In this document: positions 1-20,450 of the stretch, piece by piece | How positions within the stretch are numbered: the stretch's first letter is position 1 | How the letters are laid out: every line of letters starts with the position of its first letter | IMG/VR virus record: IMGVR_UViG_3300045988_136351 | Length of the DNA: 20,450 nucleotides | Reading direction: 5' to 3' (one strand) | Source: a virus | Translations under genes and position numbers: made by a program | The notes under the pieces: model-generated | Told to the model about the DNA's origin: nothing | The model's input: only the letters and a program-made list of their open reading frames with translations | The model's database searches: none

Positions 1-110
1 TGTGTAGTGTCAGCATAACCATGTTCCCCATTGGCGCACACATGTTCACAGAACACGAACACACATAGGATAATATTAGTTAACACTAACTAACACAATA
101 CAACACCGCC

Positions 111-190
111 TCGCTCCGCTCGGTGTTGGTTCGCTCCGCTCACCTTGGACTCGCTCCGCTCGGTGTAGTCTCACTCTGTTCGACTCACCT
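111..190 (+). repeat. Four tandem 20-bp units inside the left ITR; three have an identical GC-rich core TCGCTCCGCTC
   Basis: Units are 111-130 tcgctccgctcggtgttggt, 131-150 tcgctccgctcaccttggac, 151-170 tcgctccgctcggtgtagtc and a degenerate 171-190 tcactctgttcgactcacct. The period is exactly 20 bp. Confidence 0.9.
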
Positions 191-330
191 CACCACACCA
201 TACTACATAGCACATTATTACACATCACACCACACACCACACTACATTACACGCCACTACACAAGAATGTTCCACGTGAAACAATGACACACACGGCTCG
301 GTTGTGGATTATGTGAAATTACAAAAACAC

Positions 331-358
331 TTGTATTCTAGAATAGGTGTGCTATACT
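331..358 (+). promoter_or_regulatory. Early promoter inside the left ITR, reading inward
   Basis: -35 TTGTAT (331-336), 16-nt spacer, extended -10 TGcTATACT (350-358). The spacer contains the 10-bp palindrome ATTCTAGAAT (335-344). SD GAAGGAGGG and the ATG at 386 lie downstream. Confidence 0.6.
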
Positions 359-385
359 ATAGGTGAAAAGAAGGAGGGCTACAAC

Positions 386-628
386 ATGACTAAAGAAAAA
401 TATAAAGAGTACATTCAAAAACAATATGATTATGTACTAGAACAAATTAGTGGATGGCATGAGTCCGTTAATGTGTTAAAATCTTTATCTGATTATATTA
501 GTGATTGTATTGATATAACTGAGGGTATCTATAATGATAAAGATATCGATTTTCAATCTTACTCTGAATTAAGTGAAATGATTAATTACAAATTTAGAGA
601 AGTTTGTAGGATTGTAAAGAAGGGCTAG
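386..628 (+). CDS. Hypothetical early protein (80 aa), mildly acidic
   Basis: The track ORF 347..628 starts at a GTG with no SD. The ATG at 386 sits 6-7 nt after GAAGGAGGG. The first 10 nt of the CDS lie inside the ITR. Confidence 0.7.
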   Translation: MTKEKYKEYIQKQYDYVLEQISGWHESVNVLKSLSDYISDCIDITEGIYNDKDIDFQSYSELSEMINYKFREVCRIVKKG

Positions 629-631
629 CGT

Positions 632-841
632 ATGAGTAATTACACTAGTCTTAATCGTTTATGTTCTGAATTAAATAGAACACTTGGTATTACAAGTGAT
701 ATTGAAAGAGAGAACTTAATTCGGTCCTATTATAATCAAGGGCTGATTAGTTATAGGCAGTATTATTTATTATTGGTTAGTGTTAGAAAACACGAGTATA
801 TTAATAATATATTCGTATCTATGTATAGTGAGAATTGGTAG
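632..841 (+). CDS. Hypothetical early protein (69 aa)
   Basis: ORF packed tightly after the previous stop, with a GAAGGG SD-like element upstream. Confidence 0.6.
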   Translation: MSNYTSLNRLCSELNRTLGITSDIERENLIRSYYNQGLISYRQYYLLLVSVRKHEYINNIFVSMYSENW

Positions 842-849
842 TGATATTT

Positions 850-1125
850 ATGATCCCGCAAAGATTTTATTTATATGAGAAATGGATTACTGAACTGTAT
901 GATAATGCTGTTGATAAAATAAATGAAACGAATAAATTAGATGATCTAGAAAAGATTTATAACGCATTTTGTTTTACAAGTGATAGTTATTTGAATGTTC
1001 TTGAATATGCGCTTAGGTGTAAAAAGCGTGTTGAATTAATTAATTTAATTCATTCAAACCATAAAAAGATTAGAACTTTATTTTTAAAGAAAGTTAAGGT
1101 GGTAAATAATGTTATTGGTAGATAA
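850..1125 (+). CDS. Hypothetical early protein (91 aa)
   Basis: The track ORF starts at a TTG at 835. The first ATG is at 850. The SD is weak, so the start is uncertain. Confidence 0.55.
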   Translation: MIPQRFYLYEKWITELYDNAVDKINETNKLDDLEKIYNAFCFTSDSYLNVLEYALRCKKRVELINLIHSNHKKIRTLFLKKVKVVNNVIGR

Positions 1126-1294
1126 TCCTATAACTTTTGAATTTTATTTTACATTTGATAATTTAATTGTGTTACATTCTACAGACTATCAATTTGTTCA
1201 AGATGTATATAATAATTATTATGAAAAGTATGGTGATAAACATACATATTATTTGTATACAGTGGCTAAATATGATTTAAAAATGAGAACTTAA
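1109..1294 (+). CDS. Hypothetical early protein (61 aa)
   Basis: SD AAGGTGG lies 6 nt before the ATG at 1109. The ORF ends in the bidirectional terminator. Confidence 0.6.
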   Translation: MLLVDNPITFEFYFTFDNLIVLHSTDYQFVQDVYNNYYEKYGDKHTYYLYTVAKYDLKMRT

Positions 1295-1319
1295 AAGAGT
1301 GCACTAATGGCACTCTTTT
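1293..1319. terminator. Bidirectional intrinsic terminator between the convergent operons
   Basis: 10-bp stem aaaagagtgc / gcactctttt with a 7-nt loop, and A/T runs on both sides. It lies between the stop at 1292-1294 (+) and the stop at 1323-1325 (-). Confidence 0.8.
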
Positions 1320-1322
1320 ATT

Positions 1323-2339
1323 TTAATATTTACTTAATATATAACTTAATAATCGTTTCGTTTCTTGGTTGTTGTAATACACGCAACCATCTCGATATGA
1401 TCGTATTAGCATGTTTAGTCTTTGGTCTTTACGCCATAATTTCGCGATCATCATATTTTCACGATTGTTACTTCCAATGGAATAACAATATCCGTATTCT
1501 TTGTTTATCTGTTGATTGATATATACATAGCCTGTATTCATATCTATCCAAACACCATAGTAAATATCATCATAGTATAATGTACATAAATAATTACATA
1601 CATTCGTTTTCTTTTTAATAAAGTCGTTTGTATCATATGCAAACTTACCAGCGTTATATTCTCCGTATGTAGTACCGGATATTAATTTATGAAATTTCGA
1701 TTTTTCTTTGTTTCCTTTTTTATATTCATTGTGACAGATTTGGACTACAATTTGCTCGACGGACTCACTACCTTTAAATGTATTAAATTCCTTATTGGGG
1801 TCGGGTGTGATACCAAAATAACTAAAATAAGGGTTAACGATACTTGCGTTATTTGCTAGTAAATATACATGTCCTTCTCGCTGTCTAAATATAGAGTCAA
1901 TAATATTTAATAATATTTCAACTTCATTCGGAATGTATGCGTTAAATCCTGCCTTTTCCGGTATAAACTCGTCAACAATAATTGTATCAATATCTACATA
2001 ACTTGTTGATTTTAAACTTGCAAACGCTGTTAGCGATGTTGCGTATCCCATCTCACAGCCATTGATATAAAAGGTGGTAAAATTACTACCACCTGTGATT
2101 TTAAATTCGTCATCTTTGAAATTTTCAAATTGATCGTTTAAAAATGTTTTGATTTTCTTTAGGTCTGTTTTGTAACGACGTAGATAAAGAAATTGTTTTC
2201 CTTTTTTCTTGTATCGACTGATACAGTCTTTTTTAAATCCATAGGTTTTACCAATTCCACGACCGCCAATGATGAAATTTAGAAATTTATTATATGACTT
2301 TATGTTGGTGGGACTGTACCAATCAATTGACTTTGTCAT
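1323..2339 (-). CDS. DNA encapsidation (packaging) ATPase, phi29 gp16-like
   Basis: Walker A GGRGIGKT and Walker B IIVDEF. The N-terminal string SYNKFLNFIIGGRGIGKTY...QFLYLRRYK parallels phi29 gp16 as I recall it. The start overlaps the lysin stop (ATGA). Confidence 0.93.
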   Translation of the reverse strand: MTKSIDWYSPTNIKSYNKFLNFIIGGRGIGKTYGFKKDCISRYKKKGKQFLYLRRYKTDLKKIKTFLNDQFENFKDDEFKITGGSNFTTFYINGCEMGYATSLTAFASLKSTSYVDIDTIIVDEFIPEKAGFNAYIPNEVEILLNIIDSIFRQREGHVYLLANNASIVNPYFSYFGITPDPNKEFNTFKGSESVEQIVVQICHNEYKKGNKEKSKFHKLISGTTYGEYNAGKFAYDTNDFIKKKTNVCNYLCTLYYDDIYYGVWIDMNTGYVYINQQINKEYGYCYSIGSNNRENMMIAKLWRKDQRLNMLIRSYRDGCVYYNNQETKRLLSYILSKY

Positions 2340-3061
2340 TTGAATACTCCATATGGCAAGTAATTAATACCCTTTGAATTTAATTCACCGCCAGCCATCC
2401 ATCTACGTTTACCGCTATTACTAATCCAACTAATCCATACATATCCATCACGCTTTACATATCCGTCATATCGTACACTCATACCATTCGTATAATATAG
2501 ACCCGTGTCATTTCCTTTTTGGCTTGGCGCTTCTCTAATTTTAATTGTGCAATTTGGGTAGAAAGTACCATATTCCTTAATAAAATCTTTTGGAATTTCG
2601 TTTAACACCTTTTCACTTTTTTCATCACTTAAAATCATGGCTTTAGGCATAAAAGCGGTATCGAATGTAGCTGAATATGGTAGTGAAACAATATTCACTA
2701 AACCGTTCTTATCACCTTGGTTTGCACCTAAAAAGCGACCGTATACACCGTTTATATCGCTATCAAAAATCGCGACATGACTCCATGGCGTAATATTTGG
2801 TACCTCTTTAAATACAACGATTGCACCTGGCTGTAATTCTGTAATTTCAAGACAATTGTATGTCATTCCATTTGTTTGTCGGTTCAACCAAATATCTTTA
2901 ACGTATCCGCTAGATGTGCAATCAGCACCTTTAAATCCGTTCTTTTCGCACCAGTCAAAATACAAATCCCAACATTGCGAGCCGTAAGCTCCATCACGAT
3001 CTACATATGTACCTAATACTTTTCGCCTATAATCATAATATTTATTTACATTAATATTCAT
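2336..3061 (-). CDS. Endolysin with N-terminal CHAP domain and C-terminal SH3b-type wall-binding domain
   Basis: CHAP-type Cys (GSQCWDL) and His (WSHVAIFD). The C-terminal region IKIREAPS...GYVWISWISNSGKRRWMAGG is SH3_5-like. Strong SD AGGAGGT. Confidence 0.88.
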   Translation of the reverse strand: MNINVNKYYDYRRKVLGTYVDRDGAYGSQCWDLYFDWCEKNGFKGADCTSSGYVKDIWLNRQTNGMTYNCLEITELQPGAIVVFKEVPNITPWSHVAIFDSDINGVYGRFLGANQGDKNGLVNIVSLPYSATFDTAFMPKAMILSDEKSEKVLNEIPKDFIKEYGTFYPNCTIKIREAPSQKGNDTGLYYTNGMSVRYDGYVKRDGYVWISWISNSGKRRWMAGGELNSKGINYLPYGVFK

Positions 3062-3071
3062 ATTTTACCTC

Positions 3072-3791
3072 CTAGAATATATTAAAAAATAATCCATATT
3101 CCTGTAATTCCGCGTATAACTCGTTTTCAATGGTAATAACCGCACGTCGTGAACCTTGTAACACTTCCGCCAGTGTTTGGATACCAATATTACCTTTACG
3201 CTTAAAGCTGTATTCTTCATGCCCTGTTGTGTCGTTTGCGCTCTTTGGTTTTGTGATTGTTTTAGCGATGTTATTAACATAGTCGTTTGTCTCAATGTCA
3301 ATACGTCCTTCCGGAGTTACAGACTGTAAAGCAATGCTCGTATCTTCTCCACTTGCCTGTGTGTTTCCTCGACTATCACGCGTATAAGTTTCTGTGTAGT
3401 TTGTGTTTGCGGTTGGGTCGTCCTGGTCTTGAAAAGGGATAGTTTTAAATAACGTATAATATCTATCCATATTGATTTCAAACCAGTGTTGCAATTCAAA
3501 TTTCCAATACGCATAGGTTTCTTGTCCGATTTCGTCAAACCAAAAGTGCTTTAGTATTCCCGTCTCTAAAGCTTTACGTTTTTCAGCATCATCATAAAAC
3601 GCATAGTTAAAATCGAAAATCTTTTTTCTTGCAATCTCTAGCACTTCCATATCGCTTAATTCATATTGAGCGTCAATTAATTCTGTGAATGCTAGGTTGT
3701 GACATACACCGCATATAGTTTCGGTATTTTCCGCAAGCACCGGACTTTGCAAAGTCAATAAATAGTTTGGTAGTTTTAATTTGTTAAACAT
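3072..3791 (-). CDS. Putative lower collar protein (phi29 gp11 position)
   Basis: Lies immediately downstream of the portal gene and is of similar size class. The track start is a GTG at 3800; the ATG at 3791 follows GAAGGTGA. The call rests on synteny only. Confidence 0.6.
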   Translation of the reverse strand: MFNKLKLPNYLLTLQSPVLAENTETICGVCHNLAFTELIDAQYELSDMEVLEIARKKIFDFNYAFYDDAEKRKALETGILKHFWFDEIGQETYAYWKFELQHWFEINMDRYYTLFKTIPFQDQDDPTANTNYTETYTRDSRGNTQASGEDTSIALQSVTPEGRIDIETNDYVNNIAKTITKPKSANDTTGHEEYSFKRKGNIGIQTLAEVLQGSRRAVITIENELYAELQEYGLFFNIF

Positions 3792-3792
3792 A

Positions 3793-4734
3793 TTAATCAC
3801 CTTCTTTTTTAGTTGCTAAATCATCTTTAAAATCTGAAAGTTTTGTATCACCATTTAATTCAATCAATTTTAAAATATCCTCAAAGTCCTCATATGGTGC
3901 AAACTCAACACTCGCGTTTAAATTAAATTTCTTGTTTAATTCTTCAATCGCTTTTTTACGCTCACTAAGCCAAATATTACGAGACGCAATAACCTGTTGA
4001 TTGTTCGCGTTAACCTCATCCGCTACTAATCGCTCTTTTTTGTCCATGTTCGCATTTTCAATTCCTAATAAAGTCATGCACTCACGCAAAATTGCTTGTT
4101 TCATGCCGTGCAATTCATCCGCAATAAAAGGTGCATTTGTTTGTAGTACTTTAACGTCTTCCGTTCTAAATCCTTTTGAAGTAAAGATCGTTTGAACCCC
4201 TTGTAAAATCTTTTTTATAAACACTTTGAATTGTTGTAACATACGTTTATCACCTGTAATGATGTACGGCGTCCATTGCATGGTCAAATTTTGGTCCATT
4301 GTGCGACTCGTTAAAGCTAGTTTTTTAGCGAAAAAGTTTAAGTATGGAAAAATACCAACATATAAAGGACTGTTCTTCATAATAACACACTCTTCATTTG
4401 ATAAATTCTTTTTAACAAGTGGACTTGTTGAAACGGTATGATATTCGGTTGGCATTTGATAGTGGTTTAACTTACCGCCTAATGTGATTTCACTACAGAT
4501 TAAGCCTAACCTTTCATCATCATAAAAGCCAATGTAACCACGTGTTTGTAAAACATATTCTAAATAGAATGTATTAATGGACTCCGGCAAACCTTTATAT
4601 TTAAACATATTTAAACTCAACATTTGTAAATACGTATAATAAATAAAATCAGCCTCTCCATTATTCATCGTAGCAACATCTACCGCGTTCCTACAATAAT
4701 CTGTGAACGAACTTGTATTATTCAATAAATCCAT
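3793..4734 (-). CDS. Portal / upper collar connector protein, phi29 gp10-like
   Basis: YLQMLSLNMFKYKGLPESINTFYLE...GYIGFY and LGIENANMDKKERLVADEV parallel phi29 gp10 (LQSLAYQLFEWENLPPTIN...GYVGFY; LGIKNANLEKKERMVTDEV). The SD-supported ATG is at 4734; the track start is 4743. Confidence 0.9.
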   Translation of the reverse strand: MDLLNNTSSFTDYCRNAVDVATMNNGEADFIYYTYLQMLSLNMFKYKGLPESINTFYLEYVLQTRGYIGFYDDERLGLICSEITLGGKLNHYQMPTEYHTVSTSPLVKKNLSNEECVIMKNSPLYVGIFPYLNFFAKKLALTSRTMDQNLTMQWTPYIITGDKRMLQQFKVFIKKILQGVQTIFTSKGFRTEDVKVLQTNAPFIADELHGMKQAILRECMTLLGIENANMDKKERLVADEVNANNQQVIASRNIWLSERKKAIEELNKKFNLNASVEFAPYEDFEDILKLIELNGDTKLSDFKDDLATKKEGD

Positions 4735-4766
4735 TTTAATCATCTCCTTTTAATTATATATTAAAT

Positions 4767-4792
4767 AAAAAAGGTTGAACCGTCAACCTTTT
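4767..4792 (-). terminator. Intrinsic terminator after the tail-knob gene
   Basis: Stem aaggttga / tcaacctt with loop accg, followed by a T-run on the - strand. Confidence 0.7.
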
Positions 4793-4796
4793 CCAT

Positions 4797-6986
4797 TTAA
4801 TGTACTTTTCTATTTAAGTAGTTACCGAACTTATCAATATCTTCATGTTGATATCTTTCGGTATTTACTTGATCATAATTTCCAACATTTTTATCATGCC
4901 ATAGTGTAATGCCATTATCAAATACACGTTTGATTTTTTCCAAGTCGTTCGGGTCGATATTTGTACCTTTGATATTACATTTTACAGTTTGAATATAATT
5001 CCATTTAGATTTGGTATGTAAATTTGGGTAGTCAATTGTATTAGTGGCATAACCGCGCATGTTCCATATTTGATTTAATTTATTACGGTATTCTTCAGTT
5101 GGCTTATACGCAAACAATATTAATGTGTTTAAATCTAAAGCTGTTTGTCGTAGTAAATCATTTGAGCCAGTAACAATACTATCAGCCGTGGCTTGTGCGT
5201 CATGGATACGTGCGTTGTAACTATCCATAGCGTTTTGAATATTCGTTTGATTTTGGTATCGTGTTGTTAATTGTCTTAATTGGTTTCCGATTTCGGTTGA
5301 TTGAGAATTAGCACTCGCTTGTGCATTTGCGTTTGCAAGTGCGTTTGCGTTTTGTAAGTTGGTTTGTTTTGTGTTAATTTGATTTTGCATGGCTGTTTGT
5401 CCAATGCCTAAACCAGCTCCAACCAAACTACCAACAGCACCACCAATATTACCGGTTAAAGCACTAGCTATACCACCACTTAAACCACCTATAGCGCCTA
5501 TGCTGGCATTTATCATATTTGATTTATTCTGTAGATCGTTCAAATTACTAGCTAAATTTGTATTACGTGCGGTTACACTTAAATTCAAATTATTTTGCAA
5601 GTTTGTTTGTGCACTTAACGCATTACCTGTAGCACTGGCTATAGCTGTATTTGTTTCATTTGAGCGTCTAATATTGGATAATCCAACGTTCATAGAGTTA
5701 CGTGAAGATTGTAGCATTAACGCGGTTGTGTCACTAATAATAGGTAAACTTGATTCATATTGAGATTCAAAAGAGTTATCTAAGTTTAACATAATATTAT
5801 TACCGATAGAATTTTTTTTAACTTTATAATTAATTGGAACTACATTCATTTTAGACGAGTTTGGTGAGCCAACAAAAGCGAATTGCATTTTATGTATATT
5901 TTCCCATAACTCATTTTTAAATAATTTTGTTGTTCCATTGCTATCGCTTAACACAAAATAACTATAAGGATACCATAGCATTTTAGTGTTGTCACTTGCT
6001 CCAATACCTAAATAACTCATAGCGTCTATTAACCGTGATTTTGCGAACTGGTCTGAACTTGAATCATACATACTTGACATAACATATGGCTTATAGGTCA
6101 GTATAGTATAGTCACCTTCCATTTTATTCTCAAAACAGTCTCTTTTTATGATGATTTGGTTATCTTCTACTACTAAACCGGGAATTGAATTCGTTACAAC
6201 AATAGAAACACATTTACCTACTAATACCTCCGATGTTCGAATTGCGTTCATGATCTCGCTTAAACCTGTAATACTTACAACCGTGCCGGATGTTGAACCT
6301 ATTTTCAATGTTTTTATGTCACCGCCTGTAATTCGTGAAAAAGGAAAAATATAATAATTAATTTGTGATGGACTTCCTAGTGTTCCATGTGTATATGTGT
6401 CTTTTCCGTCCATTGTACAAGTCATACCAATAATAGCATAACTTCTATCTTGATTCGGATCTAATCTAATATTGTTTTCACTAATCAAATCCGTACCAAT
6501 TTCCAAATTTTCGGGTTGTGTATTAATACATGGATAATATTGATTATCTTGTGTGTAAAATTGTGGTCTATGCTCATATGCGATGTATGACTCCATGAAA
6601 TTACTTTCAATCTCAAACCGCCAAGTCTGTATTACATCTGTTTCAAAACTAATACTAGTCGCATTGTCGTTTAGATATCCTAAACTTGTGATAAAGCAAT
6701 AAATCCATTTTGCTTTATTACCGGTATTTCCATTTTGATAAATCAAATAATTGTATAAACGTAGATCATCATAAACACCCGGTACGACTACCGTACCATC
6801 TTTTCTTTGATACGTGTAATTTTCAAATACAATATGATCGTAGTTATTAATAAAAAAATTAAATTGTTTTTCGGGGGTATCGAATGCACCCCAAAATGTG
6901 TTATTCATGGCGTCAATTTCTAAACCCTTCAATAAATAAATCTTACTTTGCGGTGTAAATTGACTGTTAACGACTCCTATACTCAT
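4797..6986 (-). CDS. Tail knob protein, phi29 gp9-like, with an expanded low-complexity region and a Gly-rich hydrophobic segment
   Basis: GNKAKWIYCFITSL...FETDVIQTWRFEI and the C-terminal WNYIQTVKC...FDNGITLWHDKNVGNY parallel phi29 gp9. The SD-supported ATG is at 6986; the track start is 6995. Confidence 0.9.
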   Translation of the reverse strand: MSIGVVNSQFTPQSKIYLLKGLEIDAMNNTFWGAFDTPEKQFNFFINNYDHIVFENYTYQRKDGTVVVPGVYDDLRLYNYLIYQNGNTGNKAKWIYCFITSLGYLNDNATSISFETDVIQTWRFEIESNFMESYIAYEHRPQFYTQDNQYYPCINTQPENLEIGTDLISENNIRLDPNQDRSYAIIGMTCTMDGKDTYTHGTLGSPSQINYYIFPFSRITGGDIKTLKIGSTSGTVVSITGLSEIMNAIRTSEVLVGKCVSIVVTNSIPGLVVEDNQIIIKRDCFENKMEGDYTILTYKPYVMSSMYDSSSDQFAKSRLIDAMSYLGIGASDNTKMLWYPYSYFVLSDSNGTTKLFKNELWENIHKMQFAFVGSPNSSKMNVVPINYKVKKNSIGNNIMLNLDNSFESQYESSLPIISDTTALMLQSSRNSMNVGLSNIRRSNETNTAIASATGNALSAQTNLQNNLNLSVTARNTNLASNLNDLQNKSNMINASIGAIGGLSGGIASALTGNIGGAVGSLVGAGLGIGQTAMQNQINTKQTNLQNANALANANAQASANSQSTEIGNQLRQLTTRYQNQTNIQNAMDSYNARIHDAQATADSIVTGSNDLLRQTALDLNTLILFAYKPTEEYRNKLNQIWNMRGYATNTIDYPNLHTKSKWNYIQTVKCNIKGTNIDPNDLEKIKRVFDNGITLWHDKNVGNYDQVNTERYQHEDIDKFGNYLNRKVH

Positions 6987-7015
6987 CTTAATCATCTCCT
7001 TTTATTTTATCTTAT

Positions 7016-7044
7016 AAAAAAATAGTTGAATGTTCAACTATTTT
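7016..7044 (-). terminator. Intrinsic terminator after the gp13-like gene; part of a 32-nt element duplicated at 11075..11106
   Basis: Stem atagttga / tcaactat with loop atgt, flanked by A7/T4 runs. It overlaps the stop codon at 7043-7045. Confidence 0.75.
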
Positions 7045-8251
7045 ATTTATCTTTGATATAGTCATATATCTCACGTGCTTTAGTTCCACGTTGTGGCTGG
7101 TTCGGGTCGGCTGGTCTTTCATAGTTTGCTAAAAACTCAATCGCTAGTGTGTACGGGTCAGCAGTCGATTTTGAAAAACTCGCAAAACTTTCGGGGTAGG
7201 TTGCTGTAGCAATCCATTGTTGATTGTTTTCCATTTCCCATTGGATTCGCTCGCATTCACCTTGACCAAACTTAGACACATCCGGGTAATATCCTTTTTC
7301 TTTTAGCCAGTCAATTATCTTTGTCCAAGGTGTCCATTGTACTAATCCGTACCCTTGAGACTCGACCGGTTGCGCAAATGGTACATCGCCTTGCCATCGG
7401 TTGGGGTTTACTGTAGATTCATAGAATGAGTTTCCTAAGATTCCAGCAACCGCGTTTGCGGTCCACCCTTTCGCTTTAAAAAACTGCCAAAAAGCAACCC
7501 AATTGTTTTTAGACTCATCTTCTGTAAGTGGTCGAGTGTTATTAATATCACCTGGTATAATCCATTTACCAACTGGCGCTGGTCCTGGCCCTGGTTGGAT
7601 TTCTTCTTTTGTTTTATAAAAACCAAAATCAATACCTAAACCATCTAACATAAAATAATGTTTAATATATTTGTAACTTGGTTGTGGTGGTGTTGGTGGT
7701 TGTCCACACTCAAACGTTTTCCATTGTTGACCGTATCCATTTACAATATTCGTATCATTCACATAAAATACATTATTCGGTAATTCTGAACCACTTAACG
7801 CATAACATTGATTACCATACCTACATGTAACACCATAATAAACGAGTCCCGCGTTCTGTGTAAATGTTTGGTCGATATGACAGTGGTCACCGGTAGCCAT
7901 CCCAGCCGTACCCGTATGATAAATTAGATCACCTTGTTTATATTGTGTAGCTGTTGGTGGATTTGGGTCATGAGTAAAACTAACTGTAACATAGCTTAAT
8001 CCGTTTGGTGTCCATACGGGATTATCTGAACTATAGGCGCGTGTATTACCTTGGTTATCACTATAACATAAATGACAACTAAATGGAGCATACACGGGTA
8101 CACGAACCTGCCCACTAATTGCATTGTCGAAGGGATGTCCACAACAGTGTGAATCAGCTGTAGGACTTGACCATTGCGTAATGTTCATTATTTCCATTGG
8201 AAAAAGGCAAACCTCATGCCCATCATGCATTAACTTTTGACCGGCTTTCAT
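7043..8251 (-). CDS. Tail-associated peptidoglycan hydrolase, phi29 gp13-like, with N-terminal M23-type peptidase and C-terminal lysozyme-like domain
   Basis: N-terminal half: FPMEIMNITQ ... GDLIYHTGTAGMATGDHCHID (M23 HxH signature). Pro-rich linkers GQPPTPPQP and QPGPGPAP follow. C-terminal half: GILGNSFYEST...GYGLVQWTP...FLANYERPADPNQPQRG (phage tail lysozyme signature). Confidence 0.88.
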   Translation of the reverse strand: MKAGQKLMHDGHEVCLFPMEIMNITQWSSPTADSHCCGHPFDNAISGQVRVPVYAPFSCHLCYSDNQGNTRAYSSDNPVWTPNGLSYVTVSFTHDPNPPTATQYKQGDLIYHTGTAGMATGDHCHIDQTFTQNAGLVYYGVTCRYGNQCYALSGSELPNNVFYVNDTNIVNGYGQQWKTFECGQPPTPPQPSYKYIKHYFMLDGLGIDFGFYKTKEEIQPGPGPAPVGKWIIPGDINNTRPLTEDESKNNWVAFWQFFKAKGWTANAVAGILGNSFYESTVNPNRWQGDVPFAQPVESQGYGLVQWTPWTKIIDWLKEKGYYPDVSKFGQGECERIQWEMENNQQWIATATYPESFASFSKSTADPYTLAIEFLANYERPADPNQPQRGTKAREIYDYIKDK

Positions 8252-8463
8252 AAATTTAACTCCTCCTCTATTATTGTTAGCTCGTGTAGTTTCTCTTTAC
8301 ATATATTATATCTTTCATAATCCACATCCTTTAGTATGTGCATAGCTTGCATGTAAAACTCGATGTAAAAATAAACGCTTAAACCTTCCGGTAAGCTATA
8401 TGGAATATCTTCCGGTTTTTTCATCTTATATATACTCGATAATTCGCATTCTTTTTTATCCAT
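8248..8463 (-). CDS. Hypothetical protein (71 aa)
   Basis: Strong SD AGGAGGT 7 nt upstream. The stop overlaps the next start (ATGA). Confidence 0.65.
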   Translation of the reverse strand: MDKKECELSSIYKMKKPEDIPYSLPEGLSVYFYIEFYMQAMHILKDVDYERYNICKEKLHELTIIEEELNL

Positions 8464-8492
8464 AATTAATACCTCCTACTATATAATAAAAT

Positions 8493-8516
8493 AAAACTAG
8501 CTTATGAGCTAGTTTT
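8493..8516 (-). terminator. Intrinsic terminator overlapping the stop of ORF 8509..8784
   Basis: Stem aaaactagct / agctagtttt with loop tatg. The sequence downstream on the - strand is T-rich. Confidence 0.65.
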
Positions 8517-8784
8517 TTTCTAAAATAATGGAAATACACGCGTCAAGATAGCATTGCCCTTTAATAGGCGTATCTGTTTTAAGCTTAGCGAAATATGGTA
8601 AATATTTCATAGCTAATTGAGTTGTTGCGTTTTGTAATTCATCTTTTGTTGTTGTAACAGTCACAGTATCCAACATTAAATAAACATAATCTATTAATTC
8701 ACTTGTGGCTGGGTCTGTGTTTGGTTGCATTAATTTACACATGTTATTATTTAATAATGATCTCTTAAGTGTATATCCTTCCAA
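8509..8784 (-). CDS. Hypothetical 91-aa ORF, possibly the C-terminal fragment of a broken tailspike gene
   Basis: TTG start with only a weak AAAGG SD. Its frame opens just upstream across a T7 homopolymer (- strand; A7 at 8797-8803 on +), 2 nt after the preceding ORF stops. Confidence 0.4.
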   Translation of the reverse strand: MEGYTLKRSLLNNNMCKLMQPNTDPATSELIDYVYLMLDTVTVTTTKDELQNATTQLAMKYLPYFAKLKTDTPIKGQCYLDACISIILEKN

Positions 8785-8786
8785 AT

Positions 8787-9068
8787 CTAAACCTTTAAAA
8801 AAACATAATCAGAATAATAAGGTGCATTTGGTAAATAGCTAAAATTATAGTTAAAATAATAATCTAATTTTTTAATATTTTTATCTTTGCTTTCTGTCAA
8901 AACATAATAAGTTTGTCCATATTTATTAATTGAAACATTATTTTCAACGGTTTGTGTTGGTTCTGTGGTCCAAGGATAAATATTTTCGCTTGTGTCACTG
9001 TACTTTTGTTGGATTTCAACTAAATTAACTTTACCTGTACCGCTGTTGATAATAGGTTTTGTATCCAT
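8787..9068 (-). CDS. Hypothetical 93-aa ORF, possibly an internal fragment of a broken tailspike gene
   Basis: There is no recognisable SD before the ATG at 9068. It overlaps the end of ORF 9020..10165 in another frame. The beta-rich sequence IINSGTGKVNLVEI resembles a beta-helix rung. Confidence 0.4.
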   Translation of the reverse strand: MDTKPIINSGTGKVNLVEIQQKYSDTSENIYPWTTEPTQTVENNVSINKYGQTYYVLTESKDKNIKKLDYYFNYNFSYLPNAPYYSDYVFLKV

Positions 9069-10165
9069 AATATTGTTTTCAAGCCATAAACTACACTCAT
9101 TTTTGCATTAAAAATTGCATTCACTTTTAATGTTGAATATTTAATATTAACAGTTGGCAAAACCGTGTTATTTGTGCTATACACATCAACTAAATATTTA
9201 TTATTGTTTGAAATATCACAATTATTAAATGTTATTTGTTGTTTCTCCACACTACTTATATTCGGTAGAAGAAAGGTGTTTGCATTATCATAAGTACTAA
9301 TATAACAATTATTAAAATCAAAATTATCAAGCGAACCAAATAATTCAATTGTTCCATTCGGCTCAAATTTTGAGAAAGTGCAATTATTAAATATAAATTT
9401 ACCACCAATATATCCAGCGATAATACTAGTTCTTTGTTTATAGTCATCATCATAATAAAATAATGTTTTATTAATACTATAAACCACACCATTGAATTCA
9501 TTAGTGGCATTAATAAGTTGTGTATTTTGCAATTTACATTCATCTAATAATAAATGCTCTAGCGTGTTAGTTCTAGATGAGATATTATTAAATAAATAAT
9601 TAATATCAACAAAATTACAATGCTTAAATTGAGATGAAAAAAAGTTTTCAGTTAGCGGTAAATTACTTTGTACATCACGCCCAAATGCGATATTACTAAA
9701 CACACAATTTTTTATTTGTTTTGTAAACGTGTTGTTGCCTAATATAATCGTGCTATTAGTACCTATTATATTTGTATCACTAATATTCGTTAGAGTTCCA
9801 TTAATTAAATACATTTTATTACTTAATAAAATATATTTATGGTTTGCGTTTGCACTACCAAAACATTCAGTAAATGCCCTGCTATCATCCGTAACACCAT
9901 CACCTACAGCTCCAAAGTTTTCGGGTAATAAGAAAGGAAAATCATTATTTTTTGTTACTTCCTGCCATAGTGTGCTTTTAAAAGTTTCTAGATTCATGTT
10001 AACTAGATCCTCAACCGTTGTGTTTAATGTTGGTTGTAATTCGGTCCATTTTTCATCAAACTTAGTATTTGTTGTTGTTTGAGCCAGTTCAATAACTTGA
10101 GGTTTTAACTCTTCCCATTTTTCATTGAATGTTGTTGTATGATCGTAGGTTTTAATTTTTCCCAT
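9020..10165 (-). CDS. Tailspike / pre-neck-appendage-like protein, right-handed beta-helix (pectin-lyase fold) part
   Basis: ENFGAVGDGVTDDSRAF is the classic N-terminal motif of pectate-lyase-type beta-helix tailspikes, and N-rich rung-like repeats follow. The ATG at 10165 abuts GAGGA with zero spacing, which makes a poor RBS. The N-terminus continues the FNxxWExLKP repeat of the upstream ORF. Confidence 0.7.
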   Translation of the reverse strand: MGKIKTYDHTTTFNEKWEELKPQVIELAQTTTNTKFDEKWTELQPTLNTTVEDLVNMNLETFKSTLWQEVTKNNDFPFLLPENFGAVGDGVTDDSRAFTECFGSANANHKYILLSNKMYLINGTLTNISDTNIIGTNSTIILGNNTFTKQIKNCVFSNIAFGRDVQSNLPLTENFFSSQFKHCNFVDINYLFNNISSRTNTLEHLLLDECKLQNTQLINATNEFNGVVYSINKTLFYYDDDYKQRTSIIAGYIGGKFIFNNCTFSKFEPNGTIELFGSLDNFDFNNCYISTYDNANTFLLPNISSVEKQQITFNNCDISNNNKYLVDVYSTNNTVLPTVNIKYSTLKVNAIFNAKMSVVYGLKTILWIQNLLSTAVQVKLI

Positions 10166-10375
10166 TCCTCATTAAATTTATTAGTTGTTGTTTCTTCCAC
10201 TAATGTAATAACTTGTGGTTTTAAAATATCCCATTGTTTTTTAAATTCGGCGTCTGTTGTATCCTGTGCCAATTTAATAACAACCGGTTTTAAATCTTCC
10301 CATGCCTTATTGAATGTTTCAATTGTTAAATTTGTAACTAGTTCAATTACTTGAGGTTTTAGAATTGACCATTTA
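10032..10375 (-). repeat. Diverged 69-nt (23-aa) tandem repeat array spanning the 10105..10710 / 9020..10165 junction
   Basis: The Trp-codon anchor (CCAT on +) falls at 10045, 10114, 10161, 10230, 10299 and 10368. Spacings are 69, 47, 69, 69 and 69 nt. Confidence 0.85.
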
Positions 10376-10710
10376 TAGTCGAATTCCTCATCTGTCCATT
10401 CTTTCGTTGCTTGCTCTAATAATGGCACTACTGTATTCCATGCCTCAATTGTTTCATTCATAGCCGTTACGAGTGTATAAACGTACCCTTGTAAATAGTT
10501 TAAACATTGATAGACATTCATACCCGTATTGAATGCACTCACATATTGCTGAGCTAAATTCTTACCACTTAACTTTAAAGGCTCGAACTCCGGTAAAAAG
10601 TTATTGATCTCAAATTCTTCATGTAACTCTGAACCGGAAATACTTTCGCTTTCACTCGTCGATGTTTCACTTGAATTTAAAATATTTTGTTTTATTTTAT
10701 CAAAATCCAT
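10105..10710 (-). CDS. Fibre/tailspike N-terminal anchor plus repeat rod; paralog of 11826..12650 and truncated by a frameshift
   Basis: NFLPEFEPLKLSGKNLAQQYVSAFNTGMNVYQCLNYLQGY closely matches NFLPKFDEVKLSGKNLAQNYVSEFNTGMNIYQCLNYLQGY of the 274-aa protein. 23-aa repeats follow. The SD-supported ATG is at 10710; the track start is a GTG at 10719. Confidence 0.7.
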   Translation of the reverse strand: MDFDKIKQNILNSSETSTSESESISGSELHEEFEINNFLPEFEPLKLSGKNLAQQYVSAFNTGMNVYQCLNYLQGYVYTLVTAMNETIEAWNTVVPLLEQATKEWTDEEFDYKWSILKPQVIELVTNLTIETFNKAWEDLKPVVIKLAQDTTDAEFKKQWDILKPQVITLVEETTTNKFNEEWEKLKPTIIQQHSMKNGKS

Positions 10711-10711
10711 A

Positions 10712-11047
10712 CTATTCACCTTCTTTATATCCGATCAGTTCTTTTAGTTTATCCGGTAAGATATCACTATTGATTTTAGAAATGTTTTCGATAATACTAA
10801 CCACCTCTGTAATAATTGCATATGTACAAATAACCGGCACTAAATCAACTCCAAAAGGTAAAGTTAAATAAGTTTCCGCATAGTTAATAGCAATACCTAA
10901 AGTGTAACAAAAGATAAAGCCAACCTTTTTAAAAAGCCCGTCTCTTAATTTGTTCGATTTGATTTGTTCACCTTCTCGTAAAGCTCCAACGATACCTGTC
11001 ACCAAATCCAAACCATTAAAAACCAATGCTACTAAAATAATTTTCAT
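10712..11047 (-). CDS. Holin, three transmembrane segments (Phage_holin_4-like)
   Basis: MKIILVALVFNGLDLVTGIVGAL..., then GFIFCYTLGIAINY and LVPVICTYAIITEVVSII, with a charged C-terminus. SD AGAGGTGA lies 6 nt before the ATG at 11047; the track start is 11065. Confidence 0.8.
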   Translation of the reverse strand: MKIILVALVFNGLDLVTGIVGALREGEQIKSNKLRDGLFKKVGFIFCYTLGIAINYAETYLTLPFGVDLVPVICTYAIITEVVSIIENISKINSDILPDKLKELIGYKEGE

Positions 11048-11077
11048 TTTAATCACCTCTTTCATTTTCTATAATAT

Positions 11078-11106
11078 AAAAAAATAGTTGAATGTTCAAC
11101 TATTTT
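11078..11106 (-). terminator. Intrinsic terminator after ORF 11107..11826; second copy of the 32-nt element
   Basis: Sequence is identical to 7013..7044 (tataaaaaaatagttgaatgttcaactatttt). Confidence 0.75.
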
Positions 11107-11826
11107 CTAATTTCCTATTTTTCCTTGTCCTAACCATTTTCCATTTTTACGAATTCGGCTCGTACCTTGGTTTTCTTTTCCTACTTTATCATAACTATAT
11201 TTTGCTATATCCTTCCATGAGTTTGATTTTCGTATCTTTAAAAATCCACTGTCTTTATTCAATGATTTTAATACGCCACTTTTACGAATACCCCACGGTC
11301 TAAAGTCGGGAATAACTTGTTGAATACTGTAAATATTCGAGTGTGGAAAAGCTACATTCTCACCTTGTAATTCAATTTTAACGTGTGTAGTATCATTTGA
11401 TAATTGAATAAATTTACTCCACTGGCTCGCTCTTGCCGTACCATCCCATCCTTGCATATAGTTTAAAGGCATTTGTCCGGTATGCGTAAATATCTTTTCT
11501 CTTAATAATTGTGTCCATGTGGCTTGATTGTCTGTTGACTTAGAAACAATAATAAAATAGTTATATGTATCAGTAGTATCACCAACATAATAACCATCCG
11601 CCACATACTGCTGAGCGTCTGTTATAGCATATCCGACTAAATCTAAAATAAATGTTACACCATAATTTCCATTATCCGAGAAATTAATACCTTTACCATA
11701 TCCGGACGCGTGCGCTGTTGCTAATGGTGCTCCAAACGGTCCTGTGTTGTCCGGTGAGCCACCTAAAACAACATTTGCATACGGTCCGGTGTTATCAAAT
11801 GCACCATAAAAATATTGCCATGCCAT
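11107..11826 (-). CDS. Hypothetical structural protein (239 aa), candidate distal receptor-binding partner of the 274-aa fibre
   Basis: Its start overlaps the upstream stop (TAATG), implying translational coupling. It lies in the late structural block. The C-terminus has three IRK(S/N)(G/N) motifs. No family was recognised. Confidence 0.6.
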   Translation of the reverse strand: MAWQYFYGAFDNTGPYANVVLGGSPDNTGPFGAPLATAHASGYGKGINFSDNGNYGVTFILDLVGYAITDAQQYVADGYYVGDTTDTYNYFIIVSKSTDNQATWTQLLREKIFTHTGQMPLNYMQGWDGTARASQWSKFIQLSNDTTHVKIELQGENVAFPHSNIYSIQQVIPDFRPWGIRKSGVLKSLNKDSGFLKIRKSNSWKDIAKYSYDKVGKENQGTSRIRKNGKWLGQGKIGN

Positions 11827-12650
11827 TATACACCACCAGCCAAATCATTTTCACTAGTACCGTTATTTGTACGGATGTATGAACCGCCGTCAACACTTCC
11901 ACCAAAAATATTAATATTACCTGTAGCGATGTTTCTACCGTCTGTCATATGACCGTCAAAAATCGTATCACCCGTTTGTGTCCAAGCTCCACTATTCTTT
12001 AAGTTAGTTAACAAGATAGATAAATCGTCATACATTTTACCGATTTTAGAATCTTGATTATCAATATAATTATTAATAGTATTGTTAACATATTGCGTTA
12101 ACTCCGGTTTTAATTCTTCCCATGACTGGTTGAATTGATTGATTGTTGTTTGTTTCGTCAACTCAATCACTTGAGGTTTTAATTCTTCCCATGACTCATT
12201 GAATTGATTAATTGTTGTTTGTTTCGTTAGTTCAATAACTTGAGGTCTTAATTCTTCCCATTTCTCATTGAATTGATTAATCGTTGTTTGTTTTGTCAAC
12301 TCAATAACTTGTGGTTTTAATTCCGCCCAGTGCTTATCAAATTCACTTTTAGACAGTTCAATACAATATTTAATCATTTCCTCGATGTTTTTATTCCATT
12401 TTTTAACAACATCGTTAACAGCTTTAACCAGCCAACCAATATAACCTTGTAAATAATTTAAACATTGGTAAATATTCATACCCGTGTTAAATTCACTCAC
12501 ATAATTTTGAGCTAAATTTTTACCGCTTAATTTTACCTCGTCAAATTTCGGTAAAAAATTATCAATATCTATTTTGATTTCTTGGTTTTGCTCAAACTGT
12601 TCTTTGATTGTTTTACTTGCTGATTGTTTCTCTTTAGTTTTTCTTAACAT
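11826..12650 (-). CDS. Fibre protein with conserved N-terminal anchor domain and a 23-aa repeat rod
   Basis: Strong SD GAAGGTGGTGA. Repeat units are near-identical (WEELRPQVIELTKQTTINQFNE...). The N-terminal domain is paralogous to that of 10105..10710. It occupies the phi29 head-fibre/appendage position after the capsid gene. Confidence 0.7.
   Translation of the reverse strand: MLRKTKEKQSASKTIKEQFEQNQEIKIDIDNFLPKFDEVKLSGKNLAQNYVSEFNTGMNIYQCLNYLQGYIGWLVKAVNDVVKKWNKNIEEMIKYCIELSKSEFDKHWAELKPQVIELTKQTTINQFNEKWEELRPQVIELTKQTTINQFNESWEELKPQVIELTKQTTINQFNQSWEELKPELTQYVNNTINNYIDNQDSKIGKMYDDLSILLTNLKNSGAWTQTGDTIFDGHMTDGRNIATGNINIFGGSVDGGSYIRTNNGTSENDLAGGV
12106..12335 (-). repeat. Near-identical 69-nt tandem repeats (about 3.3 copies) inside the fibre gene
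   Basis: The anchor CCCAT/CCCAG on + falls at 12119, 12188, 12257 and 12326, exactly 69 nt apart. Units are mostly identical at nucleotide level. Confidence 0.9.
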
Positions 12651-12701
12651 GATCTCACCACCTTCAAATACATACTAATACAAAATAAATAAAAATAAAA
12701 G

Positions 12702-12729
12702 AAAAAGAGTTAAATTAATAACTCTTTTT
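12702..12729 (-). terminator. Intrinsic terminator downstream of the major capsid gene
   Basis: 11-bp stem aaaaagagtta / taactcttttt with a 6-nt loop, followed on the - strand by a T-rich tract. A GC-richer hairpin at 12766..12790 precedes it. Confidence 0.75.
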
Positions 12730-12805
12730 CCTAAGTTGCAATTTACCTAAATAATAGAAAGGAGGGGTGCCATGTTCTACTCATGACACCGATATTATAA
12801 CATAA

Positions 12806-14155
12806 CTATACGTTATATACAACCTTAATATCACAAGTTACCTCGGAAACTGTATCTTTAATTGTTACAGTTGCTAAACCTTCCGCGTCAATAGCCTCTA
12901 AACATTCAATTTTAACGTGTTTCAAATCGCTTTCGATTGTAGCTTTAACTTTATCATCAACACTAGATGTAGCCGTCAAACTATACTTAGCATTTAAACC
13001 ACTTGTCTGAACTGTAAATGGTACGGTAATAGTCGCACCTTTACGAACTTCAACAACTTGTGGGTTTGAGTAAATAGCTGTAACTTTTTCCTCAACATTT
13101 CCGGATACAAACGCAATCGCATTTGCAAAACGGCTTGTTGCGATACCTTCCCAGTGGTGCAAGAAGTAATTCCAATATAATCCTTTAGCATTATACGCAA
13201 CACCTACGCTATATTTTTGGTCAAATACTCTATAAATTTCTGAATCACACACAATTGCCTCAATAGTACCTTGTGCCGTGCTTGGTAAAGTCGGTAGCAC
13301 TAATACATGAGTTTTGAATTGTGCAAACTCTAATTGGAATGTCTGAGCTAACCAATCAATATTTAAGTAGCTATTTGTTTTACCGTTTAGGATGACATAA
13401 ATATCATCGTATTCGTTTTGCTTTGTGACAGCCATAGCGTTATATTCGTTTGTTGGTTCTGTTAAATAAGATACGTATTCTGTAATTTTACGCGCTAACT
13501 CTTTCGCTGTATCCGTATCTGTTACGGCGTTCGTATTTACGATCTTCATATGTCCATTTTCATAATGAGTGACTAAAGCGGATTTCATATAATTATAATC
13601 ATCCTTATTATCACCATTATACATAGAATCAACAATTCGAGCAATCAAACTGTTTACACCATCCCAAGTTACAAAATACTTTCTTAAATCATCATCTGTA
13701 ATTGTAGCTGGATAGTATGACTTTCTGTTTACTACATAGAAAGCTGTTTTAATGTCTGGTAAACTTCTCTTAAAAAGAGTGTTTTCCGCGTCCGCCTGAT
13801 CGTATGCGTGCTCTTTAGCGCACTCAACGAAATACTCTTCCATAGTATAACCTAAAGGCATGTTCTCCATTTTAAATGGCGCTAGTTTGTTCGTTAAAAT
13901 ATTACGGTGTGCAATCACTTTACCAATACGTGTAGCTAAATTCATGAACTCAACACCTAAAGTATCCGGATATTCTAATAAACCGTTCATGAACTCTAAA
14001 GAGCTTGTTTCGTTTGGGTCACTAATTGTACTTCTAAAATTGCTAGAACTCATTGCGTACATAGCACTGGCGACTTCTTGACCGGTTGGTTCATGGTCCA
14101 TACCTAAGTCATTTTGTAACGTTTTAGTTACGTCTTTTCCTGTTGTTTTTGACAT
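12806..14155 (-). CDS. Major capsid protein, phi29 gp8-like, with a C-terminal Ig-like (BIG2-type) domain
   Basis: GLYWNYFLHHWEGIATSRFANAIAFVSGNV parallels phi29 gp8 [30 protein letters not shown]. At 449 aa it is nearly the same length. The beta-rich C-terminal 90 aa are typical of BIG2 domains. Confidence 0.93.
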   Translation of the reverse strand: MSKTTGKDVTKTLQNDLGMDHEPTGQEVASAMYAMSSSNFRSTISDPNETSSLEFMNGLLEYPDTLGVEFMNLATRIGKVIAHRNILTNKLAPFKMENMPLGYTMEEYFVECAKEHAYDQADAENTLFKRSLPDIKTAFYVVNRKSYYPATITDDDLRKYFVTWDGVNSLIARIVDSMYNGDNKDDYNYMKSALVTHYENGHMKIVNTNAVTDTDTAKELARKITEYVSYLTEPTNEYNAMAVTKQNEYDDIYVILNGKTNSYLNIDWLAQTFQLEFAQFKTHVLVLPTLPSTAQGTIEAIVCDSEIYRVFDQKYSVGVAYNAKGLYWNYFLHHWEGIATSRFANAIAFVSGNVEEKVTAIYSNPQVVEVRKGATITVPFTVQTSGLNAKYSLTATSSVDDKVKATIESDLKHVKIECLEAIDAEGLATVTIKDTVSEVTCDIKVVYNV

Positions 14156-14172
14156 CTAAATCACCTCTTTCA

Positions 14173-14448
14173 TTAAATACCTAATTTTCTTAAATCCATT
14201 GGCGCTTCATGTTTTGGTTTTTCTCCGCCGGATTTTTCAACGCCAATTTGCATAAATAGTTTAGAGTTTGCCTCTGTTAATGAGGTATTCTTTTCAACTA
14301 ATTTTGTATTTTCAGCTTTTAAATTGTCCAATTCTGTATAAGTTTTTTCAACCTCCGCTCGCATGTCATTTAGCATGGTTGAGCGCTCCGCTTGGTCTTC
14401 AACTGTCAATACTTCCGTAAACTTGTTTCTAAGTTCATCACGTTCCAT
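14173..14448 (-). CDS. Scaffolding protein, phi29 gp7-like
   Basis: 91-aa coiled-coil protein directly upstream of the capsid gene. ANSKLFMQIGV parallels phi29 gp7 SNSKLFRQIGL. Confidence 0.85.
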   Translation of the reverse strand: MERDELRNKFTEVLTVEDQAERSTMLNDMRAEVEKTYTELDNLKAENTKLVEKNTSLTEANSKLFMQIGVEKSGGEKPKHEAPMDLRKLGI

Positions 14449-14473
14449 TTTTTACACATCCCTTCTATTTATT

Positions 14474-14502
14474 AATATATGCTAATAATATTTTAAAGTC
14501 AA
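14474..14502 (-). promoter_or_regulatory. Candidate late promoter upstream of the scaffold gene
   Basis: On the - strand: -35 TTGACT (14502-14497), 17-nt spacer, -10 TATATT (14479-14474). It lies immediately downstream of the terminator at 14511..14534. Confidence 0.45.
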
Positions 14503-14504
14503 TA

Positions 14505-14658
14505 AAAAATAAAACCCTCTTTTACGAGGGTTTTAAAAATATAGGTTGTAAAGTTTAAAGTGTTACCAGCTAGATTACTATTACTAATTATGTTGCTAGC
14601 ACGTTTCACCGCGAGTAAACCTAACATACATGTCTGATTTCCGTTCTTTATTCCTTAC
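14505..14658 (-). ncRNA. Non-coding RNA of about 150 nt with its own promoter and terminator; candidate prohead/packaging RNA (pRNA)
   Basis: No ORF is present. A near-consensus promoter lies just upstream and a terminator at the 3' end. A predicted 5'/3' helix pairs GUAAGGAAUAAAG (14658-14646) with CUUUAAACUUUAC (14560-14548), giving 11 of 13 pairs. Internal stacked hairpins are also predicted. All phi29-like phages need a pRNA and none is otherwise accounted for here. Confidence 0.5.
14511..14534 (-). terminator. Intrinsic terminator closing the ncRNA unit
   Basis: Stem aaaaccctc / gagggtttt with a 6-nt loop, followed on the - strand by ATTTTTTATT. Confidence 0.8.
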
Positions 14659-14664
14659 GGTCAT

Positions 14665-14693
14665 ATAATACCATGTTATTTACTTTTTGCCAA
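14665..14693 (-). promoter_or_regulatory. Strong sigma-A-type promoter driving the ncRNA unit
   Basis: On the - strand: -35 TTGGCA (14693-14688), 17-nt spacer ending in TGg, -10 TATTAT (14670-14665). It overlaps the 3' end of ORF 14676..14897. Confidence 0.65.
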
Positions 14694-14897
14694 ATCTTCT
14701 TTAACTTTATCTTTAACAAATTGACTAAACTTTTTCTTTTTCAATAAATCTTCAATATAATCAACGACTTCAACTTCATTTTTATTGACACAAACACAGT
14801 ATTTATTAACATGATCTCGATACCATTTATTTCGATTTTCTTTTGACTTCTCACTCAACATTGTCATCACATCCTTTTTCATCATCTTCTTTTTCAT
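14676..14897 (-). CDS. Small basic protein (73 aa or shorter), possible DNA-binding regulator
   Basis: Lys-rich N-terminus followed by a strand-helix-helix-like pattern (KYCVCVNK..EVVDYIEDL..FSQFVKDKVKEDL). It is the last early gene before the early/late boundary. Several in-frame ATGs make the start uncertain. Confidence 0.55.
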   Translation of the reverse strand: MKKKMMKKDVMTMLSEKSKENRNKWYRDHVNKYCVCVNKNEVEVVDYIEDLLKKKKFSQFVKDKVKEDLAKSK

Positions 14898-15291
14898 TCT
14901 GCCATACTAACGGCATACCTAATATATAAGTATGTACAAAGTCATTCGTTTCATGGTTCACAATACTCCAGCCGTTTTCTAAATATTGGTTTAGCATATC
15001 AATATCTTTTCGATAAGCGCTATAATCATAATCTTTTATTGATCTAACAACTACTACTTTATTTTTGAGTGGAGGATTTCCGAACATAATTTCATTAAAT
15101 TCTTTTAGAGTCTTATCACACTTTTTAAATATTGCGTTGTCACGATGATGAACTTCATATGATAAACTATCAAGTTCTTTATTCAAATGTTTATAATTAT
15201 CCTTTAAGGATTCATATTTACAATATATAAACAAACAAAAAACTGCTAACACAATAATACACATTAATATCATTAAAAACATAAAATCCAT
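14851..15291 (-). CDS. Membrane-anchored early protein (146 aa) with N-terminal TM, coiled coil and C-terminal domain
   Basis: SD AAAGGAG lies 8 nt before the ATG at 15291; the track start at 15378 is a TTG. The TM segment is FMFLMILMCIIVLAVFCLFIY, followed by a heptad-like segment. Confidence 0.65.
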   Translation of the reverse strand: MDFMFLMILMCIIVLAVFCLFIYCKYESLKDNYKHLNKELDSLSYEVHHRDNAIFKKCDKTLKEFNEIMFGNPPLKNKVVVVRSIKDYDYSAYRKDIDMLNQYLENGWSIVNHETNDFVHTYILGMPLVWQNEKEDDEKGCDDNVE

Positions 15292-15438
15292 TTTTTCTAC
15301 TCCTTTATGATCCAAATAATCATTAATACCATTCCTATAATATATACAACAAATAGAAATGTTACACTTAAACAGCAAAATGCCATAAATAAATAATACA
15401 ATATATTTGTTAAAACACTTATCACTTTATCAACTTCC

Positions 15439-17265
15439 TTATCTACTTTTAATACTGAATTGTCTATCGACTAATACAATACCACCAGGAACATGTGTTT
15501 TCTTTAAGCAATCATTAATTACATTTCCAACTCTAAAATTATCATATGTTACATTCTGTTTAGCTTTTTGCGTCATACCAGCGCACTTTACATTCAAATA
15601 ATAACAAACACCCTCACGGATATAATACAAATTATCTTTACAGTCGTTTTCACTAATAAATTCTTGTTGGTGCTCTACATATTCCTTATAACTGATTTCG
15701 ATTTCTTCCACATAGGATTTAGCACCAATAAAATAAGATCGTGTAAACACTGATTCTAAACCCCAATAACCTAATTCCTTATCGTCAATAATATCTTTAA
15801 TAGCGTCCGGAACTTGTGTACCTACTAAATGTATTGAATCCGTATCAATATATGCGACTCTATGGATACCTACTTTTTGCGCGGTACTAATTGTATATTT
15901 ACGCGCGTATGCTGTTACAAATTCACCGTAAGGTAAATAAATAGGATCCCTAAATTGTTCGTCAATAACCTCTTTCACTTCTCCATCTTCATAAGTAGTA
16001 AACATAGGATCGTGAAGTCTTAATACGCCATCATCTTTATCAATAAATGGAATTTTAGGTGTAATATTTGGGTTCGTTGCGAACTTGCCGTAAACTGAAT
16101 TTAATTGTCTTTTGGCAATAAAACGTTGTGCACCTTTTGAGTTTTTCTTAACTTCCATTTGTTCATCTATAAATTGCCGTGCAATTCCTACACATCCTCT
16201 AAATTTATAGCCATTAATGAACTCTACATCATAAATATCATATTGTTCATTAAATAACTGCCAATCAACACTCGTAACAGTCATTCTAACGATATCACCG
16301 TTTGAACTATCTACGTATTTTTTACTACCAAAAAATCGACTAAACTTATCTAAGCTAATGCATGGTATATGATCTTTTTTAATGTCAAAAGCAAAACTAA
16401 CAACACCTACCCATAGTGGATATTCATCATCCTGTTGGTATTCACCTTCAAAATATATAGGTGTATCATACGGCAATAATTCATAATACATACGACTCGG
16501 AAAAAGTGAATTTACGTCAAATACTATCCCTTGTCCTATCTCTTTTTCTTTTAGTTCCGGGTTTGCCCAAACGAAACCGCCACTATAAGCCGGTCTTAAA
16601 TCACTATCCACACTCATTTCTAAAGGTGGGAATATCTTTTCAAAACTCATAGACAGTGTTTTCTTGAAAGCCTCAAAACTACAGCTTGTGGCTGTCATTT
16701 TATTAAATCCAAGCTTAAAACATTCATTCAATGCCATACCTTCAATGTCGATATCATTAAAAAGATAATCCACCTCATGTGGTGTTAGCTTGTGTCCTAT
16801 TTCACGTTTAGCCTTATAATCTAATTTCAATTTACGTATTGGTAAATTAAAATCATGTGCGATCTTCTCAATACTAAATGGGATTAATTTAAAGCTATCC
16901 CATATTGTAGTTTTTGTTGACCGATAAATTGAGTACTTCCACCATATTTCAATAGAGTACCACAAACCAGTATTAGAGATTATTGTTTTAAAACACCCGG
17001 TTTTAGGCTTGTCCGAATATTCATAACCATTTGATAATAACCAACTAACAATAAACTCACCATCAAAAGCAAGATTATGAAAATATAATTTACGTGTTTT
17101 CTGTTGACACCACTCAAAAAAACCATATATAGAATTTCCATATTCTTTTATACTTAAATCACTTACCAGGCTAGCGCCCCAAGCCCATACCCTACAGTCT
17201 AAAGGGTCGGTTGTAGTCTCAAAGTCGCACGCCCAAATTTCTTTGGGCTCTTTTTTCTTTGTCAT
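15439..17265 (-). CDS. Protein-primed family B DNA polymerase, phi29 gp2-like
   Basis: Exo I DFETTT, Exo II HNLAFDGEF, Exo III YLFNDIDI, motif A DVNSLFPS, motif B KRQLNSVYGKFA, motif C YIDTDSIH, and KCAGM. SD AAGGGGGT. Confidence 0.97.
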   Translation of the reverse strand: MTKKKEPKEIWACDFETTTDPLDCRVWAWGASLVSDLSIKEYGNSIYGFFEWCQQKTRKLYFHNLAFDGEFIVSWLLSNGYEYSDKPKTGCFKTIISNTGLWYSIEIWWKYSIYRSTKTTIWDSFKLIPFSIEKIAHDFNLPIRKLKLDYKAKREIGHKLTPHEVDYLFNDIDIEGMALNECFKLGFNKMTATSCSFEAFKKTLSMSFEKIFPPLEMSVDSDLRPAYSGGFVWANPELKEKEIGQGIVFDVNSLFPSRMYYELLPYDTPIYFEGEYQQDDEYPLWVGVVSFAFDIKKDHIPCISLDKFSRFFGSKKYVDSSNGDIVRMTVTSVDWQLFNEQYDIYDVEFINGYKFRGCVGIARQFIDEQMEVKKNSKGAQRFIAKRQLNSVYGKFATNPNITPKIPFIDKDDGVLRLHDPMFTTYEDGEVKEVIDEQFRDPIYLPYGEFVTAYARKYTISTAQKVGIHRVAYIDTDSIHLVGTQVPDAIKDIIDDKELGYWGLESVFTRSYFIGAKSYVEEIEISYKEYVEHQQEFISENDCKDNLYYIREGVCYYLNVKCAGMTQKAKQNVTYDNFRVGNVINDCLKKTHVPGGIVLVDRQFSIKSR

Positions 17266-17283
17266 ACTACAACCCCCTTTACA

Positions 17284-18117
17284 TTATTTATATCTAACCA
17301 TACCGTCACTAACATAAGCACGTCCGGTAAACACAGCTAAACTATCTTTTACATCGCTTAAATCTTCTCTTATAGCTTTACTTAATTGCTCGTTTACAAA
17401 TTTCTGGTTTTCTGTGTATTCACGGCTTAAATCCAGGTATTTAAAAGTATCTATCGCTTTTCGTTCTTGATACAACCATTTTAATAATTCTTTATCTGAT
17501 AATGATCTCATGTCTTTTAAAATTTGTTGCCCTTCTTCCTCTGTTATATTGTGCCCTCGTATTTGTTTTTCTATAGCTGTTTTATAATTCTCTCGAAACG
17601 TAGTAATTTTCTTATTTTTCTTTTTCGTATTTTCCTTTAGGCTTTCAATCCTATTTTTTAATTGTTTAGGATATCTATACGATTGGATATTAACATGATG
17701 AACCGGCTCAAAAAAACCGCCTCTATCATCTTTTAATACTGATAAAGCCTGTCGGACTGAAATATTTGTTGATATACCGCCCTTTGTTTCTTTCAAATTA
17801 TTTAGCCCAACACTACGAACTAACTTTTTTCTTTGTTTGTTCTGTTTATCCACTAACTTATTAGCCTGCTCGATGTCGTTACGGTTAAACACAACACCAT
17901 ACCGATTTTTTATATATCTATTTTCTTTGTTGAATTTTTCAATTGATTTTAAGTATTTATTAAATTCCTTACGATCTTTAAAATCTTTTATAGAACGAAT
18001 GTCATTAAAAACAACATCCTGCCCTAAATTTTGCGCTTTTGTAGCAGTTCGTTTAGCACTTGCTATAGCATTTCTAAGTCGTTTTACATCTTTCGTACTT
18101 TTTCGCATTTTAGCCAT
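17284..18117 (-). CDS. Terminal protein (replication primer), phi29 gp3-like
   Basis: Lies directly upstream of the polymerase and is basic. FKDRKEFNKYLKSIEKFNKENRYIKNRYGVV parallels phi29 TP FETRAQFNKWKEQASSFTNRANMRYQFEKNAYGVV. The SD-supported ATG is at 18117; the track start is a GTG at 18126. Confidence 0.88.
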   Translation of the reverse strand: MAKMRKSTKDVKRLRNAIASAKRTATKAQNLGQDVVFNDIRSIKDFKDRKEFNKYLKSIEKFNKENRYIKNRYGVVFNRNDIEQANKLVDKQNKQRKKLVRSVGLNNLKETKGGISTNISVRQALSVLKDDRGGFFEPVHHVNIQSYRYPKQLKNRIESLKENTKKKNKKITTFRENYKTAIEKQIRGHNITEEEGQQILKDMRSLSDKELLKWLYQERKAIDTFKYLDLSREYTENQKFVNEQLSKAIREDLSDVKDSLAVFTGRAYVSDGMVRYK

Positions 18118-18146
18118 TTTAAACACCCCCTTTTAAGCCAAAATAA

Positions 18147-18169
18147 AAGGGTGTTTGGCTAACACCCTT
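18147..18169 (-). terminator. Intrinsic terminator or attenuator between the SSB and terminal-protein genes
   Basis: 9-bp stem aagggtgtt / aacaccctt with a 5-nt loop, and T-rich sequence downstream on the - strand. Confidence 0.65.
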
Positions 18170-18180
18170 ATTTTATTAGG

Positions 18181-18582
18181 CTATTTTACAGCCATGCTTA
18201 AATATTTATTCGTGCTTGAGTTTGATTTTTTCTGAATGATTGTCACACATACCGGTTCTTTTGTCCAATCATAGTTAAATACTTGTTTAAGTTGCTTTAA
18301 TGATTGCAAGAAAGGTTTACTATTTGTAGCATATGCTTTACCTTCTTTATCAATTACAGTGATTAGTTTACTACAAATAATCTCACCTGTTTTATCATTT
18401 TCCTTTTCTACATCTTGCACGATGTAACCCGTCAAATACAAGTCCTTACCTACTTGATCGCTTAGACCTTCCGCATTATTTACCGCGTTGAATAAGTTAA
18501 CGCGTTGCTCGTGAGTCATGTCCTCAGTTACAACCAAACCTGTGTTTTCCATTGCCATTACTTCATTTCCTAAATTTTCCAT
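18181..18582 (-). CDS. Single-stranded DNA-binding protein, phi29 gp5-like
   Basis: The MEN.. start, LFNAVNN, ITVIDKEGKAYATNSK..L..L and VTIIQKKSNSSTNKYLSM align in order with phi29 p5 (IFNAQTG, TTIFAADGSLYSAISK, VKVVQGTSSKGNVFFSL). Position and size (133 aa) also match. Strong SD AAAGGAG. Confidence 0.7.
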   Translation of the reverse strand: MENLGNEVMAMENTGLVVTEDMTHEQRVNLFNAVNNAEGLSDQVGKDLYLTGYIVQDVEKENDKTGEIICSKLITVIDKEGKAYATNSKPFLQSLKQLKQVFNYDWTKEPVCVTIIQKKSNSSTNKYLSMAVK

Positions 18583-18705
18583 ATTAATTTTTCTCCTTTT
18601 AATTTTAACTATTGCTTTTTCAATTAATTTATTTCAAGTTGTCTAATTTTGTAACCAGCATAACAATTTACAACCTACGTCGCTTTTTAGTGAAGTCATA
18701 ACACT

Positions 18706-18942
18706 TTAATGTCTTACATGGCACACCTCCATTAATTCATCATATTTCATATTTATTAATACAAACCACATAACTAACATTACAATTGATATTATAATGA
18801 AATTTATGTATCTGTTTGATACCTTATAGTATTTAAAATTACCTTTACATTGTTGGTATATTTGGTAAACAGATAATACAACACATAATAACCAACTTGC
18901 AAGTATTAAATTATTGTAAATACTCATAACCGCGTCTCTCAT
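18706..18942 (-). CDS. Small early membrane protein with two TM segments
   Basis: TM segments are ILASWLLCVVLSVYQIY and FIIISIVMLVMWFVLI. The start is uncertain (ATG at 18942 or 18927). Confidence 0.55.
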   Translation of the reverse strand: MRDAVMSIYNNLILASWLLCVVLSVYQIYQQCKGNFKYYKVSNRYINFIIISIVMLVMWFVLINMKYDELMEVCHVRH

Positions 18943-19213
18943 TCTCTTTAATCATATCCTCAAGTGATACAGCTCCCTGTAGAACCTTACGTTTAAATAA
19001 CGTCATAGTGTTATACCGAAACGAATAACTAGCTATTACACTCTTTGAATTTAATTTACAAATATCCATTCTAATTAAATGCCTACGCTGATATACTAGA
19101 TGGAAGCCAAGTTTATAATCACATAAATAAGTCTCTATAATATCAACAATTCTATTAATATTATCCATTGTTAACTCACTTGGATTATGTGAATGTTTGT
19201 AAATTCTACTCAT
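18911..19213 (-). CDS. Hypothetical early protein (100 aa)
   Basis: SD GGGTGA lies 8 nt upstream. The gene is tightly packed with its neighbours. Confidence 0.6.
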   Translation of the reverse strand: MSRIYKHSHNPSELTMDNINRIVDIIETYLCDYKLGFHLVYQRRHLIRMDICKLNSKSVIASYSFRYNTMTLFKRKVLQGAVSLEDMIKENERRGYEYLQ

Positions 19214-19460
19214 TATCTACATCACCCAACCTTTTTAATAACTCAATACGAATAAGCTTTTGTAATTTACTCGTATTATATCTAATACGTACTTGCTTAT
19301 CCATATTACTACCATAATATCCGAAAATCATTGAATTACATAATCGAATTGTAAGAGTAGTTGATAAATCAATTAATGATTTGTTTGAAAATTTTGATAG
19401 GTCTAACTTTTCAAAATCAATATTAATTAAATTAAAATATTTAATGTCATCATCAATCAT
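19206..19460 (-). CDS. Hypothetical early protein (84 aa)
   Basis: SD AAGAGGT lies 7 nt upstream. Confidence 0.65.
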   Translation of the reverse strand: MIDDDIKYFNLINIDFEKLDLSKFSNKSLIDLSTTLTIRLCNSMIFGYYGSNMDKQVRIRYNTSKLQKLIRIELLKRLGDVDNE

Positions 19461-19465
19461 AGCTG

Positions 19466-19774
19466 TTACCTCTTTACGATAAAATCTGTAATATCAATAT
19501 GATCTTGATGTTCCTCAAAACAAATATGTGTTAGCAACTCGCTTAAACGTTTATAAGTTTGCTTTTTCGTTCCAGCGCACACAACAAAATTATTCATGTG
19601 GCTACACCAAAAATAAACAGCCATACCATGTTCAATAACTTCAACCTTATTAATATGTTGAATTGAATTAGTTGATTTTGTCTTAAAGTTAGCATTGTTA
19701 AATCTCTCTTTAACCATATTAGCTTTATCTAATAAACTCTTTTTAGTAATAGTTCCGTAAACTTCATATAACAT
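19466..19774 (-). CDS. Hypothetical early protein (102 aa)
   Basis: SD AGGAGGG lies 7 nt upstream. Confidence 0.65.
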   Translation of the reverse strand: MLYEVYGTITKKSLLDKANMVKERFNNANFKTKSTNSIQHINKVEVIEHGMAVYFWCSHMNNFVVCAGTKKQTYKRLSELLTHICFEEHQDHIDITDFIVKR

Positions 19775-19792
19775 TTTCTTGCCCTCCTAACA

Positions 19793-20065
19793 TTATAAGA
19801 AAATAAATTCACCACTAGCATACTTAAGTAATTCATCTGATAGATCAGCAAACTGTAAAACTAAATAATCAAAATCACTAACTGTAATATCTTCGTCTTT
19901 TAAAGTGTTAAGTATAATAATGTGCATTGAATTAATATAATTAGCAATTAACACATTTTTAAATTCATCTTCATCCACAACCTTAATGGACTCTATAGCA
20001 TTATTGTAAATATTTAATAACACTCCTTCATACACTTCCCTTAATGTCATTTCAACTTTAGTCAT
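19793..20065 (-). CDS. Hypothetical first early protein (90 aa), strongly acidic
   Basis: The ATG at 20065 follows the ITR-encoded SD. The track N-terminal extension MCYTIGEKKEGYN is the translated 5'UTR. I count 17 D/E against 6 K/R. Confidence 0.7.
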   Translation of the reverse strand: MTKVEMTLREVYEGVLLNIYNNAIESIKVVDEDEFKNVLIANYINSMHIIILNTLKDEDITVSDFDYLVLQFADLSDELLKYASGEFIFL

Positions 20066-20092
20066 GTTGTAGCCCTCCTTCTTTTCACCTAT

Positions 20093-20120
20093 AGTATAGC
20101 ACACCTATTCTAGAATACAA
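20093..20120 (-). promoter_or_regulatory. Identical early promoter inside the right ITR, reading inward
   Basis: Mirror image of 331..358. It precedes the long - strand early operon. Confidence 0.6.
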
Positions 20121-20260
20121 GTGTTTTTGTAATTTCACATAATCCACAACCGAGCCGTGTGTGTCATTGTTTCACGTGGAACATTCTTGTGTAGTGGCGT
20201 GTAATGTAGTGTGGTGTGTGGTGTGATGTGTAATAATGTGCTATGTAGTATGGTGTGGTG

Positions 20261-20340
20261 AGGTGAGTCGAACAGAGTGAGACTACACCGAGCGGAGCGA
20301 GTCCAAGGTGAGCGGAGCGAACCAACACCGAGCGGAGCGA
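20261..20340 (-). repeat. Mirror copy of the 20-bp phased repeat array in the right ITR
   Basis: Reverse complement of 111..190 (gagcggagcga cores at 20-bp spacing). Confidence 0.9.
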
Positions 20341-20450
20341 GGCGGTGTTGTATTGTGTTAGTTAGTGTTAACTAATATTATCCTATGTGTGTTCGTGTTC
20401 TGTGAACATGTGTGCGCCAATGGGGAACATGGTTATGCTGACACTACACA

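Follow-up and report, generated by a model that had tools for sequence, protein, structure and literature searches.

Most of the present understanding of protein-primed replication comes from adenovirus and from phi29, whose ITR measures 6 bp and which uses the protein p6; to our knowledge, very little is known about the contents of long phage ITRs. p6 binds duplex DNA with a periodicity of ~24 bp and with low sequence specificity. The ITR of adenovirus, with its auxiliary region, and that of pGKL, with its TRF1 sites, follow a plan in which a long ITR holds a conserved terminal core origin and then a variable region of factor sites. These are duplex sites for NFI and Oct-1 in adenovirus and for TRF1 in pGKL, and we know of no hairpin covariation in them, nor of a primase step in protein-primed replication.

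DNA mini-hairpins of the sequence GCGNAGC consist of two G:C pairs and a sheared G:A pair that closes a 3-nt loop; they melt near 76 °C, resist nucleases and bind SSB poorly, a stability for which standard energy parameters do not account (PMC13037366). In the so-called CGAG block, opposed pyrimidine-GA-purine tetranucleotides form tandem sheared G:A pairs (PMC10085684). N4 promoters extrude their hairpins in vivo; of the two, SSB melts the C-rich one and leaves the G-rich one (PMC4496689). In Streptomyces, Tap binds telomere hairpins of the 3' strand, whose loops have sheared G:A pairs, and recruits the terminal protein (PMC4513846). The hairpins of the G4, St-1 and alpha3 origins and of RSF1010 ssiA have been proposed to mark single-stranded replication intermediates with a structure that is refractory to SSB (PMC13037366). 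In phi29, auxiliary elements lie within ~50-130 bp of the protein-primed origins, and parS sites and 0A boxes, which are sites for host factors, near the ends (PMC2731898, PMC4974454).

Here, we describe a GC-rich repeat array in the ITRs of a phi29-like phage. In the reading that we prefer, to which we give a little less than an even chance, the array is a tandem row of small predicted DNA stem-loops that acts as an accessory origin enhancer, and not a series of duplex sites phased on one helical face.

Genome and layout of the ITRs

The window, i.e., the whole stretch of 20,450 bp that was analysed, is the complete linear genome of a phi29-like podophage from human-gut metagenomes, with a GC fraction of ~0.25-0.41 per 500-bp segment. 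Profile searches of its ORFs returned a phi29-type gene set (Table 1). The core early proteins are the SSB, the terminal protein, the polymerase and three small products of 78, 100 and 103 aa, encoded at 18706-18942, 18911-19213 and 19793-20104, respectively. No DNA-level relative was found when the genome (megablast) and the ITR (blastn) were compared with 50,697 reference phage records. Among cultured phages, phi29 and B103 come closest, with a polymerase identity of 44%, and the best match of the terminal protein (TP) reached only 25% identity. IMG/VR held at least 80 close relatives with a polymerase identity of 88-98%, nearly all of them from one large sample, plus several others. One copy was binned in a human-gut MAG labelled 'Clostridia bacterium', the sole match in a polymerase scan of the genome collection.

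The two 395-bp ITRs are 100% identical. The left one comprises an origin-proximal conserved stretch of ~65 bp, a variable region of hairpin modules, a CA-rich stretch, a parS site, an early promoter, an RBS and the first three codons. The ITRs of relatives have a conserved terminal segment (~65 bp) and a conserved promoter-proximal one (~130 bp), between which the middle is hypervariable and made of short modules: GC-rich 20-nt units, AT-rich palindromes of the form AGTTAG-N6-CTAACT and CA-rich filler. In three contigs (L082, L076 and L028), the terminal ~65-bp segment starts with AAAGAGTGTCA directly after Illumina adaptor remnants, so that this start is probably the true genome end and TGTGT, the first five bases of the window, an assembly artefact.

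The segment with the probable early promoter and gene start was strongly conserved among relatives, and a consensus promoter scan did not list this promoter. The AT-rich palindrome of the window (module B) looks like a duplex operator-type site, because its arms are conserved in sequence. The parS site agrees with the consensus in the literature, the 16-bp palindrome TGTTNCACGTGAAACA; the two ITR copies are the only ones in the genome, a result not reached in any of 100 shuffles, and the consensus was kept in the ITRs of 27 of 44 distinct relatives. Its presence echoes the use that phi29 makes of Spo0J sites for spore entrapment. The earlier note, made from the sequence of the window, had offered a partition-type site as one role for the GC-rich array; this parS is a separate site, and the array units do not match TGTTNCACGTGAAACA.

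Table 1. Features of the phage genome and of its ITRs, in positions of the window.
Feature	Position	Strand	Remark
Left ITR	1-395	plus	395 nt, 100% complementary to 20056-20450
AT-rich palindrome, module B, TTAGTTA-ACAC-TAACTAA	76-93	plus	comparison with relatives
Unit 1, CGCC-TCGCTCCGCTC-GGTG	107-125	plus	G-rich strand has GCGGAGC
Unit 2, TGGT-TCGCTCCGCTC-ACCT	127-145	plus	3 of 4 flank pairs
Unit 3, GGAC-TCGCTCCGCTC-GGTG	147-165	plus	outer stem degraded: 1 Watson-Crick pair and 1 G.T
Unit 4, variant type, AGTC-TCACTCTGTTC-GACT	167-185	plus	perfect 4-bp stem
Perfect parS (ParB/Spo0J), TGTTCCACGTGAAACA	268-283	plus	one per ITR; mirror 20168-20183
Probable early promoter and gene start	331-395	plus	all within the ITR; inferred from sequence
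-35-like TTGTAT	331-336	plus	part of probable early promoter
Extended -10 TGcTATACT	350-358	plus	part of probable early promoter
RBS AAGGAGG	371-377	plus	before ATG 386
ATG and first codons	386	plus	early gene start in ITR
gp16-type packaging ATPase	1323-2339	minus	profile search
SH3_5 endolysin	2336-3061	minus	profile search
Connector	3793-4743	minus	profile search
Tail knob	4797-6995	minus	profile search
Holin	10712-11065	minus	profile search
Major capsid protein	12806-14155	minus	profile search
Protein-primed family-B DNA polymerase	15439-17265	minus	profile search
Terminal protein (TP)	17284-18126	minus	profile search
phi29-type SSB	18181-18582	minus	profile search
Right ITR	20056-20450	minus	exact mirror of 1-395; array at 20266-20344
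Four-unit array, right ITR	20266-20344	minus	mirror of left array

Pairing within the repeat units

The core TCGCTCCGCTC lies at 111-121, 131-141 and 151-161, with a spacing of exactly 20 bp in both intervals, and is mirrored at 20330-20340, 20310-20320 and 20290-20300. This bore out the earlier observation of three exact copies at 20-bp spacing in each ITR, an arrangement absent from all of 100 shuffles, and the fourth, degenerate unit that had been reported was found 20 bp further on, with the core TCACTCTGTTC at 171-181. At up to two mismatches, the window contained seven core sites compared with 0.89 expected, and none of 100 dinucleotide shuffles reached seven. As had also been proposed, the array is non-random and close to the replication origins: it begins ~100 bp from each protein-primed origin, and it lies 145-225 bp upstream of the -35 hexamer. 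The 8-bp inverted repeat around the first core (CAACACCG at 101-108 and CGGTGTTG at 121-128) proved exact, its 3' arm beginning at the last core base, and units 1 and 3 share 17 nt (110-126 = 150-166) instead of the 16 nt first counted. An ORF at 123-287 that spans the array was found in just 2 of 18 array-positive genomes and was rejected as spurious. When metagenomes were scanned for pairs of exact cores at a distance of 20 nt, 54 matches were obtained, of which only L211 and L242 were relatives; the others were discarded as candidate host arrays, being unrelated high-GC tandem repeats.

Every core match upstream of the promoter was then collected, which yielded 46 distinct 23-nt units in a gapless alignment; as units were picked by their core alone, the pairing of their flanks had no part in the choice. 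The 3-4 bases that flank the core were complementary, in combinations such as CGCC/GGCG, GGTC/GACC, AGTC/GACT, GGAC/GTCC, AGGT/ACCT and AGCC/GGCT. When the structure ..((((..((...))..)))).. was tested on the 46 units, 85.9% of the cells of its outer-stem and inner pairs were paired, in comparison with 69.9% in shuffles (none of 500 reached the observed value) and with 14-47% when the partner column was slid by 1-3 positions. The covariation score was 0.54, against a mean of 0.23 for 500 shuffles and 0.04-0.17 for slid columns, and both-sided changes were present in five of the six pairs (e.g., CG 22, GC 8, TA 6 and AT 4 for columns 5-19), counts that overstate the number of independent events because the units arose by duplication and the genomes are close; the slid-column controls keep this relatedness yet score far lower. 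RNAalifold, run on the alignment alone, returned an identical structure.

The inner pair, 9-15, was G-C in 30 units, A-T in 15 and something else in one, so that the variant core is TCACTCCGTTC; this alternation may go back to one ancestral split into two unit types. The description of the core as a CGCTC doublet in the earlier note leaves this G9/C15 to A9/T15 covariation unexplained. Positions T7, C10, T16 and C17 were invariant, position 8 was C in 44 of the 46 units, and the T.C and C.T mismatches that positions 7, 8, 16 and 17 (T, C, T and C) make on the C-rich strand were never 'corrected' in any of them, a pattern that points to selection rather than to palindrome correction. Single changes were of G.T type in 16 cells and of A.C type in 11 and did not tell which strand folds.

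Within the window itself, the outer stems of units 2 and 3 are weak, the orthologue of unit 3 in relatives being GGAC...GTCC. Unit 1 attains a better stem in a shifted register, over the 8 bp of 101-108/121-128, so the hairpin suggested for it beforehand was on the right track, and the stem of unit 4 is compensated with respect to the GGTC...GACC of relatives, with an inner A-T pair in place of G-C. A 4-nt arm, the 11-nt core, a second 4-nt arm and 1 nt make up the unit, and a 19-nt stem-loop with one linker base gives a 20-bp period without helical phasing. This geometry, with arms that covary to keep pairing, explains the period better than the earlier proposal that 20-bp spacing sets the cores on the same helical face.

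That proposal is close to a duplex iteron array, in which a sequence-specific phage or host protein would bind double-stranded TCGCTCCGCTC at sites two helical turns apart, and the complex would activate the origin or regulate the early promoter. The repeats are indeed direct, ~17-22 bp long, in one orientation and near an origin; the exact 11-bp core and the 20-bp spacing are conserved while the spacers have diverged; no p6 homolog was detected; and the position of the array matches that of the p6 and Spo0A sites near the phi29 ends (PMC2731898). However, duplex recognition needs neither complementary flanks that change in sequence nor a covarying inner pair, and the spacing has exceptions. 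Across ~20 distinct ITRs, adjacent units started 20 nt apart in 26 of 42 pairs and 24-25 nt apart in 11 of 42, and units at the latter distance have longer, interrupted stems. With the distribution among relatives described below also weighing against them, duplex iterons appear unlikely to us.

Folding into stem-loops is predicted above all for the G-rich strand, which has its 3' end at each terminus, serves as the template for TP-primed initiation and, at the ITR, is the last part displaced by the fork coming from the opposite end. A unit on this strand reads nnn-CGAG-C-GGA-G-CGAG-nnn. The mini-hairpin heptamer GCGGAGC is present in units 1-3 at both ends, and six of the seven GCGNAGC sites of the window fall inside the arrays, which was observed in none of 100 shuffles. 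Among the 46 distinct units, 21 contain GCGNAGC, 33 contain C-GNA-G and 10 contain C-ANA-G, and the pyrimidine-GA-purine context of the CGAG block is kept at both GA steps in 45-46 of them (consensus CGAG/CGAG). Much poorer folding is expected of the C-rich strand, which has T.C and C.T mismatches and a pyrimidine loop in the corresponding places. Nearest-neighbour DNA folding of 96-196 was not better than that of shuffles (z = -1.1 for the G-rich and -1.8 for the C-rich strand), a null result that we take as uninformative because such parameters miss the stability of mini-hairpins.

As covariation alone cannot tell RNA from DNA, the stem-loops might also act in a transcript of the region, as a packaging RNA, a stabiliser or a terminator, and a promoter-like TTCACA-18-GATAAT at 45-74 is directed into the array. 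The latter was rejected as a real promoter, given that its -10 hexamer is not conserved in relatives. Moreover, a search of the ITRs against Rfam, pRNA included, was negative both at the gathering score and with E values of up to 5, terminator calling yielded no hairpin with a U-tract in 1-400, and the combination of a 3-nt GNA loop with tandem GA is characteristic of stable hairpins in DNA. An essential pRNA cannot sit in a region that half of the relatives lack. We thus regard a role in RNA as extremely improbable.

Occurrence among relatives and possible role

GC-rich units were found in ~18 of the 36 relatives for which the ITR interior was available, and the other 18 had none. The conservation of motif and phasing, to which the earlier note had tied its proposal, was therefore found in one half of the relatives and failed in the other. 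Array-positive relatives have 1-7 units per ITR, usually 2-4, and the arrays at the two ITRs of any one genome were always identical. The array always starts with ...ACACCGCC-TCGCTCCGCTC-GG and, if the terminal unit is present, ends with ...GGT-TCGCTCCGCTC-AC. About half of the relatives with a polymerase identity of 90-97% lack the array, and extra AT-rich palindromes often replace the GC-rich units in the 18 array-negative ones; AGTTAG-N6-CTAACT palindromes number 1-4 in relatives without the GC-rich array.

On the polymerase and TP trees, presence of the array was patchy and interleaved, so co-evolution with either protein was rejected. In a gene-content test based on clustered ORFs, no real accessory gene, and in particular none for a binding protein, co-occurred with the array (18 array-positive versus 18 array-negative contigs); the best association of a gene family (11 of 18 versus 0 of 18) was a spurious 45-aa ORF. 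Together with the interleaved trees, this implies that any partner must come either from the core proteins of the phage or from the host, and the absence of the array from half of the relatives implies that it is dispensable for the shared replication machinery and not essential. Both results count against the duplex iterons discussed above, since the relatives without an array have the same core early proteins.

They also bear on the suggestion that the array stands in for p6. In agreement with the earlier note, no p6 homolog was recognised: neither Pfam nor PHROGs gave a match for any of the ten small early ORFs. This negative is weak, because p6 is small and fast-evolving. Regardless of it, the array cannot be an obligatory substitute for p6, as it is patchy, absent from half of the relatives and linked to no co-occurring gene. 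In summary, what had been observed in the sequence was confirmed, and the interpretation placed on it was partly supported.

Such a distribution could also arise if the array were a non-functional by-product, generated by slippage or recombination in a non-coding ITR that is often single-stranded, or by the spread of a selfish palindromic repeat. In line with this, the interior of the ITR is hypervariable, both in its length and in the modules that it contains, L007 (~98 bp), L009 (~115 bp) and L022 (61 bp, three times) have tandem duplications, the array has been gained and lost repeatedly among near-identical phages, and a partner gene was not found in the 18 versus 18 contigs. However, core positions are invariant in 46 distinct units while the spacers diverge, compensatory changes preserve the stems, the same boundary units always occupy the start and the end of the array, and the conserved mismatches stay uncorrected, contrary to templated palindrome repair. 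A by-product is, in our view, very unlikely.

Under the preferred reading as a row of stem-loops, each unit would be built, from the outside inwards, of a 3-4-bp stem that is free in sequence, a 2x2 internal loop that is invariant, an inner stem of 2 bp and a loop of 3 nt. On the G-rich strand, this would amount to a GCGNAGC mini-hairpin with a GNA triloop, to which two tandem sheared G.A pairs and 3-4 Watson-Crick pairs are added. The hairpins would form on the single-stranded ITR during strand-displacement replication or, alternatively, through supercoil-driven extrusion in a negatively supercoiled domain behind the inward-firing early promoter. The structured patch, ~100-190 nt from the 3' end, would bind SSB poorly and resist nucleases, and a core phage protein or a host protein could read it. 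The patch would then enhance the use of the origin on displaced strands, as an accessory that the phage can dispense with. The array starts ~100 nt from the end, too far in to protect the terminal origin itself. A panhandle nucleated by loop-loop 'kissing' of the two ends was set aside, because the compact fold leaves just 3-nt loops.

The distances in relatives favour, to a modest degree, this origin-proximal accessory role over a promoter role, since the first core stands at a fairly constant ~100-110 from the terminus (7 of 11 complete ITRs; full range ~75-153), whereas the distance between array and promoter is more variable (~40 to 140 bp). A promoter or regulator of the early operon would require the units to extrude from supercoiled DNA, as in N4, and to be read by a hairpin-recognising polymerase or regulator, or else to act as a sink for the negative supercoils that the inward early promoter generates. 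The heptamer GCGGAGC and the design rule are those of N4 promoters, the G-rich hairpin lies on the template strand of the downstream early genes, and the polarity equals that of hairpin doublets upstream of genes in unrelated phage contigs. Against this, the ORFs scanned gave no RNA-polymerase-like match and all unassigned ones are of at most 274 aa, a sigma-A-type promoter already exists at 331-358, and the array lies 145-225 bp upstream of its -35, at a distance that changes among relatives. A hairpin promoter is accordingly a distinctly unlikely account.

A bolder extension of the accessory role, which we consider doubtful, is that the array represents a new, unrecognised class of structured-DNA origin enhancer in protein-primed phages. 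Mini-hairpins of the N4 and Streptomyces type on the 3' template strand would be read, single-stranded or extruded, by the TP-polymerase complex, SSB, a small early protein or a host factor; they would do a p6-like job, and the cassette would be exchanged among co-circulating phages.

The ITR emerges from this analysis as a compact control region, in which an origin and an early promoter are combined with exchangeable hairpin modules and a host parS site, and one of its modules obeys the structural rule of N4 promoter and Streptomyces telomere hairpins. If the hairpins are functional, non-B DNA signals would be reused across very different systems of phage replication and transcription, and the units would provide a defined, synthesisable substrate for finding the reader protein. 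The polymorphism of array presence among near-identical phages is a ready-made genetic test.

Comparison with known systems

With the early promoters of N4, which are read by the virion RNA polymerase, the units share the heptamer GCGGAGC with a GGA triloop closed by C:G (PMC13037366, PMC4496689). They also share non-conserved flanking inverted repeats that need only to pair (PMC4496689), as the flanks do here, and a stable hairpin, predicted in the present case, on the G-rich strand that is the template of the downstream genes. In contrast to the single sites of N4, the units stand in tandem, 2-5 to an array, include an extra CGAG/CGAG tandem G.A block and lie inside an ITR, where a protein-primed origin is ~100 bp away and a sigma-A-type promoter follows ~150-220 bp downstream. 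Furthermore, neither a virion RNA polymerase nor any other phage RNA polymerase is encoded among the ORFs scanned; as there is no candidate enzyme to read the hairpins, the phage is not a member of the N4 promoter family.

Streptomyces telomeres are likewise part of a linear, TP-capped replicon and have packed small hairpins with sheared G:A loops on the 3'-ending strand, which are predicted here. There, however, the palindromes start right at the terminus and are used to patch the ends once internal bidirectional replication is over, whereas replication here is of the phi29 type and starts from the ends, the array lies ~100 nt in and the terminal 65 bp are another conserved sequence. The array is, in addition, dispensable in relatives, and no Tap- or Tpg-like match was found among the ORFs scanned. 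The G4, St-1 and alpha3 single-strand origins and RSF1010 ssiA also contain the GCGNAGC motif, and differ in being primase priming signals on circular ssDNA.

Among protein-primed systems, the array resembles neither a p6 site nor a parS site of phi29: its period is 20 bp, and it has an invariant 11-nt core, sequence specificity and pairing covariation, while the real parS of this ITR is a separate site. The closest likeness to adenovirus and pGKL is in the plan of the ITR, where a variable region comes after a conserved origin at the terminus. Cp-1, a relative with a long ITR, has no such array.

Similar hairpin doublets occur in intergenic regions of unrelated phage contigs, among the matches listed in a degenerate double-core scan of IMG/VR, which were mostly unrelated phages, and ~35 of these contigs, again among the matches listed, have a crAss-like size and GC. 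Their complementary arms enclose TCGCTTCGCTC, which is GCGAAGC on the other strand, and with respect to the gene downstream, the C-rich strand is the coding one. Their presence in unrelated phages suggests that phages have widely reused the GA-GCGNAGC-GA hairpin as a DNA signal. The array is best described as belonging to a known kind, the mini-hairpin DNA signals, with a function that we infer; what is new is that a protein-primed phage has them in its ITRs, arranged as a tandem cassette.

Probable control elements carried by both terminal repeats

The probable early promoter, its ribosome-binding site (RBS) and the first three codons all lie inside the inverted terminal repeat (ITR), and therefore both inward-facing terminal operons begin with identical control regions and share their N-terminal residues before diverging. 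A parS (ParB/Spo0J) site is located approximately 50 bp upstream of this promoter, and no further perfect parS was found in the window outside the two ITR copies. With regard to the relatives, the consensus was intact in the ITRs of 27 out of 44 distinct genomes, being mutated or deleted in the remaining ones; in phi29, parS sites are used for spore entrapment.

Marked strand asymmetry was observed at window 186-265, where the strand bearing the 5' terminal protein is nearly G-free (ACCTCACCACACCATACTAC...), so that it can hardly pair with itself, and the complement is G/T-rich. Several relatives also carry a Spo0A-box-like heptamer approximately 30 nt from the terminus (TGTCGAA, TGCCGAA or TGACGAA); the corresponding window heptamer, TGGCGCA, differs from TGNCGAA by one mismatch. 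Across the window genome, TGNCGAA was not enriched (5 sites versus 7.5 expected).

Variation of the ITR interior and the genome ends

Relatives devoid of the GC-rich array of 20-nt putative stem-loop units harbor up to 3-4 AGTTAG-N6-CTAACT palindromes, to which an AT-rich palindrome in the window is related. Conservation of the arm sequence suggests an operator-type element that a dimeric protein would bind as duplex DNA. Recent tandem duplications were found in the ITRs of three relatives and, judged by sequence comparison, turnover of the ITR interior among relatives is fast.

The relatives' terminus reads AAAGAGTGTCA..., and in three contigs it is immediately preceded by Illumina adaptor remnants. 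Unlike this, the window starts with TGTGT-AGTGTCA, where the first 9 nt match positions 255-263 in reverse complement. The terminus of one relative (L036) is a 45-nt fold-back made of internal ITR sequence. Window 1-5 and 20446-20450 are probably an assembly or amplification chimera, the real genome ends probably being AAAG....

Coordinates of features in the window and in comparison contigs (L numbers)
Feature	Source	Position	Remarks
Spo0A-box-like heptamer	window	31-37	same position in relatives L013, L014, L016, L059
AT-rich palindrome TTAGTTA-ACAC-TAACTAA	window	76-93	mirror 20358-20375
parS TGTTCCACGTGAAACA	window	268-283; 20168-20183	one per ITR; perfect consensus match
Probable early promoter, RBS, first three codons (ATGACTAAAG)	window	331-395; 20056-20120	inside ITR
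Example genes of larger size class	window	9020-10165; 11107-11826	first pectate-lyase-like
AGTTAG-N6-CTAACT-type palindromes	L038 (relative)	101-118; 151-168	
AGTTAG-N6-CTAACT-type palindromes	L022 (relative)	88-107; 149-168; 212-227	
AGTTAG-N6-CTAACT-type palindromes	L082 (relative)	152-169; 202-217; 241-256	
Recent tandem duplication	L007 (relative)	within 1-200	ITR; ~98 bp x2
Recent tandem duplication	L009 (relative)	within 1-170	ITR; ~115 bp
Recent tandem duplication	L022	within 60-230	ITR; ~61 bp x3
Terminal segments compared	relatives	L082 1-60; L076 1-75; L028 1-10; L036 1-46	
Hairpin doublet	L246 (unrelated phage)	2934-2964	also L249-L252, L254, L256 and at least ~30 further contigs
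Hairpin doublets	unrelated phages	L283 2907-2937; L308 2101-2131; L255 10688-10718; L258 1398-1428	
CGCTC-type repeats by terminase gene	L001/L207/L201/L205 (unrelated phage fragment)	~760-830 of L001	

Genome size classes and the packaging RNA

The relatives fall into two size classes, of ~15-17 kb and ~19-20.5 kb, and the window belongs to the larger one, in which extra or different genes occupy the tail-fibre/tailspike region (window 8509-12650). The GC-rich array was present in nearly all large-class and in some small-class genomes. Rfam searches across the whole window detected no packaging RNA (pRNA), either at the gathering score or at E up to 5; an ORF-free gap of 227 nt (14449-14675), between the scaffold-like gene and the gene upstream, may be one candidate location.

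Similar hairpins in unrelated phages

The same hairpin design, i.e., complementary arms flanking TCGCTTCGCTC, whose opposite strand reads GA-GCGAAGC-GA, was also detected as intergenic doublets in unrelated phage contigs. Among the matches listed, many doublet-bearing contigs were 58-102 kb long with a GC content of ~0.31, a crAss-like size and composition, and the doublets usually preceded a gene whose coding strand was the C-rich one. Furthermore, an unrelated small phage fragment, present in several metagenomes, carries CGCTC-type repeats (TCGCTTCGCTC followed by two copies of TCGCTCCGCTC) immediately upstream of its large terminase gene. The intergenic doublets described above may act as N4-type hairpin promoters.

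Follow-up and report, generated by a model that had tools for sequence, protein, structure and literature searches.

The DNA analysed here (the window) is a stretch of 20,450 nucleotides of a viral genome, and all coordinates refer to it. It carries two paralogous fibre genes on the minus strand, named fib1 and fib2, the latter encoded near tail and collar genes in a genome of the phi29 type. The Pfam families Phi29_MCP, DNA_pol_B_2, Phage_connector, phi29_gp9_C and Podovirus_Gp16 were recorded on L047, and lower collar was found as a PHROG match. The virus is a small phi29-like phage, probably of the human gut, the tags 'COST17' and 'ZEEV15' being read by inference as human-gut studies. A scan of a genome collection returned one match, in a 'Clostridia bacterium' MAG whose bin included a copy of a contig from a related phage. 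This is a weak hint of the host; no prophage copy was found in the same scan. The features at the locus, all on the minus strand, are as follows.

11826..12650, minus strand: fib1, the first fibre paralog, intact, 274 aa, with an anchor homologous to that of fib2 and a separate 69-nt array (12106-12323)
11107..11826, minus strand: gene of a 239-aa protein directly after fib1, present in all 'two-fibre' relatives (PHROG 7782, unknown function)
10712..11065, minus strand: holin gene (Pfam PF05105), separating fib1 and the 239-aa gene from fib2
10105..10710, minus strand: fib2 piece 1, a 201-aa ORF with the conserved virion-anchor module and repeat units 1-4
10135..10138, minus strand: break 1, the deletion junction, an ACAA microhomology within ATCAT-ACAA-CAACATTC
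9020..10165, minus strand: fib2 piece 2, a 381-aa ORF in which the final two repeat units and a helical neck precede a pectate-lyase-like right-handed parallel beta-helix
9100..9104, minus strand: break 2, a coding-strand run of A5 in the window, where every aligned relative and a 99.9%-identical sister have A6 (or GA5); a 1-nt deletion
8787..9068, minus strand: fib2 piece 3, a 93-aa ORF in which the beta-helix ends and a conserved C-terminal domain begins
8797..8803, minus strand: break 3, T7 on the coding strand in the window, T8 in the sister and TTTTTGTT in most relatives; a 1-nt deletion
8509..8784, minus strand: fib2 piece 4, ~91 codons that complete the conserved C-terminal domain (predicted all-beta), ending ...CISIILEKN*

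The intact fib1 is 98% identical to the corresponding stop-to-stop frame of the related locus L043, is matched upstream of the holin gene in the two-fibre relatives, and shares 51% identity with piece 1 of fib2 at its N-terminus. It is presumably the working receptor-binding fibre.

The repeat of fib2 has a unit of 23 aa (69 nt), marked by TGG codons at 10371, 10302, 10233, 10164, 10117 and 10048 on the minus strand. The spacings recomputed from these codons are 69, 69, 69, 47 and 69 nt, which agrees with the single 47-nt unit reported in the first-pass annotation (its Trp coordinates are off by 3 nt, which is immaterial). The six units are 51-67% identical in DNA, compared with 30 +/- 5.6% for random 69-mer pairs of fib2; the repeat is real but diverged. 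Because the identity among units is only of this order, Tandem Repeats Finder misses the fib2 array and reports only that of the first paralog (12106-12323). The overlap of ORF 10710..10105 with ORF 10165..9020 measures 61 nt, and the downstream ORF is in the -1 frame relative to the upstream one, as had also been noted; the upstream ORF is counted here as 201 aa from its ATG, while the ORF tool gives 204 aa from a GTG at 10719. Direct reading likewise bears out the remark that the downstream ATG has no Shine-Dalgarno (SD) spacing, since the ATG at 10165 comes 1 nt after GAGG. It had been thought, too, that the repeat motif runs through the break in both frames. This is impossible, because one stretch, ATACAACAACATTC, gives PTIIQQ when read in frame A and HTTTF when read in frame B. 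Comparison with relatives places the end of homology in frame A at ...PTIIQ and its resumption in frame B at TTTFNEKW. In addition, the earlier reading caught a third of the damage: further frame breaks lie at ~9100 and ~8800, and the gene is in four pieces.

Intact relatives and the three breaks

In ~19 related ~20-kb genomes the fib2 locus is one continuous ORF of 786-961 aa. Such an ORF, beginning at the same anchor start, was found in 20 of the 25 IMG/VR loci, and an 80-locus survey gave 19 'two-fibre' genomes with intact fib2. The useful comparisons all came from metagenomic contigs; in the GenBank phage collection, blastn with 8700-12700 and tblastn with both ORFs gave no close relative, only weak pectate-lyase matches. 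A 200-nt match to Enterococcus EF62phi was seen there inside the 239-aa gene. The order of the intact protein is N-terminal virion anchor, 23-aa repeats, pectate-lyase-type beta-helix and conserved C-terminal domain. The proposal that the two overlapping ORFs are fragments of one receptor-binding protein with anchor, repeat stalk and beta-helix is supported by the single ORF of the relatives, while the expected size of 560-740 aa was too small, as the intact protein of 786-961 aa also covers the window ORFs 9068..8787 and 8784..8509.

An 817-aa relative aligns to the window in tblastn as four collinear pieces in frames -3, -2, -1 and -3. First, residues 1-192 of piece 1 (10710..10135) are in frame with the intact relatives and 98-100% identical to their 786-961-aa ORFs, and the last 9 aa (QHSMKNGKS) form an out-of-frame tail; the change from frame -3 to frame -2 falls at 10135/10138. 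Secondly, piece 2 is out of frame over ~9 aa at its start and 25 aa at its end. Thirdly, homology in the frame of piece 3 extends from ~9098 to ~8797 (frame -1 over 9131..8793 in tblastn with intact relatives), and that of piece 4 lies in frame -3 over 8805..8515. Piece 3 is joined continuously to pieces 2 and 4 in the homolog P0017. By sequence comparison, the lesions are derived.

Break 1 was compared at the DNA level with L023, L025, L026, L027, L029, L031 and L038. Relative to L026, the closest intact relative, the window has a 229-nt deletion (3 x 69 + 22; 1 mod 3), so the loss is of three units plus 22 nt and not, as first supposed, of 22 nt within one unit. The ACAA (4 nt) at the junction sits in an (ACA)n tract of Thr codons. 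Examination of related phages for an intact array, which had been recommended, showed the same locus as one continuous ORF with 2-7 extra 69-nt units between the flanks of break 1. The central suggestion, that an out-of-frame deletion inside the repeat array severed the anchor from the enzyme domain, is upheld by comparison with relatives. Each of the three breaks is a net loss of 1 nt modulo 3. When one A and one T were put back at breaks 2 and 3, an open frame of 543 codons was obtained from 10138 to 8509, matching P0017. Since breaks 2 and 3 lie downstream, repair of break 1 alone would not restore the protein.

The enzymatic part was characterized on the 381-aa ORF. Pfam PF12708 (Pect-lyase_RHGA_epim) matches residues 83-317 with 30.2 bits against a curated cut-off of 27. 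The AlphaFold model has a mean pLDDT of 78.9, with values that exceed 90 for residues ~80-355 and fall under 50 at both ends (1-31 and 360-381). A Foldseek search with this model gave 40 PDB matches at E <= 1e-3, among them AlgE4, the lyase RbmB and the tailspikes of CBA120 (TSP3), phi92 (gp150), Sf6, HK620 and AS12; the BFVD matches were tailspikes and pectate lyases. The C-terminal domain is predicted to be all-beta (homolog P0096) and had no match in a PDB sequence search. A PDB sequence match of the repeat stalk to engineered OspA proteins was rejected as an artefact of repeat composition. The beta-helix of the intact protein is presumed to be a polysaccharide depolymerase.

Probable inactivation of fib2 and its alternatives

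Taken together, the comparisons make it likely that the region 10710..8509 (minus strand) is a real, recently inactivated gene for an accessory receptor-binding tailspike. On this reading, an illegitimate deletion whose ends joined at the ACAA microhomology took out about three repeat units and a further 22 nt, and slippage removed one A from an A6 run (break 2) and one T from a T8 run (break 3). The phage would still adsorb via the intact fib1, which has the same anchor module, and the 239-aa protein. From fib2 at most a 201-aa anchor-plus-stalk stub would be made, and the beta-helix fragment would be poorly translated or not at all and unable to attach to the virion.

The recency of these events can be judged from the sister genome L289 (99.9% identical), which differs from the window by 15 SNPs, none of them in fib2. 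It keeps A6 and T8, and its pieces 2-4 form one 496-aa ORF. The only indel differences between the two genomes are breaks 2 and 3; these lie outside the 100-N scaffold gap that covers the repeat array of L289, a gap that hides both the ancestral array length and the state of L289 at break 1. The fib2 pieces contain no internal stop codons and no substitutions relative to the sister. The intact open frames of the pieces would fit a very recent inactivation, and by themselves they are also compatible with continued use of the fragments. Three lesions within 15 SNPs are a lot for neutral decay and hint at hot spots or selection.

It might be argued that the gene is intact in the phage, the assembler having collapsed the repeat array and two homopolymers having been miscalled. 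Arrays of fib2 do defeat short-read assembly, as L288 and L289 each have a 100-N scaffold gap in the array, and breaks 2 and 3 are homopolymer length changes, a classic type of error. However, the flanks of the break 1 junction have only 4 nt (ACAA) in common, which is too little for collapse of a k-mer graph, and the units of the window are only 51-67% identical. Moreover, the exact 201-aa and 381-aa products are encoded by 100%-identical DNA in ENA ERZ28575032 (19,660 nt) and in Logan SRR24653432 (4,090 nt). Occurrence of the identical broken sequence in two other assemblies makes a random artefact unlikely; the independence of the three is by accession only, and a common set of reads may underlie the JGI/IMG and ENA contigs, while the Logan contig has an unrelated run accession. 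The exact junction pattern of break 1 gave 0 matches in IMG/VR and 0 in JGI metagenome contigs, both collections evidently being without the window's own contig. The rest of the genome also argues against error: over 19.5 kb there is no other indel relative to the sister, even though most homopolymers of >=6 nt (37 of 44) lie outside fib2, and in comparison with relatives no other coding gene has a frame break. As fib2 makes up 10.8% of the genome, the location of all three lesions within it has p ~0.001 under uniform placement. It seems improbable that the breaks are artefacts, and an assembly collapse within the repeats, a possibility raised at first pass, is unlikely given the short junction homology and the three identical assemblies.

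Alternatively, each fragment could have been retained for a role of its own: the anchor stub might cap the attachment site, for instance, and the depolymerase might be freed in soluble form at lysis. Every fragment is an open frame and piece 2 starts with an ATG; short fibres of 175-313 aa with the same anchor are normal in ~16-kb relatives, and helix-less in-frame versions of fib2 exist. However, the ATG of piece 2 has an SD spacing of 1 nt, break 2 costs the beta-helix ORF its last turns and the whole C-terminal domain, and that domain is present in every functional version, the helix-less ones included. The stub, for its part, ends in frameshifted residues without a distal domain, and recency accounts for the open frames (0 substitutions relative to the sister). 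Such a functional split is, in our opinion, quite improbable.

Recoding at the breaks, by transcriptional slippage or by programmed -1 ribosomal frameshifting, would be another way to make some full-length tailspike. In its favour, the same -1 direction is needed at all three breaks, breaks 2 and 3 are in A/T runs, and break 3 lies on the canonical heptamers U_UUU_UUA and U_UUA_AAG (made incidentally, in the frame of piece 3, by the loss from T8 to T7). Recoding is nevertheless highly improbable. Neither break 1 nor break 2 has an X_XXY_YYZ heptamer in its permissive zone, and with three inefficient shifts needed in a row the yield would be negligible. The repeat unit made by a shift at break 1 would still be malformed, with 16 aa, and the arrangement is not conserved, the relatives being continuous and the 99.9%-identical sister in frame at breaks 2 and 3. 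Nor is there a stimulatory structure 3' of break 3, where the RNA folds with an MFE of -11.5 kcal/mol (z = 0.48; 128 of 200 shuffles fold as well). The frameshift rescue once suggested at GGGAAAAATTAAAACC is likewise not supported, as the 64 nt within which a frame change would join the two ORFs contain no X_XXY_YYZ heptamer.

Loss of fib2 in related phages

Inactivation of fib2 is not confined to the window. L032 and L225 have a TAA after PTII and have lost the helix; L045 has a large out-of-frame deletion in fib2, L046 a TAA plus a deletion, and L287 a change of TGG to TAG, and in L251 fib2 is almost wholly deleted. In-frame fib2 genes that are helix-less were found in L043 (337 aa) and L034 (453 aa). 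The 90% cluster of the 201-aa ORF holds 30 distinct sequences, and among the other members listed 12 of 14 are N-terminal-only ORFs of 158-192 aa. The many beta-helix ORFs of 427-666 aa on ~20-kb contigs were considered as a regular two-gene architecture. This was rejected; the cases examined were the nonsense mutation of L287 and the 100-N gaps of L288 and L289. Read from these genomes, fib2 shows gene decay of an ordinary type, which has recurred among its relatives. In view of these repeated losses, and because the ~16-kb sub-clade has only one short fibre, loss of the spike would appear to be tolerated and possibly favoured.

A stronger reading is that loss of the second enzymatic tailspike is adaptive and recurrent in this probable gut phage lineage, and not neutral decay. 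It is suggested by the many independent knock-out alleles, namely nonsense mutations at repeated positions, deletions, frameshifts and the three window lesions within 15 SNPs; we regard it as possible but doubtful. If it were true, shedding of the depolymerase spike would be repeatedly selected, for example by a switch of the host surface glycan, or because a structured habitat penalizes very rapid adsorption, as shown for lambda Stf; mutation would then find its handles in the repeat array and the homopolymers.

The closest parallel is stf (orf401/orf314) of lambda PaPa. There, as with fib2, a frameshift has divided the gene of an accessory fibre, and the phage is viable because another receptor-binding protein carries the infection. 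Hendrix and Duda reportedly found in 1992 that the laboratory lambda strain carries a 1-bp deletion in stf. Under biofilm-like selection of lambda, stf, first annotated as orf401 and orf314, was mutated in 19 of 21 isolates, and 15 of those 19 mutations were frameshifts, several at one hot-spot position (PMC2762979). The two cases differ in several respects. Lambda is a siphophage, while the window phage is an uncultivated phi29-like podophage; stf has one lesion and fib2 three, the first a repeat-array deletion; the lambda evidence is from laboratory passage and that for fib2 from natural metagenomic populations; and the fib2 spike carries a predicted enzymatic beta-helix, unlike Stf.

Among solved proteins, the PF12708 tailspikes (CBA120 TSP3, phi92 gp150, Sf6 and HK620) resemble the intact relatives of fib2 in having anchor, neck, beta-helix and C-terminal domain. 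The predicted fold matches theirs and that of polysaccharide lyases or epimerases, with a sequence identity of 10-14% to the solved examples, whereas the stalk of 23-aa helical repeats and the all-beta C-terminal domain have no solved counterpart by sequence. The pre-neck appendage gp12 of phi29 is, like fib2, a tail appendage of a phi29-type virion with the layout anchor, beta-helix and C-terminal domain, and the genome of fib2 shares with phi29 a protein-primed DNA polymerase B, a phi29-type capsid protein, a connector, a gp9-like tail knob and a gp16-like ATPase. No gp12 chain appeared in the PDB sequence search at E <= 1 or among the top 50 Foldseek matches and, unlike gp12, the fibres here are two paralogs with a common anchor module. 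Hypermutable tracts are known in phage receptor-binding genes, such as polyG in Campylobacter phages, where homopolymer length shifts the frame. By comparison, the runs of fib2 are short (A6, T8) and not conserved as runs, most relatives having TTTTTGTT at break 3, and since an irreversible 229-nt deletion accompanies the run changes, the locus does not look like a reversible switch.

No new mechanism is revealed by the fib2 case. For annotation, a single pseudogene should take the place of the ORFs 10710..10105, 10165..9020, 9068..8787 and 8784..8509, which should be listed neither as four hypothetical proteins nor as a site of frameshifting. For the biology of these phages, the locus would offer a dated natural case of a phage discarding one of two receptor-binding proteins, with a sister 15 SNPs away in which the downstream part is intact. 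The population holds fib2 intact, shortened in frame and variously knocked out, and could help to show whether an accessory depolymerase spike carries a cost in the gut.

The second tailspike gene in relatives and in the window

The anchor ORF led to 25 loci, and in 20 of these the second tailspike gene (fib2), read from the same start, is a single ORF of 786-961 aa. When the 817-aa protein of the closest intact relative (L026) was mapped onto the window, four collinear pieces were obtained, which means that the window ORFs of 201, 381, 93 and 91 aa are fragments of one gene:

10710..10135 (-), L026 residues 1-192, frame -3
10138..9056 (-), L026 residues 272-626, frame -2
9131..8793 (-), L026 residues 608-721, frame -1
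8805..8515 (-), L026 residues 718-814, frame -3

The first-pass annotation had proposed a single receptor-binding gene of depolymerase type whose repeat array is interrupted so that the anchor is uncoupled from the enzyme, and the single ORF of the relatives bears this out. This core of its interpretation stands; the size and type of the deletion do not, and two further breaks had been missed. The frame breaks number three, not one, and at each of them the net loss is 1 nt modulo 3. Set against its close and its very close relatives, fib2 appears to be broken three times.

The layout of the array was as had been described. Trp codons start at 10371, 10302, 10233, 10164, 10117 and 10048 (-), spaced by 69, 69, 69, 47 and 69 nt; the 201-aa ORF (10710..10105) and the 381-aa ORF (10165..9020), the latter in the -1 frame, overlap by 61 nt; and the start codon of the 381-aa ORF is poorly spaced, 1 nt past an SD-like GAGG. 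The 69-nt periodicity is real, DNA identity among the six units being 51-67%, whereas random 69-mers drawn from this gene reach 30 ± 5.6%. The units are too diverged for Tandem Repeats Finder, which therefore misses this array and lists that of the first paralog alone (12106-12323). The repeat motif had also been said to run straight through the break, from frame A into frame B. Here a correction is needed: 'PTIIQQ' in frame A and 'HTTTF' in frame B are the same nucleotides read twice and cannot both be repeat sequence.

Nature and origin of the three breaks

The lesions are as follows:

10138-10135 (-), break 1: CCTACGATCAT-ACAA-CAACATTCAATG in the window
9100-9104 (-), break 2: GC-AAAAA-TG in the window; A6 or GA5 in all closely aligned relatives
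8797-8803 (-), break 3: G-TTTTTTT-AAAGG (T7) in the window; TTTTTGTT or T8 in relatives

In relatives the left flank of break 1 reads ...CCTACGATCATACAA|TTATCAACAGAT... and the right flank, 2-7 further units on, ...AAAACACAAACAACAACAA|CATTCAATGAAAAATGG. Rather than a 22-nt loss inside one unit, comparison with L026 revealed a deletion of 229 nt (3 × 69 + 22). The flanks have only ACAA in common, inside an (ACA)n tract of threonine codons; with the junction 7 nt earlier in this tract the frame would have been kept. The lesion is an illegitimate deletion mediated by microhomology; register-preserving recombination between units is rejected.

The 90% cluster of the 381-aa ORF contains one further protein, P0017 (496 aa), which corresponds to the second, third and fourth window pieces read continuously (...NAKNECSLWLENNIMDTKP... 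and ...SDYVFFKGLDLEGY...). It is encoded on a sister genome (L289; ENA ERZ28575677, sample SAMEA4545396) that is 99.91% identical to the window across 19.5 kb, with 15 substitutions spread genome-wide and none within fib2. Outside the N gap of the sister only two indels were found, one extra A at window 9099 and one extra T at 8796, both in the sister. With one A and one T put back, the window could be read as an open frame over 543 codons (10138 to 8509). These observations indicate that both homopolymer losses are derived and very recent. The repeat array of the sister is not assembled, because a 100-N scaffold gap spans exactly window 10168..10127.

It is unlikely that random sequencing or assembly error made the breaks. 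The window is the JGI/IMG copy, and the exact 201-aa and 381-aa products are also found on ENA contig ERZ28575032 (sample SAMEA4545397; 19,660 nt, 100% identical to window 396-20055) and in the Logan assembly of run SRR24653432 (a 4,090-nt contig matching window 7015-11104 at 100% identity), although the JGI and ENA contigs may share reads. Collapse within the repeats, raised in the first-pass annotation, would require a common k-mer in the assembly graph, whereas the break 1 junction shares 4 nt only. In addition, damage is confined to one gene: fib2 makes up 10.8% of the genome and holds 7 of its 44 homopolymers of at least 6 nt, yet all three indel-type differences lie inside it, and no other split coding-strand gene was found genome-wide when relatives' ORFs were mapped back onto the window. 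Short-read scaffolds of the clade often break within the 69-nt array, and both L289 and another related contig (L288) carry 100-N gaps there; as a result gene callers give truncated beta-helix ORFs, some of the short ones on record (427-666 aa) are mere gap products, and database lengths for the family are unreliable.

Rescue of fib2 by -1 frameshifting, including at FRAMESHIFTING, is not supported. A -1 shift is indeed what all three breaks need, and break 3 carries two X_XXY_YYZ heptamers in the frame of the 93-aa ORF (U_UUU_UUA at 8802 and U_UUA_AAG at 8799), but these two overlapping heptamers are a by-product of the shrinkage of T8 to T7. No such heptamer is present in the frame-fusing zones of break 1 (64 nt) and break 2 (88 nt). 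The 111-nt stretch 8810-8700, from just upstream of the break 3 heptamers to about 95 nt downstream, folded as RNA no better than shuffles (z = 0.48). Given the lack of structure downstream and the two breaks that precede them, the heptamers were judged coincidental. At GGGAAAAATTAAAACC, where rescue had been suggested, there is no canonical in-frame slippery pattern, and a shift would yield a malformed unit of 16 residues. Moreover, the two-frame arrangement is not conserved, and three low-efficiency events in sequence would leave essentially zero full-length product.

Modules of the intact spike and the first fibre system

The conserved anchor comprises the N-terminal ~110 aa (...LPxFxxLKLSGKNLAQQYVSAFNTGMNVYQCLNYLQGY...) and shares 51% identity with the start of the first fibre paralog (fib1), likewise at the N-terminus. 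Its distal partners across the clade are a coiled coil only, a coiled coil plus knob, repeats plus a C-terminal domain, or a beta-helix; in the survey of 80 related loci the same anchor (~100 aa) is joined to four or more unrelated distal modules. For the 23-aa repeats a helical structure is predicted, with low confidence as a monomer. The 381-aa ORF matched Pfam PF12708 above the cut-off, and AlphaFold gave its beta-helix core a pLDDT above 90, with confidence collapsing in the first ~30 and last 22 residues; the latter fall inside its 25-residue out-of-frame tail. Foldseek matches included alginate epimerases, the polysaccharide lyase RbmB and the tailspikes of CBA120, phi92, Sf6, HK620 and Acinetobacter phages. 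phi29 gp12 was absent from the top 50 Foldseek matches and gave no sequence match in the PDB. When a 650-aa homolog was compared with BFVD, an 815-aa 'Pectate lyase [Podoviridae sp. ctnWS46]' ranked first, at 52% identity; tailspikes and depolymerases came next. The C-terminal ~140 aa are predicted to form an all-beta domain, for which no sequence relative was found in the PDB.

The beta-helix and C-terminal module shares 77-85% identity with proteins of ~667 aa encoded on ~50-kb contigs, over their C-terminal two-thirds (P0032-P0085; e.g. 5416-7428 of the 48.6-kb IMGVR_UViG_3300045988_089763, L010). These proteins have a different N-terminus, and the neighbouring gene encodes a lysozyme/CHAP-type tail protein of 763 aa. 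It appears that the ~20-kb podophages and a much larger phage, which presumably infects the same host, have exchanged the receptor-binding module.

In the window, the genes of the first fibre system are intact:

12650..11826 (-), fib1, 274 aa, Gly-rich tail (...NDLAGGV)
11107-11826 (-), conserved 239-aa gene, PHROG 7782, start overlapping the fib1 stop by 1 nt

The two products could form a two-component fibre, a stalk plus a separately encoded tip. Over its last ~200 nt the 239-aa gene shares ~70% identity with a hypothetical gene of Enterococcus phage EF62phi, which may be a weak hint of the host.

Fibre formats of the clade and loss of the spike

The window is a complete or near-complete linear genome of a phi29-like podophage (20,450 nt, 32.5% G+C), with most genes on the - strand. 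Genes called on a contig of identical sequence carry Pfam families for the phi29-type major capsid protein, protein-primed DNA polymerase B, connector, gp9-like tail knob, tail lysozyme, SH3_5 endolysin, holin and gp16-like packaging ATPase. Identity between its capsid protein and those of phi29-like phages cultured on Cytobacillus, Enterococcus, Bacillus and Clostridium is only ~33%, which makes this an uncultivated clade. Pattern scans of IMG/VR returned dozens of related 15-20 kb contigs (82-88% DNA identity). A related contig was deposited within a human-gut MAG labelled 'Clostridia bacterium', and the sample tags COST17 and ZEEV15 look to us like those of human stool studies.

1-395 and 20056-20450, perfect inverted terminal repeats, 395 nt, 100% complementary

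Each repeat holds ~2.8 tandem copies of a 20-nt unit (110-166 and 20285-20341 by Tandem Repeats Finder), and ERZ28575032 is exactly the 19,660 nt between them. They are long for a phi29-like phage and could be real or an end-duplication by the assembler.

Among 80 loci (L207-L286) anchored on the neighbouring lysozyme gene, two genome formats were seen. About 54 genomes (~15-17 kb) are without fib1 and the 239-aa gene and have a lone fibre after the holin, a short one of 175-313 aa; in about 26 (~20 kb), fib1 and the 239-aa gene precede the holin and fib2 follows it. In the latter, fib2 is intact in 19, in frame without the beta-helix in two (337 and 453 aa) and disrupted in five, the window included. 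Other disrupted alleles are:

L032/L225: TAA right after PTII, helix lost
L045: large out-of-frame deletion
L046: TAA plus deletion
L251: nearly entire fib2 deleted
L287 (not IMG/VR): TGG to TAG in repeat 3

Thirty distinct sequences make up the 90% cluster of the 201-aa ORF. Among its 14 other listed members, 12 ORFs (158-192 aa) cover the N-terminal part alone and end inside the array, and the remaining two (133 aa) are fragments of the C-terminal domain. Given this variety of alleles, loss or truncation of the spike is common and came about in several different ways. In the TAA-after-PTII allele (codon 192; L032/L225 is IMGVR_UViG_3300029830_000066) the in-frame, helix-less remainder is otherwise undamaged. 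This allele occurs on at least five contigs and in two N-terminal backgrounds (MNFDEIK... and MDFDKIK...), P0002, P0004, P0005, P0020 and P0023 being grouped with it. Further recurrent stops lie in repeat 3, at the codons for FKK|Q and KKQ|W. Repeated stop alleles may reflect recurrent mutation or recombination of old alleles.

With fib2 broken, the phage would adsorb via fib1, and the 201-aa product would be a stub without a distal domain. The beta-helix fragment, whose start codon lies 1 nt past its SD-like GAGG, would be unlikely to fold as a spike or to reach the virion, because it lacks the last turns and the C-terminal domain kept by every apparently functional version. Laboratory lambda offers the closest precedent in its side-tail-fibre gene stf, likewise an accessory fibre gene, which had been annotated as orf401 and orf314 (PMC2762979). 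In a biofilm-like regime stf was mutated in 19 of 21 evolved isolates, 15 of the 19 mutants being frameshifts, with one hot spot repeatedly affected (PMC2762979). Three lesions within a divergence of 15 SNPs, together with the many independent alleles, make it plausible, if still rather doubtful, that fib2 losses are selected rather than merely tolerated. The case is a new example in a familiar class of events, in which a phage gene for an accessory fibre becomes a pseudogene; the mechanism is not new, and the comparative documentation is good.

Follow-up and report, generated by a model that had tools for sequence, protein, structure and literature searches.

The question raised by this locus is whether a phi29-like phage can present two different appendages at the same virion site and, if so, whether both still work. 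At 20.45 kb and with inverted terminal repeats of 395 bp, the stretch analyzed here (the window) constitutes the complete genome of a phi29-like podophage, and its source is described as a small phi29-like gut phage. A holin gene (10712-11065, minus strand; Pfam Phage_holin_4_1, E 1e-14) lies between gene A (11826-12650, minus strand), which encodes 274 aa and is followed by gene B, and a second unit termed module 2 (8509-10710, minus strand), which opens with a 201-aa ORF. The explanation that we consider probable as a whole is that both units specify appendages with phi29 gp12-type arms, of which the ancestral one, module 2, is broken and A+B is accessory.

The sequence-only reading had described the 274-aa protein and the 201-aa ORF as paralogs on either side of the holin, with a common rod of 23-aa repeats and with a TAATG overlap between A and the 239-aa ORF B, and each of these points is borne out. 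A and the 201-aa ORF align with 53% identity across 161 aa (BLASTP, E 5e-61), a segment which spans the N-terminal docking segment and the repeat rod. The motif KLSGKNLAQ.YVS.FNTGMN.YQCLNYLQGY is 90% (27/30) identical between A and the module 2 copy, while the 33 residues after it are 24% identical and the repeats 54%. Within the shared anchor, conservation is highest in the docking loop of A (residues 40-69, KLSGKNLAQNYVSEFNTGMNIYQCLNYLQGY; 12444-12533, minus strand), which is near-invariant across the clade proteins and aligns with the N-arm of phi29 gp12 and the beginning of its arm stem.

Gene A is assigned to a fiber-type tail appendage from its ORF, its relatives, and its homology to Cp-7, where ORF16, annotated 'Appendage', is 30% identical across 81% of A (tblastn). 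Its layout comprises a gp12-type N-terminal anchor, a coiled-coil stem, the rod, and a conserved C-terminal tip. The rod is a tandem array of 69-nt units (12106-12323, minus strand; TRF period 69, 3.2 copies, 88% matches), and relatives of A measure 228, 251, 274, or 297 aa, i.e., they differ in steps of 23 aa; those which keep A intact at 274 aa are 97-99% identical to it. The tip (residues 206-274, ...SGAW...GNINIFGG...ENDLAGGV; 11829-12035, minus strand) is recognized by its similarity to other fibers, with 54% identity to the C-terminus of Cp-1 orf15 (tblastn) and 84% to the end of a 200-aa fiber (P0192), and it is also present in C1-like and EF62phi phages. A 200-aa fiber near-identical to P0192 occurs in a prophage of a Holdemanella metagenome-assembled genome (L090), where it has tape measure, Dit-like, and Tal-like genes around it. 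Gene A is a chimera, in which the clade anchor and rod are joined to a ~70-aa fiber tip; this, together with the recurrence of the tip and its partner B in the Holdemanella prophage, fits the earlier suggestion of domain shuffling at a repeat rod, with the joint in the rod or immediately behind it. A Holdemanella-like host is suggested by this single metagenome-assembled contig. The AF2 monomer model of A (pLDDT 39) was unusable and gave no anchor structure. Two terminator-like hairpins occupy the interval from the capsid gene to A (12699-12790, minus strand; consensus scan only).

The 201-aa ORF is no separate gene but the opening piece, out of four, of a gp12-like tailspike gene of ~2.2 kb and ~720 aa, which was delimited by frame analysis and by its relatives and consists of an anchor, a rod, a pectate-lyase-like beta-helix, and a C-terminal domain. 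The four ORFs lie on the minus strand at 10105-10710, 9020-10165, 8787-9068, and 8509-8784. The first ends at a TAA (10105-10107), the beta-helix ORF (9020-10165) is in the -1 frame, and two more -1 frame changes follow. About 120 relatives have a single protein of 718-982 aa and, among the matches listed, almost all cover 100% of the concatenated pieces; one relative (P0001, 718 aa, 97% identity) is uninterrupted through all three frame-change sites, and in tblastn the four frames of the window correspond to one frame in about 20 relatives. The stop, the frame changes, and the single-protein relatives thus identify module 2 as one broken gene. The rod had been read as running into the beta-helix, which is correct insofar as the helix belongs to the same gene and incorrect insofar as the rod ORF stops at the TAA with the helix in the -1 frame; ~1.6 kb of module 2 lies outside the interval originally considered (10105-12650). 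The beta-helix domain (9215-9919, minus strand) matches Pfam PF12708 (E 5e-7; score 30.2 bits, cut-off 27), and its GAVGDGVTDDSRAF motif aligns with GAKGDGVTDDIRAF of phi29 gp12, by analogy with which it is probably a cell-wall glycopolymer depolymerase. The C-terminal 190 aa had no Pfam match, and a terminator-like hairpin (8493-8516, minus strand; consensus scan only) lies at the end of the gene.

The nature of the shared anchor is decided by profile comparison. The clade anchor profile matches the profile of the gp12-family N-terminus with 95.8% probability (hhalign, E 8.3e-9, 70 columns, gp12 residues 2-77) and phi29 gp12 alone with 56% probability (E 1e-4), and P0001 shows two collinear BLASTP matches to gp12, one in the anchor (E 1e-3) and one at the start of the beta-helix (E 6e-6). 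In phi29 gp12, the connector and the lower collar are bound by residues 1-32, and the coiled-coil arm is made up of residues 32-100 (PMC6542822); Andhra's receptor-binding protein shares this layout (PMC9710869), and both A and module 2 possess the arm and the coiled-coil stem. A PDB sequence search with the family-only anchor profile found no solved anchor, and this profile did not match the N-terminal end of P68 gp17. In all of its 96 protein clusters (50% identity level, 95-1037 aa), the anchor occupies the N-terminus; among the distal parts joined to it are pectate lyase, GDSL lipase, Gp10_C, and domains without a Pfam match. The proposal that the shared N-domain is a collar-associated virion anchor is supported by these data, and the homology to the collar-binding N-terminus of gp12 makes A and module 2 tail appendages rather than head fibers.

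The location of the holin between two structural paralogs had been regarded as atypical synteny, an impression which the related loci do not sustain. The order capsid - holin - appendage is found in 83 of 85 such loci, so that the position of the holin is normal for the clade, in which it is the conserved upstream neighbor of the ancestral appendage gene; in P68, lysis genes likewise lie among the structural genes. The apparent oddity arises because the A+B cassette, which is present between capsid and holin in 27 of the related loci, sits upstream of the holin. The order is capsid - holin - anchor gene in 55 loci and capsid - A - B - holin - anchor gene in 26, while one further locus has capsid - A - B - holin with remnants only of module 2.

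Gene B (11107-11826, minus strand; 239 aa), which is described here from its ORF overlap, an AF2 model, and comparisons, is composed of an N-terminal beta-sandwich part and a conserved ~65-aa C-terminal part with IRKxGxW hairpins. The AF2 model (pLDDT 82) is a beta-sandwich with a fold match (E 9.5e-15, TM 0.62) to a viral protein that bears the name 'Glucan-binding protein C'; no match was found among solved structures. Similarity to Cp-7 ORF17 (39% over 64 aa, E 2e-15) and to the pBovineS21 neighbor (34%, E 1e-10) is confined to the conserved C-terminus. The EF62phi neighbor is 36% identical across the full length, and B shares 61% identity with the ORF directly downstream of the Holdemanella prophage fiber. 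A B-type gene always lies immediately downstream of an A-type tip, and the adjacent pair recurs in Cp-7, Cp-1, SOCP, pBovineS21, and EF62phi; in C1-like phages, where it is annotated as tail fiber, it comes right after the lower collar gene. As in Cp-1 orf15/orf16, A ends in a conserved SGAW...GNINxFGG...ENDLAGG tip, and B adjoins it downstream with an RPWxIRKxG...IRKxGxW C-terminal segment. Neither a structure nor a functional assignment for the pair was found in the databases and literature searched. We propose that B is a distal adhesin, which would dock through its conserved C-terminal hairpins on the tip of A, the proposed joint, and would display its variable beta-sandwich. The tip-plus-B pair probably represents a mobile module common to siphophage prophages of Holdemanella-like Firmicutes and to Cp-1, C1-like, and EF62phi phages.

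Whether module 2 is truly decaying depends on its three frame changes. Site 1 (10127-10140, minus strand), identified against full-length relatives (L022, P0001, P0002), is an out-of-frame deletion of ~0.24 kb inside the repeat array; its breakpoint (10134/10135) joins non-equivalent repeat positions with microhomology of only about 4-6 nt. Site 2 is an A5 run (9100-9104, minus strand), where relatives read ...NAKNECSLWLENN..., which the window would encode only with a sixth A, and site 3 is a T7 run (8797-8803, minus strand), where the ...DYVFFKGLDLEGY... of P0001 would be encoded only with an eighth T. These one-base shortenings of A6 and T8 also match the signature of homopolymer sequencing error, and all the changes go in the same direction. 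Were all three sequencing or assembly artefacts, the real tailspike would be intact at ~720 aa and both appendages would be displayed on a working dual-receptor virion, as might be expected from the 97% identical P0001, which is in frame at all three sites on a 20405-nt contig differing from the window by 47-1-1 nt (the window being longer), and from the intact state of module 2 in about 20 of 28 dual loci. However, the lesions are confined to one gene, which holds 14 of the 139 homopolymer runs yet both single-base indels, and elsewhere in the window every large gene is undamaged; a junction with such short microhomology would be an unlikely product of repeat collapse by an assembler; and module 2 is also out of frame or a remnant in the independent contigs L027, L032, and L033, i.e., in 4 of the 28 dual loci with the window included, and its beta-helix is shortened by in-frame deletions in L009 and L021. 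An artefact therefore appears unlikely, and the lesions are presumably real. No independent contig with the module 2 alleles of the window was found, so that the status of module 2 as a pseudogene rests on one assembly. Since three frame changes break module 2, the dual host-range determinants envisaged by the sequence-only reading are doubtful as a working system in the present genome.

Two other alternatives concern A and B themselves. Gene A comes immediately after the major capsid gene, as gp8.5 does in phi29, and its helical repeat rod superficially resembles the helix-turn-helix fiber of gp8.5 (PMC11476376); on these grounds, A+B might be viewed as a head fiber or capsid decoration. This is scarcely credible given that phmmer of A against the PDB (E<=10) retrieves no head fiber entry and gp12 as the sole phi29 protein, that the anchor of A, a gp12 N-arm homologue, recurs in 55 single-appendage relatives as the anchor of their sole appendage gene, and that the C1-like pair annotated as tail fiber directly follows the lower collar gene. 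B could also be a Tfa-like assembly chaperone which trimerizes the tip of A and is no virion adhesin, leaving receptor binding to the Gly-rich C-terminus of A; the TAATG coupling and the constant place directly downstream of A-type tips are usual for fiber chaperones, and the lack of a solved-structure match for B agrees with this. However, the ~65-aa C-terminus of B is conserved while its ~170-aa beta-sandwich varies among phages of different hosts, and the tip of A is highly conserved across hosts, so that specificity more likely resides in B; it is matched in fold by a viral protein whose name denotes a glucan-binding adhesin, and its Cp-7 homologue is annotated 'Appendage'. The chaperone role is thus improbable, and the adhesin role is preferred.

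In the history that we propose, module 2 would be the clade's ancestral appendage, conserved in position and with a 23-aa repeat rod of variable length, and A+B (module 1) a second, accessory appendage situated between the capsid gene and the holin, in which a copy of the clade's anchor-and-rod part is joined to the ~70-aa tip and B is separate but translationally coupled. Both would attach at the connector/lower-collar region via the same gp12-type N-terminal arm. As the ancestral tailspike appears to bear three independent inactivating lesions, the phage most likely adsorbs via A+B alone, although the 201-aa anchor-plus-rod stub may also be on the phage. It is conceivable, and put forward tentatively, that in this clade a twelve-fold ring can be filled by two different trimers through one N-arm, the cassette having been gained from a siphophage while the depolymerase tailspike decays. 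Such a ring might be mixed or alternating, comparable to the staggered proximal and distal trimers of Andhra, and the near-identical docking loop (90%) beside the diverged first coiled-coil segment (24%) could keep the homotrimers apart; the siphophage fiber-plus-adhesin cassette would relax selection on the ancestral tailspike and so lead to its decay. If true, receptor-binding protein turnover would be observed mid-process.

Like phi29 gp12 and Andhra gp15, the clade proteins possess an N-terminal extended arm and a three-helix coiled-coil stem, which fixes the trimer to the connector/lower collar. Module 2 further shares with gp12 the pectate-lyase-like beta-helix 'tassel' with a GDGVTDD motif after the stem (PF12708, E 5e-7; GDGVTDD, E 6e-6), whereas A has a fiber tip instead. 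Unlike gp12, module 2 has a variable-length 23-aa repeat rod between stem and beta-helix, its gene comes after the holin where that of gp12 comes after the lower collar gene, and its genome also holds another paralog that has the same anchor. By BLASTP, the C-terminal region of P0001 had no significant match to the auto-cleaved C-terminal chaperone of gp12 (residues 692-854). Twelve gp12 homotrimers surround the phi29 virion collar. A resembles phi29 gp8.5 in that its gene comes right behind the capsid gene and its helical shaft is repetitive, but there is no sequence similarity and A carries a gp12-type tail anchor. In gp8.5, the N-terminal part is similar to minor capsid proteins (PMC11476376) and makes up the head fiber base on the capsid (PMC6542822); phmmer against all PDB chains (E<=10) found no such ~110-aa base domain in A.

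The ~70-aa tip and the adjoining gene with a ~65-aa hairpin motif have their counterparts in Cp-1 orf15/orf16 and in the 'Appendage' genes ORF16/ORF17 of Cp-7, and the same pair is formed by the C1-like tail fiber and the EF62phi 'bdr repeat protein' with their neighbors; in all of these, the two genes adjoin directly and often overlap. What differs are the N-terminal anchors and stalks, which belong to the respective phage lineage: Cp-7 has a coiled coil, C1-like phages have an N-terminus of P68-like type, and that of the Holdemanella prophage is Cys-rich. Podophages of Klebsiella, namely KP32, K11, and KP34, have branched dual receptor-binding protein systems (PMC6872550, PMC13352976) and, like the present phage, combine two receptor-binding proteins with different distal domains, which are thought to widen or switch the host range. 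In the KP32 type, only the first protein has a tail anchor, and the second docks on its branching domain, whereas A and module 2 are each equipped with a separate copy of one anchor, the docking loops being 90% identical, so that attachment would be parallel, not branched. Modular receptor-binding proteins are an established theme, to which the phage described here adds a variant.

The window carries perfect ITRs of 395 bp (1-395 and 20056-20450). At each end the repeat extends into the opening codons of the outermost ORF, so that the window is a complete linear genome. ITRs of this length are long as in Cp-1, in contrast to the 6-bp repeat of phi29 (PMC4974454). The genome is that of a phi29-like podophage, with Pfam matches to the Phi29_MCP capsid protein (12806-14155), the gp10 connector (3793-4743), the gp9 tail knob (4797-6995) and a tail lysozyme (7043-8251); on the minus strand Pfam further recognises a Gp16 packaging ATPase and a DNA polymerase of the B family. 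The lower collar is encoded at 3072-3800. No cultured phage has a capsid protein more than about 33% identical to that of the window, and a megablast of the appendage region against 50,697 phage records returned no DNA-level match. In metagenomes, the clade of the window is represented by hundreds of contigs, each 15-20 kb long. Between the tail lysozyme gene and module 2, the second appendage module, lies a conserved 71-aa ORF (8248-8463), which measures 69-71 aa in the clade members inspected.

The paralogy proposed in the sequence-only reading is borne out by the alignment of the 274-aa appendage protein (A; 11826-12650, minus strand) with the 201-aa ORF that opens module 2 (10105-10710, minus strand), which are 53% identical over 161 aa (E 5e-61). 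This similarity is uneven: the 30-residue motif KLSGKNLAQ.YVS.FNTGMN.YQCLNYLQGY is 90% identical, the 33 residues that follow are 24% identical and the repeats 54%. The 23-aa repeat of the rod is recovered by TRF as a 69-nt unit present 3.2 times in A, and the relatives of A measure 228, 251, 274 and 297 aa. The TAATG overlap that was said to couple A to the 239-aa ORF (B; 11107-11826, minus strand) is likewise present. Matches of the rod to the Pfam entries IKBKB_SDD, Bacillus_HBL, WXG100 and DUF5315, and to engineered OspA repeats in the PDB, were taken as chance similarities of repetitive or helical sequence.

In module 2, the rod had been described as running into a beta-helix depolymerase; the beta-helix does belong to the same gene as the 201-aa ORF, but this ORF is only a fragment, which stops at 10105. 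The pectate-lyase-like beta-helix (9020-10165) is in the -1 frame relative to it, and two further -1 changes lead to the ORFs at 8787-9068 and 8509-8784. Module 2 is thus one tailspike gene (8509-10710, minus strand), broken in the window, because its four pieces, when concatenated, are 100% covered by single proteins of 718-982 aa (about 120 relatives among the matches listed), and one of these relatives, P0001 (97% identical), crosses all three frame-change sites. At the breakpoint 10134/10135, an out-of-frame deletion of ~0.24 kb lies within the repeat array and shows microhomology of only ~4-6 nt; the A-run at 9100-9104 has changed from A6 to A5, and the T-run at 8797-8803 from T8 to T7. 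Some relatives (P0173, P0175, P0189, P0202, L009 and L021) carry the anchor and rod fused in frame to the C-terminal ~190 aa, without the beta-helix; in these natural variants the C-terminal region (8509-9068), for which no Pfam match was found, thus behaves as an independent module.

Programmed -1 frameshifting was considered for the broken frame, each site permitting a tRNA-Lys or tRNA-Phe slip that restores the protein sequence of the relatives. It was discarded as the main explanation, since hardly any full-length protein would result from three inefficient slips in a row and the relatives use one frame. Sequencing error stays in contention, since sequence-pattern searches across contigs from IMG/VR and JGI for the window's alleles at 10134/10135 and in the A-run found no independent assembly carrying them; it is nonetheless the less likely account, because all other large genes of the window are intact and both single-base indels fall in module 2, although just 14 of the window's 139 homopolymer runs (at least 5 bases) lie there. 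These observations favour true decay of the tailspike, which would have followed the gain of A and B. Of 28 dual-appendage loci, about 20 keep module 2 intact, two (L009 and L021) have lost beta-helix sequence through in-frame deletions, and four (L027, L032, L033 and the window) carry module 2 out of frame or only as remnants.

The shared anchor is N-terminal in all 96 clusters (50% identity level) of proteins ranging from 95 to 1037 aa, in which it is joined to pectate-lyase, GDSL-lipase and Gp10_C parts as well as to parts without assignment. A clade-only anchor profile, compared with a profile of the N-termini of the gp12 family (phi29, Karezi, DLc1, SRT01hs, GA-1, WhyPhy, Athos and BeachBum), gave a match of 95.8% probability (E 8.3e-9), whose 70 columns span residues 2-77 of gp12, the phi29 tail appendage. 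BLASTP of P0001 against gp12 gave two collinear segments, one in the anchor and one where the beta-helix begins with GDGVTDD. Virions of phi29 show gp12 residues 1-32 as extended arms that bind the connector and lower collar and interlock with adjacent appendages, followed by a three-helix coiled-coil arm (residues 32-100; PMC6542822). N-loop and coiled coil are arranged alike in the receptor-binding protein of Andhra, and this N-terminal part is described as all that is conserved among picovirus receptor-binding proteins that are otherwise unrelated (PMC9710869). The AF2 monomer model of A reached a pLDDT of 39 and was thus not usable for fold search. A match of a mixed anchor profile to the P68 gp17 N-terminus (E 0.056) vanished once the C1-like sequence was removed, and homology to the P68 anchor is therefore not claimed. 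A role of A as head fibre was also rejected: a phmmer search of the PDB with A gave no match to gp8.5, the phi29 head fibre, and the N-terminal base of gp8.5 is a domain of another kind, resembling minor capsid proteins (PMC11476376). In Enterococcus phage Athos, the "hypothetical" protein ATHO_15 (L098, 100-495), only 184 aa long and encoded directly after the lower collar gene, begins with a gp12-type anchor; short anchor-stalk proteins dependent on a separate tip may thus exist in cultured Salasmaviridae as well.

A is a chimera, in which the anchor and rod of the clade carry a siphophage-type fibre tip acquired with its partner B. The last ~70 aa of A match the C-termini of Cp-1 orf15, Cp-7 ORF16 ('Appendage'), C1-like 'tail fiber' proteins and an EF62phi protein, and the gene after each match resembles B only in the C-terminal ~65 aa, which hold three IRKxGxW hairpins. 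A siphophage-type prophage (L090), located on a Holdemanella MAG contig of 156 kb (NZ_CAKVMR010000001.1), encodes a tip fibre and a B homologue (region 5399-6717) in the order tape measure, Dit-like gene, 281-aa gene, 200-aa fibre, B homologue and Tal-like gene. The fibre has a Cys-rich N-terminus and a tip closely matching that of A; P0192, a near-identical 200-aa protein, shares 84% identity with the tip of A, and B shares 61% with its homologue in the prophage. The presence of both partners in this prophage suggests that the window phage infects Holdemanella or related Erysipelotrichaceae. A podophage contig of the window's kind (L089) is binned into a 'Clostridia bacterium' MAG.

The AF2 model of B is a confident beta-sandwich (pLDDT 82), for which neither sequence profiles nor Foldseek (best E 0.08) found a relative among solved structures; its fold strongly matches a viral protein named 'Glucan-binding protein C' and the SOCP homologue. 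B probably acts as the distal adhesin plugged onto the A trimer, because a conserved A tip and B C-terminus are paired with a variable B beta-sandwich; the main alternative is that B serves as a fibre assembly chaperone.

The holin (10712-11065, minus strand) sits between the paralogs, as noted earlier, but the claim that this synteny is atypical does not hold. Among the loci scanned, 55 have the order capsid, holin, anchor gene and 26 the order capsid, A, B, holin, anchor gene; holin-appendage adjacency is therefore the clade norm, with A and B as an accessory cassette upstream. One further locus (L033) has capsid, A, B and holin, with module 2 only as remnants. In P68, lysis genes also sit among structural genes. 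Two terminator-like hairpins directly after the capsid gene (12699-12790, minus strand) and another directly after module 2 (8493-8516, minus strand), all from a consensus scan only, bracket both ends, so that at this level A, B, holin and module 2 may form one block. The two-gene format occurs in further clade members with tips of other kinds. In a single-appendage relative (L044, 7387-8412), an anchor and coiled-coil protein of ~187 aa ending in ASEGGI is translationally coupled to an unrelated 146-aa protein, a second two-gene stalk-plus-tip on the same anchor with an unrelated tip; anchor ORFs of this size occur in many loci (L042, L048, L050 and others).

Receptor-binding proteins determine phage host range and are the chief target of phage engineering. 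With genomes of 15-20 kb, the clade offers a compact natural case of one gp12-type anchor taking many distal modules; a further appendage can join the first in parallel, and some lineages later lose the ancestral tailspike. The conserved joint between the A tip and B is also seen in Salasmaviridae, C1-like phages, EF62phi and siphophage prophages, with no structure or function assigned in the databases or literature searched; should it prove to be a heteromeric fibre-adhesin connector, it would provide a portable plug for adhesin swaps between phages of Gram-positive bacteria. The Holdemanella link, in turn, suggests a host for an abundant, so far uncultured group of gut podophages.

Conserved N-terminal anchors with swappable distal domains are known, as are phages with multiple receptor-binding proteins, e.g., the branched KP32-type systems (PMC6872550, PMC13352976). 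Unlike in those systems, the two appendage paralogs of this phi29-like genome each carry the same gp12-type anchor, so that they would attach in parallel and not by branching. An appendage ring in which the two are mixed or alternate, and in which receptor-binding proteins are still being replaced, is conceivable though less likely than not. The window differs further from KP32-type phages in that one of its appendages is a two-gene fibre-adhesin module common to several phage families, and in that the ancestral depolymerase tailspike repeatedly decays in its clade.

What the first reader, a model, noticed from the sequence alone, without database searches (positions are those of the whole stretch)
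14505..14693. Self-contained promoter-to-terminator unit of about 150 nt with no ORF at the early/late boundary: candidate pRNA (or late-operon leader)
The 227-nt gap between the last early ORF and the scaffold gene holds the best promoter I can see in the genome. On the - strand it reads TTGGCA, a 17-nt spacer with TG, then TATTAT. About 150 nt with no ORF follow, ending in a clean terminator (aaaaccctc/gagggtttt plus a U-run). The predicted 5' end GUAAGGAAUAAAG can pair with CUUUAAACUUUAC about 100 nt downstream (11 of 13 pairs), resembling the 5'/3' A-helix of the phi29 pRNA. Inside that helix, UAUGUU(AG) pairs with (CU)..AACAUA and stacks on a GUUUAC..GUGAAAC hairpin whose loop holds a self-complementary CGCG. 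The string CAUGUAUGUUAGG resembles CAUGUGUAUGUUGGGG of the phi29 pRNA as I remember it. phi29-type packaging motors need a pRNA, and phi29 encodes its pRNA near a genome end, so this location would be different. An alternative reading is a leader plus conditional terminator that controls read-through into the late genes.
Basis: partly seen in the sequence, partly recalled or inferred. Interest (0 to 1): 0.8.

Follow-up and report, generated by a model that had tools for sequence, protein, structure and literature searches.

The report
Divergent prohead (packaging) RNA gene
The 227-base gap between the early and late genes of this small gut phage encodes a strongly diverged relative of the phi29 packaging RNA (pRNA), an RNA so far described only in phages of Bacillus and close relatives.

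Summary
The unit is real. On the minus strand, an extended -10 promoter (14693-14665) is followed by a conserved 111-nt structured core (14658-14548), an intrinsic terminator (14534-14504) and a second promoter for the scaffold gene.

All 80 related contigs keep it. It is as conserved as second codon positions, and 17 base pairs show compensatory changes.

The fold has the phi29 pRNA layout:
- a helix that closes the two ends
- a three-way junction
- a long arm with a 7-nt one-sided bulge followed by a 4-bp hairpin with a 6-nt loop
- a second hairpin

The 3' end of the bulge (UUACU) is complementary to the second hairpin loop (AGUAA). This pairing is re-invented with different sequences in 15 lineages, phi29 included.

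Rfam's pRNA model misses the window. A model built only from an intermediate phage clade hits both the window RNA (55 bits) and authentic phi29 pRNA (51 bits).

Its inner hairpin (GUUUAC/GUGAAAC with a CGCG loop) is wrong.

Verdict: a divergent pRNA at a new genomic position, in a human-gut phage. Its role in packaging is inferred, not shown.

The parts
14665..14693 (-). Sigma-70-type promoter of the RNA gene: -35 TTGGCA (14693-14688), 17-nt spacer, TG (14673-14672), -10 TATTAT (14670-14665). The -35 overlaps the end of the upstream 73-aa ORF.
   Evidence: Promoter scan. The -10 and TG are kept in relatives. The 6 nt between the -10 and +1 are the least conserved stretch (majority fraction 0.57).
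14548..14658 (-). Structured core of the RNA (111 nt), equivalent to pRNA domain I. The predicted 5' end is G14658.
   Evidence: Conservation starts sharply at 14658. The core majority fraction is 0.937, against 0.77-0.81 at third codon positions. In the named structure 99.4% of cells are paired, against 34-47% in slid controls. R1 scores 137 bits and hits only here in the window. R3 scores 55.4 bits.
14634..14658 (-). 5' strand of the A-helix equivalent: P1a GUAAGG (14658-14653), P1b UAAAG (14650-14646), internal loop AACGGAA (14645-14639), P2 AUCAG (14638-14634).
   Evidence: Pairs with 14548-14569. Compensatory changes occur in P1a, P1b and P2.
14548..14569 (-). 3' strand of the A-helix equivalent: P2 CUGGU (14569-14565), loop AACA, P1b CUUUA (14560-14556), P1a CUUUAC (14553-14548).
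14590..14631 (-). C/E arm: P3 AUG/CAU, P4 UGUUAG/CUAGCA, a one-sided bulge, P5 CGCG/CGUG and the hexaloop GUGAAA (14609-14604).
   Evidence: P4 has four pairs with 14-35 double changes each. P5 has two pairs with 6 and 11 double changes.
14614..14620 (-). CE-loop equivalent: the 7-nt bulge GUUUACU on the 5' side only. Its 3' part UUACU (14618-14614) is the proposed kissing segment.
   Evidence: It is complementary to AGUAA in the D-like loop. UACU/AGUA is kept in the main clade with one G-U wobble (L067). The pairing is replaced by UUUUC/GAAAA, GCAU/AUGC, GUAU/AUAC and UUCAUU/AAUGAA in other lineages.
14571..14586 (-). D-hairpin equivalent: UAG/CUA stem with the 10-nt loop UAAUAGUAAU. AGUAA (14579-14575) is the partner of the bulge.
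   Evidence: The stem is invariant, so the stem itself is not proven by covariation.
14504..14547 (-). 13-nt linker, then an intrinsic terminator (AAAACCCUC GUAAAA GAGGGUUUU) and a U tract. This is the predicted 3' end of a roughly 150-155-nt transcript.
   Evidence: Terminator scan. The stem is kept in relatives, with 2 pairs showing compensatory changes.
14474..14502 (-). Second promoter (TTGACT, 17 nt, TATATT) for the late operon, which starts with the scaffold gene at 14448.
   Evidence: It is conserved in relatives.
1323..2339 (-). gp16-type DNA-encapsidation ATPase, the expected protein partner of the A helix.
   Evidence: Pfam PF05894, E = 3.7e-73. It is 36-38% identical to phi29/B103 gp16 over 94-98% of its length.
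3793..4743 (-). phi29-type upper collar connector (portal), the expected docking site of the RNA ring.
   Evidence: phrog_2038, E = 7.6e-68.

Best explanation
The region is a stand-alone gene for a prohead/packaging RNA (pRNA) that is homologous to the phi29 pRNA but strongly diverged.

Inferred from sequence signals: transcription starts at about G14658 from an extended -10 promoter. It stops at the intrinsic terminator, giving an RNA of roughly 150 nt.

Shown by comparative analysis: the 111-nt core folds into a helix that joins the 5' and 3' ends and a three-way junction. One long arm has a 7-nt bulge on one side, directly followed by a 4-bp hairpin with a 6-nt loop. A short second hairpin carries a 10-nt loop. 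The last five bases of the bulge (UUACU) are complementary to AGUAA in the second hairpin loop, and this complementarity is kept by co-ordinated changes in other lineages.

Inferred by homology with phi29: this pairing forms between neighbouring RNA molecules and closes them into a ring on the portal vertex of the empty prohead. The distal end of the end-joining helix docks the gp16-type ATPase (1323-2339). The ATPase then pumps the terminal-protein-capped genome into the head, and the RNA is released afterwards.

The gene sits between the early (replication) genes and the late (structural) operon instead of at a genome end. Its terminator probably also ends early transcription.
For: Context:
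- The window is a complete 20.45-kb genome with 395-bp inverted terminal repeats.
- It encodes protein-primed PolB, terminal protein, scaffold, capsid, connector and gp16 ATPase.

Reality of the element:
- It is present in 80 of 80 related contigs.
- The core is as conserved as second codon positions, with a sharp boundary at +1.

Structure:
- 99.4% of cells are paired, against 34-47% in slid controls.
- 17 pairs carry double changes. Shuffles reach the observed value in 0 of 500 trials on four of the five measures; the count of further pair types did not exceed shuffles.

Topology, element by element, against the Rfam consensus of the phi29 pRNA:
- one-sided bulge: 7 nt here, 9 nt in phi29
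- 4-bp hairpin with a 6-nt loop in both
- 3-nt linker to the second hairpin in both

Loop-loop pairing:
- In 15 lineages the longest Watson-Crick run between bulge and hairpin loop is 3-6 bp.
- It is flush with the 3' end of the bulge in 14 of 15, as with phi29 AACC.
- Random re-pairing of bulges and loops reached the observed sum in 0 of 20000 trials, and shuffled loops in 0 of 20000.

Homology chain:
- R1, built from the window clade only, recovers the exact RNA interval in L221 (26.6 bits) and in 7 of 7 further loci of that clade (14-30 bits; top hit in 6).
- Rfam RF00044 hits three of those same intervals at 44-49 bits, E = 6e-8 to 1.3e-6.
- R3, built only from six RNAs of that clade, hits the window at 14546-14660 with 55.4 bits (E = 1e-10) and the phi29 pRNA at 202-322 with 50.7 bits (E = 2e-9). 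The next best hits score about 15 bits.
- In that clade the RNA lies at the canonical pRNA position, the left genome end behind a strong promoter.
Against: - Rfam's curated pRNA model gives no hit on the window, even when only 241 nt are searched at E <= 10.
- The core is not more stable than shuffled sequence (z = -0.36). The consensus structure (-13.8 kcal/mol) is less stable than the MFE fold (-18.5 kcal/mol).
- The D-like stem has only 3 invariant pairs, so it has no covariation support of its own.
- The R3 alignment was made with a model (R2) that included window-clade sequences. The shared structure annotation is therefore not independent, although the sequences in R3 are.
- Model E-values are rough because of the short calibration.
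- No expression, prohead-binding or packaging data exist.
- Whether the bulge-loop pairing is inter- or intramolecular cannot be read from sequence.
Confidence: 0.85

Rival explanations
1. The RNA is a leader with a conditional terminator (attenuator). It controls read-through from early transcription into the late structural operon.
For: It lies at the early/late boundary and ends in a strong intrinsic terminator directly upstream of the scaffold gene.
Against: - A separate, conserved promoter (14502-14474) follows the terminator.
- No alternative anti-terminator pairing is conserved.
- Homologous RNAs occur at a genome end antisense to the late genes, and between PolB and the ATPase gene. 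The structure is therefore not tied to the late operon.
- A three-way junction with covarying loop-loop pairing is not needed for attenuation.
Confidence: 0.04
2. The RNA is a pRNA homologue or look-alike whose bulge-loop pairing forms within one molecule, as a pseudoknot. It would act as a monomer, either as a scaffold for the ATPase without ring closure or as a regulatory or decoy RNA unrelated to packaging.
For: Sequence covariation cannot distinguish cis from trans pairing. The D-like arm differs from phi29: a 3-bp stem with a 10-nt loop, against 6 bp with a 5-nt loop. This could change its reach.
Against: The paired segments occupy the same positions as in phi29. In phi29, trans pairing was shown genetically (PMC12670572, PMC5066667). 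The arm lengths between the junction and the bulge are similar, at about 9-10 stacked layers. The motor proteins are of the phi29 type.
Confidence: 0.1
3. The region encodes a small protein, and the RNA structure is incidental. Candidates are the 42-aa ORF 14499-14627(-) and the 22-aa ORF 14596-14664(-).
For: ORFs of 22-42 aa overlap the region.
Against: - Changes come in compensatory pairs across helices, not in a 3-nt period.
- Indels of 1-2 nt occur within the core in relatives.
- The region matches covariance models of a non-coding RNA.
- No ribosome-binding site was noted upstream of these ORFs.
Confidence: 0.01

Closest known systems
phi29 prohead/packaging RNA (pRNA; Rfam RF00044, '3WJ core of Phi29 bacteriophage pRNA')
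   Same: - The order of elements is the same: an end-joining A helix with internal loops, a three-way junction, a C helix, a one-sided CE bulge whose 3' bases pair with the D loop, a 4-bp E helix with a 6-nt loop, a 3-nt linker and a D hairpin.
- It has its own promoter.
- A 3' extension lies beyond the functional core.
- It is encoded by a protein-primed phage with a gp16 ATPase and a gp10-type connector.
- One intermediate model hits both RNAs.
   Different: - The Rfam model gives no hit.
- The gene lies mid-genome, between the early and late genes and on the same strand as both. In phi29 it lies at the left end, antisense to the late genes.
- The kissing duplex is 5-6 bp and A/U-rich with one G-C pair (UUACU/AGUAA). 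Known pRNAs use a GG/CC-based duplex of 2-4 bp (PMC12670572).
- The D stem is 3 bp with a 10-nt loop.
- The E loop is GUGAAA, not UUGAGU.
- The habitat is the human gut and the likely host is a Clostridia member, not a Bacillus.
Divergent pRNAs of uncultured phages related to Bacillus cereus-group phi29-likes (the L221 clade found here; MCP 51% identical to DK1, Juan and Goe4-type phages)
   Same: All three models built here recognise them. They share the 5' GUAAGG/GUGAGA...CUUUAC closing helix and the same element lengths. One member (L274) also has the gene just upstream of scaffold and MCP, as in the window.
   Different: Most members keep the phi29 position at the left end. Their E loop is UUGAGU, UUGAUU or UUGAAU, as in phi29. 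Their kissing duplex is 3 bp (AUC/GAU, ACC/GGU or ACU/AGU). They are detectable by RF00044 at sub-threshold scores.
Unannotated pRNA-like RNA of cultured Clostridium phage CI55P2 (OP172760.1, 4709-4815)
   Same: It infects a host outside Bacillus. It has the same architecture in a plain MFE fold, and a 5-bp bulge/loop complementarity (UACCA/UGGUA) flush with the E-like hairpin.
   Different: It lies between the DNA polymerase and packaging ATPase genes. No sequence similarity to the window RNA was detected. It has a 5-bp E-like stem with a 4-nt loop.

Membership tests
phi29-type pRNA (Rfam RF00044) | Scores at or above the curated gathering threshold (100 bits) of the Rfam covariance model | tested here: not met
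   No RF00044 hit on the whole window at gathering or at E <= 10, nor on 14480-14720 alone. Positive control: phi29 scores 145 bits.
phi29-type pRNA (Rfam RF00044) | Detectable homology to authentic pRNAs by profile search, direct or transitive | tested here: met
   R3, built from six intermediate-clade RNAs only, scores 55.4 bits (E = 1e-10) on the window and 50.7 bits (E = 2e-9) on the phi29 pRNA. RF00044 hits three intermediate-clade RNAs at E = 6e-8 to 1.3e-6. R1, built from the window clade only, finds the intermediate-clade RNAs in L221 and in 7 of 7 further loci.
phi29-type pRNA (Rfam RF00044) | Secondary structure: A helix pairing the 5' and 3' ends, a three-way junction, a C-E arm and a D hairpin | tested here: met
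   RNAalifold consensus. 99.4% of cells are paired and 17 pairs have compensatory changes. The layout matches the Rfam consensus structure element by element. The 3-bp D stem is invariant, so it is not itself supported by covariation.
phi29-type pRNA (Rfam RF00044) | Complementarity between the CE (right-hand) bulge and the D (left-hand) loop, maintained by covariation | tested here: met
   UUACU/AGUAA in the window. Different complementary pairs occur in 14 other lineages, flush with the E helix in 14 of 15. Random re-pairings reach the observed sum in 0 of 20000 trials.
phi29-type pRNA (Rfam RF00044) | The loop-loop pairing is intermolecular and closes a ring on the prohead | not testable with these tools
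   This needs trans-complementation of loop mutants, native gels or cryo-EM.
phi29-type pRNA (Rfam RF00044) | Encoded by a phage with a gp16-type ATPase, a gp10-type connector and protein-primed replication | tested here: met
   PF05894, E = 3.7e-73. phrog_2038 connector, phrog_1907 PolB and phrog_6358 terminal protein. 395-bp terminal inverted repeats.
phi29-type pRNA (Rfam RF00044) | Independent transcription unit giving a small RNA of roughly 120-174 nt | tested here: inconclusive
   A consensus promoter and an intrinsic terminator predict about 150-155 nt, and conservation starts at the predicted +1. No transcript data are available.
phi29-type pRNA (Rfam RF00044) | Gene at the left genome end, downstream of the leftward early operon | tested here: not met
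   The gene is at 14.5 kb of 20.45 kb, co-directional with both early and late genes. Position varies among homologues, so it is a habit of the Bacillus phages rather than a defining feature.
phi29-type pRNA (Rfam RF00044) | Required for DNA packaging; binds proheads; absent from mature virions | not testable with these tools
   This needs biochemistry on a cultured representative.
Transcription attenuator / leader of the late operon | Terminator in series with the regulated genes, with no intervening promoter, and mutually exclusive alternative pairings | tested here: not met
   A conserved promoter lies between the terminator and the scaffold gene. No conserved anti-terminator was found. Homologues occur at unrelated loci.

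The most novel reading that the evidence does not exclude
RNA-dependent packaging motors may not be a peculiarity of Bacillus phages. They may be ancestral to, and widespread among, phi29-like phages, including abundant human-gut clades and cultured Clostridium phages. In this reading the pRNA gene moves freely around the genome (genome end, early/late boundary, next to the ATPase gene). The bulge-loop 'kissing code' diversifies quickly, which would keep RNA rings of co-infecting relatives from mixing.
Probability: 0.55. Interest if true: 0.75.

Novelty: new variant of a known kind. Interest (0 to 1): 0.62.

Why it matters
Reviews from 2016 and 2024 call the pRNA unique to phi29 and related Bacillus phages (PMC5066667, PMC11476376). 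A 2025 Infernal survey seeded with phi29, GA1 and DLc1 added only phages of Bacillus-type hosts (PMC12670572).

This finding extends the RNA to an abundant, uncultured human-gut phage group that the curated model cannot see.
- **Gene position.** It shows that the position of the pRNA gene is not fixed.
- **Natural pairing variants.** It supplies about 15 naturally occurring, mutually distinct bulge/loop pairings. These bear on the origin of the RNA component of this motor, on ring assembly and its specificity, and on pRNA-based RNA nanotechnology.
- **A testable system.** It points to a cultured non-Bacillus phage (Clostridium phage CI55P2) in which RNA dependence of packaging could be tested.
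- **Annotation.** Phage annotation pipelines that rely on RF00044 will miss these genes.

Tried and rejected
- **Rfam scans.** I scanned the whole window at gathering and at E <= 10, and the region alone. There were no pRNA hits, only chance-level matches.
- **Close annotated relatives.** Megablast of the whole window against GenBank phages found nothing.
- **The search for homologous proteins with the capsid protein.** It listed only close relatives and gave no new lineages.
- **P0122 (46% MCP) in viral contigs.** No relatives were found.
- **DNA-pattern scan of viral contigs.** It returned mostly the same contigs plus a few chance hits.
- **R1, R2 and R3 on other genomes.** R1 was run on Cp-1 and on L179. 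R1 and R2 were run on phi29. R2 and R3 were run on Cp-1, L179 and about 55 diverse uncultured picovirus loci.
  - R1 and R2 do not reach phi29. Only R3 does.
  - No model hits Cp-1. MFE folds of its two candidate gaps show no pRNA layout.
  - Most of the diverse loci gave nothing. Either they lack the RNA or it is too diverged.
Both were tested against covariation and rejected.
- **Single-sequence thermodynamics.** It gives no support for the core, so I did not use it as evidence.
- **A sixth kissing pair inside the main clade (bulge position 2 with loop position 6).** It is present in only about half of the sequences, so I do not claim it.
Full report
**What the window is.** The 20,450-base window is a complete linear phage genome with perfect 395-bp inverted terminal repeats and 32.5% G+C. 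On the minus strand it encodes, in order:
- small early genes, an SSB-like protein (18181-18582), a terminal protein (17284-18126) and a protein-primed DNA polymerase (15439-17265);
- two small ORFs;
- the late genes: scaffold (14173-14448), major capsid protein (12806-14155), tail and lysis genes, connector (3793-4743) and a gp16-type encapsidation ATPase (1323-2339).

It has no close relative among GenBank phages. Its capsid protein is about 33% identical, and its ATPase 36-38% identical, to those of Bacillus phi29-type phages. A 98%-identical capsid gene lies on a 20.1-kb contig binned into a human-gut Clostridia MAG. Many related contigs come from human-associated metagenomes. The habitat is therefore the human gut. 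The host is only hinted at.

**Checking the observation.**
- The promoter is TTGGCA, 17 nt with TG, then TATTAT (14693-14665).
- The terminator spans 14535-14504.
- The outer helix GUAAGG..UAAAG / CUUUA..CUUUAC has 11 pairs.

A second promoter (TTGACT, 17 nt, TATATT; 14502-14474) follows the terminator, so the unit is self-contained. Small ORFs of 22-42 aa overlap the region, but nothing suggests they are coding.

**Conservation.** All 80 related viral contigs fetched through the capsid gene keep the element. Identity is 82-98% in 78 of them and about 70% in two. Conservation begins exactly at the predicted +1, G14658.
- The six bases between the -10 and +1 have a majority fraction of 0.57.
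- The 111-nt core has 0.937. That equals second codon positions of the flanking genes (0.93-0.94) and exceeds third positions (0.77-0.81).

**Structure.** RNAalifold on 78 distinct sequences gives the following elements:
- P1a 14658-14653 / 14553-14548
- P1b 14650-14646 / 14560-14556
- an internal loop (AACGGAA / AACA)
- P2 AUCAG/CUGGU
- a junction
- P3 AUG/CAU
- P4 UGUUAG/CUAGCA
- a 7-nt bulge GUUUACU on the 5' side only
- P5 CGCG/CGUG with the loop GUGAAA
- a 3-nt linker
- a small hairpin, UAG-(10 nt)-CUA (coordinates)

Counting pairs on the named structure gives 99.4% of cells paired, against 34-47% when partners are slid. Seventeen pairs carry changes on both sides, against a shuffled mean of 5.6. 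Shuffles reach the observed value in 0 of 500 trials on four of the five measures; the count of further pair types did not exceed shuffles. P4 alone has four pairs with 14-35 double changes each.

Single-sequence energy gives no support. The core has z = -0.36, and the consensus fold (-13.8 kcal/mol) is less stable than the MFE fold (-18.5 kcal/mol). The case rests on comparison, not on thermodynamics.

**Loop-loop pairing.** The last five bases of the bulge (UUACU, 14618-14614) are complementary to AGUAA (14579-14575) in the small hairpin loop. More distant relatives, found through capsid representatives and covariance models, have different sequences at both sites that stay complementary:

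| Lineage | Bulge / loop pairing |
|---|---|
| L025, L020 | UUUUC/GAAAA |
| L171, L172 | GCAU/AUGC |
| L173 | UGCAU/AUGCA |
| L174 | GUAU/AUAC |
| L176, L177 | UUCAUU/AAUGAA |
| L254 | UAAUCA/UGAUUA |
| L258 | UGUA/UACA |
| L216 | GUCA/UGAC |
| L221-related clade | AUC/GAU, ACC/GGU, ACU/AGU |

In 14 of 15 lineages the complementary run ends at the last base of the bulge, next to the following hairpin. This is where phi29's AACC lies relative to its E helix. The summed run length was never reached by 20000 random re-pairings of bulges and loops, nor by 20000 loop shuffles (a smaller version). Bulges and loops were delimited by hand from model alignments and MFE folds, which is a weakness of this test.

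**Comparison with phi29.** Rfam's model finds the phi29 pRNA at 145 bits, and its consensus structure can be laid beside the window's.

| Element | Window | phi29 |
|---|---|---|
| End-joining helix with internal loops | yes | yes |
| Three-way junction | yes | yes |
| Long arm with a one-sided bulge | 7 nt | 9 nt |
| Hairpin following the bulge | 4 bp, 6-nt loop | 4 bp, 6-nt loop |
| Linker to the second hairpin | 3 nt | 3 nt |
| Second hairpin pairing with the bulge | yes | yes |

The same Rfam model nevertheless gives nothing on the window. A model built from the window clade (R1) gives nothing on phi29.

**The bridge between the two.** R1 hit one locus among 56 diverse uncultured picoviruses: L221, 272-388(-), at 26.6 bits.
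- L221 has the phi29 gene layout, with early genes leftward and late genes rightward. The hit lies at the left genome end, directly behind a TTGATA-17-TGgTATAAT promoter. This is the canonical pRNA position.
- Its capsid protein is 51% identical to those of Bacillus cereus-group phi29-like phages.
- With filters off, R1 recovers the corresponding interval in all seven further members of that clade tested (14-30 bits). It is the top hit in six of them.
- Rfam RF00044 hits three of those same intervals at 44-49 bits, E = 6e-8 to 1.3e-6. That is below its 100-bit threshold but far above noise. Their hairpin loops read UUGAGU, UUGAUU or UUGAAU, like phi29's UUGAGU.
- A model built only from six RNAs of this clade (R3) hits the window at 14546-14660 with 55.4 bits (E = 1e-10) and the phi29 pRNA at 202-322 with 50.7 bits (E = 2e-9). 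It also hits the other window-type lineages at 26-47 bits. The next best matches score about 15 bits.

Two caveats apply. The R3 alignment was produced with model R2, whose training set included window-clade sequences, so the structure line is shared. E-values from these shortened calibrations are rough. The R1 and Rfam links are independent of that alignment.

**Where the gene sits.** Position varies among relatives:
- at the left end, antisense to the late genes (L221, L267, L269, L280, L283, L288, L301);
- just upstream of scaffold and capsid (the window clade, L171-L177, L274);
- between the polymerase and a roughly 325-aa ORF (L254, L216);
- antisense, just downstream of the polymerase gene (L258).

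This argues against any role tied to the late operon.

**Mechanism.**
- Shown: a conserved, structured, non-coding element with the pRNA fold and covarying bulge-loop complementarity, in a genome with phi29-type motor proteins.
- Inferred from signals: transcription from the extended -10 promoter at about G14658 and termination at 14504-14510, giving about 150-155 nt. The terminator hairpin would be a dispensable 3' extension, as domain II is in phi29.
- Inferred by homology: intermolecular bulge-loop pairing closes a ring on the prohead portal, and the end-joining helix docks the ATPase. Conserved unpaired purines in the AACGGAA internal loop are candidate protein contacts.
- Open: the number of subunits in the ring, whether the pairing acts in trans, and whether early read-through transcripts also yield the RNA.

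**Rivals.** I rate an attenuator or leader at about 0.04, because of the conserved downstream promoter and the homologues elsewhere in genomes. A monomeric pseudoknotted RNA with another role is about 0.1; sequence alone cannot exclude it. A small protein gene is about 0.01.

**Novelty.** The 2016 and 2024 reviews state that pRNA is known only from phi29 and related Bacillus phages (PMC5066667, PMC11476376). A 2025 Infernal survey added 12 pRNAs, all seeded from phi29, GA1 and DLc1, and all from phages of Bacillus-type hosts, including Cytobacillus. It notes that known kissing pairs are built on GG/CC (PMC12670572). Full-text searches found no report of pRNAs in gut or Clostridia phages.

The window RNA is thus a divergent variant of a known kind.
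- It is invisible to the curated model.
- It sits at a new genomic position.
- Its kissing duplex is A/U-rich and 5-6 bp long.
- Its D stem is short and carries a long loop.
- It comes from a different habitat and a likely different host group.

**A lead found in passing.** In cultured Clostridium phage CI55P2, the unannotated 150-nt gap between the polymerase and packaging ATPase genes folds into the same architecture in a plain MFE fold. A 5-bp UACCA/UGGUA complementarity sits flush with the hairpin. It offers an experimental system.

Noticed in passing
window 1-395 and 20056-20450: A perfect 395-bp inverted terminal repeat, so the window is a complete linear genome. The first ORFs at the two ends (347-628 + and 19793-20104 -) share the N-terminus MCYTIGEKKEGYNMTK, because their starts lie inside the repeat.
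   Followed up: partly
L306 (Clostridium phage CI55P2, OP172760.1) 4709-4815 (+): The unannotated 150-nt gap between the DNA polymerase and DNA packaging protein genes of a cultured Clostridium phage folds into a pRNA-like three-way junction. The bulge AUACCA and the hairpin loop CUGGUAA give a 5-bp UACCA/UGGUA pairing. This rests on a single-sequence fold only (z = -1.9).
   Followed up: partly
L254 4774-4885 (+), L216 3781-3897 (+), L258 4081-4199 (-): Further pRNA-model hits (R3, 25-41 bits) in other uncultured gut picovirus lineages. They lie next to the polymerase gene and a roughly 325-350-aa ORF (an ATPase by size and position, not checked). Each has its own complementary bulge/loop pair.
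   Followed up: partly
L274 4651-4767 (+) versus L221/L267/L280 left ends (-): Within one capsid clade (63-82% identity), the pRNA gene is at the genome end in most members but just upstream of the scaffold gene in L274. The gene has therefore moved recently.
   Followed up: partly
window 11826-12650, 10105-10719, 9020-10165 (all -): Three neighbouring late genes carry copies of a repeated motif of about 22 aa (W-E/A-E-L-K-P-Q-V-I-E-L-...-T-T-x-N-x-F). This suggests a shared, repeated N-terminal module in head-fibre or appendage proteins.
   Followed up: no
window 14676-14897 (-): A 73-aa ORF whose stop codon lies inside the pRNA promoter. It is conserved in relatives (motif KWYRD.V.KYCV.VNK) and has no family match. 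It could be a small DNA-binding or late-switch protein.
   Followed up: no
L267 13281-13395 (+): A second, weaker hit of the window-clade model R1 (22.7 bits, E = 0.03), far from the left-end pRNA. It may be a chance match or a second copy.
   Followed up: no
L184 (Streptococcus phage Cp-1) 4684-4875: Cp-1 has the same gene order as the window. Two annotated late promoters lie 95 nt apart, between an early terminator and the scaffold gene. No model hit and no pRNA-like fold were found there.
   Followed up: partly
window 1292-1320 and 18147-18169: Hairpins with terminator-like runs on both strands. The first lies between the convergent ATPase gene and the right-end genes. The second lies after the SSB-like gene.
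   Followed up: no
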